A stretch of DNA of 64,000 nt. It comes from Chlorokybus atmophyticus. Taxonomy: Eukaryota > Plantae > Mesostigma and Chlorokybus algae. Positions 1-64,000 of the stretch are shown in pieces. How positions within the stretch are numbered: the first letter of the stretch is position 1; every line of letters begins with the position of its first letter. The notes beneath the pieces are model-generated. The model ran no database searches, had not been told where the DNA came from, and saw nothing but the letters and a program-made list of their open reading frames with translations. The translations under genes and the position numbers were made by a program. Where the stretch lies: the NCBI GenBank assembly GCA_009103225.1, contig RHPI01003587.1:186001-250000 (forward strand). Reading direction: 5' to 3'.

Positions 1-945
1 CGCTGCGCATGTTGCTGATGCACCCTGAAGCTGCCGCGCGCTACAGCAGAGGTAGCGGACATTGCATTATGTCATAGTCGTGTCTGCGACGGCATATCGG
101 TCTTTGCCACCAATGCCAGCAATTTTGTGTCAGCAGGGCCAGTGTTGTTGCAAGCGTTGTTGCGGGCGAGCGGGCCACCCGTTATGGCTGCGGCACAGCT
201 GACGGCGTTGCGCGCGCTCGCCAACGCATATAGGCACCGCGCGCTGCGGGACTGGCTGCGGCACAGCAGTGGGCAGGTGAGGGGCAAAGCGGGTCACAGG
301 TCGCAGCCAGCGGAGCATGCCCGGTGCATGGCAGTAACACACGCCTTGTTGGCCAGGTCATTGACGCATATGCGGAGTGTTGCCGGTCGGACAACAAGAA
401 TATCCGTTTGGCGCTGGCCACTGTGCTGCTCAAGTAAGTTCAAACGCGAGCCATGCCTGCAGTTGTCGCATAGTAGCCACTACAGTGTTGACCCATACTG
501 TTTGTCTGGTTGGGCAGTTACGCGGTGCTGGCGAGTGAGGGCATGGATGCAGGCCCAAAGATGCATTGCCTCTCTGCACTCATGCAGGTAAGCCGCTGCT
601 CTTCATGTAGTTGCCTGCCTGGCGGAACATGCAATCATGGAGACACCGTTGTCCTTGTTGCCAGTTGTGCGCGGATGAAGATCCCCAAGTGCTCTTCCGT
701 GCGCTGGCTGGCGCCGGTACACTGGTGAGGAAATGCTATGTATTTGGGCAGTCATTCGATTTCAGCTCTACCATTGTGTTGCTAGGGGTTGACCCAATTT
801 TGACCAGGTGTGTCTCGATCCGAGTTTACGGGACCAAGCCCAGAGCCTCGGGTTGCAAGCAGCGGTGGACAGTGCCAAGACTTCAGCCACGTCCACGGTG
901 GTGGAGTGCGCAAAGGACGTGTCAAGAGCATTGCAACAGACATGA
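1..945 (+). CDS. PLAA: 3' part of phospholipase A2-activating protein / DOA1-UFD3 homologue (PUL domain), multi-exon, 5' end outside window
   Basis: Joining GT-AG exons (donors at 277 and ~434, acceptor ending 356) gives ...AAQLTALRALANAYRHRALRDWLRHSSGQ-VIDAYAECCRSDNKNIRLALATVLLN-YAVLASEG...DPQVLFRALAGAGTL...AKDVSRALQQT*, which resembles the PUL domain C-terminus. TGA at 943-945. Confidence 0.75.
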
Positions 946-1670
946 CAGGCTGTGGGCTTCTCTTCGAACGCTCATTGATAAGCCCACTTCCATTGTTTGT
1001 TTGTTATGTTGTCGCCTTGCGCAATCTTGTGCCATAGAGTGCATCAAAATCATGCACCCAAGCTGGCTGCAACATTTGGCCAGGCATGCAAGTACCAGAT
1101 GTCGTTGCAGACAAAGAATTGAGTTGCAGCATGTGCACACAGTCAACAGCAGACAATCAATAGTCACTGATTATCGAGCACAGCAATGCTGAGGCAAGTC
1201 ACACAGCAAAGCTTGTCGCTCGCAAATGTGGCCCCAATCCGCCCAATTCGAATTCGAACAATTGCATACCAACACATTGGCCAGAATCCTCAAACGCCCG
1301 CACTCTCCTTGGGCCACGAGAGCCAGGGCATAAGTTTCACCTCGCTATGCTTGCGTAGAGGCTTGCAATGACCAAATCTCAGTCACTTACAAACTCCAGA
1401 TGCATCACTGCACTCGAGCAGCCATGCTCTTGAAAGTCCCAACATCCCTGCAGTAAACGCTTGCATCCGGCGAACACGCTGTCCCCCGTTACAAGATTCC
1501 GCAACACCTTATCTTACAGGAAACCACGGCCACTACCAGCATTCTCGATCTCTCTCCTACATACCTTATTTGAACTCTTCTACAACTTTCCAACAGCAGC
1601 AGACAATGCAAGCCATGGCATTGCTTTTATGCACACAAGAGCAAACCACACCCAACCCGTTAAGACAGTA

Positions 1671-2756
1671 TTACCCCTTTCTTGCAAGCTCCTGGACGCC
1701 ACCCTGGAGGTTTTGCGGGTCGGCACCCTGCAGCTGCGCAACCTCCTTGCCCGCCTTGTGAAACTTGAATGTGGGCACTGCCGCGATGTCCAACCTCATC
1801 ACCGTGTTCTTCAGCGGCTCCTGCGCGTGTCATTTACTCAGATTATGGGTGTTTGCTGTGCAGGGAGTAGGCCTGGCTGAAGTCACTGTCAGTTTCTCAT
1901 ACCGCGTCGATGTCTACTTTGAAGAAGGACACGTCCGGAAAGTCTTCACTCAGCTTGTTATATAGTGGCGCGATCTTTTGGCCTGTGCAGGGGAGGTACC
2001 GCTGATACGTGCGTGGTGTGCAAAGCACAGATCACATGCATACATCAGAGGTATGCACTCGGTGGCACTTACATGGTCCGCACCACTTGGCCGTGAAGTC
2101 CACGACCGCAGGCTTGCCTTCATCTGCAACTCAAACACAACATCACGCACGTGCTTAGTCACAATACCAACACGCGCAAATGCAATCTCAACCAAGTGCA
2201 TGCTGCTAGGTGAGGTTTACCGTGAATGGACTTGATGGCCTTGTCGTACTCCTCGTCGGACTTGAGCTCGACGACCCGGCTGCTGCCTGAAGCTGGAGCG
2301 CCTGTGCAACTCAAAAAAAACACTAACCTACCTCACTACAATCACAACCAGTGATAGCATCAGCATGTGGATTGTGATTGGTTTTCGCTCTTTTTGACAA
2401 GAGCCTCGCAACATATAAGCACGACAATTTGGCTCATGTGGCGAAGTGGGCTGGGCTACGACGCTTGCACAACACGCAGGGAGTTTGTTACTACCTATTG
2501 AGAGTTGCGTGTGTAGAGGAACCTTGAAGGATGGCTACATTGCTTGGTGAATGTTGTCGTGATTGATGCATGCAGGAGTGCCATGTGTGCATACATACCG
2601 ACTCAAACGAACAACCAACCACCCCACTTACTCACCCTCCGCTAGTCGTCGCACGAGCAGCGGTGTGGCCTGCGGCGGACGCACATTATTCCTCGCTGCC
2701 GGCAGCTGCTTCGCCAGCGACGTCAGCAACATTCCGCCGCCACGACGCCAAGCCAT
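1671..2756 (-). CDS. TRXo: Thioredoxin, o-type (mitochondrial), 5 exons
   Basis: Spliced translation: MAWRRGGGMLLTSLAKQLPAARNNVRPPQATPLLVRRLAEG (transit-peptide-like), SRVVELKSDEEYDKAIKSIH, DEGKPAVVDFTAKWCGPC (active site split by an intron), QKIAPLYNKLSEDFPDVSFFKVDIDA, EPLKNTVMRLDIAAVPTFKFHKAGKEVAQLQGAD...ARKG*. Canonical GT-AG junctions; ATG at 2756, TAA at 1671. Confidence 0.92.
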
Positions 2757-5700
2757 CCCTGCGCCACCCCGCGCTCAACCAAAACACAACCATGATTTAA
2801 ACAACGCACGCACAACAACAACAGCTTGGACACGTTGGGTACAGGGCTGAGGGGGTTTCAAACATCTCGACACACGCACGCACACACACACATACACACG
2901 CACACACACCTCGCTTGCCCCGCCTGTGTGCACAAGTATGTGGTAGTGAGGAGTAGCCAAGAAGCACTTGTGTGCGGCATGGTAGGGTTAAGAGCTGGGT
3001 GGGATCAGGTACGTTACAGGGCATATGCATCATGCTCGTGTTTGTGTGAATGTGTGTGCTTGGTAGGCAATGGGTGCCGTTGCTTGGTTGGCACATGTGG
3101 CACTCGCTCATGTGTGCAATGTTGATTGCTTATGGTGTGACACACATGCGAATAATTGCACACATGGGCACAACCGGTTGCAAATGTGTGTCTTGTCTTG
3201 TCTTTTGCGTACACACTCTTCAGCGGGTCGAAGTGATAGGAAATGGGTGCTGTTGTGCACGCGCATGAGAGTGCAACCTCGACAAGCAAGGCTGCGTTGA
3301 CACAACTACCGTAGAGACATGTACACTACAACCTAAGTATAATTATCACATGCCTTAGGTTGTAATTTTCATAAGGTACTATAAGCCTTGTTGACTGTAA
3401 TATCAGTGTATTAATATTTATGGTCATCATAACGAAAGGTTGAAATTAAAAACAACTTAAAAGTGAGTGCGGGTTGTAATGTACGTGTCCATTAGATATA
3501 CAGCCAGCGTCGTAATTTCAACCTTGGTCTAGCCAAGGTTGAAACCACCAGATTAACACCGTGCGACCGTGTAACATTGCTCATTGGTTATCTACTTACT
3601 TCGGTACCACGCTACAGCTAGTGGCTACTGGGCCCCATTAAACATGCATGCATGTGCATTAATAGTGAGTATTTGCTCAACGTGCGCACACGCGCAAGCA
3701 GCAGTAATTCGCATGCACAATTTGTATATTGCCATATGTAGCATTCCCGCGATATGTGCGCGCACGTCTGCATGCGTGCCTACGAGTGTGCGTGCGAAAA
3801 ATAAAAAGGATTGGTGGCACTGGCATTGAGAATGCATATGCGAGCACACGTGTCACCCGTGCCACTCGCATGCAATGTTAGCGCCGAGTGCATAGCCAAC
3901 TCACGCATACATCTGCCCGATCAAACCAATCAACCGGCTAACGAACCCATTTAGGCAACAAATATTATCATCGTGCACAATAGCAAATGCATGAACTTCA
4001 GTGAATGACCCACAGCTATTAATCAAATGTAGGCAAGACTCTTGCGGTGCTGCCATCATTGGTAGTAAGCACACTGCACTCTACACTTGTACACATACAT
4101 GTTCCCATGTGGCCCGACTCTTGCATACCATGTCCACAACATGACGTCTTGACCACTATGTAGCAAAAGTAGCTATCATAGGTCGGAGCACATGCCACAC
4201 CAACTTGAAGCCGTACATATGATATTTGCTCCATAACCATATGTGACCATGCCACACGTGTTGTAGGTAATGATAGTATTGCTTGCATACGTGTATATAT
4301 GGTAGGGGTGTGTTGATGCTTTTCAATCTGAGGGGATTCATTCTGTAAACGCTTTTCCTCGCTCGGGTAGAACATGAAGGCTCTACCCGAGCGTTACTCA
4401 TGACCGCAAGTATGGTCATGATTAGTGACCCCATTATACGTGGTGTTTGCGTGAGCAACAATAATCGAATTTACAGCCCGCCTGTTGACATGGTCTTATG
4501 GCACGAGCAGAGGAAATTATCTCGGGGGCAAGTGGCTTTCACCATAAGCACTGATGTTGCTCCCACAACTGCATGAACATGACTACTCAAGGCTCGACTG
4601 TAGTGGCCGGGCGTGACGTCATACATGACATAACGTCATGTCTGTGCGGCCTGCTCAAATGAAAAACAATCAACAGCATCTCAAGCGTTGCTGATTAATC
4701 TACAGCTCATAGCGCTAGCATGCACATAAGAGTCATAACATCCATGACATGAATACAACCATGTAATGGGTGTCATGTGCAGCACAAGTTACTCGTGCTT
4801 ATGATAGGGTTATGATAGGCACAATGTGTAGTGTCGTCAATTTGCAATAGCGTCACGCTGTTGAGGCTCATTGTGCTTGCGCAGTTTGCCGGCAATGATT
4901 CTGCGGTGTGCACCGTGCACAACGGAGACTGCTGTTGAGAATAGCATATGAATATGCACATGCTACTTTGCTCTTGTATCTTGTTATTCTTCTAGCTACA
5001 ACATGCCAACGATGCGGCTTATGTGTAACTCGAAACTGTACAATTGTACGGTTTACATATACTTCATCATGAAGTATATGCCATCAAAAATCAATGATTG
5101 ATTCTTGAAGCCTAGCTAAGCTCCGATTGGAAGCATAGTTAAAACGTTTTTAAATATCTTTGGCCAAAAGTTTGAGCAAACGAAGTGGTAGGCACGAGCT
5201 GCACGCCGGCCTTGCGCTCGCCTTCAAGTTGACGCAACCACTGGCAACGCGGTACTCACCATGGTCACGGACTCACAAGAGATGTCGGATACATAGGTCA
5301 ATTCTGTCATGCCACCTGACAGTTTCCATTAGCTTGGTAGTGTTGGCCCATGGATTGAAGCTAAGGCAACTGCATGATGGTCACAATCGTGCTGCTAGAT
5401 AATCTATGTGCGCGATGCTTATTCTTGCGCAGGGCTTTGATGACATGCGTGTCAATTAAATGCCTTACTAAGTTGTCACAACGGTGAAAGTGATATCTGT
5501 TACAGCCGCTGGCGGTGGTGACAGTGACATGTATCACGGCAACTTGTGGTGCATGTATGTAGAGCGAGTGAACTTCAATCGTAAAAGTTCTTGCCGAGCA
5601 TGCATTTGCTCGTGTGCGTGCTCGTGCATTGCAAATGGTCATAACATCGATGCCCTTAAAAAGCTGCCAATGTGAGCATAAGACGTTGTCGCATGTTGCG

Positions 5701-6659
5701 TCGCACAATGAATCTATCATGATTATTTGTGAGAAATAGCTTGCGCCGCAATTGCTAGGAGTTAACGCCTGGGTACATACATGTACGGCGTGTATGTAGC
5801 CTACCGTAGGCTACACATGCAACATTGTGATCACATGGGGCTAGCGCCCTGTTAATACTGGCACAAGTAGTTTGTGCCAGTACTGACATATTGCAAACGA
5901 ATTAAGCCAGTACTGGCACAGACTGCCATTGGTTATTTATAACTTTTATAACACCTGTAATGGCACAAGTGATGTGCCAACAATGGCATGAGCAGCAGCC
6001 CATGCCAATGCTGGCACAAACCTGGACCATGAATGGTTTAAGCAAAATCATATTAGCAGTATCACATGATGTGCCAATAATAACAATCAAACAATACCTT
6101 TAATGGCCATTAACTTGAAAGGTATTAATTGCTAAACTTGCATATTAACGAAATTGTCCGTATGGTTACCACAGCTGTGCCTAACCGCCGTGTGCGTAGC
6201 CGCCGTGATGGCTGTTGATCGTATAATCATGAAGTCTCATGCCTCACAACACATGCATGTGCGCTGAAGATGTGATGCTGAGTCTTGCTCACGACTTTGA
6301 GACTCTCTTCATTACCACTGTTTTTAAAAATCAATTTGATTTAAGGTAGTAATGAATGGCGTCGAGCATGTTGCGGTTATTATTAATCAATTACGAATCT
6401 CTTCTCATTAATGTTAACGTTACACATCAAGTCTCGGGATGTCTGCATGTACTTGTTTGAAAGAGACAACACGCGTGAGCTAAGCCTGTTGCTGCAATCA
6501 TTGCTCTTGCACCCCAGACTTAGTCAATGCCTGACTTACTTAAAAAGCAAAGACTTGCACCCGCAAGCAATCAAAAAGTGTTTACTTAAGCTTTTTACAT
6601 ATATACTTGCACACGCGTATGTACATGTATAATTGCAACACGCCCCCCCCCCCCCCCCC

Positions 6660-6759
6660 NNNNNNNNNNNNNNNNNNNNNNNNNNNNNNNNNNNNNNNNN
6701 NNNNNNNNNNNNNNNNNNNNNNNNNNNNNNNNNNNNNNNNNNNNNNNNNNNNNNNNNNN
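6660..6759. other. Assembly gap (N run) flanked by poly-C
   Basis: 100 N between C homopolymers. Confidence 0.95.
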
Positions 6760-9131
6760 CCCCCCCCTCTTGCGCACCCACTTACACGTAAACGCACATC
6801 ATATGGCACATGCACGCTTACACGCTTGCGCACGTGTGCACACACAGTGACTCACAAAACCCAAAGACATTTACATGCCGCTCTTTTGCTTAGGCTTCCT
6901 CGTATGCGTGCACGCACGCACGGACGCGGATGTTAGAATCGAATACCGCTACCGCAACAACAACCTCTGCTTGCGTTTCACGTTAAGTTCGCTGCTTGCT
7001 CAAACCTCTGGACTGACTTTGCCACGCTTCTTAATACGTATGTCATTCACGTAACTCAGCAAACGCTATAGGCTGGTGCAACGATAGCGTTGGTTGGGGT
7101 GCCTGTTGCGTTGCATGCTTTTTTGTGGAAACATCGATTGCCATGTTACATTGCTATACCCAACACAGTTAAGGCCCGTCCTGTCAACAAGGACAGCAAC
7201 ATCAATGTGAGGCATATTGCTCATTGCTAAATTATACTTTGGCCATGTTATATGACCCTTAACTAGCGAGAAAGCCTCCGAACACGTTTATACAAGCGAC
7301 CTGTCATGCGGATTTGCGGACAGCCCCGGCTAGCCGACAAGCCACTGTATAGTGCTTACACCAGGCATGCAGAACAAAGTGTCATAACAATGGCAATTGT
7401 TGCATGGAGAGCCTCCCGCGCAGCCCTCCTCTTCAATGACATACCAGTGAATGAACGAACAATACCAGTAGTCCACGCTCACGTAGTTCTGCTGCTGGTG
7501 TGACGGGCGAAGGCGGCGGCAGCGGCGGCGAGCTGGTTGCTGGCTGGGTGCGAGAGTTGAGTTTCATGCGTTGGGCGCAGCAGCGACGTTATCGCTTCCA
7601 GCGCGGGCGCCAGCAACTTTGTTCTTGCGGTGGGGAAGAGACAGCTGGCTGGCCCTCAACCTTGCAGTGACGCAGTGCATGCCCAGCCTGGCCCAATTCA
7701 AGCCATGCCAGGCTACGCCAGCCGCTCCAAGCAAAGTGCTGGCATAAGTTACTTGCCAAGTCTGCAGTGCTTGGCCGCAAGATTTGACTGCGAGCTACGT
7801 CTGTGAGTAACCTCACGCTGTGGCACGTATTGACGTAGCCATTGTGGTGTTTTCAGTGTTGTTTGATAAGCAGCCAGCCTTGCAAGCAAAGTTGCATTGG
7901 AGGAGCCGGCTGAAGTGTCCGCAGGCTAAACGGGAGGGTGGGGGAGGGAGCTGTAGGTGTATAAGGGCAAGAGGCGCCCCCTCCGCCTGAGGGCGAGGAG
8001 GGCGGGGAGGAAGGCGAAGGGACGGGTGAGGCGTGCAAGGTCAGCTCCGGAGGTGAGTTGCTATTGCTGGCATGGCAGAGTGCTTGCGCAGTGTTGTCAT
8101 AGGGCAGGCAGGCCGCACAGCGCCTTCACACTTGCCTTCTGCACCCAGCAACAAATTATAACAGCGATCACGTTCCCGAGCTGTGTGGCAAATTGGACTC
8201 TTTCCACTGCCCTTGCACCTCTGTGTCCTCATCCCAAAAAGTTGCAGTGAGTTTAGCAGCCAGAGGTTGTTGCCTCTCGACGGAGGGGCATGAAGGCTGT
8301 TAGCAGCCACGGAGATTGCGTCTGAGTTGGCATGGCAGCCAGCGTCGCGGGTGTCGTGATGAGCAGCGTTATTGACAACGTCGTCACAGGTGGGACGCTT
8401 TGCATCACCATAAGTACCGCTGGCATTGTGCTTGGGTTTGGCGACCTCGATGTGCGCCTGTACGCAGCGTAGCAATATGCGCTGATTAACCAAGCGCCGG
8501 ACGCCATAGACACAAACATTATAACCATGTTTAAGCACGAGGGGGGCAGACAGTTTGACAATAAAACAACAACAAGCTCAGAAGGACATGAGGAATGACA
8601 TCAGCCAACAAATTATGCAAGCGATCTATCATCAAACCACTGCACTCATAGAGGTGCGGCAAGCAGTTGAAGGCCAGGAGCTGTGAAAAAGGTTTCATAA
8701 TAAGCAAATGCAAGCGAATTGCAATTGCTACCGTGAGTACTTGTATAGCAATATTGTCAGCCAGCGGTCAGCCTGCTATAACAAGCTCATCAGAAACCAG
8801 CCAAGACGTACGTTGCGGCCAACAAATTTGCAAAAGATCGAGGGTACTCGCAGCGCTTTTCATTCAAGGCTGTTTGCGCCATGGTGATGATTGGTGAATC
8901 AACAATCATAGCCGCGTTCGACAATCGTGACATTTCAGACGCGGTTCGGGCAGAGGGCCTGGAGGTGTTGTAATACTGCTAGAAGCGGAGTGTCACGTCC
9001 AAAGAACTGACTTATCATAACACATGATGTCACTCTCAGTTCCTTACTTATGTGGTAAGTAGGAAGGACTAAGTGATTCCGTATAATCATGGTGTGTATA
9101 GCACCTGGCATACGTGCTCATGAAGTCAGTT

Positions 9132-9190
9132 CTTGTGTAGCTGCTGGGCCCTTATGCACTTAATGCATAAGGGCCCAGCAGCTACACAAG
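9132..9190. repeat. Perfect 27-bp inverted repeat with 5-nt loop
   Basis: cttgtgtagctgctgggcccttatgca-cttaa-tgcataagggcccagcagctacacaag. Confidence 0.95.
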
Positions 9191-12100
9191 GCACTGTCAA
9201 CCAGTAAGTACAGGTTTGGTCAGTGTCAATGCATATTGTCGCACAAGCAGCATGTGCTGCCTATGTTTATGTGTCCGAGGGTGGACAAAGTTAGCCTGTG
9301 CTGACAGGTCAGCACATAGGAAGCAAGACCTTGTTGGTCTTGGATTACATGTGTGCCAGGTCGCAGAGCAGCAAGTAGTATAAGGGCGTGACTACCACCT
9401 TGTGGGGCAATGAAATGCTGGCCTTGCGGAGCTATTTGTGTGTGGAGTGCCTGGCTGAAGCTGTTGAAGGGTGCTCTCCCCATCTACTCCTTGTGGGGGT
9501 GCTGCTTGCTGCTTGTTGCAAGATTTGCAATAAGTTGAACTGCTTGTGCAGAAGTTTGTGACCCTCACCAGCAGGTAAGTGAGAGGTCAGCATGACACGG
9601 AGGACTTCGTCACATACGTGCGTTATAGCCAAGCCATGGCTTAATCAGCACGCGTGGCCACTGCGTGCAACAGCGGCATCCACGGCGCTGCCAGGCAATC
9701 ATTCTTGAACTGGCTGCTGCTCGACGTATGTGCGTTGATGTTTGACACGTGTGCTGTGATGGCAGGCATCAGCAGCAGCACATGTGAAGTTAATCATTTG
9801 CAAAGCATGCTTTGTAGCATTGCTTTATCGCCACCGGTAGATGCAAGCACCAATGCGTTTCGCAACTTAGCAGAAGGCATGGACGTGGTTGCCATAGCCA
9901 GCAACATATACAATTGTTCGGCTAGGTAGGACGTATCCAGCAATGGCAAGGTGCTGCGGTTTTCGTGATGCTGCTGCTTCAAACATTGAAGTCGGGGTTG
10001 CCCTCTGCCAAGAGAGTGGCTGCTGCCGCTTTGGAGGGTGAAGCGCAATTTGACGAGGAGCGTCATGCGTTACAACACCCAAAAGCCATGGTTCTATTGC
10101 AAAGGTTTAATGGGGTGCTGCAAGATCAGGGGAGACAATTGATGGACATAGTTGATGTGAAACTAGGGCAAATAAGATTGTTTTTAAGCCAACTAGTTCA
10201 TTTGATTTACACAAAACAAGCTTTGCTGATCAATATTCTAACCGCAATAGCTGTTTTTAAATTGATCAGACCCTCTCTCCGTTGTATTGCGAGTGCGCTA
10301 ATAACCTCATATTTGTAACGACATGATCGTTCAGTTGGGTACCATTTTCCAACCGGAAACGGTTTTAATTAGTTTATGAGTGGCTTGTTTTGGCCAATCT
10401 ACGCATGATGTCACTTAGGCAAGTTCTTTTTAATATCGGCGATTAGCTTTTGACATTTTAAATTGCATTATTAGTCTGAATGAGTGATTTAAACATGCGT
10501 GCTAAGAACAATCATTCCTAATTATATATGGTGTTTATGTGTTTCATTCGCGACTTTTTTGTTTTTCAATGACACATATAGGATATAATGGATTGTTGCA
10601 TATCTCAAACGCATGATGTCTGCTTCTTTCATGCACGAGTTTAACTGATCATTCAACGCAAGACCGAGGTATATCGTAATTACTGTAAGCATGACGTGCA
10701 TCTAATGTTTTTGGTGAAGACCATTATTATACTTACTTGTACTAGTATGTATATGTTTTACTATAGTGTGTATGACAACGGCATGGTTGTACTACCGCCT
10801 TATAATCCTCGCGGTTTTTTGCTAAGCCTACGTGATGGATTTCACTTGGATTGTGTTGGGAAACATTTCCTAACTCGGCGCGCAATGGGCGCTCCAAACA
10901 CGGTGCATCATGAGCCAAAACAAGTTCATAACATGCGACTCGCATGATGAGAGACACGGGATTCGAACACACGACCACTTGGACAAAAGACAGCTCATTG
11001 AGAGCTATACTGATGTGATGACTACGACCACACACCGATGGCATAGTGTGTTGAGAGCTATACGTAGTTAGCCGTCTCCAAGGGGTAGGCAGGCTATTTG
11101 GTCGCGCATTGCTGGGCTACTTCAAATAGCGTAGTAAATAGCCCGCCATCGACACCGTGCACAAGACCGCAGCGCGCGACCCGGGAATCCGGAGGCAAGA
11201 CGTGGCCACAAGAAAAGCTTGATAGGGTAATTGTTTCTAATATCGTGCAAACAAGACGCCATCGACGATAACTTGTTGATTCATTGGTTTTTTGGCGGTC
11301 ATGTATACGACAATATTGTTGTACCGGATGTAGCTACACGCCCGTCATTTTTCAACATCTTTCTAACACCTATAGCATCAGATATGACGCTGCAAAGTAT
11401 ACCTACGTAGGGTGTGTGTGAGGGGTTGGCAAAAATGGCTTGTTCCCTAATTTTGGCCGAGTGCCAACCACTGGTGCCAACCACGAACTTCTGCATAAGT
11501 CTATTACTGTGCGTGAAAGTTTGATTGATTGAAGTTGTATCTACTCATACATAACCCGTTGCAAAAGACCGCATGACAAACAAGTAAGTAAGTAGAAACT
11601 TATATCCAACAGGGCTATAGAAGATGTTTTTCCCAAATATGGCGCTTTCAGAGAGCCATTAGAAATTATGTAGGCAGCGCATTACTGCGCCAAAACGCGC
11701 AGTTTAAAGTTCAACGCGTCCGTCTAAGCGCGCTCTACAAGCTGACAACTTCCTGGCGCCATCCACACTCTCTCTCTCTCGGATGACGGAGATATCAACG
11801 AAAAACCAACTGTGGCCGAAATAAGGGTACACGCCAAAAATAGGAACATTTACCCTATACACAAAACCGCAGCCTCGCTGCATGCGCTTGCAACGTACCG
11901 TAGTAATCATTGCACGGTTTGCGACGGTGGACGTCGTGGGTTCGAGTCTCTTAAACCACTCATATAAACGACGCAATACGCGCCTCCGTGTTGCAGCCTT
12001 ACAGCGCGCCGAGCTTATTTGAAAAATGTTTCCAACTGTACAAACGTCGACCGACTTAAGCCCGGTTCCCATTGGTGTTAGCGTGCAGTTTGCTGACCCG

Positions 12101-13821
12101 CGGCTCGCTTAACACCAATCGCGCCGCTAACACCGAAACCCATTAGTGGTGTTAGGTACGGCGCTCCAAAACCTCGTACTGCACCGCTTACACTTCTCAA
12201 TGGTAGTGTTAGGGTAAGTGTGGGTTATCCGGGACAGTTTCAACGGACAAGGACAGTGCTAGGTGTGTGATTGATGTTATGGGTTGATTTTTTGTACATG
12301 CCTAATTGGGCGATTGGGCTATCTAATGGCGTTTCAAACTCCGTTTTTGGTGTAGTGCATTGTCAGCACTGACGGGTCAAAGACCCGTGTGTACAGGAAG
12401 TCAAAGACACAGACGGTAGAAATCGGCTTTTTGCAACCCCGGACAGCCTGTTTTGGCTGTGTGTTGGTAAGGCCTGTGAGGTTGATGGCGGCGGGGGTGG
12501 CGGGAAAGTGGGTCGCGGGGTAAGGTTGTTGTTGTGGGCAAGGCAAGGCGGGCGTGGTGCAAGTGTGCATGGGTAGGAGTGGTGTAGGCATGCATGCATG
12601 CATGCAAGTTGTGCGTTTCAGCTTGCTTGCATGTAAAGCTTGCATTGCACTTTATGTACAAGGGTGGTGTTAGCTAGAACGGCTAGGTGTTGAAGGTGTG
12701 TGCATTATGTGCTAGCCACAGGTAGTGTGCATGTTGTCTAGCTGCTGCCTTGTGCATGGCCTGCTGCCTAACCTCCTTTGCTGCCTTCGCAGCGCGCTCT
12801 TGCCTTGCAGCCTCTTCCTTGGCCTTCGCCGCCTCCTCCTTTGCCTGGCGCTTCTCCTCAGCCAGGGCCGCCTTGGCTGCCTTGCCTGACTCGCGCTTTG
12901 CTGCCTTCTCCAGCCTAGCTTGCTCCTACATGGCCTTTTGGTAAGTGAGATATGCTTCCTATTGACTGCTCTGACTGTGCGCTCCTTCTTGGCTGCCTTT
13001 GCAGCTGCCGTACGTGCTGCTTTGGCCTGCAGGTAGCGCACAAGCTCAGGCGAGGTCAGGATGCACGCGCCATTCAGCCCTGTCAAACTCCTCCTCCGGG
13101 ACAACCTTCCTCTGCCTCATGTGCCTCCTCAGCCTCCTCTTCTCTATCACCACCCCCCAACTCTTCCTGCCAAGCACTTTCACCTGCCTCAAGCAAGGCA
13201 CTAGTGAGAGCATCCCCTTGCAACATTGGCTGTGCTGGTGCTTGCTCTGCAATGTCGTCGCGGAGCTTGTGGTCAAGTGCATGCCTGTCTCCTGGCCATA
13301 GTCCTGCATGTGCATGTGTTTGTGTCCGTTCCATGCATGTGTAGCATGCATGTGCAGTGCATGCTTGAAGTTGTGCTCACCGCATGCTTTTAAGCTATTG
13401 GTGATGTTGGCATATGTCATTGCCAACACACCGATTGACGTCAAAGGACCCGTACCTCTGGACCGGGATTTCCTCCTGCTAAATGAAATTAGCGGACCAT
13501 GCATGGTTCAAACCTCACGTGAATGGTCTCATGGTTTTTTGGGGTCGCACCATGTATGGCCCCGTCAGTTTCGATTGCGTGAGGACCAGGTAACGTCCGA
13601 GCAGCGGACCATGATCAAATCATACAATTGTGAAAATTCAATCATTACTGGTCCGGCCAGCGGACCATGAACCTAACATTGATACATTATAATGAGAATT
13701 GAGAGTGAATGCATTAAAAGTGGCTTGATCTTCAGCCGACGGAACCGGCCACACCCGCCTGTTAGCGCACGAGGCCGCGGCGTTTTTAATATAATTATTT
13801 ATATGATTAGCCAAGAACACA

Positions 13822-13894
13822 TGCGCTCAGTGAGAATCAAACCCAGTACCTTTAGTTAGCAAACACGACACCCTAACCACTAAGCTACAAGTGC
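13822..13894 (-). ncRNA. tRNA-like 73-nt sequence (degenerate; Pol III A/B boxes) inside copy A
   Basis: Minus strand GCACTTGTAGCTTAGTGGTTAGGGTGTCGTGTTTGCTAACTAAAGGTACTGGGTTTGATTCTCACTGAGCGCA. A-box TAGCTTAGTGG, degenerate B-box, acceptor stem mostly pairs, anticodon stem does not. Confidence 0.6.
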
Positions 13895-14169
13895 ACGTAC
13901 TGGTAGGGACGGCGAAATAGTTGCATCATCTAGTGCAATGTGCCGACGGCCACTTGGCGACGGTCGATTGATATGCCCATAGGCTTGAGCCCATGCAATG
14001 CATGCTATAAGCATGCATAGGGTGTACCAGTATTACTTTGAGCAAATTCGAAAATGAATGGACAGTCGCAACTCGGCGACTGCCATGGTAATTAAATCAC
14101 AACATTCGGTCAGGGGGGCTCAGCCGGGGGCTGTCAATGACAGCCCATTTTAAGAATTAAATACATTTA

Positions 14170-14700
14170 TTGCTATTTGATGTATCCATACATACACGAT
14201 CACATACATTAATGTTTACATATATATATACATATTTATACACATATGTATATACATATATATACACAGAGTACAATGGAATATGTATATATGTGTGCAT
14301 TTATCATGTTATCAAATTGGTGGCATTGAATAACACTTATAATGCACAGCGTCAATGTACAACACTTAACAAAACCATTAACATTATATTAATGCTATCA
14401 TATTGTAACATTCTCTACCGCTTTATGTTCATTTATAAATAACAGTGTAGTATACAACAACTCATAAGGTCACAGAACATATATGCATTAATGCATATAT
14501 ATGGTAATGTACATATGCATATATACATATATATGCATTAATGTATGGACATTATGATAACGATATATAACGATAGTTTAGCACAGTACTATTATATTAT
14601 ATTCTGTTGGTATACATGCATGCATAGATGTACATATGCATGTATACAGAACAATTGTATAATACACATTCGCAACTTCGTGGACATGCAGTTATGGTAA
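14170..14700. repeat. AT-rich (TA/CA) microsatellite-like core of copy A
   Basis: Runs of tatata/tacata. Equivalent cores lie at ~17250-17810 and ~59850-60430. Confidence 0.8.
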
Positions 14701-15117
14701 CTATGTTCATTGCACAGACAGCCACTTACAGCTTATTAACAGCCCGGCTGTCAATTGGTCGCCGACCATTTGCGGCTGTCCACCTGTCGGTGAGCATTTT
14801 TTGACAGTCGAGGCGGCCTGTTAATAAGTTTTGAGCTATATATATATTTGTACAATCATTAGTTTATGTGTCTTAGCCTGTCCGTAGGTTTTAAGCAACT
14901 TATATTCATACAGTCAGTAGTCTTTATGTAGGTACTCATGGTAGCGGCAGGGCCGCGGTTATGGTGCGGCGTACTGTTGCATGCATAATACACGGACCAG
15001 TAATGTCACTGGTCCCTGCCGCACCATTTATGGTTCGGGACGGACCAGATACGGTGCGCGACAGCAGGACCGCAGGGCCGCGGGACCATATCTAACTTGC
15101 ATGGAAGGACCAGCGTA

Positions 15118-15566
15118 CAGTTTACCCTCTTTAAGAGCATACTGTTTGCCCCCAGCCATTGTATGCTCTTCGCGAGGTTATTCTCTTGGCGTTTAAGAGA
15201 ATAATATGCTTTTAGATGTCAAGAGCATATTTATGTTAGTAGCGCGGTTTCATCACGCCCATTACGTCACGCGTCACGTTTACCCCGTCGCACCGTCACG
15301 CTAATTGCGTCTCACACCTTGCCCATCACGCCCTAACCGTCACGCTCATCACGCCTTATGCCAAACTCGTCACGTCTCCTCCCTCGATGTTAGGAATATG
15401 CAAACTCAAACTTGCAAGAATTTCACCGGGAAAAAATATGCTCTTCGCGGTTAGTCATATTCTCTTAAGCACCAACATTTGCCGGTAAAACCATTAGTAA
15501 CCTCACATTCTATGCTATAAGCAGGGTTATTCTCTTGAAGCGAAGTCTCTGAGCAGGGGTAGACTG
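15118..15566. mobile_element. pogo/Tigger-family MITE (449 bp), TA TSD, nested in copy A
   Basis: TA|CAGTTTACCCTC...CAGGGGTAGACTG|TA. Termini and subterminal AAGAGAATA blocks are homologous to the autonomous element at 56274-59417. Confidence 0.8.
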
Positions 15567-16711
15567 TATTTGACTGGTCCGTGCCGCACCATGTTTAGTG
15601 CGGAACGGACCATGTCTGGTGCGCGACTGCGCACCAGGATGTGGGGCCCCGAACGGACCAGGAATGGTCCGTCCCCCGCGGACCAGGCAGTCCTGGCCCG
15701 CGGGATACGGACAATGAATGGTCCTTGAACGTCAAGTCGTGTGCAACATGAATGATTTCGCTGTGATGCTTCACAAACTCGTCCTTGGTCATCATGTCCG
15801 GGTTGTTGTCGCAGCATGTGCTTGTGGTGTTCTTCACGGTAACGAGCCTTGAAGCTAGAGAAGCAAGAGACATCCAGCACCTACAGCAATAGAGGTCAGA
15901 GCATGTATTGATTGTTCTATTGTAGAGTATGCACAGCAACACTACTTGCATGGTGTGTGTCAGGTGAGGAGGGAGCAGGATGATGTGCACTCCATGCTCT
16001 CTAGCCTTGAAGATGAGGTCCAGCTACATTTTGCTATCAATGACGAGGATGCATGGGTACTGAGGTTGGAGCCCCCAGCTACGTAGCCTAGGAAGTGGTT
16101 GAACCAGGCAGCAAATGTTTCATGTGTCATGTAGGCGTTCTCCTGTGCATATCATTCATGAGTGCATGCACGTATGAATGGACGGTGAGTGCATGTACAG
16201 CACTTACCTGCATGGCCACCATGCAGCCTGGGTGCATCTTTGAGGTAGTTCTGTGTCTTGCGTTGCCCTTTGTGTATGTATCACACGGATTGACGTTCAA
16301 GGACCATGAATGGTCCGTGACGCAGGACCGGGATTTCCCCCTGCTAAATGAAATCGGTGGACCTTGCATGGTCTGTTTTCATCGACAGTCGGACCGTTCA
16401 TGGTCCGAATTTCACGTGAATGGTACCATTGTCCCTTGGTACGCACCACTTAAGGTCCGGCCGATTACTGTTGCGTCAGGACCAGGTATGGTCCAGCCAT
16501 CGGACCAGGGACAAAGTCATCACAATACTTCAATAACTGGTCCGGCCAGCGGACCATCGACCGAAGTTTAATATGAAACAATGCAAACATTAGTGCAACT
16601 GCAGTAAAAGTTGAGACATCTTTGCCGGCGGCACCGGCCACGCCCAACCTGCGGCGCAGGAGGCCGCGGCCAGCTCCGCGGAGTTAGTGGAATGATTAGT
16701 CAAGAACACAC

Positions 16712-16784
16712 CGCATCGGCCGGATTTGAACCCAGTACCTTTAGCATATCAAAGACGACGCCCTAACCACTAAGCTACAAGTGC
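16712..16784 (-). ncRNA. tRNA-like 73-nt sequence inside copy B
   Basis: Minus strand GCACTTGTAGCTTAGTGGTTAGGGCGTCGTCTTTGATATGCTAAAGGTACTGGGTTCAAATCCGGCCGATGCG. Good A-box and B-box (GGTTCAAATCC), D-stem pairs, anticodon stem broken. Confidence 0.65.
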
Positions 16785-18453
16785 ACGTACCGGTAGGGCC
16801 GTATGGCAACCTATATCATGTTGTTTATTGCATGCGCCGACAGCCGCTTAGCAACTGTCGGCCGGCGGCAGTAATTGCCGATGGACAGTCGGAGATTGTG
16901 TGTCACTTTGATAGGCCCATAGGCTGAGCCTATGCAATTGTAGCATTTATAGGCTGTACCAGTTACATGGACGGTGGTAAACTACATACCGGTAGCCGCG
17001 AACTCGGCGGTTGTCAATACGCCAGTACAATTTGTAGACTTGTTAGGGGCTGTCATTATGACAATGCTTAGTGATAGTAGCCAAATTGCGACTGTCAATG
17101 CAGCCAGTGTACCTTATCGGGCTGTCGATGATTCTGTGGTCGCATGAGGCTTTTATAGGCCATTTATGAGGTTATACAAGTAAGGCTATAAGTCATAACA
17201 TCTGACATTGCTTGCGCTTTTGTTTCATACAAATTATTAAAATCAATCATACCATAAACTACGCCTAGCAATGCAACATGCGAACAGCATCAACATATGT
17301 ATTCATGGTATGATATTAACGGTTGTGAACATCATAATAATGTAATAACCAACGAACTATATATAATGTAATTACACGCGCAACGCATGGATGTAAATTT
17401 GCTTTAATTATAATTGTAGACTATGTAATTGTATAGTAATCATAACACTTTGTACAATCATATTTTTATACATTATTTTAGATATATATAATTTTGCATA
17501 TGAAAGGTCTAATGCACATGTGTACGCGCATCAATATACTTACAACAATGTATGTACATGAAATGATAGATATGAAGTAATTGCACGGCTACGTATTGCG
17601 GCCGCAATACGTCAATAATTTTTGCTTGTATACCTTAAGCCTATTCCTACATGCACACACACACACACGTATATTTATCAACATATATATACATATGCAT
17701 GTATACATATATATATATACATATGCATGTATACATATATATATATGTATATATACACATATCCATTTATATGTATATATTTATATGTATACACATATCC
17801 ATTTATACATGTATAGGCCACAAGTGGACAGCCGCAACTGGTCGGCGGCTGTCAAGTTAAAATGTACATGGACAGCCGGCTGTCATTATACATTGACAGC
17901 CGCCGACCATTTGCGACTGTCCACTTTATGGTAAGCAGCGACAGTCGGTGCGGCCTGTCATTTATTAAATGATGATACACACAATGTACCTATGTACTCG
18001 TACATGCAATAACGATACTTCAGTCATGCTACACGTGTAGCGCGCCCTGCAGGGCCGCCAACCAGCAACATTGCTGGTCCATGCCGCCCCATACATGGTG
18101 CGGTACGAACTATGTACGGTGCGCGGCTGCTGGGCCGCTGAGCCGCGGGCCCACTCCTGGTCCGCATCCAGGAACCAGCGTAGAGTACTGGTCCGTGCCG
18201 CACCATACAAGGTGCGGCACGGACCATGGGCATTACTCGTCGGCTTCAACTATTGGCCGGCGAGTTTTCGTTTAACAAATTAATAAGTAAGTGATTAATA
18301 CGTATAGTTTAAGTTAGGGTTTGCCTCTGTTGCTTGACACACACGTGTCAAGCAACAGAGCAGTTGAGGCCGTCACCTCAGCGGCGGCGTTGTTGGCGAC
18401 GCTGCTGGCGACGGCGAAAATTCGGCGAAAGTTTGGGGAGAGGAGAGAGAGAG

Positions 18454-20072
18454 ATGCCGCCGAAGGGGCGGGCTGTGGCTGCTGGCGGGCAGCGCGGCCG
18501 AAAGAAGCCGGCTGCTGGAGCTGCGCAGCCAGGCAAGCAGGCCGCATCACCGGCCGGTGATGAGGGGCAGGCCAGCGCGGCCAAGCAGCGGCGAGCAGCG
18601 CGGAAGGCCACGCAGCCTGCTGCGCCGGTAGCTAGGCGTACGGCTCAGCCTGTGCCGCCAAAGTCACATGCGGCCGACGCAGAGCCAGAGCCAGAGCCAG
18701 AGCCAGAGGTGACGCTGGAAAACGCTGCAGAGCCAGAGCAAGCTGCCAAGCTAAAGCTGCCCACGGTTCCGCGACGTCAGCGTAGTAGAGTGGAATTGTC
18801 ATCCACCTCGGAGGAGGAGGAGGACAACAAAAAGAAGAGGTTCAAGAGGAAGAAGAAGGTGCACAAGAAGAGACGCACGTCGTCCTCGTCATCCACCTCC
18901 TCGTCATCATCTAGCTCTGATACGGACAGCTCCGACTCTGGAGATAGGCATACGAAATACATCAAGCACATCGGCTTCATCAAGCGCCTGTCCAAGCAAT
19001 CAGAGACATATGCCTTGTGGGAGGAGTACCGCACGCGCAAGGTCTCGACTGGTGTGCAGGCTTGCTTCGAGGCGATTGGCCGTGCCCTCTTCACAGGTCC
19101 GCCAGTTGCGCAGTTGGTGTCATATCTGTATCAGATGCTGCTCACGCACGTGCACGGTAGCGTGGACTTTGCAGCAGCTTTTGCGACCGGGGCTCGAGGT
19201 ATCATCAACGACGCCCGCATCAACCGCAAACACAAGGAAGCCAAGGTGATTCGGCGCCTCACCAAGCTCGCCAACAGCTTCCAGGGCAAAGCAGCCATGC
19301 AAAAGGCAAAGACTTCTGTCCCTCAGTAAGTCTGTTGCTTGTAAGAGTTGTAACACCAAACATGCAATGCGCTGACATGCACACATGCACTCTGCTTAAC
19401 AGTCGCACAATGTGTGCGTGCAGTATGCTCAGCAACTGCTGTTTGTGTCATGGTGCAATGCGCACCTGCTTATGAACATGCACAATGTGTGCATGCAGCA
19501 TGCTCAGCAGCTGCTATCTGTTGTAATGGTGCAATGCGCGCCTGTTCAACAATGGCACAATGTGTGCATAATACATGCAGCGTGCACCACAGTTGCTGTC
19601 AGATAGCATGGTGCTTCACGCACCCGTTGTATTTGATAATGCGCACAATGTGTGCATACAACATCAGTTGCAACACCATGTCAATGGTGCCATGTGCGCC
19701 TGTGTCCACTCCCATATATATGTCAAGCAGTGCACAGCACTTGTTCATGTGTTGGTGCACAGCACATGTGCTGTTACTATTGCATTGAACAACCAGCTGC
19801 AATGGGCACGGTGCATACCTGTGAGTTCTACTTAAGGTTTGCTTCACGTCAGACCATTGATGCAATCGTGCGCCTACAGGCGCTCCGTCACAGAAGAGGG
19901 GAGTACCCAGTTCCAGCGTGGACGCGGTCGTGGTGGCTACGGCCGCGGTGGTCGTGGTGGTTACGGTCGCGGAGGCGGCTACAACAATCAACAGACTGCG
20001 CCCGCTCACCAGGAAGCGCTGGCATACTATGTCCCCGTGCAAGAGCAGCCACGCCTAGCATTGCAGCAGTAA
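18454..20072 (+). CDS. DIRS ORF1 (gag-like), probably spliced (intron 19326-19879) to an RGG-rich exon
   Basis: ATG at 18454, open to 19329 with K/R/S-rich low complexity then a helical region. CA|GTAAGT donor and CTACAG|G acceptor join in frame to RSVTEEGSTQFQRGRGRGGYGRGG... Confidence 0.65.
19405..19830. repeat. Degenerate ~75-85-bp tandem repeat inside the DIRS ORF1 intron
   Basis: Recurrent gcacaatgtgtgc...atggtgc..tgcgc.cctg units, about 4-5 copies. Confidence 0.7.
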
Positions 20073-20262
20073 GTCATGCTGCCAGTACAGCTGCCGAGTA
20101 GCTACAGTGCAATAGCAGAAGATGTCGACAGGTGCTGGTGTGTATCATAGCTGGCGCAAGCGCGCATGTATGCATGTATGCGCGCAACTGCGCATGTATG
20201 CATGTTTGGATGATGTATTATAGTGTACTTGAAGTGCAGCTGTTCATGGCTGACAATGGCAT

Positions 20263-22680
20263 GTGTGTATGATACACACAGCTGTATGTTACTTGACAGG
20301 GTTATTTCGCATACGAAAGGCCAATAGTCACTTCTGGTATAGCTTAATTGATTGGCATGTGCGCAGACATAGCACATCTGAAGAACTCGTCGCTATTAGT
20401 GCCATTCTTGAGGATGATTGCATGCAAGCAGAGTGGGATCCTGCAATGCCAGCTTTGGCAGTGGACCCTTTGTCCCCACCAGAGGAGCACACTGATGTTA
20501 TTACACAAGTGCCACACACTGTTGCGAGCTTACCTATTGCACAGCAACAAGAGGACATTCGTTCAGTATATGCGGAGTTGTCACAAGTGTCAACAGGCTT
20601 TGAAGAGCATCCTAGCTCAGCAACCCAATGGGCAGAGCAGCTACACACCGAAACTCTTAATGCGGAAAATTTTGTGGCAGCCTCTTTGCAGCAGAAGCTC
20701 GCAGCATGGACCACATGGTTTCACTTGACGATGCAAAGCAAGAAGACATTTGTGCTTGACTGGTTGCGTTACGGGTATCGCTTACAATGGGTCGGCACTC
20801 AAGCATCGGATAGACGCAAGTGGGAAGAAGTACATGCATTGTTACAGGCCGAAGGCTTTGCTGTTGAGGATATTACAATTATGCTGTCACGCAATTCCCC
20901 AACACCAGTTGTGTTTCGAAATCGCAAGTCCGCTTCTATACATCGCGAATACGTTGTCAGTGAGTTGGCAAATTTGGTGACAACAGGAGCAATCTCTGTA
21001 GTTAATGCGCACAGCGCGGCAGTGGTCACTGGCATAGGAGTGGTTGAGCAGGAAAAACGTTTGCGACTCATTATGGACCTGAGGTATATCAACCTCTTTT
21101 TGCGCCACATTCCCTTCAACTATGAGAGGTTGCGCGATATATTGCTGTACACAAAGCGCCACTTTTGGCAAGTAACAGCGGACTTGAAGTCGGGTTATCA
21201 TCATGTGCCCATTCATGAGGACAGCAAGCCTTACTTGGCTTTGCGATTTGCTGGAGTCACATACAGGTGGAATGTGCTGCCATTTGGCCTGAGTCAAGCA
21301 TGCTGGCTGTTTACGAACTTGATGTCCACTGTCTTCACGCCTTTACGGGCTATGAGCTTTCCATGCCTTTCCTATATTGATGACATGCACTTCAGCCATT
21401 CCAATCGTTGGCATTTGTGCTGGCGCATTCGCCGCGTACTGCGTCTGTTTAAGGTGCTTGGAATATATATTTCTGTGAAGAAAAGCCAGTTGTGGCCGGA
21501 GCAGGTGGTACAGATGTTGGGTCTGCTGGTGGACACTGTGGCAGGCTCTTTTGCTATTCCTGCAAGCAAGCTGACCAAGCTATTGCAGCTGATGAAGGAG
21601 TTAGCAGAAGCTCCTATATTGACCAAGCGTCATCTGGCACGCATTGCTGGCAAATTGATTGCGCTAAGACTAGCTTTTGCACCTGCAAGCATTTATGCTC
21701 GCCAGCTGATGCGTTTAGCGTTGGTTGCTGATGCATGGGACGATACTGTGAGTGATACGAACGCCTTCAGACACTTCTGTGAGTGGACTGCTGCTGGCTT
21801 GCAGACTTACAATGGCAACGCTTGGTGGAAGCCCCCCGTACTGCTTGAGCTGCACGTGGATGCTTCGGGTACCATTGGTTGGGGGGCGACAGGTCCTTGG
21901 CCTCGCATGGCAGGCAACTTTCAGCCTGAGCATATGTCGCTGCCTTCGGCCATCAAAGAGGCACTCGCTTATGTCCAAGCATTTACTGAAGTAGCACGCA
22001 CGCACGATCTTCAGCACTGTACAGTGCGCATTATTGGCGATTGTCAACCAGCGATTCAAATGCTCAACAAGCTGTCTGCTTCTGAGCCTCATATCCTACA
22101 AGCTTTACATCAATTGTGGTCTTTGTGCTGGGAGCGTGATATTGCGCTGACATGTGTGTGGCGCTCACGTGATGAGCTGCGTGATGCGGATGCATTATCT
22201 AAATTTACTGACAGAGGAGATTGGGCCCTGACCGCAGACGCAACCGCGCTTGTACAACAACGTGTTGGACACCCAATTTTGGATTGTTTTGCAGCTGATT
22301 GGAACAGCAAAGCACCTGCTTATTTGAGTTACATACACATGCCTGGAAGTTTGGGCAATGCTCTTACTACAAACTGGCGCGATGTTCTTCAACGCTTAGG
22401 GGGCGGCTTTGTTTGGTGTCACCCGCCATTGGCCCTCCTGCATGAAGCCATAGCATTATTGCAATATTACCAGCTGCCAGCTGTGGTGTTGGTGCCTGAA
22501 TGGCACTCTGCTGTGTGGTGGCCAGTGTTCCGCAACTGGCAATTCACTTATTATGAGAGATTAGGCCCACGGCCCGAATGGTTTGAACGTGGTGCTCGAG
22601 TACCCGAAAACAGCATCAACCCTGGACGCTACCCATACATTTGTGCTTTTGTGCATTGGGTAAGCGCACCTTTCGTGTAG
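20263..22680 (+). CDS. DIRS reverse transcriptase - RNase H - DNA N6-adenine-methyltransferase-like polyprotein
   Basis: Uninterrupted 805-codon ORF: RLIMDLRYIN, DLKSGYHHV, LPFGL, YIDD (RT); VDASG..GWGA, KEALA, GDCQ, DADALSK (RNase H); DCFA...NAL...WCHPP...LVPEW (DIRS MT domain). Confidence 0.95.
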   Translation: MCMIHTAVCYLTGLFRIRKANSHFWYSLIDWHVRRHSTSEELVAISAILEDDCMQAEWDPAMPALAVDPLSPPEEHTDVITQVPHTVASLPIAQQQEDIRSVYAELSQVSTGFEEHPSSATQWAEQLHTETLNAENFVAASLQQKLAAWTTWFHLTMQSKKTFVLDWLRYGYRLQWVGTQASDRRKWEEVHALLQAEGFAVEDITIMLSRNSPTPVVFRNRKSASIHREYVVSELANLVTTGAISVVNAHSAAVVTGIGVVEQEKRLRLIMDLRYINLFLRHIPFNYERLRDILLYTKRHFWQVTADLKSGYHHVPIHEDSKPYLALRFAGVTYRWNVLPFGLSQACWLFTNLMSTVFTPLRAMSFPCLSYIDDMHFSHSNRWHLCWRIRRVLRLFKVLGIYISVKKSQLWPEQVVQMLGLLVDTVAGSFAIPASKLTKLLQLMKELAEAPILTKRHLARIAGKLIALRLAFAPASIYARQLMRLALVADAWDDTVSDTNAFRHFCEWTAAGLQTYNGNAWWKPPVLLELHVDASGTIGWGATGPWPRMAGNFQPEHMSLPSAIKEALAYVQAFTEVARTHDLQHCTVRIIGDCQPAIQMLNKLSASEPHILQALHQLWSLCWERDIALTCVWRSRDELRDADALSKFTDRGDWALTADATALVQQRVGHPILDCFAADWNSKAPAYLSYIHMPGSLGNALTTNWRDVLQRLGGGFVWCHPPLALLHEAIALLQYYQLPAVVLVPEWHSAVWWPVFRNWQFTYYERLGPRPEWFERGARVPENSINPGRYPYICAFVHWVSAPFV

Positions 22681-23799
22681 GTAACGGTGCATGATAACAG
22701 AACTTCTCCATGTGCCTTGAGCTTGTATTTCTTCCAGAGTAACGCCACAGCGGAAGGCGCTCTGAGCGGCACCACGTCTGAAAGAGTGCAACCCCAGGTG
22801 CGGCCTATATATGCCACATGCCTTGCAGCAGCGCGCAATTGCATGGTATGCACAGTTACCAGACATGCTATGTTCTTCCCACTTCAACCTATTCTTCGCA
22901 ACAGGCCGAAATAGAGGACCAGCGGTGATGGCAAAGCAGCTCCCGCGACAGTAGGTCAAATAGGCATAGAGCACTTCAGAGAACTCCACAGGCAAACCAC
23001 TGCTGCGCACTGGTATAGTGGGTGCACCTCCAGTGCTGTAATTCTTGAGATGTGTTACAGTGGCCGTCAACCCAGAACCTGCCGCTTGTATCTCGTGCAT
23101 CTGTAAACGCGCACCTTCACCACCCCGTTGCCATGTGCACCATAGGTATAGGCAAAGTGCATAGTCGCGCCAGAGCACAGCCTTATCATGTGTGACTGTC
23201 AGTTGCTGAGGTATGGTAAACAGCTGGTGTTGGAAGTATGCGATAAGCGTTCGCATGTCATCAATTGCCAATGGCACAGCAGGAATAGGTTGAACTCCTT
23301 GCCGAGCAGCAATCTTTGCATATCCTTGACGGAACTCGCGCACGTCTATGGACAGAAGCGGGTTCCCTGTGGATGTGTCGCTGTCCCATGGGCTGATGCG
23401 CCCTAGAAGTCTGAAGGAGCATGTGAGATGTGAGATCACATTGTCTAGTGTGGTGCTGGCGATCATGCGATGACCATGGCGGTCGAGCCTGCGAGCTTTG
23501 CCGATGTGTGTGTCGGTCCAGTGCCCAGCAAGGTAGCTTGTGACAATAGCTGGGGTGACGTTGGCGACGGCAATGTTGAGCTCAGGATGTTGCAGGTAGT
23601 TGGCAAACTCTTGCCAGACGCGATCGCGTTGGTCGCGAGTGCCATCAGATACAGCTTCACGACTGATGCGCTCTACTTCCAAAAGCGCTGCTGCTGCTCG
23701 CTCTCGCAGATTACACCCCATTACTTGCTGTGGACGCACAGTCGCGCGTGCGGTGCGTTGTGCATCAGCGGTATGTTGCAAGCGCTGTGCGAAGTCCAT
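22561..23799 (-). CDS. DIRS tyrosine recombinase (antisense to RT, overlapping its 3' end)
   Basis: Open frame (ORF track 22561-23910; likely ATG 23799) with catalytic R (WQRGGE), K (HLKN), HxxR (HSFRR), W (GTWRS) and Y (HRYL). Confidence 0.93.
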   Translation of the reverse strand: MDFAQRLQHTADAQRTARATVRPQQVMGCNLRERAAAALLEVERISREAVSDGTRDQRDRVWQEFANYLQHPELNIAVANVTPAIVTSYLAGHWTDTHIGKARRLDRHGHRMIASTTLDNVISHLTCSFRLLGRISPWDSDTSTGNPLLSIDVREFRQGYAKIAARQGVQPIPAVPLAIDDMRTLIAYFQHQLFTIPQQLTVTHDKAVLWRDYALCLYLWCTWQRGGEGARLQMHEIQAAGSGLTATVTHLKNYSTGGAPTIPVRSSGLPVEFSEVLYAYLTYCRGSCFAITAGPLFRPVAKNRLKWEEHSMSGNCAYHAIARCCKACGIYRPHLGLHSFRRGAAQSAFRCGVTLEEIQAQGTWRSSVIMHRYLHERCAYPMHKSTNVWVASRVDAVFGYSSTTFKPFGPWA

Positions 23800-26094
23800 C
23801 TGCACAACGATCACACACATTGTCAGACGACTGCGCGCAGCACTCTGCGCAAGGATCAAACACTGTGTCAGGCAACCAAACAAAACTATCTTGATTTGCA
23901 ACTTTGGCAATACAAATACACCAGGCTCTACACCTACAACTCGTCCCTACTGATATATGCTTGGGAGGGGGAGGTAGAATGTTCAATGCATTCGCAGTTG
24001 TTCATCGTGTAAATCATACTTATAACGATGAACGCGTATGATCGTAGGGCTTAGGTGTTCTTGCCAAAGTTGGACTGTAGGTAGGATAATTGTTTGAAAC
24101 AAAAGGAATGTAAATCGTTCATCGTGTGCAAAGTAGTATAATGGGCATTACTTGTCGGCTTCAACTATTGGCCGGCGAGTTTTCGTTTAACAAATTAATA
24201 AGTAAGTGATTAATACGTATAGTTTAAGTTAGGGTTTGCCTCTGTTGCTTGACACACACGTGTCAAGCAACAGAGCAGTTGAGGCCGTCACCTCAGCGGC
24301 GGCGTTGTTGGCGACGCTGCTGGCGACGGCGAAAATTCGCCCTTCCCGCCCCACCCTGATGCGCCGCCGCGCTTCACAAGAACTATGCGCCTCGTCTCGA
24401 TTGCGCTTTCAAGTTCATGCTCATGCTCAGGAACGAGATAAGTGGATCGTGATTCTAAATGCATTCGTCTCGGTTGAATAGGATCCGGGTTGCGTCAACG
24501 GCGTGCTGCTGACCGTGCGATTACGTTGTTACATCGACGGTATTTCGCTTCATTGCTAGCCGCCGTCGGTACATCCCGAATGTTCAATGCATTCGCAGTT
24601 GTTCATCGTGTAAATCATACTTATAACGATGAACGCGTATGATCGTAGGGCTTAGGTGTTCTTGCCAAAGTTGGACTGTAGGTAGGATAATTGTTTGAAA
24701 CAAAAAGAATGTAAATCGTTCATCGTGTGCAAAGTAGTATAATGTGTGGTGCGCTACTGCGCGCCAGGTGTTGGGGCCCCAAAAGGACCATGCACGGTCC
24801 GTCCCTCACGGACCAGACACTCGTGGTCCGCGGGGACGGACCATGTATGGCCCGCGGGGTCCGTGGAAGGACCATGCATGGTCCCCGAACGTCAATCCGT
24901 GTGTATAGAGTGGGCATGCTGGTGCCTGCAGCAGAGACGCATGCCATGATGCTGATGTGCTCCATGTTGCCAACCTTCACATGGAAGAATCAGTACAAAT
25001 CGTATACCCGTAAACTGCAATCGATATGGCCAGCGTCCGCGAGCCGCATACGTTTCTCGTACAAGCCATGCATGCACCATATGTGGTGGCGTCAATGTTA
25101 CAGGCCATACTGGTCGTCGGTTGTACCATACACGCTGTGCACTTAAGCCACATCAGATGTGGTGCAAACAGCGCACCATGTATGGTTTCATAGATTTTTA
25201 CCGCCATTAATGGCTTGAACCCTGTTGCCACCATATATGGTGCTGCATATTCACCACCACATCTAGTGCAAGACTCAATGCCATGTATGCTGTAAATTTA
25301 TAGCCATGTGTGTGTTGTTGATACATGACCATGCATGGTGTGTAAGCATTGGTGCCATACATGGTCTGAAATCAGCGGCAGGTGTGGCCCCAAACCTATG
25401 GACCATTGCAGGTGCGCATCACTTGCGTGTCGGCTTGCATGCGCGCCATAAATGGTTGTGACTTACGCTGACTGCCACAGCTTGTTCCATTTGTGGCGCT
25501 AATTATTGCCAACTGTAATCAACGTCATGTACCTGGTCTTTATAAGAAGTTGCGTTGATTGCCATATGACATGTGTACATCTTGAAGTAGGACTCTAGGC
25601 ATGGCATTCAACGTCACAAGCCAGTGGCCGCATGTGCACGCCATACATTATTAGCCAACAACGATGACTGCCATCCAACACACAATACTGGGCCCGTATG
25701 TGTTGGAAGGGCAGTCAATGTAAGTGGACTTGCTGTATGCTAAGAACGACATTGACTGCCAGGAAGCAGCACATTTGACACGATAGCCATCTACTAAATG
25801 CAGTTAACGTCTTGAATGCGACTCTGTCATTGATGGCCACTAAGTTGCATCTCTGAGGTGTTGGCAGTGTAAAATGGCAGGTATATTGTAAATAAGACCT
25901 CACACACAAACATATATCAGCGCTAGTGAACATACCAAGTTCAACGCGGATGAAGTACTGTATAATATGGCCTACATGTTGAGTGGTAAACTGACATGTA
26001 TCATATACAAATGCTTGTTTTTAATTTAATTGGGGGGTGGGTGGCTGAGCGAGATAAGCTTTCAAAATTGCAAGTTGGCAAAGTTAGCCATCGA

Positions 26095-28517
26095 TTAATC
26101 AATCTTGCGCATCAGTTTCATGTCATCCTTGGTTAGGGTGACGCGCTTGCGATGGATGGCTACTAGATTTTTGCACGCCATCAACTGGATACATTCACAT
26201 CCATACATGGCATGCATGCGGGTGCACACAGGACTTACGCCTTTTCAAGCAGCGTGACAAGGAAAGTTTCGGCAGCCTCTTGAATGGCGAGTATTGCATC
26301 GGATGTGAACCTGAAAGGATCCTTATCCCTGTGCTGCTCGTTGCAAACCTCCCTGACTAGCCTGGAGAATGGCAGCTGTTACCATACAGTCTAATCAGCA
26401 CAAGTGCAACATGTAGATGGGGCGTGAGCTTGCGGCAACGTGCATCACACCAACCTTAGCAAGAAGCAGCTCAGTTGACTTCTGTTACTTGCGAATCTCG
26501 CGCAGGGCCATGGTACCCGAGCGGTTACGATGTGGCTTTTGCTGTAGCTCTGTCCGACCACGGCGTGCGTGCTTGGGCAGACGCTTGGCGCCTATTGTGG
26601 GGCGACGTCCCTGAATTGTTGCGTTGCTGGCGCGTGGCTTCTTCTTCTGGCGCTTGGAGTTCGAGGCGCCTGACTTCTAGCGCTTGCGCTTTGCGCCGTT
26701 TGTAGTGGTACCCCCTCCCGTAACCTCGTTGTTATCGGCTGCGCCCCCTGTATTGCCGGCAGTGGCATCAGCATTTGGCAGATGAGGGAGAGGGTATCCC
26801 ATCAGGCGGTAGAACTCGTCGGCGTGTGCGTTCAGCTGGGCGTCTATGTTGTCAATGACTGCCTCTATCTGCGCGTAAAGAAGAGTTACACAACCACTCA
26901 TGCCCAGCAACGTAGTGTGCAAGCAGGTTTAGGGTTAGGGTTAGGTCACATGTGCTCACCTCTTTCACTTGGTTGACTAGGAGTGTGTGCTCATGGTCGA
27001 GCTTCTTGTGTTCTGCAGGCGATGTAGACAGCTGCATCTGGAGATTGTCCCTTTTCATTGGCTGGTGTAGTGGGCAGGGCTGCCGCTGCATCTTTGCTTT
27101 GCTTTGAAGCAGTGGCGCGTTTGGCGATGCAGTTGACGAGCTAACCCTTGAGGACTTGGCGTTCATCCTCGCGCGCTTGTAATCGGTCCAACTGCTCTTG
27201 ACTGAACACCCTCAACTGCATTACACTCGCATGCTGCGCAATACAAGCGACAATGTTAGTGCAATGTCAATGTGGCAATAGGCGGAGTGCTTGGGACAGA
27301 CGATGCCGATCAACTGTAGTCCCACAACAACAGCTGCATTTGCTGCTATGATGCACGCAGTGAGGACACAAAGCGCATGCCCACGAACTTTAATTACAAC
27401 AACACTTGCCTTGTCGGCTGGGAGCCCAGCAGACCGAATGGGGCAGAGTCTTGTAGTCCTCACAAACTCGTGCCATGCATGCGTCAAACAAAGTTGTCAA
27501 GGGCTGGCATCATCTCCACATGCAAGCAAACAATGTGCGTTACGGCGTGTAGCTCAAATGTGTATTGCTAGTGTGCTGCAGTCAAAGCATGATCAAAAGA
27601 CTCATGTTGCATGCCACTGGACTAGGGGATGCACGTGGCATGCATGAATGCTGATGTGTCTGGCTGAACAGTAAGGAGAAGGGAATGTGCTTTTTGGGAG
27701 GAAGAGTGCAATGTTATCAGTAGTGCATGCAAGAATGCCATTGCACAAAAGAGGCATGGAACTAGCATGCATACTAGGTGCGTGTGGGTGCCACAGACTG
27801 CACCACAAGGTGGTTGTGCTTAGAGCAGCCGAGCATGAATGCAAGGTGGCTGCAAACCTTGCTTGATTGAAACTGCCCCTAAACATGCATGCAACTGGCA
27901 GGCATAACTAGGTGCACACATGTGCTATGATCTGAACGATAACATGGTTGAAGGGATAAGGCATGGTTGAAGGGATAAGGCAGGCAGGCAGGCATGCAAC
28001 TGTCATAACCTCCTCGCCGCCGAGCGCCGTCACGTTGATGGGTGCATTCTCAGGCGGCTCCTCAGGTGGCTCTACCGGCAAGTTGCCAGGCACCTCTGGC
28101 GTTGTGGTGGTGGCTGCTGCCCTCCCCCCCCTAAAACCATCAGCTACCGTTGGAGTGGCCATGTGGGCGCTAGCAGCGTGCGAGGTGGTGGCAGCCTTGT
28201 TGTCGGCCACCGGCGTTGTGTGCGCCTCCCCAGCCTCCCTAGCCGGCGGGGCGTTGCCCATGTTAGCTACACAATCCGCCATGGTCGACATTGCTGCCGC
28301 CTCCCTCGTTCACCTCGACTATGCCGCCAACCTCGCCGTGATTGGACTTGTGAGGTCAAAAAGCGCGGGAAACCTTTCAGACTAACCTTGCTGGCAGGCG
28401 ACGCTGACAGCCCATCGACACAGGGAATGAGGTAGCATTGATTGTTGGTGGCAGCAGAGGATCCGATGCCCTCAAGGAGTGATGTGACGCCTGTGGTCAG
28501 TGGGCGAGTGTCAGATG
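26095..28517 (-). pseudogene. Multi-exon gene ending in a histone H3 fold with CENH3-like features; 5' part continues at 50286 onward beyond the CACTA insertion
   Basis: 26095-26540 splices to [97 protein letters not shown]. It is preceded in frame by a basic tail and helical exons. Two in-frame stops; the last acceptor appears mutated (tgcag>tgcaa, inferred). Confidence 0.85.
26928..26945 (+). repeat. Short interstitial telomere-like (TTAGGG)n
   Basis: tttagggttagggttagg, inside a predicted intron. Confidence 0.6.
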
Positions 28518-29453
28518 CACACGGATTAACGTTCAAGGACCATGAATGGTCCGTGACGCAAGACCGGGAATTTCCCCCGCTAAGTGAAATTGACGGACCA
28601 TGCATGGTCCGACTTTCATGGACAGTTGGACCATACATGGTCAGAAGTTCACGTGAATGGTACCATTGTTCCTTGGGACGCACCAGGCATGGTGGCCAGT
28701 ATACATGAGATTTATGGACCATGCATGGTGCGATGCCCCCTGAAACAGTGGACCATCCATGGTTTGATGCTTGCTTCATGTCCGATGACTGACAGTCGCA
28801 CCATGCATGGTCCATGGATACGAATTGCAAGTCATGCTTGTTACTGAGATTGCCTGGACCAATCATGGTGCGCTGCCCTCCTTGCACAGTGGACCACATA
28901 TGGTGCCAGTCTGTCCGACAGTCGCACCATGAATGGTCCATGGCTGCCGACAAGGTGTTGCGCATACATGGTCCACAAGTGGCACCACGTACGGTCCTGC
29001 CAGGCACCGCACCATACATGGTGCGGTCTACCTTGATCTGGTGCACCAATCATGGTTTCATCATGTCACATGCATGGAAGCCATGCATGGTGTGCGTGCT
29101 GTTTCATGCACCATGCCTAGTGCATATAATCCGCCACGCATACAATTCACAAAAATGCTGGAATGGACTGTCAATGGACAGTCTGATTATGATCATCAGT
29201 ATCAAGCTAGCGTCATGCACTATACCTACAGTCTCCTACATGCACTACACGCTGCTGTTGACAATCGCAGCTGACAGCAGCTTGGTTGTGTTGCACCTTC
29301 GCCTGGGCAGCTGGACCCCATGTGAAGCCACTCCCATCTTTCCACATTGTGTGCTGACTCCCAGCCTCAGGTTCCACCGACAGCCTCAGGAGCCAGGGAC
29401 ACCCTTGGTTGACAGCCTCTGTGGACAGCCCCTGCAGCCAACTCAAATGTGTA

Positions 29454-30139
29454 TCAAATGTCTGCAAAACAACTGTGAGTCAACCTGTGCTTACACAAGA
29501 CATACAATGTTGACACACACATGCAACTATAGCAGTAAATAGTAAACCACCCACCTGGGATGCCGAGGGCTGTCGCATCCATTGCTTCTTGGGTTGCCAT
29601 GGCTTTTTCTTCCTTCCCTCGCTCAAGGCAATGTGTAGTCGTCTTGACAACTACCCAAGGAATGTCAATGACTTGCAGTTCAATATGCATACCTGGTAGT
29701 TTGCGAGATTCATATCGCCACTCGCACCCTTCTTTGACCTCGTCGTCGGCCACCAACCACTTTTTCTTTGCTGCAAAGTTGACAACTGCTCGCAAGATCC
29801 TCTCGTCTGGATAAGACTCCATTCACTCAGGATCCTTGAATGGCAGCTGGTGACAATTGGTGAATACCGCGTGCTCGATGTGCTTGTAGTACTCGTACAC
29901 GTCCATCGCCTGCTCTCTGGTGGGGGCGTTTGGTTTGGTGTCGCAAACAATTGCAGCTGCAAAATCCAAGTCCATTGCAACTGTTTGATCTTCACAGTCG
30001 AAGATGGCTTTAGCAGCCTGCACATGTCATACATCCGTCTATAGAGTGCATTGGCGACTGTCCATATGGGACAGCCTGCGACTGTCAAGTGATTGTGAGG
30101 ACCACGAGCGCGCGGCATAACGTAACGCCATACAAGCAT

Positions 30140-30192
<53 letters not shown>

Positions 30193-31792
30193 GTCCTCGT
30201 GTCTGTGAGAGGCAGTGAGCAACAGATAGTTGGACACTGTGCGTGATGTTGCAAGAGATGGTATGTGTGCTATTGTGAGTGTGCGAGCAAACGGGTGCCA
30301 ATGAGTCATGCCATGCGCTGACAACAGCCCTCACTGACCTCTGTGTCTGTGCTGTGCCGAGCTGCGGTCGTAGGCAGTAAGTCCTTGATGCAACCCGGCA
30401 CCACAATGCGATCGTCGTTGCCGCATGCCTCATATGGACAGATGCCTCCGCCGGCCAAGAACATCATGGGCCACTCCATCTCCCTGCGCTGCATGTTGTT
30501 TAACACAGAAATGTTCTTGCACTCATGCATCATACAGTCACAGCAGGAGCATATCCACAGCAAGCAATGTACCTCCAGAGTACGCCCACCATGACAGCTG
30601 CTTGCCAGCTGGCCATAGAGAAAATGCCTCTCTTTCACAGGTAGGCGAATGCCAAGGTTGCCATCCTCGCTTCTCACTGGCATCCAGTAGGTAAAATAGA
30701 CATTGTACGTCCGCATTGGATGTTCTGGCTCGCATATGGACTTGACGGCGACGCCAACAACTACTGCGTTGTTGGCAATGTCAAACACCTGATCTTCAGC
30801 GAACCCGTCCGCACCCCTGTCAGGAAATTCCAAGCTAGCAGGCAGCATGCATGTATGAATCCAGTACGCAGCCATGGAGGCACAGCTAAGCAAACCAGTG
30901 AGGACTGTAGAACTTAATCGACAGCCGACAGCACAATAATTACCTCTCTTTCAGCCAAGTAGCCTGTTACTGAGCATCTGTTAGAGGCTCAGTTGTCAAA
31001 GGCGCAAGCATGACCACCTGCTGGTTGGCCGTCAAGTCCCTGCCAATTGAAAAAGTCATGCCCCAGCCAGCAGCAGCTTCAGTAGCGCGGCTGCCTTGGG
31101 TAGCTTCCCTGTCGCTGGATCGCCTTTGCTTCTTGGTAGCATTGCGTTCTTCCGTGCTTTGCCCGTAATCACTACCGCGCTTCGCGCCAACAAAGTACTG
31201 TAGCTGGAGAACATGACTCTTGATTTGTGCTGCAGAAACACAAGCAGATGAGACATGGCAGCGACAGTCCTTTAGTAGCCATCAGCAAGGAGGTCACATC
31301 TTGGAACATAGCATAACGCAACTGGTTACTGAGCAAGCGACGACTAAAAACATGAATGATATGCAGGGCAAGAACTGTCAATGGCAAGACAGAGAAGGAG
31401 ACACAATAAAACCGCGGAGTAAGTGCCATGCTGCTTGGAAGGCTTGCTTCAACACAGCTCAACTCTACTAGCAATTTGCCTTTGGTCCATTTCAGGGTGT
31501 GGTCTGCTTTAAAGTCCAGTGGCTCTGATGCCTTCAATACAGTCTCGCAGACATCGTCCAGCTCCTGCCGGTGCTGGGCGTTTTGCTTGAAGTCTGTGCC
31601 TTGAGGTGGTGGCCACTTGCTCAGCATCTCTTTTTTCAGCTTCGCCAGGTTGTTGATATGCGTTGTGCGCATATGCGTGAACTCTGGTTTCATCAGGAAT
31701 TGCGAGCTCGTCACTTGGCCCAGCAAGTGGTTCCCCTTTGCTCTGAAGCAATCATTTGCAGCGGGCATTTGTCTTGCCTCCCCAGTGGTCAT
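29454..31792 (-). pseudogene. Multi-exon cargo gene(s) of unknown function in copy D
   Basis: Protein-like exons (EDQVFDIANNAVVVGVAVKSICEP...; AAKAIFDCEDQTVAMDLDF...PE*MESYPDERILRAVVNF) separated by GT-AG introns, one containing (CA)n. Has in-frame stops; no recognised domain. Confidence 0.5.
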
Positions 31793-32499
31793 GGTGTCAG
31801 TTGGACTGCTTGAACAAACAACTGAACTTAGAGCAAAGACAGTTGGACTTCACACTGGGGGCAACCCAAGCTGTCAACTGTCAACAGAGACTGTCATGTA
31901 AGCAAGCAAGCGTTCAAGCTGCTCACCTTTCAACAGCTGAAATCAACCGGCAAACAGCACATCAGAAGTGCAAGTGTCCTGGCACCACAGCGAGTGAGCA
32001 ACCCAAGCCGTCGACTGTCAACAAAGACTGTCATGCACGCAAGCAAGCATTCAAGCTTGTAAGCAACCTGCTCACCTTTAAACAGCTGAAATCAACTGGC
32101 AAACAGCACAGCAGAAGTGCAAGTGAGCAACCCAAGCTGTCAACTGTCAATAGGGACTGTCGGACTAGTGCCTTACATAAACAACCGCACAAGCCGCACA
32201 AGCGTTGTGAGTTGGCACAAGCCGCACAAGCCGCACAAGTAGCGCGACAATGCAACTCGCCAAGAGAGCGACGCGGCTGTCGGTAAATTAGGGTTGAACT
32301 CGCCTAGGAATTGACGGCTGTCAGCACCATGATCAAGGGCTGTCTATGGGTTGGCGGCGTACATAAGCATTGCAAGACCTTTGGCATGGTTGTTGTTGTT
32401 GTTGAGCGAAGATTTGGGGTGAAGGGTTTGGTTCAGGGTGTTGTTGGGTAGGCGTCGACAGTCTTTTGGCATAGTGGACAGTCCCAGGCAGTACACCAT

Positions 32500-35400
32500 G
32501 GCTCGAAGGAGGTCGTCCACAGCGCCGCAGTTTATATGGGGGTGCCTGACTGTATGAACAACGTGCACACTGGTCACCATGATGCAAACGGCCAACCTTG
32601 CATGGGAGAGACCAAGCCCACGAAAATCGCACAGCACTGAAACGGTGCTCTGTGCCGAATGATGCGCGTGCTCAGCAATAAGGGAGGGAGGGAGGACAAG
32701 GCTACAGTCGACAAGTTGGCAGAGAAAATTCAGCAATCCATCGGGGTAGGAACCCTCAGGCATTCTTATCCAAGTTTTTGCAACATCATGCCTGGACTGT
32801 CAACGATCTGTGCCTTGCGCATGCGTACAGCGCATTGGCATGGTGCAGATACTATACTTGACAGCCGTTGCTTTAATCTTGCGCATATCGGTTGTAATAT
32901 GAGTGCAACCGTCGTGTCCTTGGACTACATGTTTGAACGCACAATGCAAGTCACCAGCAGCGGCGTGTTGCAGGATGAGCAAGTGCCCCCTTACCCCAAT
33001 CCCACAGTCCCAAACTTGAAGCACTGCAACTGCAAGATGGCAGACATCAAGGGTATTCCAGGATATGTGAGTTACTGAATTCGCACAGCAGCAATGAAAT
33101 CATACTGCAACATGCGTACTAACCCTGCCATGTTTCAGACCAAAAAACTGTACGAGGAAATGCAACAGCTGGTGGCTATGCATACCTGAACACGCAAAGC
33201 AACATGATCTCGAGGAGCGGGAAGATCAAGAGGAGCAGGAGTAGCAGGAGAACCACAGGATGAGGATGAGGATGAGGACAAGGAGGGTGCAATACCCAGT
33301 CCACCGAAGCGGAAACCTTCAAGACGTCGCCAAGCCGCAGCGGTGGATTATGCAGCGGAATTCGCCAGTGCTCTTGAAGAGATGAACAAATTCCAGGTGA
33401 AATGCTACCCCTCAACAGGTTGCAAAGCGCCACCCAAACTTTCTGCTGACTACTTGAGGGTGAGAACATATCATGACAGCCTATGCCAATGTAATGGTCT
33501 GTGATTGTCTTTGTGTTAGAGTCTGATGGTTACTTATCACTGCATTAAACATACTAACCGGGAGATTCCAACCTCAAGCTCATCTATCGTATTATCCAGC
33601 CTCCACAGCTGGAGACAAGCACCAGCTGTGGAGGCTGGATAATGTGGAGGATGCACGAGCATCCACGCGCATCCCAGTCAACGAGCATTCCAAGTATCTT
33701 ACGCACAACTGGTTGATCAAGGACTCAACCATCACTGGTGCTGGACTGGGACGATTTGCCTGCGAAGACATTCCAAACGGTACGTACACGTGTGTGCGTG
33801 TGTATCTTTGTGTGCATGTCTCTCTGTATACTCGCGGATCACTCATGACTTGTGCGCATCTGTGCAGAGGCTTGCCTGTTGCCATATGACGGCAAATTGT
33901 TCAAGCAACAGGAGATGAAGAAGGTCTTGCATTATTACCAGCAAATCAGCGACATCCGACACCACCGGCAATATCACGTCAACCTGTTCCCACCAGATAC
34001 ACCAAGCCAATATCAGGTTGTCATCGACGGGCACCCCCGCACTGGCTGTGTAGCGGCTTACATCAATTCCGCACATGGGCACACTCAGCCCAACATCATG
34101 TTCTACTCGGACTTCGATGACGTCGGCCACCCAGCTGTCACTATGTATGCGGCTAGGGACATTAAGGCAGGGGAGGAGCTACTCTTAGATTACACCCCTT
34201 TCCCTGCGCCACCAGACGGGCAGACAGACCAAGTAAGTGTGATTGCATTGCTGCATGCCCAGTTTGCATGCCTTGTTAATGCGACTGTCAATGCGAGACT
34301 GTGAATGACTCTAAGACTGTGACACTGAAAGCTAACTTGCCTTCGTTGCTGGCAGACCCAACTGTTGCAAACGGAGGATGCGGCGCAGAGGCTTGCGAGA
34401 AATTGGAAGTTGACCATGGAGGACGCTACGTGGTTGCTTACCAGCAAGCCACCAAGGCAGCTTGACGAGAGTGACTTCGCAGATTCCATGTGTTTGGTCC
34501 AGCGTGTCTTCAGCATGCCCAATGCGGACGCAAAGACAAGAATGGTGAGTTGTACTGACAGTCTTCCCATAATGACAGTCTCTCTGACAGTCTCATCAAC
34601 AGTCTGTTGTTTGCATTCCTGTCGCAGTGCACTTGCATGCACTGTGACATGTATGCTAACGAACAAGATCACGTGCATGTGTCAACAGATAGATTTTAAA
34701 GCCCATATTCAGCGTCAAATATCTGTTCATTTCTGTAAAGCGGTTTATGATGCTGCCTACAAAATGAAAGAGGATGCAAACGGACAAGTAGACGCCCTTA
34801 AACAAGTCATTACGGAATTAGACCTACGGATTGAACAAGAGAATGTGATCAGGGTACGTCAGCATGTGGTGCAACTTTCACTTCACACATTTGCTTAAAC
34901 TGTTACCTGTTTTCGAAGGAAAAGGTCGCAAGTATCCACAAAACTTAGACAGCAGCCATTGCTACCAGAGAGGGGGCTCTCACCAGGCAGGCGACAGCAT
35001 TGGCACTGAAGGGAGAGGACTGGGAAAAGGATTGGGAGAGAAAGATCCGGGGTATGCTGCAGAAGGGCTTCAAGGAGTCCAGAAAGGAATGGCTTGACGA
35101 ATACAAGCGGGACATTGTGCGTACACTTGTAAAAGAGCAGAGCGAAGCTGACACACGGGCGGAGGCACAAGCTGCAGCATCTTTGTTGGTGACGATCAAC
35201 AACCCTGATACTTCCCATTCACACGACGATCATCTCCATCAGTTGAGAGTGCCCTTGCACCCCGCACCTCCACTACTGAAGACCTGGCTGGAGAGATAAG
35301 CTGAGCGTGAAAATCCTCCACCTGACACTCCACTTCCCCACAGTCCCAAGAACAGTCCACCTTATGACAGTCGCGCGGACAGTTCACCAGCCGACAGTCC

Positions 35401-37608
35401 ACCTCACCACAGTCTCCATGACAGTCCCCATCCATCTGTCAAGAGAAAGAGAGGGTAAACAAGTGCCCCCATGTCTAAACCCCCAGCTGAGAAGAAACGT
35501 CCCCTTCAGCCAGATTCTCCTGCACGGCAAACTCTACCAGCTGTGCGGCCACAAGCTGGAGAGGAGGCTCTAGCAGCAGCGCGTGATACAGTGAAAGGTT
35601 TTAAGAAGGCCCACGAGGAGCACCGCAAGGCCGTCAATGACGCATCAAGATCGAGCGAGGAAGTGGCAAACGCTGTGGAGATTTCTGCAGAACAGCTGTC
35701 ATTCGCCCTCGGGCTTACAAGAGAAGCATTGGTGAGAATAATTGCATCGCGTACAGTCTTTGTGGAAGAGGGGGGGGGGGGGGGGGGGGGGGGGNACTTG
35801 ATGTCTATGTGCAACAGCAAGGACAAGAGCGCGTTCTTGCAACTCGTGACAACCTGCAGACCAGCCTAGTCAGTGTGAACGAAGCGCGCAAGCAGTATTA
35901 CCAGCGTACTCTTTACCTCGAAGTAGCGGAGTCGCAGCAACAGGTTGCAATCCTTTGCAAGGAGTTACAGGAGACGCAACAGAGGGCTGCAGATGCCAAC
36001 GCTGAGGTCGCCCGGGTGCGCAAGGAGTTGGAGGAGACGATGAAGACAGCATCAAGAACAAACAATGAGTTCAACCTACTCTTAGCCGAGCTGCGCAAGA
36101 GGTTCCATGAATCGGAGCACAGGGCTGGGGCATCAGATGCTGTTATTGCCAAGCTGCGCAATGATTTGGAGGAGACGGAGCAGAGGGCTGCATTAACCGA
36201 TGCTGAGGTCAACAATGTGCGCAAGGGTTTGGAGCATGCGGAGCAGAGGGCTGCAGTTTCCAACTCAAAGGTCGCCAAGCTACAAAAGGACTTGGCGGAG
36301 TTGTAGCATGGGGCTGCAGATTCCAACTCTGAGGTTGCCAACCTGCGCAAGGAGAGGGAGGATTTGCAGCAGAGGGCTGCAACCACCAATGCTGAGGTCG
36401 CCAACCTGCAAGAGGAGTTGACTACAGCACTCGAAGCCGCCAAGGAGCGTGCGGCATCATTTGAGGCCCAGATTCACGGCCTCGAATTACGAAACATTGA
36501 TTTGCAATTGCGCATGCAGGCGATGGCCTCCCGCTCCTCTGCGGGCGCCAAGATTGGGGAAGAGATGGAGAGTTCTCGGCAGCGCATTCGTCAGCTGGAG
36601 CAGGAAATATCAGAGCAAGCGACGAGGCAGTCAGCATCAGAGGCTGTCACAGGGGCTGTCAATGCCGCGACAAGGAGGGCCAATGAAGCAGAGCAGCAGC
36701 TGGCAGAGGCGCAAACCCGCTATCAAAAGCTGGAGTAGAGGCTGGCTGCAGTGCCTTCAACATCAGAGGCTGTCGGAGGGGCTGTCGACGCATGCGTTGA
36801 AGAAAAGCTGAATGAAGCGCTAGCAGGTGCAGAAGCTTTGAACAAGCAGGTGAGAGACCTCAAAGAACAGCTGGACAAGCAGGTAGCAAATCACAGAGCA
36901 CAGCTCTAGCAGCTAGCACAGGATCGTGTGCAGTATCTCATCGGCAGAATCAGGGAGTGGGCGCGTGAGGTCTCCAACCAATCTTTTGCACTGCGAGGCT
37001 ACGAACGTACAATAGTGTTGGGCCGTTTGCCAAACACTCAGCTCTTTGACGATTGGCCACAAAGATTTTGGGAGGACCCAGTCGAATGGCCGGGTATCTT
37101 TATACGGCGTGCAGCTCAATTCAGGCAGGCGTGGCAGCAATCACAACGGAGTGCCATTCCATTCACTGGCTTTCAACAAGGTGCCAGTGGGTTCTGGGAC
37201 TTCTATAGAAACGCCGTGTCGCACTACACTGGCATCTTGCAGGAACCCGAAATCACAAGGCGCGCTACCCTAATTTCCATGTTTGACATAATGGTTGTCA
37301 TGCTATCAACGTTTGTGCACTACCTCCGTGACCTTGACGAAGGGATGGCTTCATTTTGAGGACCAGCGGCAGCGCCATTGTATCAGCTACAGCGTCCAAT
37401 GGACTATGCCGCTGCATGGGCGTGGTTGGCATACCCCGCAGGTGTATCAGCCCTCAGCAGCTACCGCGCTCAGTGCTCCATACTAAGACCTCCTCCTCCT
37501 CCACCTCCTGCTGCTGGTGCTGCTGCTGGTCCTCCTCCTCCTCCTCCTGCTGCTGGTGCTGCTGCTGGTCCTCCTCGTCCTCCACCTCCTCCTTCTGATG
37601 CTGGTTGA
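32500..37608 (+). pseudogene. Large multi-exon cargo gene: unknown N-terminus, SET domain, helical region, long coiled coil, Pro-rich tail; several in-frame stops outside the SET exons
   Basis: Successive GT-AG-bounded exons on one strand; SET exons are in phase with the next exon (acceptor ~34355); 63-bp (21-aa) coiled-coil repeats at ~36100-36420. Start position approximate. Confidence 0.65.
33710..34195 (+). CDS. SET domain (lysine methyltransferase fold), two exons
   Basis: WLIKDSTITGAGLGRFACEDIPN-(intron 33780-33867)-EACLLPYDG...VIDG...AAYINSAHGHTQPN...MYAARDIKAGEELLLDY. All SET motifs present, including the terminal Tyr, with no stops. Confidence 0.88.
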
Positions 37609-37826
37609 TGTTCCCCTGGTTTATAGCTTCAGTGTAAGTTGCCTAGCAATTGGCCTTTGCGCACTGCAAGTAGAACTGCTGGTACGCTTGACCCTTCCTT
37701 GTGTACATAATCTGTGAAATGTACAAGTGTGTTACTCACAGTACCAATGCGTGCTTCGTAATGCCTTGTGCCAAAAACACACACTGATAGTGTTGTTATC
37801 CAACAGTCCTTTGAACAGCCGATTGT

Positions 37827-38977
37827 TCATGGGACTGTCAAGGAACAACACTGATGAGACAAGTGATGCGTACCCGCCTCAGCCTCTCCTGCTTTGTAGT
37901 ACATGATGTGCCTGTCGTAAAACATACGCACAACCTCAGTTGTCGGCTGCTTTTGCCATCTGCCTTGATCAACTTGCTGCCAGTTGAGCTTCCTCTTGAC
38001 CGCAATGGGTGATACCTTTTGGTTGCTACAGTCCTTATGGACCACCCACCGCGGTAGGCCTTGGCGAGCACTCAGTGATCTAGGAGCAGGCTTCAGGTAG
38101 CCAACATGTTGCCTTCATCGTCAACTTGAGGCTGTCGAACAATAACAATCCATGGCGGAGGATCATCAGATACAGGTGCTGGTGGGTTAGTTGGCACGCG
38201 AAAGTCAAAGACCGACTTGTCCTCATCCTCATGTCTCACAAGCAGCACATCCCCGGTTTCAGGCCATACTGGCAGAGGTATATCAGCTGCTCGCAATCGC
38301 AGCTTTGGGTTGCTGAAATCGTAAGCCAGCATGTAGGGGAGCAGTCTTGGTCTCTCCGTCAGCATCCACACTGTGCGCAGCAGCTGGTGGCCTCGGACAA
38401 GAATGTTGGTGTTTTCAAAACGCCCCACATGCAAGGCACCGGAGTCCGCGTCCATGCATTGATATTCAGCAGCATTTTTTCGCAGGCTGTAGCGGTTGAC
38501 AGCAATGTGCACATGGCACTCGGTGTGAAAGAACATGAAGATTTTGTTGACGATGGCTGGCCTGTTTCCATCCAGCATCACAGCATCCTTACAGTCGCGC
38601 TTGTGTGGGTGTGAGAGAGAGAGAATATCAGTCAGTCGTAGTTTAACACAGTCTCAGCATTGACAGTCTGTGCGGCTGTCAATGCTGGGACTGTAGATAT
38701 CAGAGATAGAGACCCTATAACAGTCGCACCAGTGACAGTTTGTGCAACAGTCGTTGGTGGGACTGTCGATGACAACTGTGCTGCATTCATAATCAAGATA
38801 TAAAGCACACCTGTATACCAGGCCATCCCTCATATAAACTTTGTAGTCGCGCACTGTCCGCCGTGTCGGGGTGCCAATGGCAATGTTCTCTTGTGCACAG
38901 ATGCTCTCGAACAAGCCGTCGCTCGCGAAGTAATGAATGTTGCCTCGCCCAATCACTATGCCTTGTTCTTTTATGCA
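37827..38977 (-). pseudogene. 3' portion of the CACTA transposase gene (beta-rich C-terminal region, possibly BAH-like), separated by the gypsy insertion
   Basis: The frame ...AYPTLAHSRRI|KEQGIVIGRG...RDYKVYMRDGLVY rejoins across the LTR element. Later exon reads ...WPETGDVLLVRHED...DPPPWIVIVRQPQ. Contains stops. Confidence 0.55.
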
Positions 38978-39743
38978 TGTAACAGCCAAGGCCAATTTCG
39001 TGATTTTCATGGCCATTTTCGGCCTTATTTGTAAGGTACAATGCTTTCATGACTTGTGGCGGATATCGGCGAGTTATGAGTCTGCCGCGGATATCGACCG
39101 GGGCCCAAGACCAGTCTGCAAGACGCCAGAAAACGGAGGGCCAGTCGAGAAGGGCTCGACCAGATTTCTGGAAGGGCCTGGCGCCAAGTAGTATAACTTG
39201 ACCATATGAGCAGCAAATGGGGAGATCTTGGGTGCGTCGGAAAGGTCTAGAAGTGTACTACAAGATTATGCAAGAATATCTTAGCTTCTAGTTCCTTCTA
39301 GCGCTAGAATCGTCTAGACAATAGCATGTGCAGACTGGTAGGTATAAAAATGACATTCTACAATTTGCAATACAACCTTTAGCTCCCTAGTTTCTTGTGT
39401 GCAAGCTTGGTGGTGGTTAGCAGGGGTTGCTAGCGTGTGACCACCGGTGTATGCTCGCTTGTGTGACGATCCAAGGCGCTACACAAGTTGGTGTGTAGCT
39501 TCGAGCGCATGCGCGTGCGCACGTGAGTGGCGGGGCGCGTGTGTGTGCTTGGCAGAGGGGGCAAGGTTCCGGTGTGAATACCGTGTCTTGGTGAGAGGGT
39601 TGTTGATTGGACCAGCTCACTCAGGTAGCAAGGCACGAGCACCGTCACAACTGGTATTGGAGCGCGGTTTACGAAGGTGAGAGAGGAAGTGTGCGAGCGT
39701 GTACACTTTTCTCTCGGAAGCGGAGTGTAGTGTGTTAGTGGAG

Positions 39744-40778
39744 ATGGAGGATGCTCGCATGGAAGAGCTTCAAGCTGCCATCTTAGCATTGAGGGAAGAG
39801 CTTCATCACACTCAAGCGGCGGCACAAGCACAACGCGAGGCGTATGAGCATGCGATGGCGCGCGTACAAGTTCCCATGGCATCAAGCTCGCACGTGCATG
39901 TGAAGGTGCCAAAGCCCAAGCCATTCAAGGGTCAGCGTGATGGAGATGCAGTAGATGAGTGGAATTCTCAAGTATCGTCTTGGTTGAAGCTCATGGAGGT
40001 GCCCACGCATCTGCACGTGGAGGTTGCAGCGACATTGCTCGAAGGTGCAGCACTTGTATGGTGGAGACATCGTTGTACGCGAGTTGCAAGTGGGTTGGTG
40101 CTACCATTGACCACCATGGACGAGTTGGCAATGGAGATCAGGCATCAGTTTGTTCCCGTGGAGAGCGTGAAGGCCGCACGCGACAAAATTGCAGCTCTTA
40201 TGCAAACGGGGTCGGTGACGGCGTACACGGCTATGTTTCAGCGTTTGGTGATGTCCATACCCAACATGACCAAGGAGGAGCTGTTGGACAGGTACACACG
40301 TGGTGTAAAGCCTTTGGGACGCAAAGAAGTCGAGCTACGGGACCCTAAAACGCTGGCGGAAGCTATACGCATCGCGGAGCGCCTCGACGCGTTATACTTC
40401 AAGTCTACGGCGATAAACACTGATTGGAGGCGTGGCAGGCGTGATGATCAGCCTGGCGGACGCTTTCAACATGCATGGACACAAAGAGAACCAAGTTTAC
40501 AACTTGCAAAGGGAGGTGGAGCTGATTCTGGACCATCACCAATGGAGGTGGGTGCGATACATATGCGCAACGGCGTAGCGAAGCACGGTGGACATACAGA
40601 GGCAGGTAGCAGCGTGCGCAAGTGTTACGTGTGTGGTTCAACCGAACATTTGGCATTCAATTGCTCGAAGCGGCGCACGCAAGCGACTACATCAGCTAGC
40701 AACACAAATCGCTCGCGACGCATCAACACAATGGAGGAAGATGGCGTGGAGGATCAGGGAAACGACTTCCCCCAGTAA
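39744..40778 (+). CDS. Gypsy gag with CCHC zinc knuckle
   Basis: PKPKPFKG, AALVWW, QTGSVTAYTAMF, GPSPMEVG, CYVCGSTEHLAFNC. Confidence 0.9.
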   Translation: MEDARMEELQAAILALREELHHTQAAAQAQREAYEHAMARVQVPMASSSHVHVKVPKPKPFKGQRDGDAVDEWNSQVSSWLKLMEVPTHLHVEVAATLLEGAALVWWRHRCTRVASGLVLPLTTMDELAMEIRHQFVPVESVKAARDKIAALMQTGSVTAYTAMFQRLVMSIPNMTKEELLDRYTRGVKPLGRKEVELRDPKTLAEAIRIAERLDALYFKSTAINTDWRRGRRDDQPGGRFQHAWTQREPSLQLAKGGGADSGPSPMEVGAIHMRNGVAKHGGHTEAGSSVRKCYVCGSTEHLAFNCSKRRTQATTSASNTNRSRRINTMEEDGVEDQGNDFPQ

Positions 40779-40831
40779 GTAAGGAGGCTACTGCTTGGGA
40801 TGAGGGGAAGCCTCACACACAAAAGAAGATT

Positions 40832-43800
40832 GTGACATCGCAATCAAGGACGAAAGTGGAAATGGCTATGAACACGCCAATGATGGTGAGCTATGCAAAA
40901 GAGGAGGCAACGAAGTACGTTGGTCTTCGAGCGCGCATTTGCGATGACCGAGGACAATGGAGGGAGTGCAACCTTATGGTTGATAGTGGAGCGAACAGCA
41001 ACTTTATGAGTGAGGAGGTTGCACGGCGCTACGGTTGGCTTTCACCATTACGAGGAGGAGAAGTGAAACTCGCTGATGGTGAACCACCCTCTGGAGGTAC
41101 TGGCACTTCATTTCCAAGCAAGGAGTTGTGTGTCCACATGGGGAAGTTGAAGGAGACTATGCGTTTCTGCTGCATCACCCTACGCAACGGGTTTAATGGG
41201 ATTTTGGACTACCGTGGTTGCGGCAACATAACCCATCTATCAATTGGAGAAAGCGTGTGCTTACCATCAAAGGAAGTGATGGAGAGCCCATTCAAGGTCT
41301 ACGCGCGTGCTCCATCGAAGTGGAAGACCACTCTTGCGACGAAAGCAAGAAGGGCGTTGTCACAGCTACGTCCGATTTCGCCAAGGCAAGTATGAGCATG
41401 TGTATTGAGCACCTAAAAGGGGATACAAGCACCAGAAAGGCACGGCACGCGCAATCAGGTGGGCTTAGCATTGCTCAAGTTTCTTATGTGCAATTGAGGA
41501 AGCTGCTATCCCCACGACAAGCAAAGGCTGCATGGTTGTGCGTGGTGCGCGAGAATGCATTAAAGTCCGCATCGAAGCTGAGCGACCATACTGAGACAGC
41601 TGCGATGGACCCCGAGGTGTGCAAAATTGTCAAGGACTATCAAGATATCATGGTGAACGGACTTCCAGCTGGTCTACCACCCTCACGGAGCGTCGATCAT
41701 CGTGTAGAGCTGATTGAGGGCGTGCACAAGCCACCCTACAGGCCTGTGTACAAATTGTCATCTCTGGAGTTGGAGGAGGCCGAGAAGCACATAGCGGATC
41801 TGCTAAAGAGAGGCTACATCCGACCAAGTAAGTCACCTTACGGTGCACCTATATTGTTCGTTCATAAGAAGAACGGGAGCCTGCGAATGTGCATTGACTA
41901 CCGAGCGCTCGACACGATTACAAAGAAGAATTGCTTCCCATTACCGCAAATTGACGAGTTGCTGGAGCAACTACAAGGTGCGCAGTATTTTACCACACTT
42001 GATCTTGCTGGGGGTTATCACCAGATCCGCATCGCACCTGAGGACGTGGAGAAGACAGCGTTTAACATGCGCTATGGACATTATGAGTGGTTAGTGATGT
42101 CGTTCGGGCTTACGAACGCGCCAGCGACATTTCAGACGTTGATGAATAGCGTTTTTGCGGACCTGATTGGTAAAGGAGTTCTCGTGTACCTCGATGACAA
42201 TTTAGTGAACGCGAAGACAAAGGAGGAGCATGTGAGTCTCGTACGGCGCGTGTTGCAGCGTTTACGCGAGCACAAGTTGTACGCTCAGCTACAGAAGTGC
42301 AAGTTTCTGCTACGCGAGGTGGAATACCTAGGCCACATTGTGTCGCATGAAGGAATCAAGCCGGACCCCAACAAAGTGCAAGTGGTGCGCGAGTGGTCGG
42401 CCCCAACCAATGTGAAGGAGGTAATGTCGTTCTTGGGCCTTGCGGTGTATTATCGCAAGTTATCATGGGATTTTCGCGCATTGCGGCCCCTTTGACCACC
42501 CTACTCAAGAAAGGGAAGCCTTGGAGCTGGTCTACAAAAGAAGAGCATGCATTTGCTGCGTTGAAGAAGGCGTTAACAGAGGCACCCGTCTTGGCTCACC
42601 CCGACATGGACAAACCCTTTATTTTAGCTTGTGACGCATCTGACACGGCTGTGGGAGCTGTGTTACAACAAGACCAAGGCATGGGTCTTCAACCTGTGGC
42701 GTTCTTCAGTAAGAAGCTGAGTGGAGCCGAGCTGAACTATCCTGTTCACGAGAAGGAGCTATTGGCCCAAGTGATGGCGCTACGACAATGGCGATGTTTT
42801 CTTGAGGGCAAAAGGTTCGTGCTAGAGACAGATCATTCCCCATTGAGGTACTTACAGACACAACCACATCTGAGCCGGAGACAAGCGCGGTGGTTAGAAT
42901 TCTTTCAACTCTTTGATTTCGTGATTTAAATACAAGCCCGGTACGTCCAATAGTGTGGCCGACGCGCTGAGCCGGCTTAATGCAATTGGGGCACTTGCTC
43001 AAGTACAGCCCGAGTGGATCGTCCAGATTCGGCAAGTGCTTCGTGAAGACACGGAGGGTATGAAAGTGTTGCAAGAGCTGGAAAATGCAGCTACGGACAC
43101 AAGTGGGCATTGGTCGATGCGCGACGGGCTACTATGGCACCACGGGCGCTTGTACATCCCCAATGTCGCGCATATCCGTGTGAAGTTGCTGAAGGAAGCT
43201 CATGACGTGCCCATTGCTGGTCACCAAGGGTTGGAGAGGACTTTGGCAAGCTTGAAGCAGCGTTTTTACTGGCGAGAGATGCATCGCGATGTGCGCGACT
43301 ACGTGGCGTTGTGCGACGCATGCCAAAGGGTGAAGGCAAGTAACCAAAAGCCAGGTGGGTTGTTGCAACCTCTCCCTGTGCCATTGTCCAAGTGGAAACA
43401 AGTTACTATAAACTTCATTACGGGGCTACCGAAGACGACAGAAGGGCATGACGCGATATTGGTGTTTGTGGATAAAAACAGTAAGATGGTACGCTTGGCA
43501 CCGTGTGATGAGTCTTGCACGGCACCGGAGGCAGCACGCTTGTTCGTGAAGCATGTGTTTCGTTCTTATGGATTTACCACGAAGCATTGTGAGCGATCGC
43601 GACCCGCGCTTCACAAGTAAGTTTTGGGAGGCGCTGCATAGTGCACTGGGTACCACATTGTAGTTTAGCACGGCATTCCACCCGCAAACTGATGGGCAAA
43701 CGGAGCGGGCCAACCGTGTGATTGAGGACATGCTGTGTTGCTACATTAACGCGTGACAAGATAATTGGGCGGAGCTGCTTGAGTTGGTGGAGTTTGCGAT

Positions 43801-44487
43801 CAGCAACCACCAAAATGCAAGCACAGGTGTCACCCCCTTTTTCATGAACTATGGGCAACACCTATTGACACCGTTATCGGCATGGACACCACGACGACGT
43901 GACGTGGATGTGGAGGCAGCTAGTGACTTCCTCACAAAGTGCGCGGACATGAATAAGGCAGTTAGGGAGGCACTATTGGTGGCACAAAACAGGCAGAAGC
44001 AATACGCGGACGCGCATCGCCGACACCTCACGTTTCAGGAAGGCGACATTGTGTTGCTCTCCGCAAAGCATGTACAGGTGCGTACGGGAGTTCGCAAGTT
44101 GAATGACCGCTGGTTGGACCATTCAAGGTCAGCAAAGTCATCTCGGACGTGGCATATAAGCTGGAGCTGCCCGACACCATGCGTGTACACCCCGTTTTCC
44201 ACGTCTCTCTTTTAAAGGCATATCGAGGACAACCGCCACAACGGCCGCCCCCCAAAGTTGGCACGGATGGTGAACCAGAGTGGGAGGTAGAAGACATCCT
44301 TGGTGAGAAGTTTGTGCATGGCGTGCACAAATTCTTAGTGAAATGGAAGGGCTATCCATTGCATGAAGCATCCTGGGAGCCGGAGGCACACTTGGCAAAT
44401 GCTCGAGACGTTGTGCGGGACTACCTTGCTCGACGACAACTTCCCGAGCTTCGAGGACGAAGCTCACCTAGCGGGGGAGGAGTGTAA
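40832..44487 (+). pseudogene. Gypsy pol: protease, RT, RNase H, integrase, chromodomain; frameshifts and stops
   Basis: MVDSGA (PR), RMCIDYR...YLDD (RT), CDASD...TDH (RH), H-H-C-C and integrase core, GPY/F remnant, EWEVEDIL...FLVKWKGY...SWEP (chromo). Distributed over several frames. Confidence 0.92.
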
Positions 44488-45149
44488 CAGCCAAGGCCAA
44501 TTTCGTGATTTTCATGGCCATTTTCGGCCTTATTTGTAAGGTACAATGCTTTAATGACTTGTGGCGGATATCGGCGAGTTATCAGTCTGCCGCGGATATC
44601 GACCGGGGCCCAAGACCAGTCTGCAAGACGCCAGAAAACGGAGGGCCAGTCGAGAAGGGCTCGACCAGATTTCTGGAAGGGCCTGGCACCAAGTAGTGTA
44701 ACTTGACCATATGAGCAGCAAATGGGGAGATCTTGGGTGCGTCGGAAAGGTCTAAAAGTGTACAAGATTATGCAAGAATATCTTAGCTTCTAGTTCCTTC
44801 TAGCGCTAGAATCGTCTAGACAATAGCATGTGCAGACTGGTAGGTATAAAAGTGACATTCTACAATTTGCAATACAGCCTTTACCTCCCTAGTTTTTTGT
44901 GTGCAAGCTTGGTGGTGGTTAGCAGGGGTTGCTAGCGTGTGACCACCGGTGTATGCTTGCTTGTGTGACGATGCAAGACGCTACACAAGTTGGTGTGTAG
45001 CTTCGAGCGCATGCACGTGCGCACGTGAGTGGCGGGGCGCGTGTGTGTGCTTGGCAGAGGGGGCAAGGTTCTGCTGTGAATCTCGTGTCTTGGTGAGAGG
45101 GTTGTTGATTAGACCAGCTCACAGGTAGCAAGGCACGAGCACCGTCACA

Positions 45150-48130
45150 ATGCGCCTGGAGTGTGCCAGGGTGGGGTATGCTTCCACAAGCGCCCAAATA
45201 TCCTTTGCGTGCTTGATTGTGGACGACCTCATACCAGGTGGACCCGTTGAATTTTGTTTTGCAGATTGTAGACAGTATGTTGCCAACTCTATGGCAGAGC
45301 AGCAGGCCTGAACGCTGATCGTCACGCATGACGCCAAATAGTCGCACAAACCATCTCCTGACAGAACGTTTTATGAAGCTGATCTCGTAATCCTTGCAGT
45401 TGGACGGGGTGCTGACATGCAGTTCCACAGCGCGCTCAGAGGCGTAGCACCAGAACACGTCATGGCTGCCGTGTCTACGGATGTTGTCAAGCAGGTGGCA
45501 AGTTCCCGCAATGTGCTCCAAAGTCTTTTTATTGGTGCCACACCAGATTTCGCTGTTGACCTTCCAGTACCTGAGCAATGCATCCGCGAGCTCCAGGCGG
45601 TCTGAATCCCAACCAAAGCGCCGTGAGATGTTAAAGAATAAGCGGAAGATCGTGTGGAGACACATGACAAGATCTCTCCTTTCTTCGCTGAGCAGCTTGT
45701 GCAAAACATAGGGCACACCAAATTGCACGAAGAACAAATGCTCATGCGCCTTCCACCATCCAAGGTGACTGCTGAGGCCGTGTGGCCAGCAATTACCATT
45801 TTTCACCTCTCTTGGTCTTGCATTTTTCATCACAGACAGCCGACTGTCGATGTCAGCCTTGCTGACCTGCTCGTCCCCACCATCCATCAGAGTGCAGGCT
45901 GTCAAGCTCTTGGCCAGTCCTTCGGTTAGCATGTGCATGGTGTCAAAGACCATGTCCTGACATGAGCCAAACTTGTACATCCGCCAAAGCCTCCACAAAG
46001 GCGACAGCCCGTTGACGCCATACTTCTTTGCCTGTTCTTTCTTGCAATTGGGATCTTCTGTGCTTTCAACTTCATCGGCCAGCTGGTTTGTGGCCTCTAC
46101 AATTCTTTTGGCAAATGGATGGCGACTGTGGTAGCGGCTGCTAGCATAGTGGAAGTCGGTCCTGTTGCTCCGAGTTTCTTCAACAACATCGTTGCCAGTG
46201 CTGGGATCTTGAGTGACTTTTGGTGACAAAAGAGTACCAGATATGAGTTGCCAGCAGGCAACAAGCCCTGCAACCGCATAAGCCGCCATTCTTGAATTGC
46301 CCCATCTCGCTTTGGGCTGGAATGTTACCGACAATGTTCATGACCATGGCTCTCAGGAAAATCTTATCACCTGCAAACCATTGGAGGCATCAGGACTCAC
46401 TGCTTTGTGCGCAACAGCGCGCGTACGCGACTATGTGCGGGACACAGCCGCGACTGTTGATTTGAACTGTCGAATAATGGACATGGGCAGGCGCATAAAC
46501 TGCATGTGTAAGCCAATGAAGCAACACACAGACTTTACACACTGACTTGACAGTCGCATGGACAGCTTGCTCAAGCGAACTTATACAAGCATAGCAGTGG
46601 AGTGCATAAGATTGACAGTCGCGGTTGACAGCGCAAAGACAGTCCTGAGCTTAAACAAGCACAACAATGCATTTCATACATATGATCGTCGCAAGCACAG
46701 CTGCGTGCGCGTGGCACTGCTAAACAGATGCATGCGAGCGTACCAGCCAATCAATGAGGGCGCTTGATGTCCACCTGGCTAGAGTCCAAGCCGTAGTGCG
46801 TGGGGAAGCCCATGGCGTACAAATCCTCCAACTCATCCACCATGGGCTTCATGAACGGGTTTAGACAGTCCTTGTCCGCGTCGAGTAGCTCGTCAACTGG
46901 GACAAATACTACTAGCATGACGGAAGACGCCTGTGAGCTGACGCGCTTGCCTCCATTGAGCACAACGACGTTGATGACAAGAGTGCTCCGCTTTGTTGTG
47001 GATGCGCAGCTGAAACCATCACTGTGCAGCATAAGCCCAATGTTGCATGGGTCTCCAGTACACTGCTGCGCAGCCTCTTTATTCTGATAGGAGCACTCGC
47101 AATGCCATTTCTGATAACCATCCCTGTGCTGCGACATGTCAATATCATAATTGTAGCATCCACAGTCGCATTTGTTTGGCAGAGGGATGGTCTTCGTGTA
47201 GTCCCAAAAAGCAGTCAGATTTCTCCACTTGCTGCCATGCCAAGCTTCCCATTAAGGAGCTGGGGGATGGTTTGCTGGCACGTTGAAGCAGGTGTCTTTG
47301 TCTCGCCAAGCAGCAAGGTTGTCATATGCGATCGAAGGAACTTGCAGCCACGGACCGAGTCTTGGACCAATGGGCGTGTACAGAAAATCTATACACTTCT
47401 TGCACGTGCGCCCGCATTCGCCTCCGCACGGCTGTTCCCACAAGCATTTTTTCGGAATCTTGTGGCGACTGTCGTCTTGGCAGCTGTCCTCGCAGTCATC
47501 GTAGCCTAATGGATAGGCATCTGGAAAGAGATAATTGCATTGCGTGCATGCTATATATCTATGCGACTCTGGCATTCCGATGGAAGTCACCAATGCATCG
47601 ACGGCCGTGATGTCAACCGGCTGGGAGGGGTTGCGCTGGCCGAGCAAGGCATGGAGATCATTACGGAGCTGACTGTGGTCGTATGCGGGATCCTTGGCCA
47701 GCTGTACAACGGAGTCTTCGGCATCAAAAACAGTCTTCAGCACGTTGTTAATCAGTGATTGCTGTGCATGAGAGTCCTCCAAGTCTGTCAGCAACGACAT
47801 GAACTTGTTCAGCATTTTTTGCATGGGTGTTTTCGAGGACTGTTGTTGACGAGAAATGCCTGGTTGAGGTGCATCACATTGCGCTGAAGGCATTGGCGGG
47901 GGTTGCATACTTTCTTGCGCTGCCTCGTTCAATCGCATGTGAGCCAATGAAGTCTCCAACTCAACCCACTGCCCAATCGCAACATACGACTGCCAATGTA
48001 GGTAGCATGCAGCTGCCCATGTTTGGCAATGCTGAAAGTGCGCGCATGGTGCAGTGGGCCACGGACAGTCGCAGGCATGCAGCATTTCCAGACATGGGCA
48101 GCTCCAGTACGACAACTGTGCGCGCAACAA
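45150..48130 (-). pseudogene. CACTA/EnSpm (TnpD/Transposase_21-like, Plavaka-like) transposase, 5' and core part
   Basis: CxxC (CTQC), NIGLMLHSDGF, LNPFMKPMVDELEDLYAMG, DMVFDTMHML, WKAHEHLFF, HLLDNIRRHG...WCYASER. A few in-frame stops and at least one intron. Confidence 0.85.
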
Positions 48131-49536
48131 GTTGATTGCTCACCTTGCCGCCGCACCTCAGGCAAGAGCAAATTGTGTAGGACACTTCTTACTGTTCTGG
48201 ATCATCATCATCGCTACTAAGAGGCTCAAACATGTCTGCAATTGGCATGTCAACAGTCGCTGTCGATCCGACTGATGCTGAAGTGGAGCAGTTGCGGCGC
48301 TACTGGAGCTGGGCATGTTGACAGTCGGCTATGGATCAGCCTGATGTACGAGCGGAGCTGTCGCGGTACTGCTGGTGCTGGCAACATCAAAAGTCGGCAG
48401 TCCAGCTGACTGTTCCCTCTCGTGAAGTGTAGCTGCCGCTTCATTGCTGGTGCCGGCCAAATCAACAGTCGGCTGTCCAAGCACGGGATGCCTGAAGCAA
48501 TCTTGCAGTCAGTGACACACCACATGCACTGGCACCATCGGCTGACAGTGGAGATAACAGCAAGGCAGCAAGTGCACTAAGTTCATCGACAGTCTCTTAG
48601 CATGGTGAAGGCTGTTTATGTACAGCATTCCTATTGTTAGTGGCATGCATACTGTCATGTATACTCAATGAAGAGCAGTACGCCAGGTACAACAGCGTGG
48701 TGAACTTACTGCTCATGCTGCTGGCTGATGTCGCTATGCTGCCCGAGCATGGCCGGATCTTCATGGGCGGGCTGAGGGTTGACAGCCTCAATGGGCTGGT
48801 CATCAACCACATGGTGCTGGACGACATCAGCCTGCTCCGGTAAGGGTAGGGAACTCTATTGGCTGCGATGGCGGTTGTTCCTACAAAAGGTGTTCCTTTT
48901 ACTGGCTGGTTGCAAGTTGATTCCCAGCTTAGTACTAATGTCCTTGGCGAAGCGGACAGCCTGTTTACTGGCCATTGGTACAGCTAGATTCTGCCAGCAA
49001 AGACACCGCCAACGAGGCCGCCGCCACCAACCAGAGCGCCGCTCCCTCAGCCACCTTTCTGAGCGCAACCCTATCACGCAGACCATATCGGTAAGAACCC
49101 TATTGTTGGCCCATGCACGTGACTCGACAGTCGCACCATGCACGGTGCGACTGTCAAGTCTTCACTCCATGTAATTACTGGATATGCCGACCGTTCGATA
49201 CGCTTGAATCGACGGTCAAATGAGAGGCTGGGCTATGTCTTGAATCCCAGCGTCCGCGCAATCTCAGCTATGACGTGTATCAGATACGAGAACATGTAAA
49301 ATTTCAAACATCTTATGGCAGTAGGAGGGATGTGCTGGTTAGCCGTGGCAATGCATCCGCTTGTCCAAATGCATGCACTAACGCGGTCAATGAGCACATC
49401 CTCCGCTGCCATAATTTGCAGGTACTTCGTTTTTCATCCGTCGCGCCGGTAGTGGCCAGTAGTGGCCCATGCATGGTGCAACTGCCCAGTCTTCACTCCA
49501 TGTAATTACATAATATGCCAAACCGGAATCATTTTA

Positions 49537-49782
49537 CGTGAGGACCAACCTCGAACCATGCATGGTTCAGCAATCATGGGGTACCGACCATGCATGGTCC
49601 CTACCCGTGGATAATGGGATTAGGAAGAGCCTGGTTGGGTTAAAGACCGGAATCGTTTACGTGAGGACCAACCTCGAACCATGCATGGTTCAGCAATCAT
49701 GGGGTACCGACCATGCATGGTCCCTACCCGCGGATAATCGGATTAGGAAGAGCCTGGTTGGGTTAAAGACCATGAATGGTCC
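49537..49782. repeat. 123-bp tandem duplication in the right subterminal array of copy D
   Basis: cgtgaggaccaacctcgaaccatgcatggttcagc...gggttaaagacc occurs at 49537 and 49660, nearly identical. Confidence 0.9.
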
Positions 49783-51045
49783 GCAATCCTACGAAAATGT
49801 GGACCTGTATGAGCTTTTATGAGCCGCAGACCATGCACGGTGCGTGCTGCTTGTTAAAAGTGACCAATAAGCTCAGCGTGCACCAGCAATGGTCCGCCCA
49901 ATGCTTCCGGTTCAGACCAGCCACTTTGATGTTATCTACCGGAACATATATGGTCCAGCATTTATGTAGTCCGGACCGTGCATGGTCCGGAGACCCATTG
50001 ACAGTCGAACTGGGAGAATGCCTGGTCCGGCTGCGAACCATTCATGGTCCGGACTTTCACGGCAAATCGGACCGGTATACACTGTACACTGTATAGACTG
50101 TATCACCTGATCCGGCCGCGGACCAATCTGGTGCGTAATTGCGCGCCAGGTATCCGGCCCCGAAAGGACCATGGACGGTCCGTCCCCCGGGGACCAGGCA
50201 CTCGTGGTCCTTGGGGGACGGACCATGTATGGCCCGCGGGGTCCGTGGAAGGACCATACATGGCCCGCGAATGTCAAGCCGTGTGATGTCGAGTAACAAC
50301 CTTGCTGCCACCAGACATTGACAGCATGCACCGTTGCGACTGCGTTGTGGTGGTTGACGCCGTTGTCTGGTAGATCGTCTTTAGGTGGCGGCGGAGGCTG
50401 AGAGTGTTGTGTGCGAAACCCATTGGCGCTGGCCACAAGCGGAAGCACCCTGTGAGCCATGAAGAAGGTGGGATTGTTGGCACGCTAAATGATGCATGTG
50501 CATGATGATATGACCGCTGTGCCCACAATAGAGCCGGGTTTGCCCCATGCAATGAATCCATTATCACACCAAGTATCTGTTGTCTTTAAGCAGAATGCAA
50601 GCAGAATGCATGCATGTGCTGATGTCAGTGTTTTATAACGGTTATGCTTCGAATGGTGTCATGCATGTCATGCGTGACCATGTGAACTGCATGCATGCAA
50701 AGATGTCGCATATGTGTTGGTTGACTGATGTCGTGCATGCGAGCGGCAGACATCAAGGCCGCATCAAGTTTACCAGAGCTATGTGTGATAATTGTGATTG
50801 CGCCGCGATTTGTGTTGTTCACAGCGTGTACACTGCCGAAGTTCAATGTGTGTGCGCTGTGTGCGTGTTGTTTCCCAAGGCGTCTCGCATGCAGGTTTGG
50901 GCCTTCCCCTTCCCTCCATAGGAGGGCGATGCTGCTGTTGTTGTGGATGCCGTGGAGCTGCGTGGTATTCCACGCGGTATGCTTTGCTAGTAAATTCATG
51001 AAAGAGGTGCAGCTTGGCCTGCTCTAGGATTGCTACTGTTCCGCC

Positions 51046-52791
51046 ATGCGAACAGCACTAGACAGCCTCTCTGTTGCCATGATGCTGGGTGAGGTAGAGT
51101 ACAACGACGTGCTCCTTGACAAGGAGCTAGTGCTGAGCCTTAGCAAATGTGCGTGCGATGAGGATGGAAGGCTGCAGTTTTGTGGAGACCACGGGGTGAG
51201 GTCGCTGTGCATTGCTCAGGTGAATTGCAATGCGTTGGTGCATTGGTGCATTGGTGCGTTAATGTTGTGTGTTGGCTGATGCGGTGGGCATTCGCCAATT
51301 AGCAGCTCGATATTGTGTTGCGCCGACTGAACATCCCCACCAGCAAGGACGACGACGGGAGTGGCTGCTGACTCCATGCCTATTACGCCCAGCATCTGCT
51401 CTTGTATGCGTGCCATGTTCATAGGTTTGTGAACAACGAGTGTTTCATATGGATCAGCATTGTCCAATGCGTGCGCATGAATATGGCCAGCGCATTCCTT
51501 GCACGGTTTGGCTGCGATGCTATGATCACTCTGGTCAGGTCGCTCTATTGTGTGGCAATGACTGCAAGCATAACTTTGTGTAGGCGTCAGTCAAGTGACA
51601 TACGCCCTCCCGCTTTTGCCGACCTTGACCCAAAGGTGGAGACAAAGCTAAGAAACATGCAGCTCATCCCTTTCTTTATAATGTCAAGAGCTGGCGAAGC
51701 ATCTGAGGCTTACGTGAGGTTGAGGGACTTCTGCTTCTGGCAGCCGTTCAAGTATGGGCGTAGTAGCCGGGTGTTGCTGCAAATCCACACCGCGATGCGT
51801 GACAACCCGGGTCTGGAGCAGCTATGAACGCAATCAGCGACTGCGGTCAAATGGCAGCTCGGGGTAGCCATGTACCGCATCATGGCGGGGTTGCCGGCAC
51901 TTGACATGCGCCGTGTCGGCATGGCGACTGTCGCGGAGCACATGCCACCGATTACGGTTGAAGAACATGTGGCGACTCAAGCAGCAATGCAAGCTGCCCT
52001 AGACACAGACTTGGAGAGCCTCGCAATGGCTGCCTTTGAGTTTGAGGATGCGGCAGTCCCAGCCTCGCCATCCCAGCCTCGCCATAACAGATTGCAAGTG
52101 CCAACCCCAACGAACCATCCCGCCCAAGTGTCCCAAAGACCACTGATGTGCTGAAGCTCTTGGCCGGCCGGCCAGATCAACTGCTGTTCTGTGTCTCCAC
52201 TGCTGCCGGTCCCATCTCTCGTTGGCGCCGATTTGCATTGCGCATGCTCACCTGGGCAAACCCGGAGGGTACCGCAAGTCCTGAAAAGGAGGGTTACAAA
52301 GTTCTCATGAATGCGGGGCTGTTGGCAGCGCTGTGGGATGCGGGAACTGGTCCTGTGTTGAGTCACGATGATGCAGGCGCACTCATTACTAACAATGGTT
52401 GCCATTGTGTGTCCACTTGCACAGTGCGGGATTTGTTTATTGGCAATTAACACTTGCCCGTGAATGCGCACATAATGAGAACACGATATACGATCAATTG
52501 CGCTGATCTTACATGCAGCTTGTCGTGACTGCAGCCATCGTGCGGAGCGTCTTGCGTGGTCTCGGAGTGAAGCCTGCTGCCGATGCTGATGCCGATGACG
52601 ACGATTCTGACGCTGAAGATGACGACCCCCGTGGTGCCTCTACTAGCTCAGCGCCGATTGCAGAGGAACGGGCAGTCAAGCGGCGACAGCTTGAGGCAGA
52701 CATAGCTGCTGCGGTGTCAAAGACCATGTTGGATCGGCTGCCACATGCTGATGAGCTGCGGGCAGCCCTCAAGAAGCTGGCGAAGGATTAG
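51046..52791 (+). pseudogene. Multi-exon gene of unknown function, with stops
   Basis: Protein-like exons (PAFADLDPKVETKLRNMQLIPFF...; AMYRIMAGLPALDMRR...; LEADIAAAVSKTMLDRLPHADELRAALKKLAKD*). No recognised domain. Confidence 0.45.
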
Positions 52792-52959
52792 ATAGTCTTT
52801 TGGGCTGCTTGCTACAGTATTGTGTGCGGTTGTGAACCTGACTTGAAATGCAAGCACGGCCATGCATTGTTTAGAACGGTAATGCAACAACATGCAACAA
52901 TTGTTAAAAATGCTTGCTCGATCCGCACACGATGATGGGCCACGCTAACATTGATTGGC

Positions 52960-53620
52960 ATGCAAGGTTTGTGGTGTACACTACATGACATGCAAGGTTC
53001 GTGGTGTACACTACATGGCATGCAAGGTTCAGGGTGTACACTACATGACATGCAGGGTTCAGGTTGAGTCTCCACCCTTACAGTAAGTAGGCTATGTGTA
53101 CACTACCGATACTCAACTGGGAGACAACCTGTCGACTCAAATTGATCAATTGATGACATGCAAGGTGCAGGTTGAGTCTCCACCCACACAGGATGTACAC
53201 ATGCTATGTGTACACTACCCATACTCAACTGGGAGACAACATGTAGACTCAGATTGATTGGTTAATGACATGCAAGGTGCAGGTTGAGTCTCCACCCACA
53301 CAGGATGTACACATGCTATGTGTACACAACCCATACTCAGCTGGGAGACAACCTGTAGACTCAAATTGATTGATTGATGACTTGCAAGGTGCAGGTTGAG
53401 TCTCCACCCACATGGGATGTACACATGCTATGTGTACACTACCCATACTCAATTAAGAAACAACTTGGAGACTCAAATTCATATTAATCGCTGACATGCA
53501 AGGTGCAGGTTGAGTCTCCACCCATACATGATGTACACATGCTATGTGTACACTACCCATACTCAACTGGGCGACAACCTGTTGAGTCTAATTGATAAAT
53601 TGCTGACGTGCAAGGTGCAT
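52960..53620. repeat. Minisatellite: three ~30-bp units followed by 112-114-bp units with internal hairpins
   Basis: Units start at 53154, 53266, 53378, 53492 and 53604; each full unit contains TGTACACAT-GCT-ATGTGTACA. Confidence 0.92.
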
Positions 53621-54031
53621 GATCTGTTGCGAACGATGGAATAACAGTTGACGCTCAGCAAGGAGCAGTTCATGAGTGCTTCACATAATGATGATTACTA
53701 CATCGGATTTACACATGCTCCTCATGTTTGATTACTATTTTTGCATTATTGTTGTTATCGCTATGCACTTGATTGCCAAGCGTACCGCACAGTTTGAATT
53801 ACCGTCAGAGGATTGATTCCATGCAACATGTAATGAGGACTGCATGGCCTGTGTCTCAACATCAACCACAAGCAGTGCACACATAGACATAGCCGGCGGC
53901 CAGCATGCCATTGACAATAACAGCCATTGCAAGCATGATTGCTGTCGCTGCGATGGGATAATGGCAGGTAGCGTGCCGCAATTGATGTAGAGATGTTGCG
54001 GGCGTGACCATTCGGTTAGCATAAAAGCAGC

Positions 54032-56065
54032 CTACTTTTTAGATGCTAGAGCAATTGAACGGAATGATGCAAGTTCGCGCAGCATCATGGCTTGTACTGT
54101 AGCATCCCGACTATCAAAGCGACCGCGTTGGAACCGTTCCTTCGTTGTGGCATTCATGATTTCAATGCGCCATTGGCGGCCGCTGGCTTTGCGACTCCTG
54201 CTCTTATCCATCACAATGTATCCCTTGATGTCGTGCCCTCTGTTGCGTGACGGTTGTTTAAGACGTTTACGTTGCACATAACCAATCACCATTGCAGGTA
54301 GCTGCGGTATCGAGGCAGGTTGCTTTCGAGCTGCACTTGCTCTTTTGTCACTTGCACAACTGGTTGGATCACGTGCGCCTGAGCCATGGCATAGATCAGG
54401 GGACCATATGCATGGGTTTGGTTCTGCTGGACAACTGCCATCGTCCTTTATGGGCGTGGAGGGTGCGAGGATGCGTGGAAGGCTGCGATGAACGACCTCG
54501 CCGCACAGTGGTTTAACGCACATGTAACACGCACATGATTCTGGACCAAGGACGCATGGGTAACCGTACGAGGGCTCCAGTTCGTGAGGGCGATTATCAT
54601 GCTCCGCCAGCGGCATGCCGGGCATGGGCTCGTGTTCTGGCCAGACTGGTGGCGGCGTACATGACGCTGATTGGAGAGAAGCATGCAGCGCGGTGCGGTT
54701 GGGCACCTGATGATGCAGTAATGGATTGACACTGTGTGGATGCGTTGTGGTGATATATTGCGGGCGCATAGGTGTGACATGGTTGAGCAGCAGCGTCGAT
54801 AGATGAGGGTGCGCTGATAGCCCTGCAGCGCATGCAACAGGGCTGAGTTGGGCTGGCATTACAAGAATAGATGTAACTATTACAGCATGATCCATCATTC
54901 AAAGCATCACTCAAAATAGAATCATACCAACAGTGGGTCGCCCTGTGTACAAGAGCTGTGGTGCACGTGCATACGCCAGCCACTTTGTGAGTGCAAAGCT
55001 GCTGCAACGCCACCTTGACATTAACGACCAATAAGAGAGAGACGCAGAACAGGTTGTCCCTTTACAAAAGCGGCAGCAGTGTATGCATGCATGTGTCAAC
55101 ATGCATATGGTGTCACATCAAGTATGCACATGCTGGGAGCTCACCAATCCGGCGTGGTCGCACACGTCCACAATCCAAATGCATATGTCTTGAGCCAGCG
55201 GAGTCTGATTCAGCATCATTTGCAGGCCCGGCGGCAAGAAGTGCGTCCGCCATTTGTGCAATCCTCAGTGCGTTACAATCCTATCAATGCACGCCAAGTC
55301 GTTAGCCGCCGACCACCACGCCGCCTAGACCATCATCAGGCTTTTTGGGCGCCAGAACGTCTAATGTGAGTTGCTGGACGGGCGTGTGCTCATTATACAT
55401 CTGGCTGGGCGGCGGGCGTGCAAGTGCAAGGCGGCGGGCGTGCAAGGTTGATGGCGCGATCTCGGCCAACTGGAATATCCACAGGGGCGCCTGGCAACAG
55501 GCAGAGTATGGCAAAAGAGCGAGGGTGGCAAGACAAAGGAGGGCAACAGAGCGAGGATGGCAACAGAGCGAGGATGGCTATTTTGGAACGCCCCCGCCAA
55601 TGACATCACCCATGCTGAGCCGCTTGCCCCTACCAATGACAACACCCCTGCCTCTGACAACGCCCCTGCTGAGCCTGCCGCACCCAGTGACAACACCTGC
55701 AGCGTCAATTATGGGATTGATCGAGGTGACACGCGTGTGCAGGTTTGCATTGTCTGTACGCTTGCTTGCGTTAATCGCATTGTCTGGGCACAGCGCATGC
55801 ATTGGAGCAGGAGCTCAAGAGCTGCGCCGGCAGGTGGGCCGCTAACTGCACTTGCAACCTCTGTGCTATGCGCATCACGGGCAGCCTTGGAACTCACAGT
55901 GTGCATGCTTTGTAGGTCGAGACCCAGCGTGCAATCAACAACGAAGTGACGGCAAATGAGATCCGGTATCAAGAATACTGGGAGTCGATAAGAGCCAAGG
56001 TAAGCCCATGTACCAGTCATTACGGCATTGTACTCGAGTAGGTGTGCCCTCGTAATCTTGCTAAT
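54032..56065 (-). pseudogene. Multi-exon gene with a C-terminal AP2-like motif; 5' end cut by CACTA copy C
   Basis: C-terminus KGYIVMDK...SGRQWRIEIMNATTKERFQRGRFDSRDATVQA resembles the AP2 three-strand plus helix pattern. Upstream Cys-rich and PLWIFQLAEI segments. Confidence 0.4.
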
Positions 56066-56463
56066 CACACGGCTTGACGTTCAAGGACCATCTATGGTCC
56101 TTTCACGGACCCCGCGGACCAAGCATGGACCGTACCCCGCGGGCCAGGACTGCCTGGTCCGCGGGGGACGGACCGTTCCTGGTCCGTTCGGGGCCCCACA
56201 TCCTGGTGCGCAGTCGCGCACCAGACATGGTCCGTTCCGCACCGGACATGGTGCGGCACGGATCAGTCAAGTACAGTCTACCCCCGTTAAGAGACTTCGG
56301 TTTAAGAAAATAACCCCGCTAAGATCATAGATTTTTTAAAGACCGATGGTTTTACAGGCAAATATCGTTGGTCAAGAGAATATTCCCGTACGTAATAAGT
56401 CTAATGTTGCAACATGCAAAACCCAGTGGTCCTATTCTCTTATCAGGGTAGCAGTGCTATGAG

Positions 56464-56491
56464 TTAGGGTTAGGGTTAGGGTTAGGTTTAG
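56464..56491 (+). repeat. Telomere-like (TTAGGG)n upstream of the Tigger transposase
   Basis: ttagggttagggttagggttaggtttag. Confidence 0.7.
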
Positions 56492-56747
56492 CACTTGCAG
56501 GCGTATCTAAGCCTTACGCCGCCAGAGTGGCAGCCCTGGTGGAGCGGTAAGATGCGGCGGCGGCGGCGGCGGCGGCAATAGGTGTAGATAGGTGCTATAT
56601 GATGCCTTGGCGGGGGGAACGGATGCTTCCAGCTCTGGAGGGCTTTTGCTGAGGTGTGCATTGTGCGCATGCGTGTGTGTGTGTGTGTGCATTGTTGTAG
56701 CCGTTCACGTGAACACTAAGGCCATTGTATGCGTTTTGTAGGTCATC

Positions 56748-58932
56748 ATGTCTGCGCTACAGCCCGTCAAGCGAAGCAACATCACTCTCAAGGACAAGAA
56801 GCGCATATTAGAGTTGTATGATGAGTTGTGCGAGAACACCAACGTTAGGCAAGCGGACTTCATTGCTAGTGTCAAATCCAAGTTGAAATTGGACATCAAA
56901 CAGAGTGCATTGTCTAAGTTGCTGAATAGCCGTGAGAAGATAGTTGAGACGCTAGCTCAGGGTGGTAATTTTGCTGCAAGTACCAAGCGCATGCGGCTTG
57001 CAGCACATCCCAAGTTGGAGGACGCATTGTATGCATGGTTTGTACAAGCTCGGGCTCGTAATGCCACCATCACAGACACGATACTAATAGAGAAAGGCAA
57101 GGACTTTGTTAGCAAGTTGAACGTGGAGGACTTTAATGCATCACACGGGTGGGTGAATCGGTTCAAGAAGCGTCATGGCATCTCCGCTAAACCATTGCAC
57201 GGGGAAGCCAACGATGCAGATGAAGAAGGGGTCGACATGGCCCGAGCTGACTTACCAGAGATTCTTGAGGAGTACGGCGCTGCCAACACCTTCAACATGG
57301 ATGAGAGTGGGGTGTTCTACCGGGCTCGTCCACGCCGCACATTGGTCACTGCAACTGAGGAAGCGAGGGGGGGGGGGAAGAGAGAGAAGGATAGGTTCAC
57401 CATAGCATTGTGTGTGCATGCCGACGGCTCCGAGAATTATCCCCTTTTGCTAATTAGTACATCCAAAAGACCTAAATCTTTTGGCAGCATATGGACTCCC
57501 ATCCGCATCGGTGTGGAGTATGAGAACAACAAGAAGGCTTGGATGAACGCAGAGGTAAGGTGTTTGACACTACTGCAAGTTGGCGAGTCTATTTGTGCAA
57601 CTGCAAGTTCACATGTGACTGCAAGTTCGTGTGTGTCACTAAGCGTTGTTTCATGCAGATCTTCAGCCGCTGGCTCTGCAACTTCGCCTTGCAGATGAAG
57701 CTACAGAAGCGCAATGTCTTGTTGCTGCTCGACAACTCTTCCACCCACGCCTGCAAGTACGGGGTCGAGGGCATGGAGAAAGGGTTCAAGACGCTGCAGG
57801 TGAACACTGTGAAGTGTCTGTTCCTGCCTCCCAACACAACCAGCAAGGTTCAACCTCTTGACGCAGGCATTATTGCTGCGTTCAAGGCCAGGTACGTGCC
57901 CATTTGTTTACGTTGCTGCGTTACTCTGGTTACAAACTGAGTGTTAATAGAGCAAACTTGTAAACAATTTTGGGCTGGGGGGGGACCCCCCCCCCCCCCC
58001 CNGTTCAAGGGCAGGTACGCTGCTGCGTTACTCTGGTTACAAACTGAGTCCGAATTTAGAAAACTTGTAATAACATTTGGGCTGGAGGGGGGGAAGTCCC
58101 CCCCCCCCCCCCCCCCGACCCCCCTTGTTCGTCAGAGTTTGTAATGCTTTCTCATTTGGTTCGTTGCAGGTACAAGCGCAAGCTTGTTGCGTACTTGCTG
58201 CAGCAATATGATGCCGACCCGACAACCGACTTGCGCACGGTGAAGGTGCAGTTGAGGGAGGCCATCATATGGTGTCGCGAGGCGTACGGGGAGCTCACCG
58301 CACTCACCATCTCGAATTGCTGGAGGAAGAGCGGCATCACCCCCCCGGCCTGGCACGTGCCCACTTCCGACACTGACGCACGAGAGCAGGATGTTGTGCA
58401 GGAGATTGGGGACATCATGCAGCGTCTTCCTATTCCACGTGCGGAGATGCTCTCACCAGCTGAGTTTGTTCACGCTGACGACACCCTCCCAACCGAAGCC
58501 GGTCAGAGTGACGAGGACATCCTCCAAAGCATCGGAGCGGTTGAGGGGGGCGTCAATGATGAGCCTCTTGAGGCTGAAAGTGAGGAATTCCCCTTTGTGT
58601 GTGTGTGTGTGTGCGTGTGTGTGTGTGTACTCACAATGTCTTGTGTTACAGATGATGATGAGGAGAAGGAGTCACCCCCACGTGTCACAGTTGCAGAGTG
58701 CATGAGGTTCTTGGATGGTGTAAAAGCCTTCATCGCCACCAACGACTGCCCCACCTCAGAGCACCATCAGCTCACATTACGGCAGCTGCGTAATGTGATC
58801 ATCAAGCATCAGCAGTTTGACGCTGGCCATCAGACCCGCATACAGGATTTCTTCACTGCGGGTTCTTCTGGACATGATGCTAGCACTAGTGCCACTGGTG
58901 GCACAGTCGATGAGCCAGTCGAGTTGGAGTAG
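56748..58932 (+). CDS. pogo/Tigger (CENP-B-like) transposase, about 4 exons
   Basis: HTH ITLKDKKRIL; CENP-B HTH LEDALYAWF...FNASHGWVNRFKKRHGI; catalytic NMDESG, LLLDNSSTH, QPLDAGII; NCWRKSGI. TAG at 58930-58932. Confidence 0.93.
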
Positions 58933-61339
58933 TGTGCATTACATGCATGCACGCATGTGGTTTGTAATGCTCGTATTAGTGATGATCGCTTTGCAGATGC
59001 ATGCTGTTTACAACTCATGCACGCGCACGCAAAGCAACATGCTCATGTACACACGTATGCATTGTTTGTTGTACATTATACACATGCGTGTGCACCAACA
59101 AACATGCACACGACCACTTATTGAGTCATAATGTCACAACCAAGCATGCTGTCACACAACACCATGTTGTAATGTATGTTATTAACTCGCTTGATATACC
59201 TAGAACTCATTAAACTGATCATATACATGTGTAATAGGCACACTTCGTTCATAGCATATTTATTCTTTTTAACGCACCTGGCAGGACCCTCTCTAAGGGA
59301 ATATATATTCTCGTAACGTTAAGAGAATATATATTGTTTTAAGCGCCAAGAGAATAACCCCGTTAGTGGAATGAAAAGCTCCAGGATAATCGTGATTCTT
59401 ATAACAGGGGTAGACTGTACGCTGGTCCTTCCATGCAAACCAGATATGGTTCCGCGGCCCTGCGGTCCTGCTGTCGCACACCGTACCTGGTCCATCCCGA
59501 ACCATAAATGGTGCGGCAGGGACCAGTGACATCACTGGTCCGTGTATTATACATGCAACAGTACGCCGCACCATAATCGCGGCCCTGCCGCTACGATGAG
59601 TACCTACATAAAGACTAATGACTGTATGAACATAAATTGCTTAAAACCTACTGACAGGCTAAGACACATAGACTAATTATTTTGTAAGTATATATATAGC
59701 TCAAAACTTATTGACAGGCCGCCTCGACTGTCGGAAAATGCTCACCGACAGGTGGACAGCCGCAAATGGTCGGCGGCCAATTGACAGCCGGGCTGTTAGT
59801 GAGCTGTAAGTGGCTGTCTGTGCAATGAACATAGTTACCATAACTGCATGTGCACGAAGTTGCGAATGTGTATTATTATTCGTTCTTTATACATGCATAT
59901 GTACATCTATGCATGCATGTATACAAAAAGAATATGATATAATATTAATGTGCTAATATATTGTTAAACATTGTTAATATAATATGTGTGCATTGATGTA
60001 CATACAGCAATGCATACATATGTATATATACATATGTACATTGACATATATATGCATTGATGCATATCTGTCATGTGAGCTTATGAGTTGTTGTATATTA
60101 CACTGTTATCTATACATGCAACATTTAAGACGCGCATCATTAAATGAACATATAGCGGTGGTGAATGTTACAACATCATAGCATTGCTATGTTGATGTTT
60201 TTGTCAAGTGTTGTACATTCACGCTGTGCATAATATGTGTTATTCAATGCCACCAGTCTCATAACATAATAAATGCACACATATATACATATTTAATTGT
60301 ACTTTGTGTATATATATATAAATATGTATATACACATGTGTATGTATATGTATATATATATGTAAACATTTATGTATGTGATGTTTTATGTACGGATACA
60401 TCAAATAGCAATAAATGTATATAATTCTCAAAACGGGCTGTCATAAACAGCCCCAGGGTGAGCCCCCCTGACCGAATGTTGTTATTTTATTTCCATGGCA
60501 GTCGCCGAGTTGCAACTGTCCATTCATTCTCGAATCTGCTCAAAGTAATACTGGTATACCCTATGCATATAGAGGGGACGGCAACCCTCTTCGGGCTGGA
60601 ATGGACGGCTTTGTAACTACTCTTGTATTTAGTAAAATACAAAGGATCGATGGCTCTCGTGAGCTGCCGTTAGTAATTACAAAGTAAATACACACACCGT
60701 TGGATTGCGGCGACACGGACCGATCGATTACTCAATGCCTATACAATTGTTGACTGCCGACTGTATAGCGATCGACGGCAAGCGTCGCGCCGTCACCTGT
60801 TAGTACTGCACGGTACTGTACCATTGGTACATGTATCAGCGTGCGGTACGCACTCGTATGGTACCCTCACACGCTGCATCTACATAGATACACAGTTTGT
60901 AGATACAACGACATTGTTTTAGACACTTATATCTGTTTAGCAACCTGTGTATCTACATAGATGCAGCCAAAAAGAGCAAGTCTCGGTGTCCACACAACAT
61001 TGTTCATCTAGGGTTTTGTGTGGGCGGCGTGGGCGGAGTGGGCGGCGGCGTAGGCGGCGGCATGGGAGGCATGGTTAATATAGGCATGTGATGAGACATA
61101 ATGGTTGCAGATATGGACATGTTGTTTAGTAGTGCGGGGATGATGTTGTCAATGCTCATGATGTGGATGAGCTTGTTTTATTGCGATAAGCTCTTTACAT
61201 GGCTGTGCACATGCGCGACATTGTTGGGAGGGGATACTGCCAGCTTGAAGCTAGTCCATCCACCACCTCCCTCTCCTCATGCTCCCCCACCTCCCCCACC
61301 TGCCACACAACCTCCCTCATCACAACCTTAATCGCGGCA

Positions 61340-61900
61340 AGAGGGTAAGTGATAGGTACACACGGTGTGTGTGGGCGTGCGACTGTGTATGCGCTTGTAT
61401 ATATATGCGCACATCACATGTTTGTGAGCGTGCGTGCGTGCGTGCGTGCGTGCCCGTGTGCGTGCGGACGCGTATGTGCGCATGTGTATCTTGTCAAAAC
61501 GGGTGCGCGCATGCAAGCTGCTCTCGGGGCGGGCGTGGGTGCGTACCTTAGTATTTGCACACGCGCATATGCATCTATGTGCGCGTGTGTCTGTTTATGG
61601 GCGTGTGGGCGCCAAGGCTGGTGTGGGCGCGTGTACGCATGCATGTGCGTGCTGACATGCGTGTGCATGAGTGTGAATGCGCATATTCATATACGCGCGC
61701 GTGAATGTGTATGGGCGTGTGTGATTGCCAAGGCTGGTGTGCGCGCGTGCACGCGTGCGTGTTCGTGCTTACATGCGTGTGAACGCATATGCATATACGC
61801 GCGTGTGTGTGCTTGTGGGCGCATGTGGTCGCCAAGGCTCGTGTGTGTGGTGCGTGTGGTATGTGTTGTAAACATGCATGTGCTGACATTGATGTGTGAA
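61340..61900. repeat. ~560-bp alternating purine-pyrimidine (TG/CG) tract, intron-like
   Basis: gtgtgtgcgtgcgcg-type sequence with three internal gccaaggct units. Confidence 0.85.
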
Positions 61901-61904
61901 TAGA

Positions 61905-63660
61905 CAATGAGGAGATTGGAGCGGGGCACCCCGCATACGAAGAAGCCTCTAAGCGGGTGCGCTCGTATGTACCAGAACTTCAGCGCAACAATGTCAGCCA
62001 AACGTGGCAGCTCAAGCAACCTTTGGAACTTATGCATTGGCCGGACATTAGAAAGCCGCTCACAAACCCTTTGTTGGCGGTGAAATCGAAAGAGGATTGT
62101 ACGCCGGCAACCTTCTACAAGAAAGACTGTCATGTAAGTGCTGTTGACATGAGTGGCTATGTGGGGTGATTTGAGGTGATTGACATGCATGCCCGTGCGC
62201 ATGCGAGTATGTCCATCGGCGTTCACGCGCGCTTGCACGCGCGTGGATGTAACATTGTATGCTTCTCGAGTTGTGCTATAGATGTTGTCCGATGTGCAAG
62301 TATATGTGTAGGTGACATATTGGGCGCCACATGCCTTCTTCAATCAATATGTGAAGCAGTACATTTGCCCCTCATGCAACAAGAAGGCAATGACATCCGA
62401 CGGGTGGTACAAGCACATACGCAAAGTCACGGGCTTACGCGGTAGTAAGGCTCTATGGCTCTATGGCATGAGTCTGCGATGCAAGAAGTGCACAGGTATG
62501 CGCTGTTACACACGTGTCATGGGCACAATCATTGTGCCTCATGATGATAGCTTCAACATGCAAGTACTTACCGTGTGATGATGATGCAGGTAATGAAAGC
62601 AAAGATTTTACTTGTCTCGCTTATGATGATAGAATCCTGGAGCAGCTGCCATCATTTGTGAGAGACGAGTTCAAGATCCTGTTGACACCCCGAGTAGGCT
62701 TGGAGAAGGACTAAATTGATTTCGTGACAAGAGCCATATCGAATGGTCAATCCCTCCATGACGTGTGCGAGCAACTAAAAGAGAGCCACCGCACCGACTA
62801 CACACGGGTACATTGCTTTGGTGGACTGGTGTTGTTCGGTTGCATATGCATGCGGATTGCATGATGATGTCATGACACTAACTACATGACTATCATGGAC
62901 ACAGCCTTTGTTGGCGTACACTGAGGTTTGGGAGCATGTGCATAAACCGAGCAATGCACTTGCTCGCTTGTACACTACATCCATACCGCCACCACCGACG
63001 TTTGGAGCTTTTGATGATCCCAAGGGATGGCGCGGGTACGTGCCAAGCGCTGAGTACTTGACTCAGCAATACATCAAGCATGGTCAGTCAACACGAGAAT
63101 GGCAAAAAATGAGAATGACGACACTTGGTGGAGCTATACTAGCTGTGGACCATAGCTTCGAGCTACCTAAGTTTGTACGTCAAGAAGGACGCAAAGTGGC
63201 TGAAGCTGTCTTCACCTTGTATAACGAAACCAAGCAGGTATGGTTGAAGTAATCTGCAAGTCTTGCATCTGAGGCTAATTGATCACAATGCCAATTGTGC
63301 AAGCTCATTAACGCGGTATTATCAGGTGATTGGATGGTATCTGGCTAGCTCATCCGCCTTGTCCGAAGTTGTTCCTGCTTTGCAAAGGATCATGAAGCGT
63401 GCATACTACGCGGTGCTGCAAAATGTGAGCTGCACAACACTGCATCCTGCTGCACAGGAACTTTGTGTATTTGCATGCAGATATCAATCAAATTCGTGCA
63501 GCCGTTGAAGGTGGTGTATTGTGATAACTCGACAAGCATGGAGAGCTCTTTGCTTCAAGGATTTGGGTCAGACCATCTACTGATACTAGAGGATCCATGG
63601 CATTTCATGGATAGGTATGCCAGGCTAATTGTGGACTTGAGCAAACTCAAAGGTAATTGT
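61905..63660 (+). CDS. DUF6729-type DDE-transposase-like gene, multi-exon, partial, at least one stop
   Basis: YWAPH...CPSC...GW...RKV...LRCKKC; AYDDRILEQLPSFVRDEFKILLT; ILAVDHSF; TLYNETKQ-VIGWYL; VVYCDN; LEDPWHFMDRY (DxxH). Recognised from memory; superfamily uncertain. Confidence 0.7.
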
Positions 63661-63681
63661 GCCGCGCTGCCCCCCCCCCCC

Positions 63682-63943
63682 NNNNNNNNNNNNNNNNNNN
63701 NNNNNNNNNNNNNNNNNNNNNNNNNNNNNNNNNNNNNNNNNNNNNNNNNNNNNNNNNNNNNNNNNNNNNNNNNNNNNNNNNNNNNNNNNNNNNNNNNNNN
63801 NNNNNNNNNNNNNNNNNNNNNNNNNNNNNNNNNNNNNNNNNNNNNNNNNNNNNNNNNNNNNNNNNNNNNNNNNNNNNNNNNNNNNNNNNNNNNNNNNNNN
63901 NNNNNNNNNNNNNNNNNNNNNNNNNNNNNNNNNNNNNNNNNNN
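63682..63943. other. Assembly gap (N run) flanked by poly-C
   Basis: N run between C homopolymers. Confidence 0.95.
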
Positions 63944-64000
63944 CCCCCCCCCCCCCCTTCCCGCCCCTACATGCGCACACAACTACATGTATGCGTGCAG

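Follow-up and report, generated by a model that had tools for sequence, protein, structure and literature searches.

What is a histone fold with centromeric features doing between transposons, at the end of a much longer and apparently decayed reading region? The question is raised by the reverse strand of a locus in a 64,000-nucleotide stretch of Chlorokybus atmophyticus DNA (the window), in which the first-pass annotation had seen either a paralogue of CENH3 or a histone mimic or centromere-targeting module borne by a transposable element. CENH3 is the centromeric variant of histone H3 (CENP-A, Cse4 and HTR12), of which the replacement of residues Q68 and T107 is a hallmark, and in which a Trp at the position of H3 F84 is usual, though not universal. 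Paralogues and pseudogenes of CENH3 are known in Drosophila (Cid), Caenorhabditis (hcp-3), cowpea and cereals. Our literature search found no paper joining Chlorokybus with CENH3 and, with the terms used, none on H3 carried by transposons.

Six-frame translation placed three pieces of an H3-type fold on the reverse strand, namely the tail and alphaN (26676-26455), alpha1, loop 1 and alpha2 (26375-26239), and the end of alpha2 with alpha3 (26170-26098). The alphaN stretch resembles the H3 motif, but a TAA codon replaces the expected Tyr. The Pfam family Histone (PF00125) matched the second and third of these pieces, exons 5 and 6 of the gene described below, with E values of 9.2e-12 and 3.6e-5, respectively. 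Comparison of exon 5 with solved structures gave Cse4 and CENP-A as top matches, above H3. Both aligned to it without a gap, whereas 44 query residues stood against 41 in the alignment to canonical H3, indicating that loop 1 is three residues longer. Where H3 has FQRL the locus has FSRL, replacing Q68 with Ser, and where H3 has EDT-N it has EKA-N, replacing T107 with Ala; RVTL is also present, and the head of the protein, which has no Pfam match, carries neither ARTKQTAR nor another H3-tail motif. At the position of H3 F84 the Phe is kept (RFT), while most CENH3 proteins have Trp. The traits listed in the first-pass annotation (an H3-type fold with FSRL, a longer loop 1, EKA-N, RVTL and RFT and without an ARTK tail) are therefore all in the sequence.

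To which gene does this fold belong? Searched exhaustively with HMMER, the 46-residue fold exon gave two specific matches, Chrsp18S02994 and Chrsp231S03544, which are labelled P0003 and P0009 in our searches and are both gene models of Chlorokybus atmophyticus Chlat1 (EukProt/JGI). Chrsp18S02994 is the public model of the locus itself. Chrsp231S03544, an uncharacterised protein of 482 AA residues with a 395-residue head and a Pfam-recognised fold (E 6e-23), is the sole other annotated relative in the databases searched; further searches with the 104-AA head ORF, Chrsp231S03544 and Chrsp18S02994, narrowed by their length window, gave no additional family member. Combining tblastn of Chrsp231S03544 with the junction sequences and exon-by-exon alignment, we delineated a gene of six exons on the reverse strand (28291-26062) with the fold at its 3' end. 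Exon 1 (28010-28291) starts with the ATG at 28291-28289, just 5' of which lie two in-frame stops, and encodes 94 codons of an Ala/Thr/Pro-rich low-complexity head up to the donor GAG|GTTATG; it shares 52% identity with residues 1-66 of Chrsp231S03544, with Met1 falling on the ATG. Exon 2 (27398-27478; 27 codons; donor GTT|GTAATT) is 59% identical to residues 145-171. Exon 3 (26960-27233; 274 nt; acceptor cag|CAT, donor GAG|GTGAGC) contains the main part of a long helix and matches in two frames, with 50% identity to residues 174-233 and 62% to residues 234-262. Exon 4 (26455-26868; acceptor cag|ATA, donor AAG|GTTGGT) provides the helix end, a basic Lys/Arg-rich tail and the H3 alphaN; it is 57% identical to residues 264-342, and its alphaN motif was compared with H3 and with a second Chlorokybus protein, Chrsp78S07740. 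Exon 5 (26239-26375) encodes alpha1, the lengthened loop 1 and alpha2 (70% identity to residues 400-446), and exon 6 (26062-26170) the remainder of alpha2, then alpha3 and a C-terminal tail (83% identity to residues 448-482). The homology of exon 6 continues for 11 codons beyond the TAA at 26097-26095, and the stop of the family is the TGA at 26064-26062. The gene boundary formerly drawn at 26095 is consequently a premature stop.

The exons upstream of the fold encode a head of about 290-300 residues that is homologous to the head of Chrsp231S03544. In a single-sequence AlphaFold2 model of the latter, which is poor overall (mean pLDDT 51), a disordered N-terminus (residues 1-140) is followed by a long helix (168-285, with pLDDT 77-96 over most of its length), a disordered basic tail and then the helices of the fold; the long helix is the region to which exons 3 and 4 of the locus align. 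The helical, low-complexity upstream region of several hundred residues noted earlier can accordingly be recognised as the counterpart of a head with a predicted disordered start and long helix. An ESM Atlas search with the head gave no usable neighbour. Homology to one gene prediction, Chrsp231S03544, supports the assignment of head and fold to one gene. A processed pseudogene (retrocopy) was considered and rejected, given five intron-sized gaps between the matching pieces, with GT at all five donors and AG at three of the five acceptors. As the introns are kept, the duplication would have taken place at the DNA level. The CENH3 gene of Gonium pectorale has its introns at different positions and is uninformative in this respect.

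Could this gene still work? Seven lesions were located on the reverse strand, of which the stops and the extra base were read directly from the sequence and the two lost acceptors were inferred from the exon borders of Chrsp231S03544. The acceptor of exon 2 reads AT in place of the expected AG (27480-27479). Exon 3 carries a TAG stop at 27143-27141, where Chrsp231S03544 has Gln, and an extra base near 27047, its 274 nt being one over whole codons. Exon 4 is interrupted twice, by TAG at 26679-26677 (Lys in Chrsp231S03544) and by TAA at 26487-26485, in place of the Tyr of the alphaN motif RKYQKST in H3 and CENH3. The acceptor of exon 6 reads AA instead of AG (26172-26171), and the exon ends prematurely in the TAA mentioned above, at a codon for Leu in Chrsp231S03544. 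With four in-frame stops, one frameshift and two lost acceptors, the locus cannot make a histone, and the earlier description of a decayed protein holds. Judged by its sequence, the locus is a pseudogene, a dead paralogue of a long-headed, CENH3-type H3 family.

The public annotation offers a different view, since Chrsp18S02994 (198 AA) stands as a gene model in both the JGI and EukProt annotations and would describe a working gene, with the stops removed as small introns or explained as assembly errors. Short DNA contigs from public runs match the locus exactly, though over parts of the head only. The model is identical to the pieces of the locus, joined so as to avoid stops: it begins within exon 3, skips the stop-bearing stretches, loses the last part of alphaN and the first part of alpha1, and ends before alpha3. 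With parts of alphaN and alpha1 and the whole of alpha3 missing, its product could not form an H3 fold, and seven independent lesions are too many for assembly errors. A working gene is thus highly improbable, and the public annotation already contains, in Chrsp18S02994, an untenable model of the locus.

Compared with the locus, Chrsp231S03544 displays the same six-part layout and the same C-terminal tail, with identities of 50-62% over the head and 70-83% over the exons of the fold; around alpha3, 22 of 24 residues are shared. It differs in its first exon, which is longer and contains an internal repeat, in Trp (RWT) at the position of F84, and in a loop 1 that is five residues longer than in canonical H3, compared to three at the locus. 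Its alphaN is either defective or mis-modelled. Residues 345-398 of Chrsp231S03544 match the locus only one base off the H3 frame (ARFASIRSQQSCYW compared to ARFASNRSQLSCFL in the shifted frame), so that Chrsp231S03544 encodes no alphaN and must be frameshifted or wrongly modelled. Neither of the two public models is hence an intact member of the family. The lower identity of the head relative to the fold exons points to past selection on the fold, suggesting that the lineages of both copies were selected on it for part of their history.

The fold of Chrsp231S03544 allowed the relation to CENH3 to be examined further. All 14 of the 14 best solved-structure matches to residues 396-482 are Cse4, Cnp1 or CENP-A (E 2e-18 to 5e-16), with canonical H3 below them at about 7e-16 and weaker. 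The closest database folds are 54-61% identical and carry RWTAEALLALQE, and the named members of their clusters come from the green algae Volvox and Gonium. The family thus shares with CENH3 the H3 fold, the longer loop 1, the replacement of Q68 and T107, a divergent tail without ARTK, and, in searches of solved structures, Cse4 and CENP-A as the top-ranking sequences; decay of copies after duplication is also familiar from CENH3. Unlike CENH3, the family has a head of about 300-400 residues, in which one helix of about 118 residues is predicted, and a C-terminal extension of 11 residues, and the same genome holds a separate, conventional CENH3 candidate. The latter is Chrsp78S07740 (P0056; Chlat1), whose fold is one of the closest database folds mentioned above, a protein of 182 AA residues with a Gly/Ala-rich tail, an intact alphaN and the green-lineage motif RWTAEALLA, features that make it the candidate for the conventional CENH3 of Chlorokybus and a useful reference for CENH3-like findings in this genome.

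Did the locus, then, simply arise by recent duplication of the only CENH3 gene of the host? Its alphaN motifs are nearly identical to those of Chrsp78S07740. The folds of Chrsp78S07740 and Chrsp231S03544, however, are only 58% identical, loop 1 is shorter in the former, the helix head is missing from it and its tail is wholly different, from which it follows that the locus is not a plain duplicate of Chrsp78S07740. An unresolved maximum-likelihood tree, computed from 71 columns of 100 folds, sets the family apart on a long branch of its own, which also argues against a recent copy. Constraining the family to group with the green-lineage CENH3 clade was not rejected (p-AU 0.78), the constrained tree having a log-likelihood 27.8 above that of the quick free search; such a grouping would suit a recent duplicate as well, yet in view of the differences above we give this explanation hardly any credence. 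An old origin of the family from CENH3 is compatible with these data. The proposal of a CENH3 paralogue is thereby sustained within limits, as the fold bears the CENH3 signature and is no copy of Chrsp78S07740, while the 71-column tree, in which grouping with green CENH3 was not rejected, lacks resolution.

We then turned to the DNA on either side of the gene. The window contains six ends of the type CACACGGNTTNACNTTC, compared to 0.5 expected by chance. The insertion next to the gene, as previously annotated, is of CACTA type: a nested, SET-bearing element of 21.8 kb (28518-50285) with matching inverted ends starting with CACACGG and a 3-bp target-site duplication, ATG, inserted 226 bp upstream of the ATG at 28291. 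Another CACTA-type element lies downstream of the gene (16282-24903; target-site duplication TAT) and contains an LTR retrotransposon. The right end of a third was matched at 15727-15743, and the left end of a further one, on the forward strand at 56066-56082, marks the upstream limit of the host DNA. One CACTA-type family, with CACACGG ends, subterminal GGACCATGCATGGTCC palindromes and 3-bp target-site duplications, has inserted at least four times into roughly 10 kb of host DNA.

The 226 bp between the ATG of exon 1 and the insertion (28292-28517, reverse strand) have no match in Chrsp231S03544. It had been proposed that the reading frame continues at 50286, past the CACTA insertion. When the insertion and one copy of the duplicated ATG were removed, a frame of about 140 codons did stay open across the 50286/28517 junction. 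This frame, however, differs from that of the ATG at 28291, which it overlaps, and tblastn found no match to it in Chrsp231S03544; moreover, the frame of the gene itself has two in-frame stops before its ATG. The open frame is thus upheld, but not its continuity with the gene, and both 28292-28517 and the sequence from 50286 onward are read as upstream non-coding DNA.

These surroundings bear on whether a Helitron, a Pack-type CACTA or some other mobile element carries, or once carried, the gene and spread the family, its remains now being too decayed or distant to be recognised. Such a history would fit the retained introns, which point to duplication at the DNA level, and the location of the other annotated copy on a small scaffold, Chrsp231. 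CACTA-type elements flanked by 3-bp target-site duplications surround and break up the locus, as in genes captured or interrupted by CACTA/EnSpm elements; unlike the captured genes, the H3 gene is their target or neighbour rather than their cargo, since it lies outside every pair of CACTA ends found, between the elements at 16282-24903 and 28518-50285. Excision of the insertions restored 9.9 kb of host DNA (15744-16281, 24907-28517 and 50289-56065), in which no inverted or direct terminal repeats were found around the gene, Helitron ends being too short to judge from one copy, and which has no similarity to the remaining window. Its ORFs of at least 75 AA residues gave neither a Pfam match nor a transposon protein; those scanned comprised eight ORFs of 50286-56065, the frame at 28270-28515 and the exon 1 ORF at 27908-28291. 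Exactly matching contigs of two public runs, which apparently represent low-depth DNA of the same alga, reach a depth of about 3 over the gene, several-fold below the 13-30 recorded for the CACTA ends. The difference hints weakly at a low-copy locus, as copy number is poorly reflected by contig depth. The contigs leave 25669-27004, including the fold, uncovered. The copies are also old, with heads only 50-62% identical. Taken together, these results give no support within the window to a histone mimic or centromere-targeting module borne by a transposon, and we regard transport of the gene by a mobile element as unlikely.

The closeness of the SET-bearing element is coincidental, as suspected before, since the element inserted independently and has a target-site duplication of its own. 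A link between the coiled coil of this element and that of the head was also considered and discarded, as tblastn of Chrsp231S03544 gave only a match of E 0.83 inside it.

Combining gene structure, lesions and surroundings, we consider it quite probable that the locus is a pseudogene that arose as an intron-retaining, DNA-level duplicate of a Chlorokybus-specific H3 variant with CENH3 features, lying in host DNA that was later invaded by CACTA elements. The intact form of such a protein would consist, in order, of a disordered low-complexity N-terminus, a probable coiled coil formed by one helix of about 118 residues, a basic tail, a full H3 fold with an extended loop 1, and the hydrophobic C-terminal tail of 11 residues. 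It would presumably bind H4 and be built into nucleosomes in the manner of CENH3, leaving the helix available for pairing two heads or recruiting partners. The duplicate would have resided in low-copy host DNA, into which at least four CACTA elements inserted afterwards, the SET-bearing element among them.

As a pseudogene, the locus alone is of small importance. The family to which it belongs places a CENH3-like fold behind a long head with an extended helix, beside a conventional CENH3 candidate, in an alga among the earliest-branching streptophytes, and offers a case of duplication and remodelling of a CENH3-type histone outside animals and flowering plants. It also bears on the public annotation of Chlorokybus, in which both models of the family are partly artefactual, Chrsp18S02994 through splicing around stops and Chrsp231S03544 through its off-frame alphaN. 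More speculatively, intact members might constitute a second, lineage-specific centromere-type histone that acts apart from CENH3 via its coiled-coil head, with copies spread by transposons or serving them, for instance by marking or targeting transposon-rich, possibly centromeric chromatin; we consider this a long shot.

Several other features of the surrounding DNA were recorded. Within the CACTA element at 16282-24903, two stretches of 199 bp (18226-18424 and 24141-24339) are 99.5% identical and bracket a gag-pol region, and have the appearance of LTRs belonging to a young retrotransposon. A direct repeat of 167 bp (23977-24143 and 24578-24744; 99.4% identity) overlaps the edge of the right LTR. 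In the host DNA upstream of the gene, tandem repeats occupy 53045-53619 and 52956-53063, one with a period of about 110 bp and 83-87% identity between units and the other with a period of about 30 bp. An ORF of 288 codons without a Pfam match (54032-54898, reverse strand) shares its strand with the H3 gene and, after excision of the insertion, lies some 3.7 kb upstream of it; the C-terminal part of its product faintly resembles, by eye only, an AP2-type DNA-binding motif.

What the first reader, a model, noticed from the sequence alone, without database searches (positions are those of the whole stretch)
33565..34232. Minimal SET domain with all catalytic motifs intact, fused to a long coiled coil
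GAGLGRFA, YINS...N and RDIKAGEELLLDY are preserved and the intron phases fit. There are no pre-SET or post-SET Cys clusters, so it looks more like viral/bacterial or PR-type stand-alone SETs than canonical plant KMT families (impression from motifs). The SET exons have no stops while flanking exons have several, which may be chance.
Basis: partly seen in the sequence, partly recalled or inferred. Interest (0 to 1): 0.7.

Follow-up and report, generated by a model that had tools for sequence, protein, structure and literature searches.

The report
Broken transposon-borne SET methyltransferase gene
A broken gene inside a cut-and-paste jumping gene encodes a SET (protein-methylating) domain, predicted to be spliced to a long coiled coil and possibly an RNA-cutting tail, so intact copies would likely let the element write chromatin marks; SET cargo is already known from related jumping genes.

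Summary
The SET domain is real (Pfam 32.5 bits, above cut-off) but is neither intact nor stand-alone. It is a passenger gene of a 21.8-kb EnSpm/CACTA-type DNA transposon (28518-50285: CAC..GTG ends, ATG target duplication, tnp2-like transposase on the other strand). This copy is dead: eight premature stops, a frameshift about 130 nt upstream of motif I, and the R of GAGLGRFA is a mutation (relatives in two sequencing runs read L). The NHS motif reads NSA/NSV in all copies seen; the catalytic Tyr is kept. A ~85% identical copy shows a modest synonymous excess (p 0.01-0.02, partial list), so the family probably kept a working SET. Splice phases predict one >1,150-aa protein: SET, ~400-aa linker, coiled coil, and a terminal domain with an RNxxxH motif and a weak hit to a HEPN RNase family (lead only). 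Stop-free SET exons are chance (p 0.4-0.5). The H3-like pseudogene lies outside the element. SET cargo is known from red-algal Plavaka/EnSpm, HarbingerS, MuDR and Helentrons, and this scan noted CACTA+SET before in bryophyte DNA with a different layout. Verdict: new variant of a known kind.

The parts
28518..50285 (.). EnSpm/CACTA-type DNA transposon, 21,768 nt (about 15.6 kb without the nested LTR element); ends CACACGG at both termini, 23 of first 30 nt match; target duplication ATG at 28515-28517 and 50286-50288
28518..29000 (.). Left terminus and subterminal repeats (GGACCA/TGGTCC 12 copies, 24.8 per kb; interior 0.5 per kb)
49500..50285 (.). Right subterminal repeats (16 copies, 20.4 per kb) and terminus
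33139..33459 (+). Predicted upstream exon of the SET gene (donor at 33397 or 33460, both phase 0); acidic and basic stretches; two premature TGA at 33187 and 33205
   Evidence: further 5' exons between about 32330 and 33070 not resolved
33520..33779 (+). Exon with SET motif I (GAGLG at 33737; following residue R here, L in relatives); frameshifted in this copy
33591..33643 (.). Perfect hairpin (22-nt arms, 9-nt loop) specific to this copy; net +13 nt against the closest relatives causes the frameshift
33780..33867 (+). 88-nt GT-AG intron, phase 1, inside the SET domain
   Evidence: predicted; no RNA
33868..34232 (+). Main SET exon: YINS (34059), PN, ELLLDY with catalytic Tyr (34176-34193)
   Evidence: Pfam PF00856 E 1.2e-7; Atlas
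34356..35731 (+). Three predicted linker exons (34356-34544, 34689-34853, 34919-35731), helical then Pro/Ser/Asp-rich; stops at 34946, 35297, 35456
35860..36906 (+). Coiled coil built of 21-residue repeats (63-nt DNA repeat); stops at 36304, 36736 and, just after it, 36907
   Evidence: 3.5-residue periodicity above all 1000 shuffles
36910..37359 (+). Stop-free C-terminal helical domain with RNAVSH (37207-37224), possible HEPN RNase; terminal TGA 37357
   Evidence: TIGR02391 (Ymh) E 4e-4, 20.5 bits, below cut-off 39.45; lead only
45150..48139 (-). Decayed tnp2-type DDE transposase: DGF (first D, near 47020), second D position reads N (near 46326), CxxC (near 46272), DTMH (45944), W-x-Y-x-x-ER (45452)
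   Evidence: Pfam Transposase_21 E 3.3e-5, 23.6 bits, below cut-off 28.6; motif roles partly recalled
38096..38977 (-). Coding DNA beyond the LTR insertion, probably the transposase 3' part or a further ORF
   Evidence: frame across the empty site not resolved
38978..45149 (+). Nested Ty3/Gypsy LTR retrotransposon (TG..CA LTRs, 649 of 667 aligned nt identical; 5-nt duplication with one mismatch) interrupting the transposase
29457..31849 (-). Second decayed accessory gene of unknown function, divergent from the SET gene
   Evidence: covered by related copies; no family hit

Best explanation
This is a dead copy of an accessory gene of an EnSpm/CACTA-type DNA transposon, and intact copies likely encode a large protein whose SET domain would methylate lysines on chromatin to help the element escape host silencing. 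Shown: the SET domain, its place between the element's termini, the lesions that kill this copy, and the existence of several related copies. Supported but modest: purifying selection on the SET exon between subfamilies. Predicted: splicing of SET, linker, coiled coil and terminal domain into one chain of more than 1,150 residues. Inferred: SAM binding through the GxG motif and the kept Asn (His replaced by Ser, as PRDM9 replaces it by Cys and stays active), methyl transfer helped by the kept Tyr, dimerisation or spacing by the coiled coil, a histone substrate, and benefit to the element. My odds: transposon cargo 0.93; this copy non-functional 0.95; SET catalytically active in intact copies 0.55; histone substrate serving the element, if active, 0.65.
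For: CAC..GTG termini, 3-nt duplication and dense subterminal repeats bracket the gene; the same termini and 3-nt duplications recur at two sister elements in the window; tnp2-like transposase inside. Runs X1 and X2 (2 studies) hold 51 and 37 contigs at 80-99% identity covering 30 of 30 bins of 30300-35760. The closest copies read GAGLGLFA and have an open exon. A ~85% copy keeps the SET spacing, INS and IxAGEEL and has 6 synonymous against 3 non-synonymous listed changes in 34011-34079 (pN/pS 0.16-0.20, p 0.009-0.018). The window copy differs from its closest relative neutrally (pN/pS about 1.0) with a deamination-type bias (141:76 and 134:65). Precedent for SET cargo in EnSpm-superfamily elements. 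His-to-Cys at this position in PRDM9.
Against: No RNA run or spliced read tests the gene model. The selection test rests on 9 changes from a table that showed 40 of 53 rows (14 of that copy's 28 differences) and was chosen after looking. The related contigs are short (longest 1,935 nt) and were not shown to lie between termini. The close copy in X2 has a stop of its own (33909), so no intact copy was seen. The canonical His of NHS is missing in all copies. The transposase hit is below Pfam's cut-off. No DNA- or histone-reader domain was found to aim the enzyme at its own element.
Confidence: 0.62

Rival explanations
1. Transposon cargo whose SET domain is a catalytically dead or weak scaffold or decoy (binding histone tails or host methyltransferase partners), the work being done by the coiled coil and terminal domain.
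For: His of NHS absent in all copies seen; no close active relative; no post-SET element.
Against: GxG, Asn and catalytic Tyr are all kept; PRDM9 lacks this His and is active; loss of the Tyr is what cripples PRDM7 and the Tyr is present here.
Confidence: 0.18
2. A passively captured host gene fragment (Pack-CACTA style) that never served the element and drifts neutrally.
For: Every copy examined closely has lesions (window; X2 close copy); pN/pS about 1 between window and closest copy; stop-free SET is chance.
Against: A whole multi-exon gene of more than 1,150 codons in one frame; synonymous excess and indels that sum to whole codons in the diverged copy; no conserved host family recognised as donor.
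Confidence: 0.13
3. A stand-alone viral, bacterial or PR-type SET in host DNA that methylates the neighbouring H3-like protein.
For: Minimal SET without Cys clusters; weak match to the LegAS4 model; Atlas neighbours include bacterial SET clusters.
Against: Lies inside transposon termini; has spliceosomal introns; no relative in viral or prokaryotic collections; no PR-domain hit; the H3-like gene is a separate pseudogene outside the element.
Confidence: 0.05

Closest known systems
PAG2 of giant Plavaka (EnSpm/CACTA superfamily) elements of red algae (bioRxiv 10.1101/2025.02.11.637652; passages read; supplements not seen)
   Same: Giant (17-19 kb there, about 15.6 kb here) EnSpm-superfamily element with several accessory genes, one carrying a PF00856 SET domain; most copies degenerate; function untested.
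   Different: PAG2 joins SET to an N6-adenine methylase (PF01555); here SET is joined to a coiled coil and a terminal RNxxxH domain, and no methylase, ParB or 2OG domain was detected. Termini are CACAC, not the Plavaka TGT or CATCA types (PMC12730594).
HarbingerS and oomycete MuDR elements with SET genes (cited in PMC12730594, passages; the Repbase Reports originals not seen)
   Same: DNA transposon carrying a SET methyltransferase gene, proposed counter-silencing role.
   Different: Other transposase superfamilies; no coiled-coil fusion reported in the passages read.
proto-Helentron-Pi SET ORF (PMC4067079, passages)
   Same: Minimal SET as transposon passenger.
   Different: Rolling-circle element; intronless ~153-aa ORF 50% similar to Clr4; here a spliced multidomain gene without a close KMT relative.
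SETD8/KMT5A (PR-Set7, H4K20 mono-methyltransferase)
   Same: Best solved relative by sequence (E 0.015); minimal SET without Cys clusters (recalled).
   Different: Match is confined to the C-terminal motif and not significant enough for orthology or substrate; NH motif differs.
HEPN RNases of the Ymh family (PMC3710099; passages and section 6 read)
   Same: R-N-x3-H motif with polar residue after R in a ~120-aa helical C-terminal domain; weak hit to TIGR02391 over the motif.
   Different: Hit is below cut-off, not repeated by Pfam, PADLOC, PHROG or PDB; Ymh members described there are prokaryotic, with no SET fusion mentioned.

Membership tests
EnSpm/CACTA DNA transposons | Termini 5'-CAC..GTG-3' (PMC12730594) | tested here: met
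   CACACGG at 28518 (+) and 50285 (-)
EnSpm/CACTA DNA transposons | 3-bp target site duplication | tested here: met
   ATG on both sides; sister elements TAT and CAA
EnSpm/CACTA DNA transposons | Subterminal repeats | tested here: met
   20-25 motifs per kb at the ends, 0.5 per kb inside
EnSpm/CACTA DNA transposons | tnp2/TnpD-type DDE transposase with C(2)C and H(3-4)H between second D and E | tested here: inconclusive
   Transposase_21 E 3.3e-5, below cut-off; CxxC present; H-x4-H at 45782 and H-x5-H near 45515, homology of position not checked; second D reads N in this copy
Plavaka lineage with PAG cassette | Termini TGT..ACA or CATCA..TGATG | tested here: not met
   CACAC ends
Plavaka lineage with PAG cassette | SET fused to N6-adenine methylase (PAG2) | tested here: not met
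   No methylase hit in the element's frames scanned with Pfam; decayed short exons could be missed
SET-domain lysine methyltransferases | Pfam SET above curated cut-off | tested here: met
   32.5 vs 22.4 bits
SET-domain lysine methyltransferases | GxG motif I | tested here: met
   GAGLG at 33737; next hydrophobic position is R here, L in relatives
SET-domain lysine methyltransferases | NH[S/C]xxPN pseudoknot motif | tested here: not met
   NSAHGHTQPN; Asn and PN kept, His replaced by Ser in all copies seen; so filed as a divergent SET fold, not as a canonical KMT
SET-domain lysine methyltransferases | ELxF/YDY with catalytic Tyr | tested here: met
   ELLLDY 34176-34193; listed change at 34190 in relatives is synonymous
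SET-domain lysine methyltransferases | SAM and lysine pockets in the fold; activity | tested here: inconclusive
   Only exon 2 could be folded; pLDDT 45, no meaningful match; activity not testable
PR/SET (PRDM) | PR-domain profile and zinc-finger array | tested here: not met
   No PF21549 hit at E<=0.1; no C2H2 hit in the gene's frames
Viral vSET / bacterial stand-alone SET | Small intronless stand-alone protein with relatives in viral or bacterial genomes (recalled) | tested here: not met
   Spliced, embedded in a long frame; no relative; phylogeny not possible for lack of reference sequences
HEPN RNases | Rx4-6H with polar residue after R | tested here: met
   RNAVSH at 37207, the only such motif in the 149 residues; RNxxxH expected 0.01 times by window composition, noticed before the profile hit but not pre-specified; conservation in relatives not tested
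HEPN RNases | Four-helix HEPN fold or profile membership | tested here: inconclusive
   TIGR02391 E 4e-4 below cut-off, 1 of 9 proteins scanned; none; model pLDDT 47, generic helical bundles only
HEPN RNases | Metal-independent RNase activity, dimer active site | not testable with these tools
   Needs assay

The most novel reading that the evidence does not exclude
Intact elements encode a two-headed counter-silencing protein: a divergent SET lysine methyltransferase at one end and a HEPN ribonuclease at the other, held apart and dimerised by a 350-residue coiled coil, so that an EnSpm transposon both writes chromatin marks and cuts RNA (for example host silencing RNAs). No such fusion turned up in the paper searches made.
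Probability: 0.17. Interest if true: 0.78.

Novelty: new variant of a known kind. Interest (0 to 1): 0.42.

Why it matters
Transposons that carry their own chromatin enzymes are the mirror image of host silencing, yet none of the papers read reports a test of a transposon-borne SET enzyme. This family adds a new architecture (SET, coiled coil, possible HEPN RNase) in an EnSpm element of what is probably a green alga, in a genome where other EnSpm elements were noted to carry DNA methyltransferases. It would matter if a natural intact copy proved active on histones, or if the tail proved an RNase. The copy in this window is a pseudogene, and SET cargo as such is known, which limits the surprise.

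Tried and rejected
No whole genome was held, so copy number and intact copies could not be counted. Homologue searches found nothing usable: SET exon, longer proteins (42 candidates, none at E<=0.001) and near-length proteins (5 candidates, none at E<=10); transposase (972 candidates, none); contig scans for SET, for the C-terminal domain and for the transposase (one locus, L001, judged noise). The 3 HMMER hits are multi-SET repeat proteins scored on summed short matches, not relatives. No RNA holder listed; runs X3 and X5 gave no real cover. AF2 of the SET exon (3-row poor alignment, pLDDT 45) and of the C-terminal domain (single sequence, pLDDT 47) were low-confidence and their fold searches uninformative. 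A dimer job for the C-terminal domain gave no answer. Atlas search of that domain gave only unnamed clusters under 0.9. Exon 1 piece against PDB gave a chance fibronectin match. Fetching Ymh-family members for a profile comparison failed. Rejected: that the 14013-15140 / 59395-60568 inverted repeat bounds one giant element (they are two opposed copies of a non-autonomous sister family); that the hairpin is a MITE (no other copy in the element-versus-window comparison; relatives share most of it); that stop-free SET exons show selection on this copy. A SET phylogeny with vSET and algal host SETs was not possible.

Full report
OBSERVATION. The second exon alone scores 32.5 bits on Pfam SET, above the cut-off of 22.4, and 29 of 30 Atlas neighbours are plain SET clusters (best 0.96), the other one SET with a PR share. 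There is no Cys in the 30 residues before motif I nor just after the catalytic Tyr. The claim that all motifs are intact does not hold. The three defining motifs are GxG, NH[S/C]xxPN and ELxF/YDY (PMC6054832, passages). Here the second reads NSAHGHTQPN, and the position after GxG-L-G is Arg.

SURROUNDINGS. The window is a nest of transposons. A 26-nt terminal motif beginning CACAC occurs seven times. Six of these pair up into three elements, each with a perfect 3-nt target duplication: 13427-15743 (CAA), 16282-24903 (TAT) and 28518-50285 (ATG). The last contains the finding. Its ends carry dense GGACCA repeats (12 in 483 nt and 16 in 786 nt, against 11 in the 20.5 kb between). On the minus strand at 45150-48139 lies a decayed transposase with a Transposase_21 (tnp2) hit (E 3.3e-5, below cut-off) and DGF, CxxC, DTMH and W-x-Y-x-x-ER motifs (roles partly recalled). 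A Ty3/Gypsy element (38978-45149, LTRs 649 of 667 identical) has inserted into it; without it the element is about 15.6 kb. CAC..GTG ends with 3-bp duplications are the stated criteria for EnSpm (PMC12730594, passages). The element holds three genes: transposase (-), the SET gene (+, converging on it) and an unknown accessory gene (-, 29457-31849).

GENE MODEL. Five GT-AG introns of 65-144 nt keep one frame from the SET domain to TGA 37357: 1,063 codons from 33620, with 6 internal TAG/TAA stops. An upstream exon (33139-33396 or -33459) adds 86-107 codons with 2 TGA stops. The order is SET, about 400 residues of linker, a coiled coil of 21-residue repeats (3.5-residue periodicity 1.43, maximum 1.19 in 1000 shuffles), then a stop-free 149-residue domain. 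The fusion is a prediction: no RNA holder was listed. With 8 stops in about 1,170 codons the chance that the 132 SET codons escape is 0.38, or 0.49 weighted by stop-prone codons.

RELATED COPIES. Two public runs from two studies, X1 and X2, hold the region as contigs: 51 and 37 laid, 80-99% alike, 30 of 30 bins covered; X3 and X5 gave 2 and 3 short pieces. Where they differ by a transition, the window has A/T and the contigs G/C 141 times against 76 (X1) and 134 against 65 (X2), the mark of deamination in this copy. On 33440-34260 (40 of 53 difference rows shown) one contig per run spans the stretch at about 96%. It has Leu where the window has Arg in motif I, and lacks a net 13 nt in the perfect hairpin at 33591-33643. 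With its listed differences the exon from 33520 is open into motif I; in the window it hits a stop. So this copy's SET cannot be reached in frame from that acceptor, and the upstream exon is broken anyway. Between window and close copy pN/pS is about 1.0 (4 synonymous, 14 non-synonymous listed changes). The X2 close copy has a stop of its own at 33909. A second, ~85% copy spans the SET in X1 (294 letters where the window has 305) and part of it in X2. It keeps INS and continues IKDIQAGEEL, its small indels sum to whole codons, and in 34011-34079 its own listed changes are 6 synonymous and 3 non-synonymous (pN/pS 0.16-0.20, p 0.009-0.018). Only 14 of its 28 differences in X1 were visible, so this is modest evidence. 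No copy seen has His after the Asn. The contigs are too short to show that they lie between termini.

ORIGIN. No relative was found among proteins, viral, metagenome or prokaryotic contigs or phages (best E 0.9). HMMER over 1.84 billion representatives returned 3 proteins, multi-SET repeats matched on the C-terminal motif. PDB gave SETD8 first at E 0.015 among 31 rows up to E 1, none of them vSET or PRDM. NCBIfam gave LegAS4 at 21.8 bits against a cut-off of 550. The domain is therefore a divergent orphan: not in a conserved host family at this sensitivity, but with no positive sign of viral, bacterial or PR origin. Folding was uninformative, since only the second exon could be submitted.

THE TAIL. 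The last domain has RNAVSH at 37207, its only Rx4-6H; RNxxxH is expected 0.01 times in 149 residues of this window's frames. I noticed the motif first; NCBIfam then returned TIGR02391 (hypoth_ymh) over residues 85-131 at E 4e-4, 20.5 bits, below the 39.45 cut-off, in a scan of 9 proteins. Ymh is listed as a HEPN family, and HEPN is defined by Rx4-6H with N, D or H after the R in a 100-120-residue helical domain (PMC3710099, passages and section 6); I take TIGR02391 to equal PF09509 from the shared name. Against it: Pfam, PHROG, PADLOC and PDB show nothing, the two clues are not independent since the profile rewards the motif, and no upstream Ex3[KR] is evident. I give HEPN about 0.3.

H3-LIKE NEIGHBOUR. 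A spliced H3-like gene at about 26098-26928 (-) has two stops in its 5' part, no ARTK or ARKS and a histone fold nearest to CENH3 (Cse4/CENP-A, E 2e-8). It lies outside the element's left end, so it does not travel with the SET gene.

MECHANISM. Shown: SET cargo, dead copy, multicopy family. Inferred: intact copies make a nuclear protein (basic clusters such as KRKPSRRR and KRKRG) whose SET binds SAM through GxG and the kept Asn. The His contact is replaced by Cys in active PRDM9, and it is loss of the Tyr that cripples PRDM7 (PMC4919437, passages); the Tyr is kept here. The likeliest purpose is to alter lysine methylation on chromatin in the element's favour, by analogy with proposals for other transposon-borne modifiers (PMC12730594, section 4.2 read, where function is stated to be untested) and with the tested Spm and VANDAL regulators (bioRxiv 10.64898/2026.08.24.746577, passages). 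Substrate lysine and targeting are unknown; no reader or DNA-binding domain was found.

KNOWN KIN AND NOVELTY. SET cargo is in print for red-algal Plavaka elements of the EnSpm superfamily (PAG2), HarbingerS and oomycete MuDR (cited) and a Helentron; giant EnSpm elements with accessory genes also occur in Ectocarpus (PMC12477816, passages). This element works like those but is not a Plavaka by its termini and lacks the PAG2 methylase. Earlier notes of this scan describe CACTA elements of mosses and liverworts with a SET exon inside or just ahead of the transposase gene, and EnSpm elements with Tudor-methyltransferase cargo in this same genome, thought to be an early-branching green alga; these are unchecked AI notes, and no sequence look-alike of this gene was among them. 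Searches (listings) showed no SET-coiled-coil or SET-HEPN cargo gene; Repbase Reports are not in the library and the Bostrychia supplements were not seen, either of which could hold such a case.

VERDICT. Observation partly confirmed; interpretation partly supported. New variant of a known kind; interest 0.42, carried mainly by the new architecture and the HEPN lead.

Noticed in passing
window 26098-26928 (-): Spliced H3-like pseudogene with a long non-canonical tail; histone fold nearest CENH3 (Cse4/CENP-A, E 2e-8); premature stops; outside the SET element. May be cargo of another, undefined element.
   Followed up: partly
window 13427-15743, 16282-24903, 56066 onward: Non-autonomous sister elements with the same CACAC termini; first two have 3-nt duplications CAA and TAT; the third is an inverted copy of the first with a Tc5/pogo-type element inserted.
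   Followed up: partly
window 18226-24744: Tyrosine-recombinase (DIRS/Ngaro-type) retrotransposon with split direct repeats, an 808-codon RT ORF ending in a weak Dam methylase hit (PF05869, E 0.002) and a 461-codon recombinase ORF on the opposite strand.
   Followed up: no
window 29457-31849 (-): Second accessory gene of the element, no family hit; contains a GCxxxxxANAL stretch that resembles Cys-protease motifs (recalled, untested). Better covered by related contigs than the SET gene.
   Followed up: partly
window 33591-33643: Perfect 22-nt-arm hairpin made in this copy, probably by template switching, since relatives share the right arm and part of the rest.
   Followed up: yes
window 54035-54898 (-): 288-codon ORF whose end resembles an AP2 DNA-binding motif (recalled); no Pfam hit at E<=0.1.
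   Followed up: no
window 53045-53596: Array of about five 112-nt repeats; a 123-nt tandem pair at 49533-49771 inside the right subterminal region.
   Followed up: no
window 19-588 (+): Frame resembling a PUL domain of a Doa1/PLAA-type host gene (recalled, not searched); possibly the only host gene in the window.
   Followed up: no
window 35770-35795: Poly-G run with an N; falls inside the predicted intron 35732-35859, so it does not affect the frame.
   Followed up: yes
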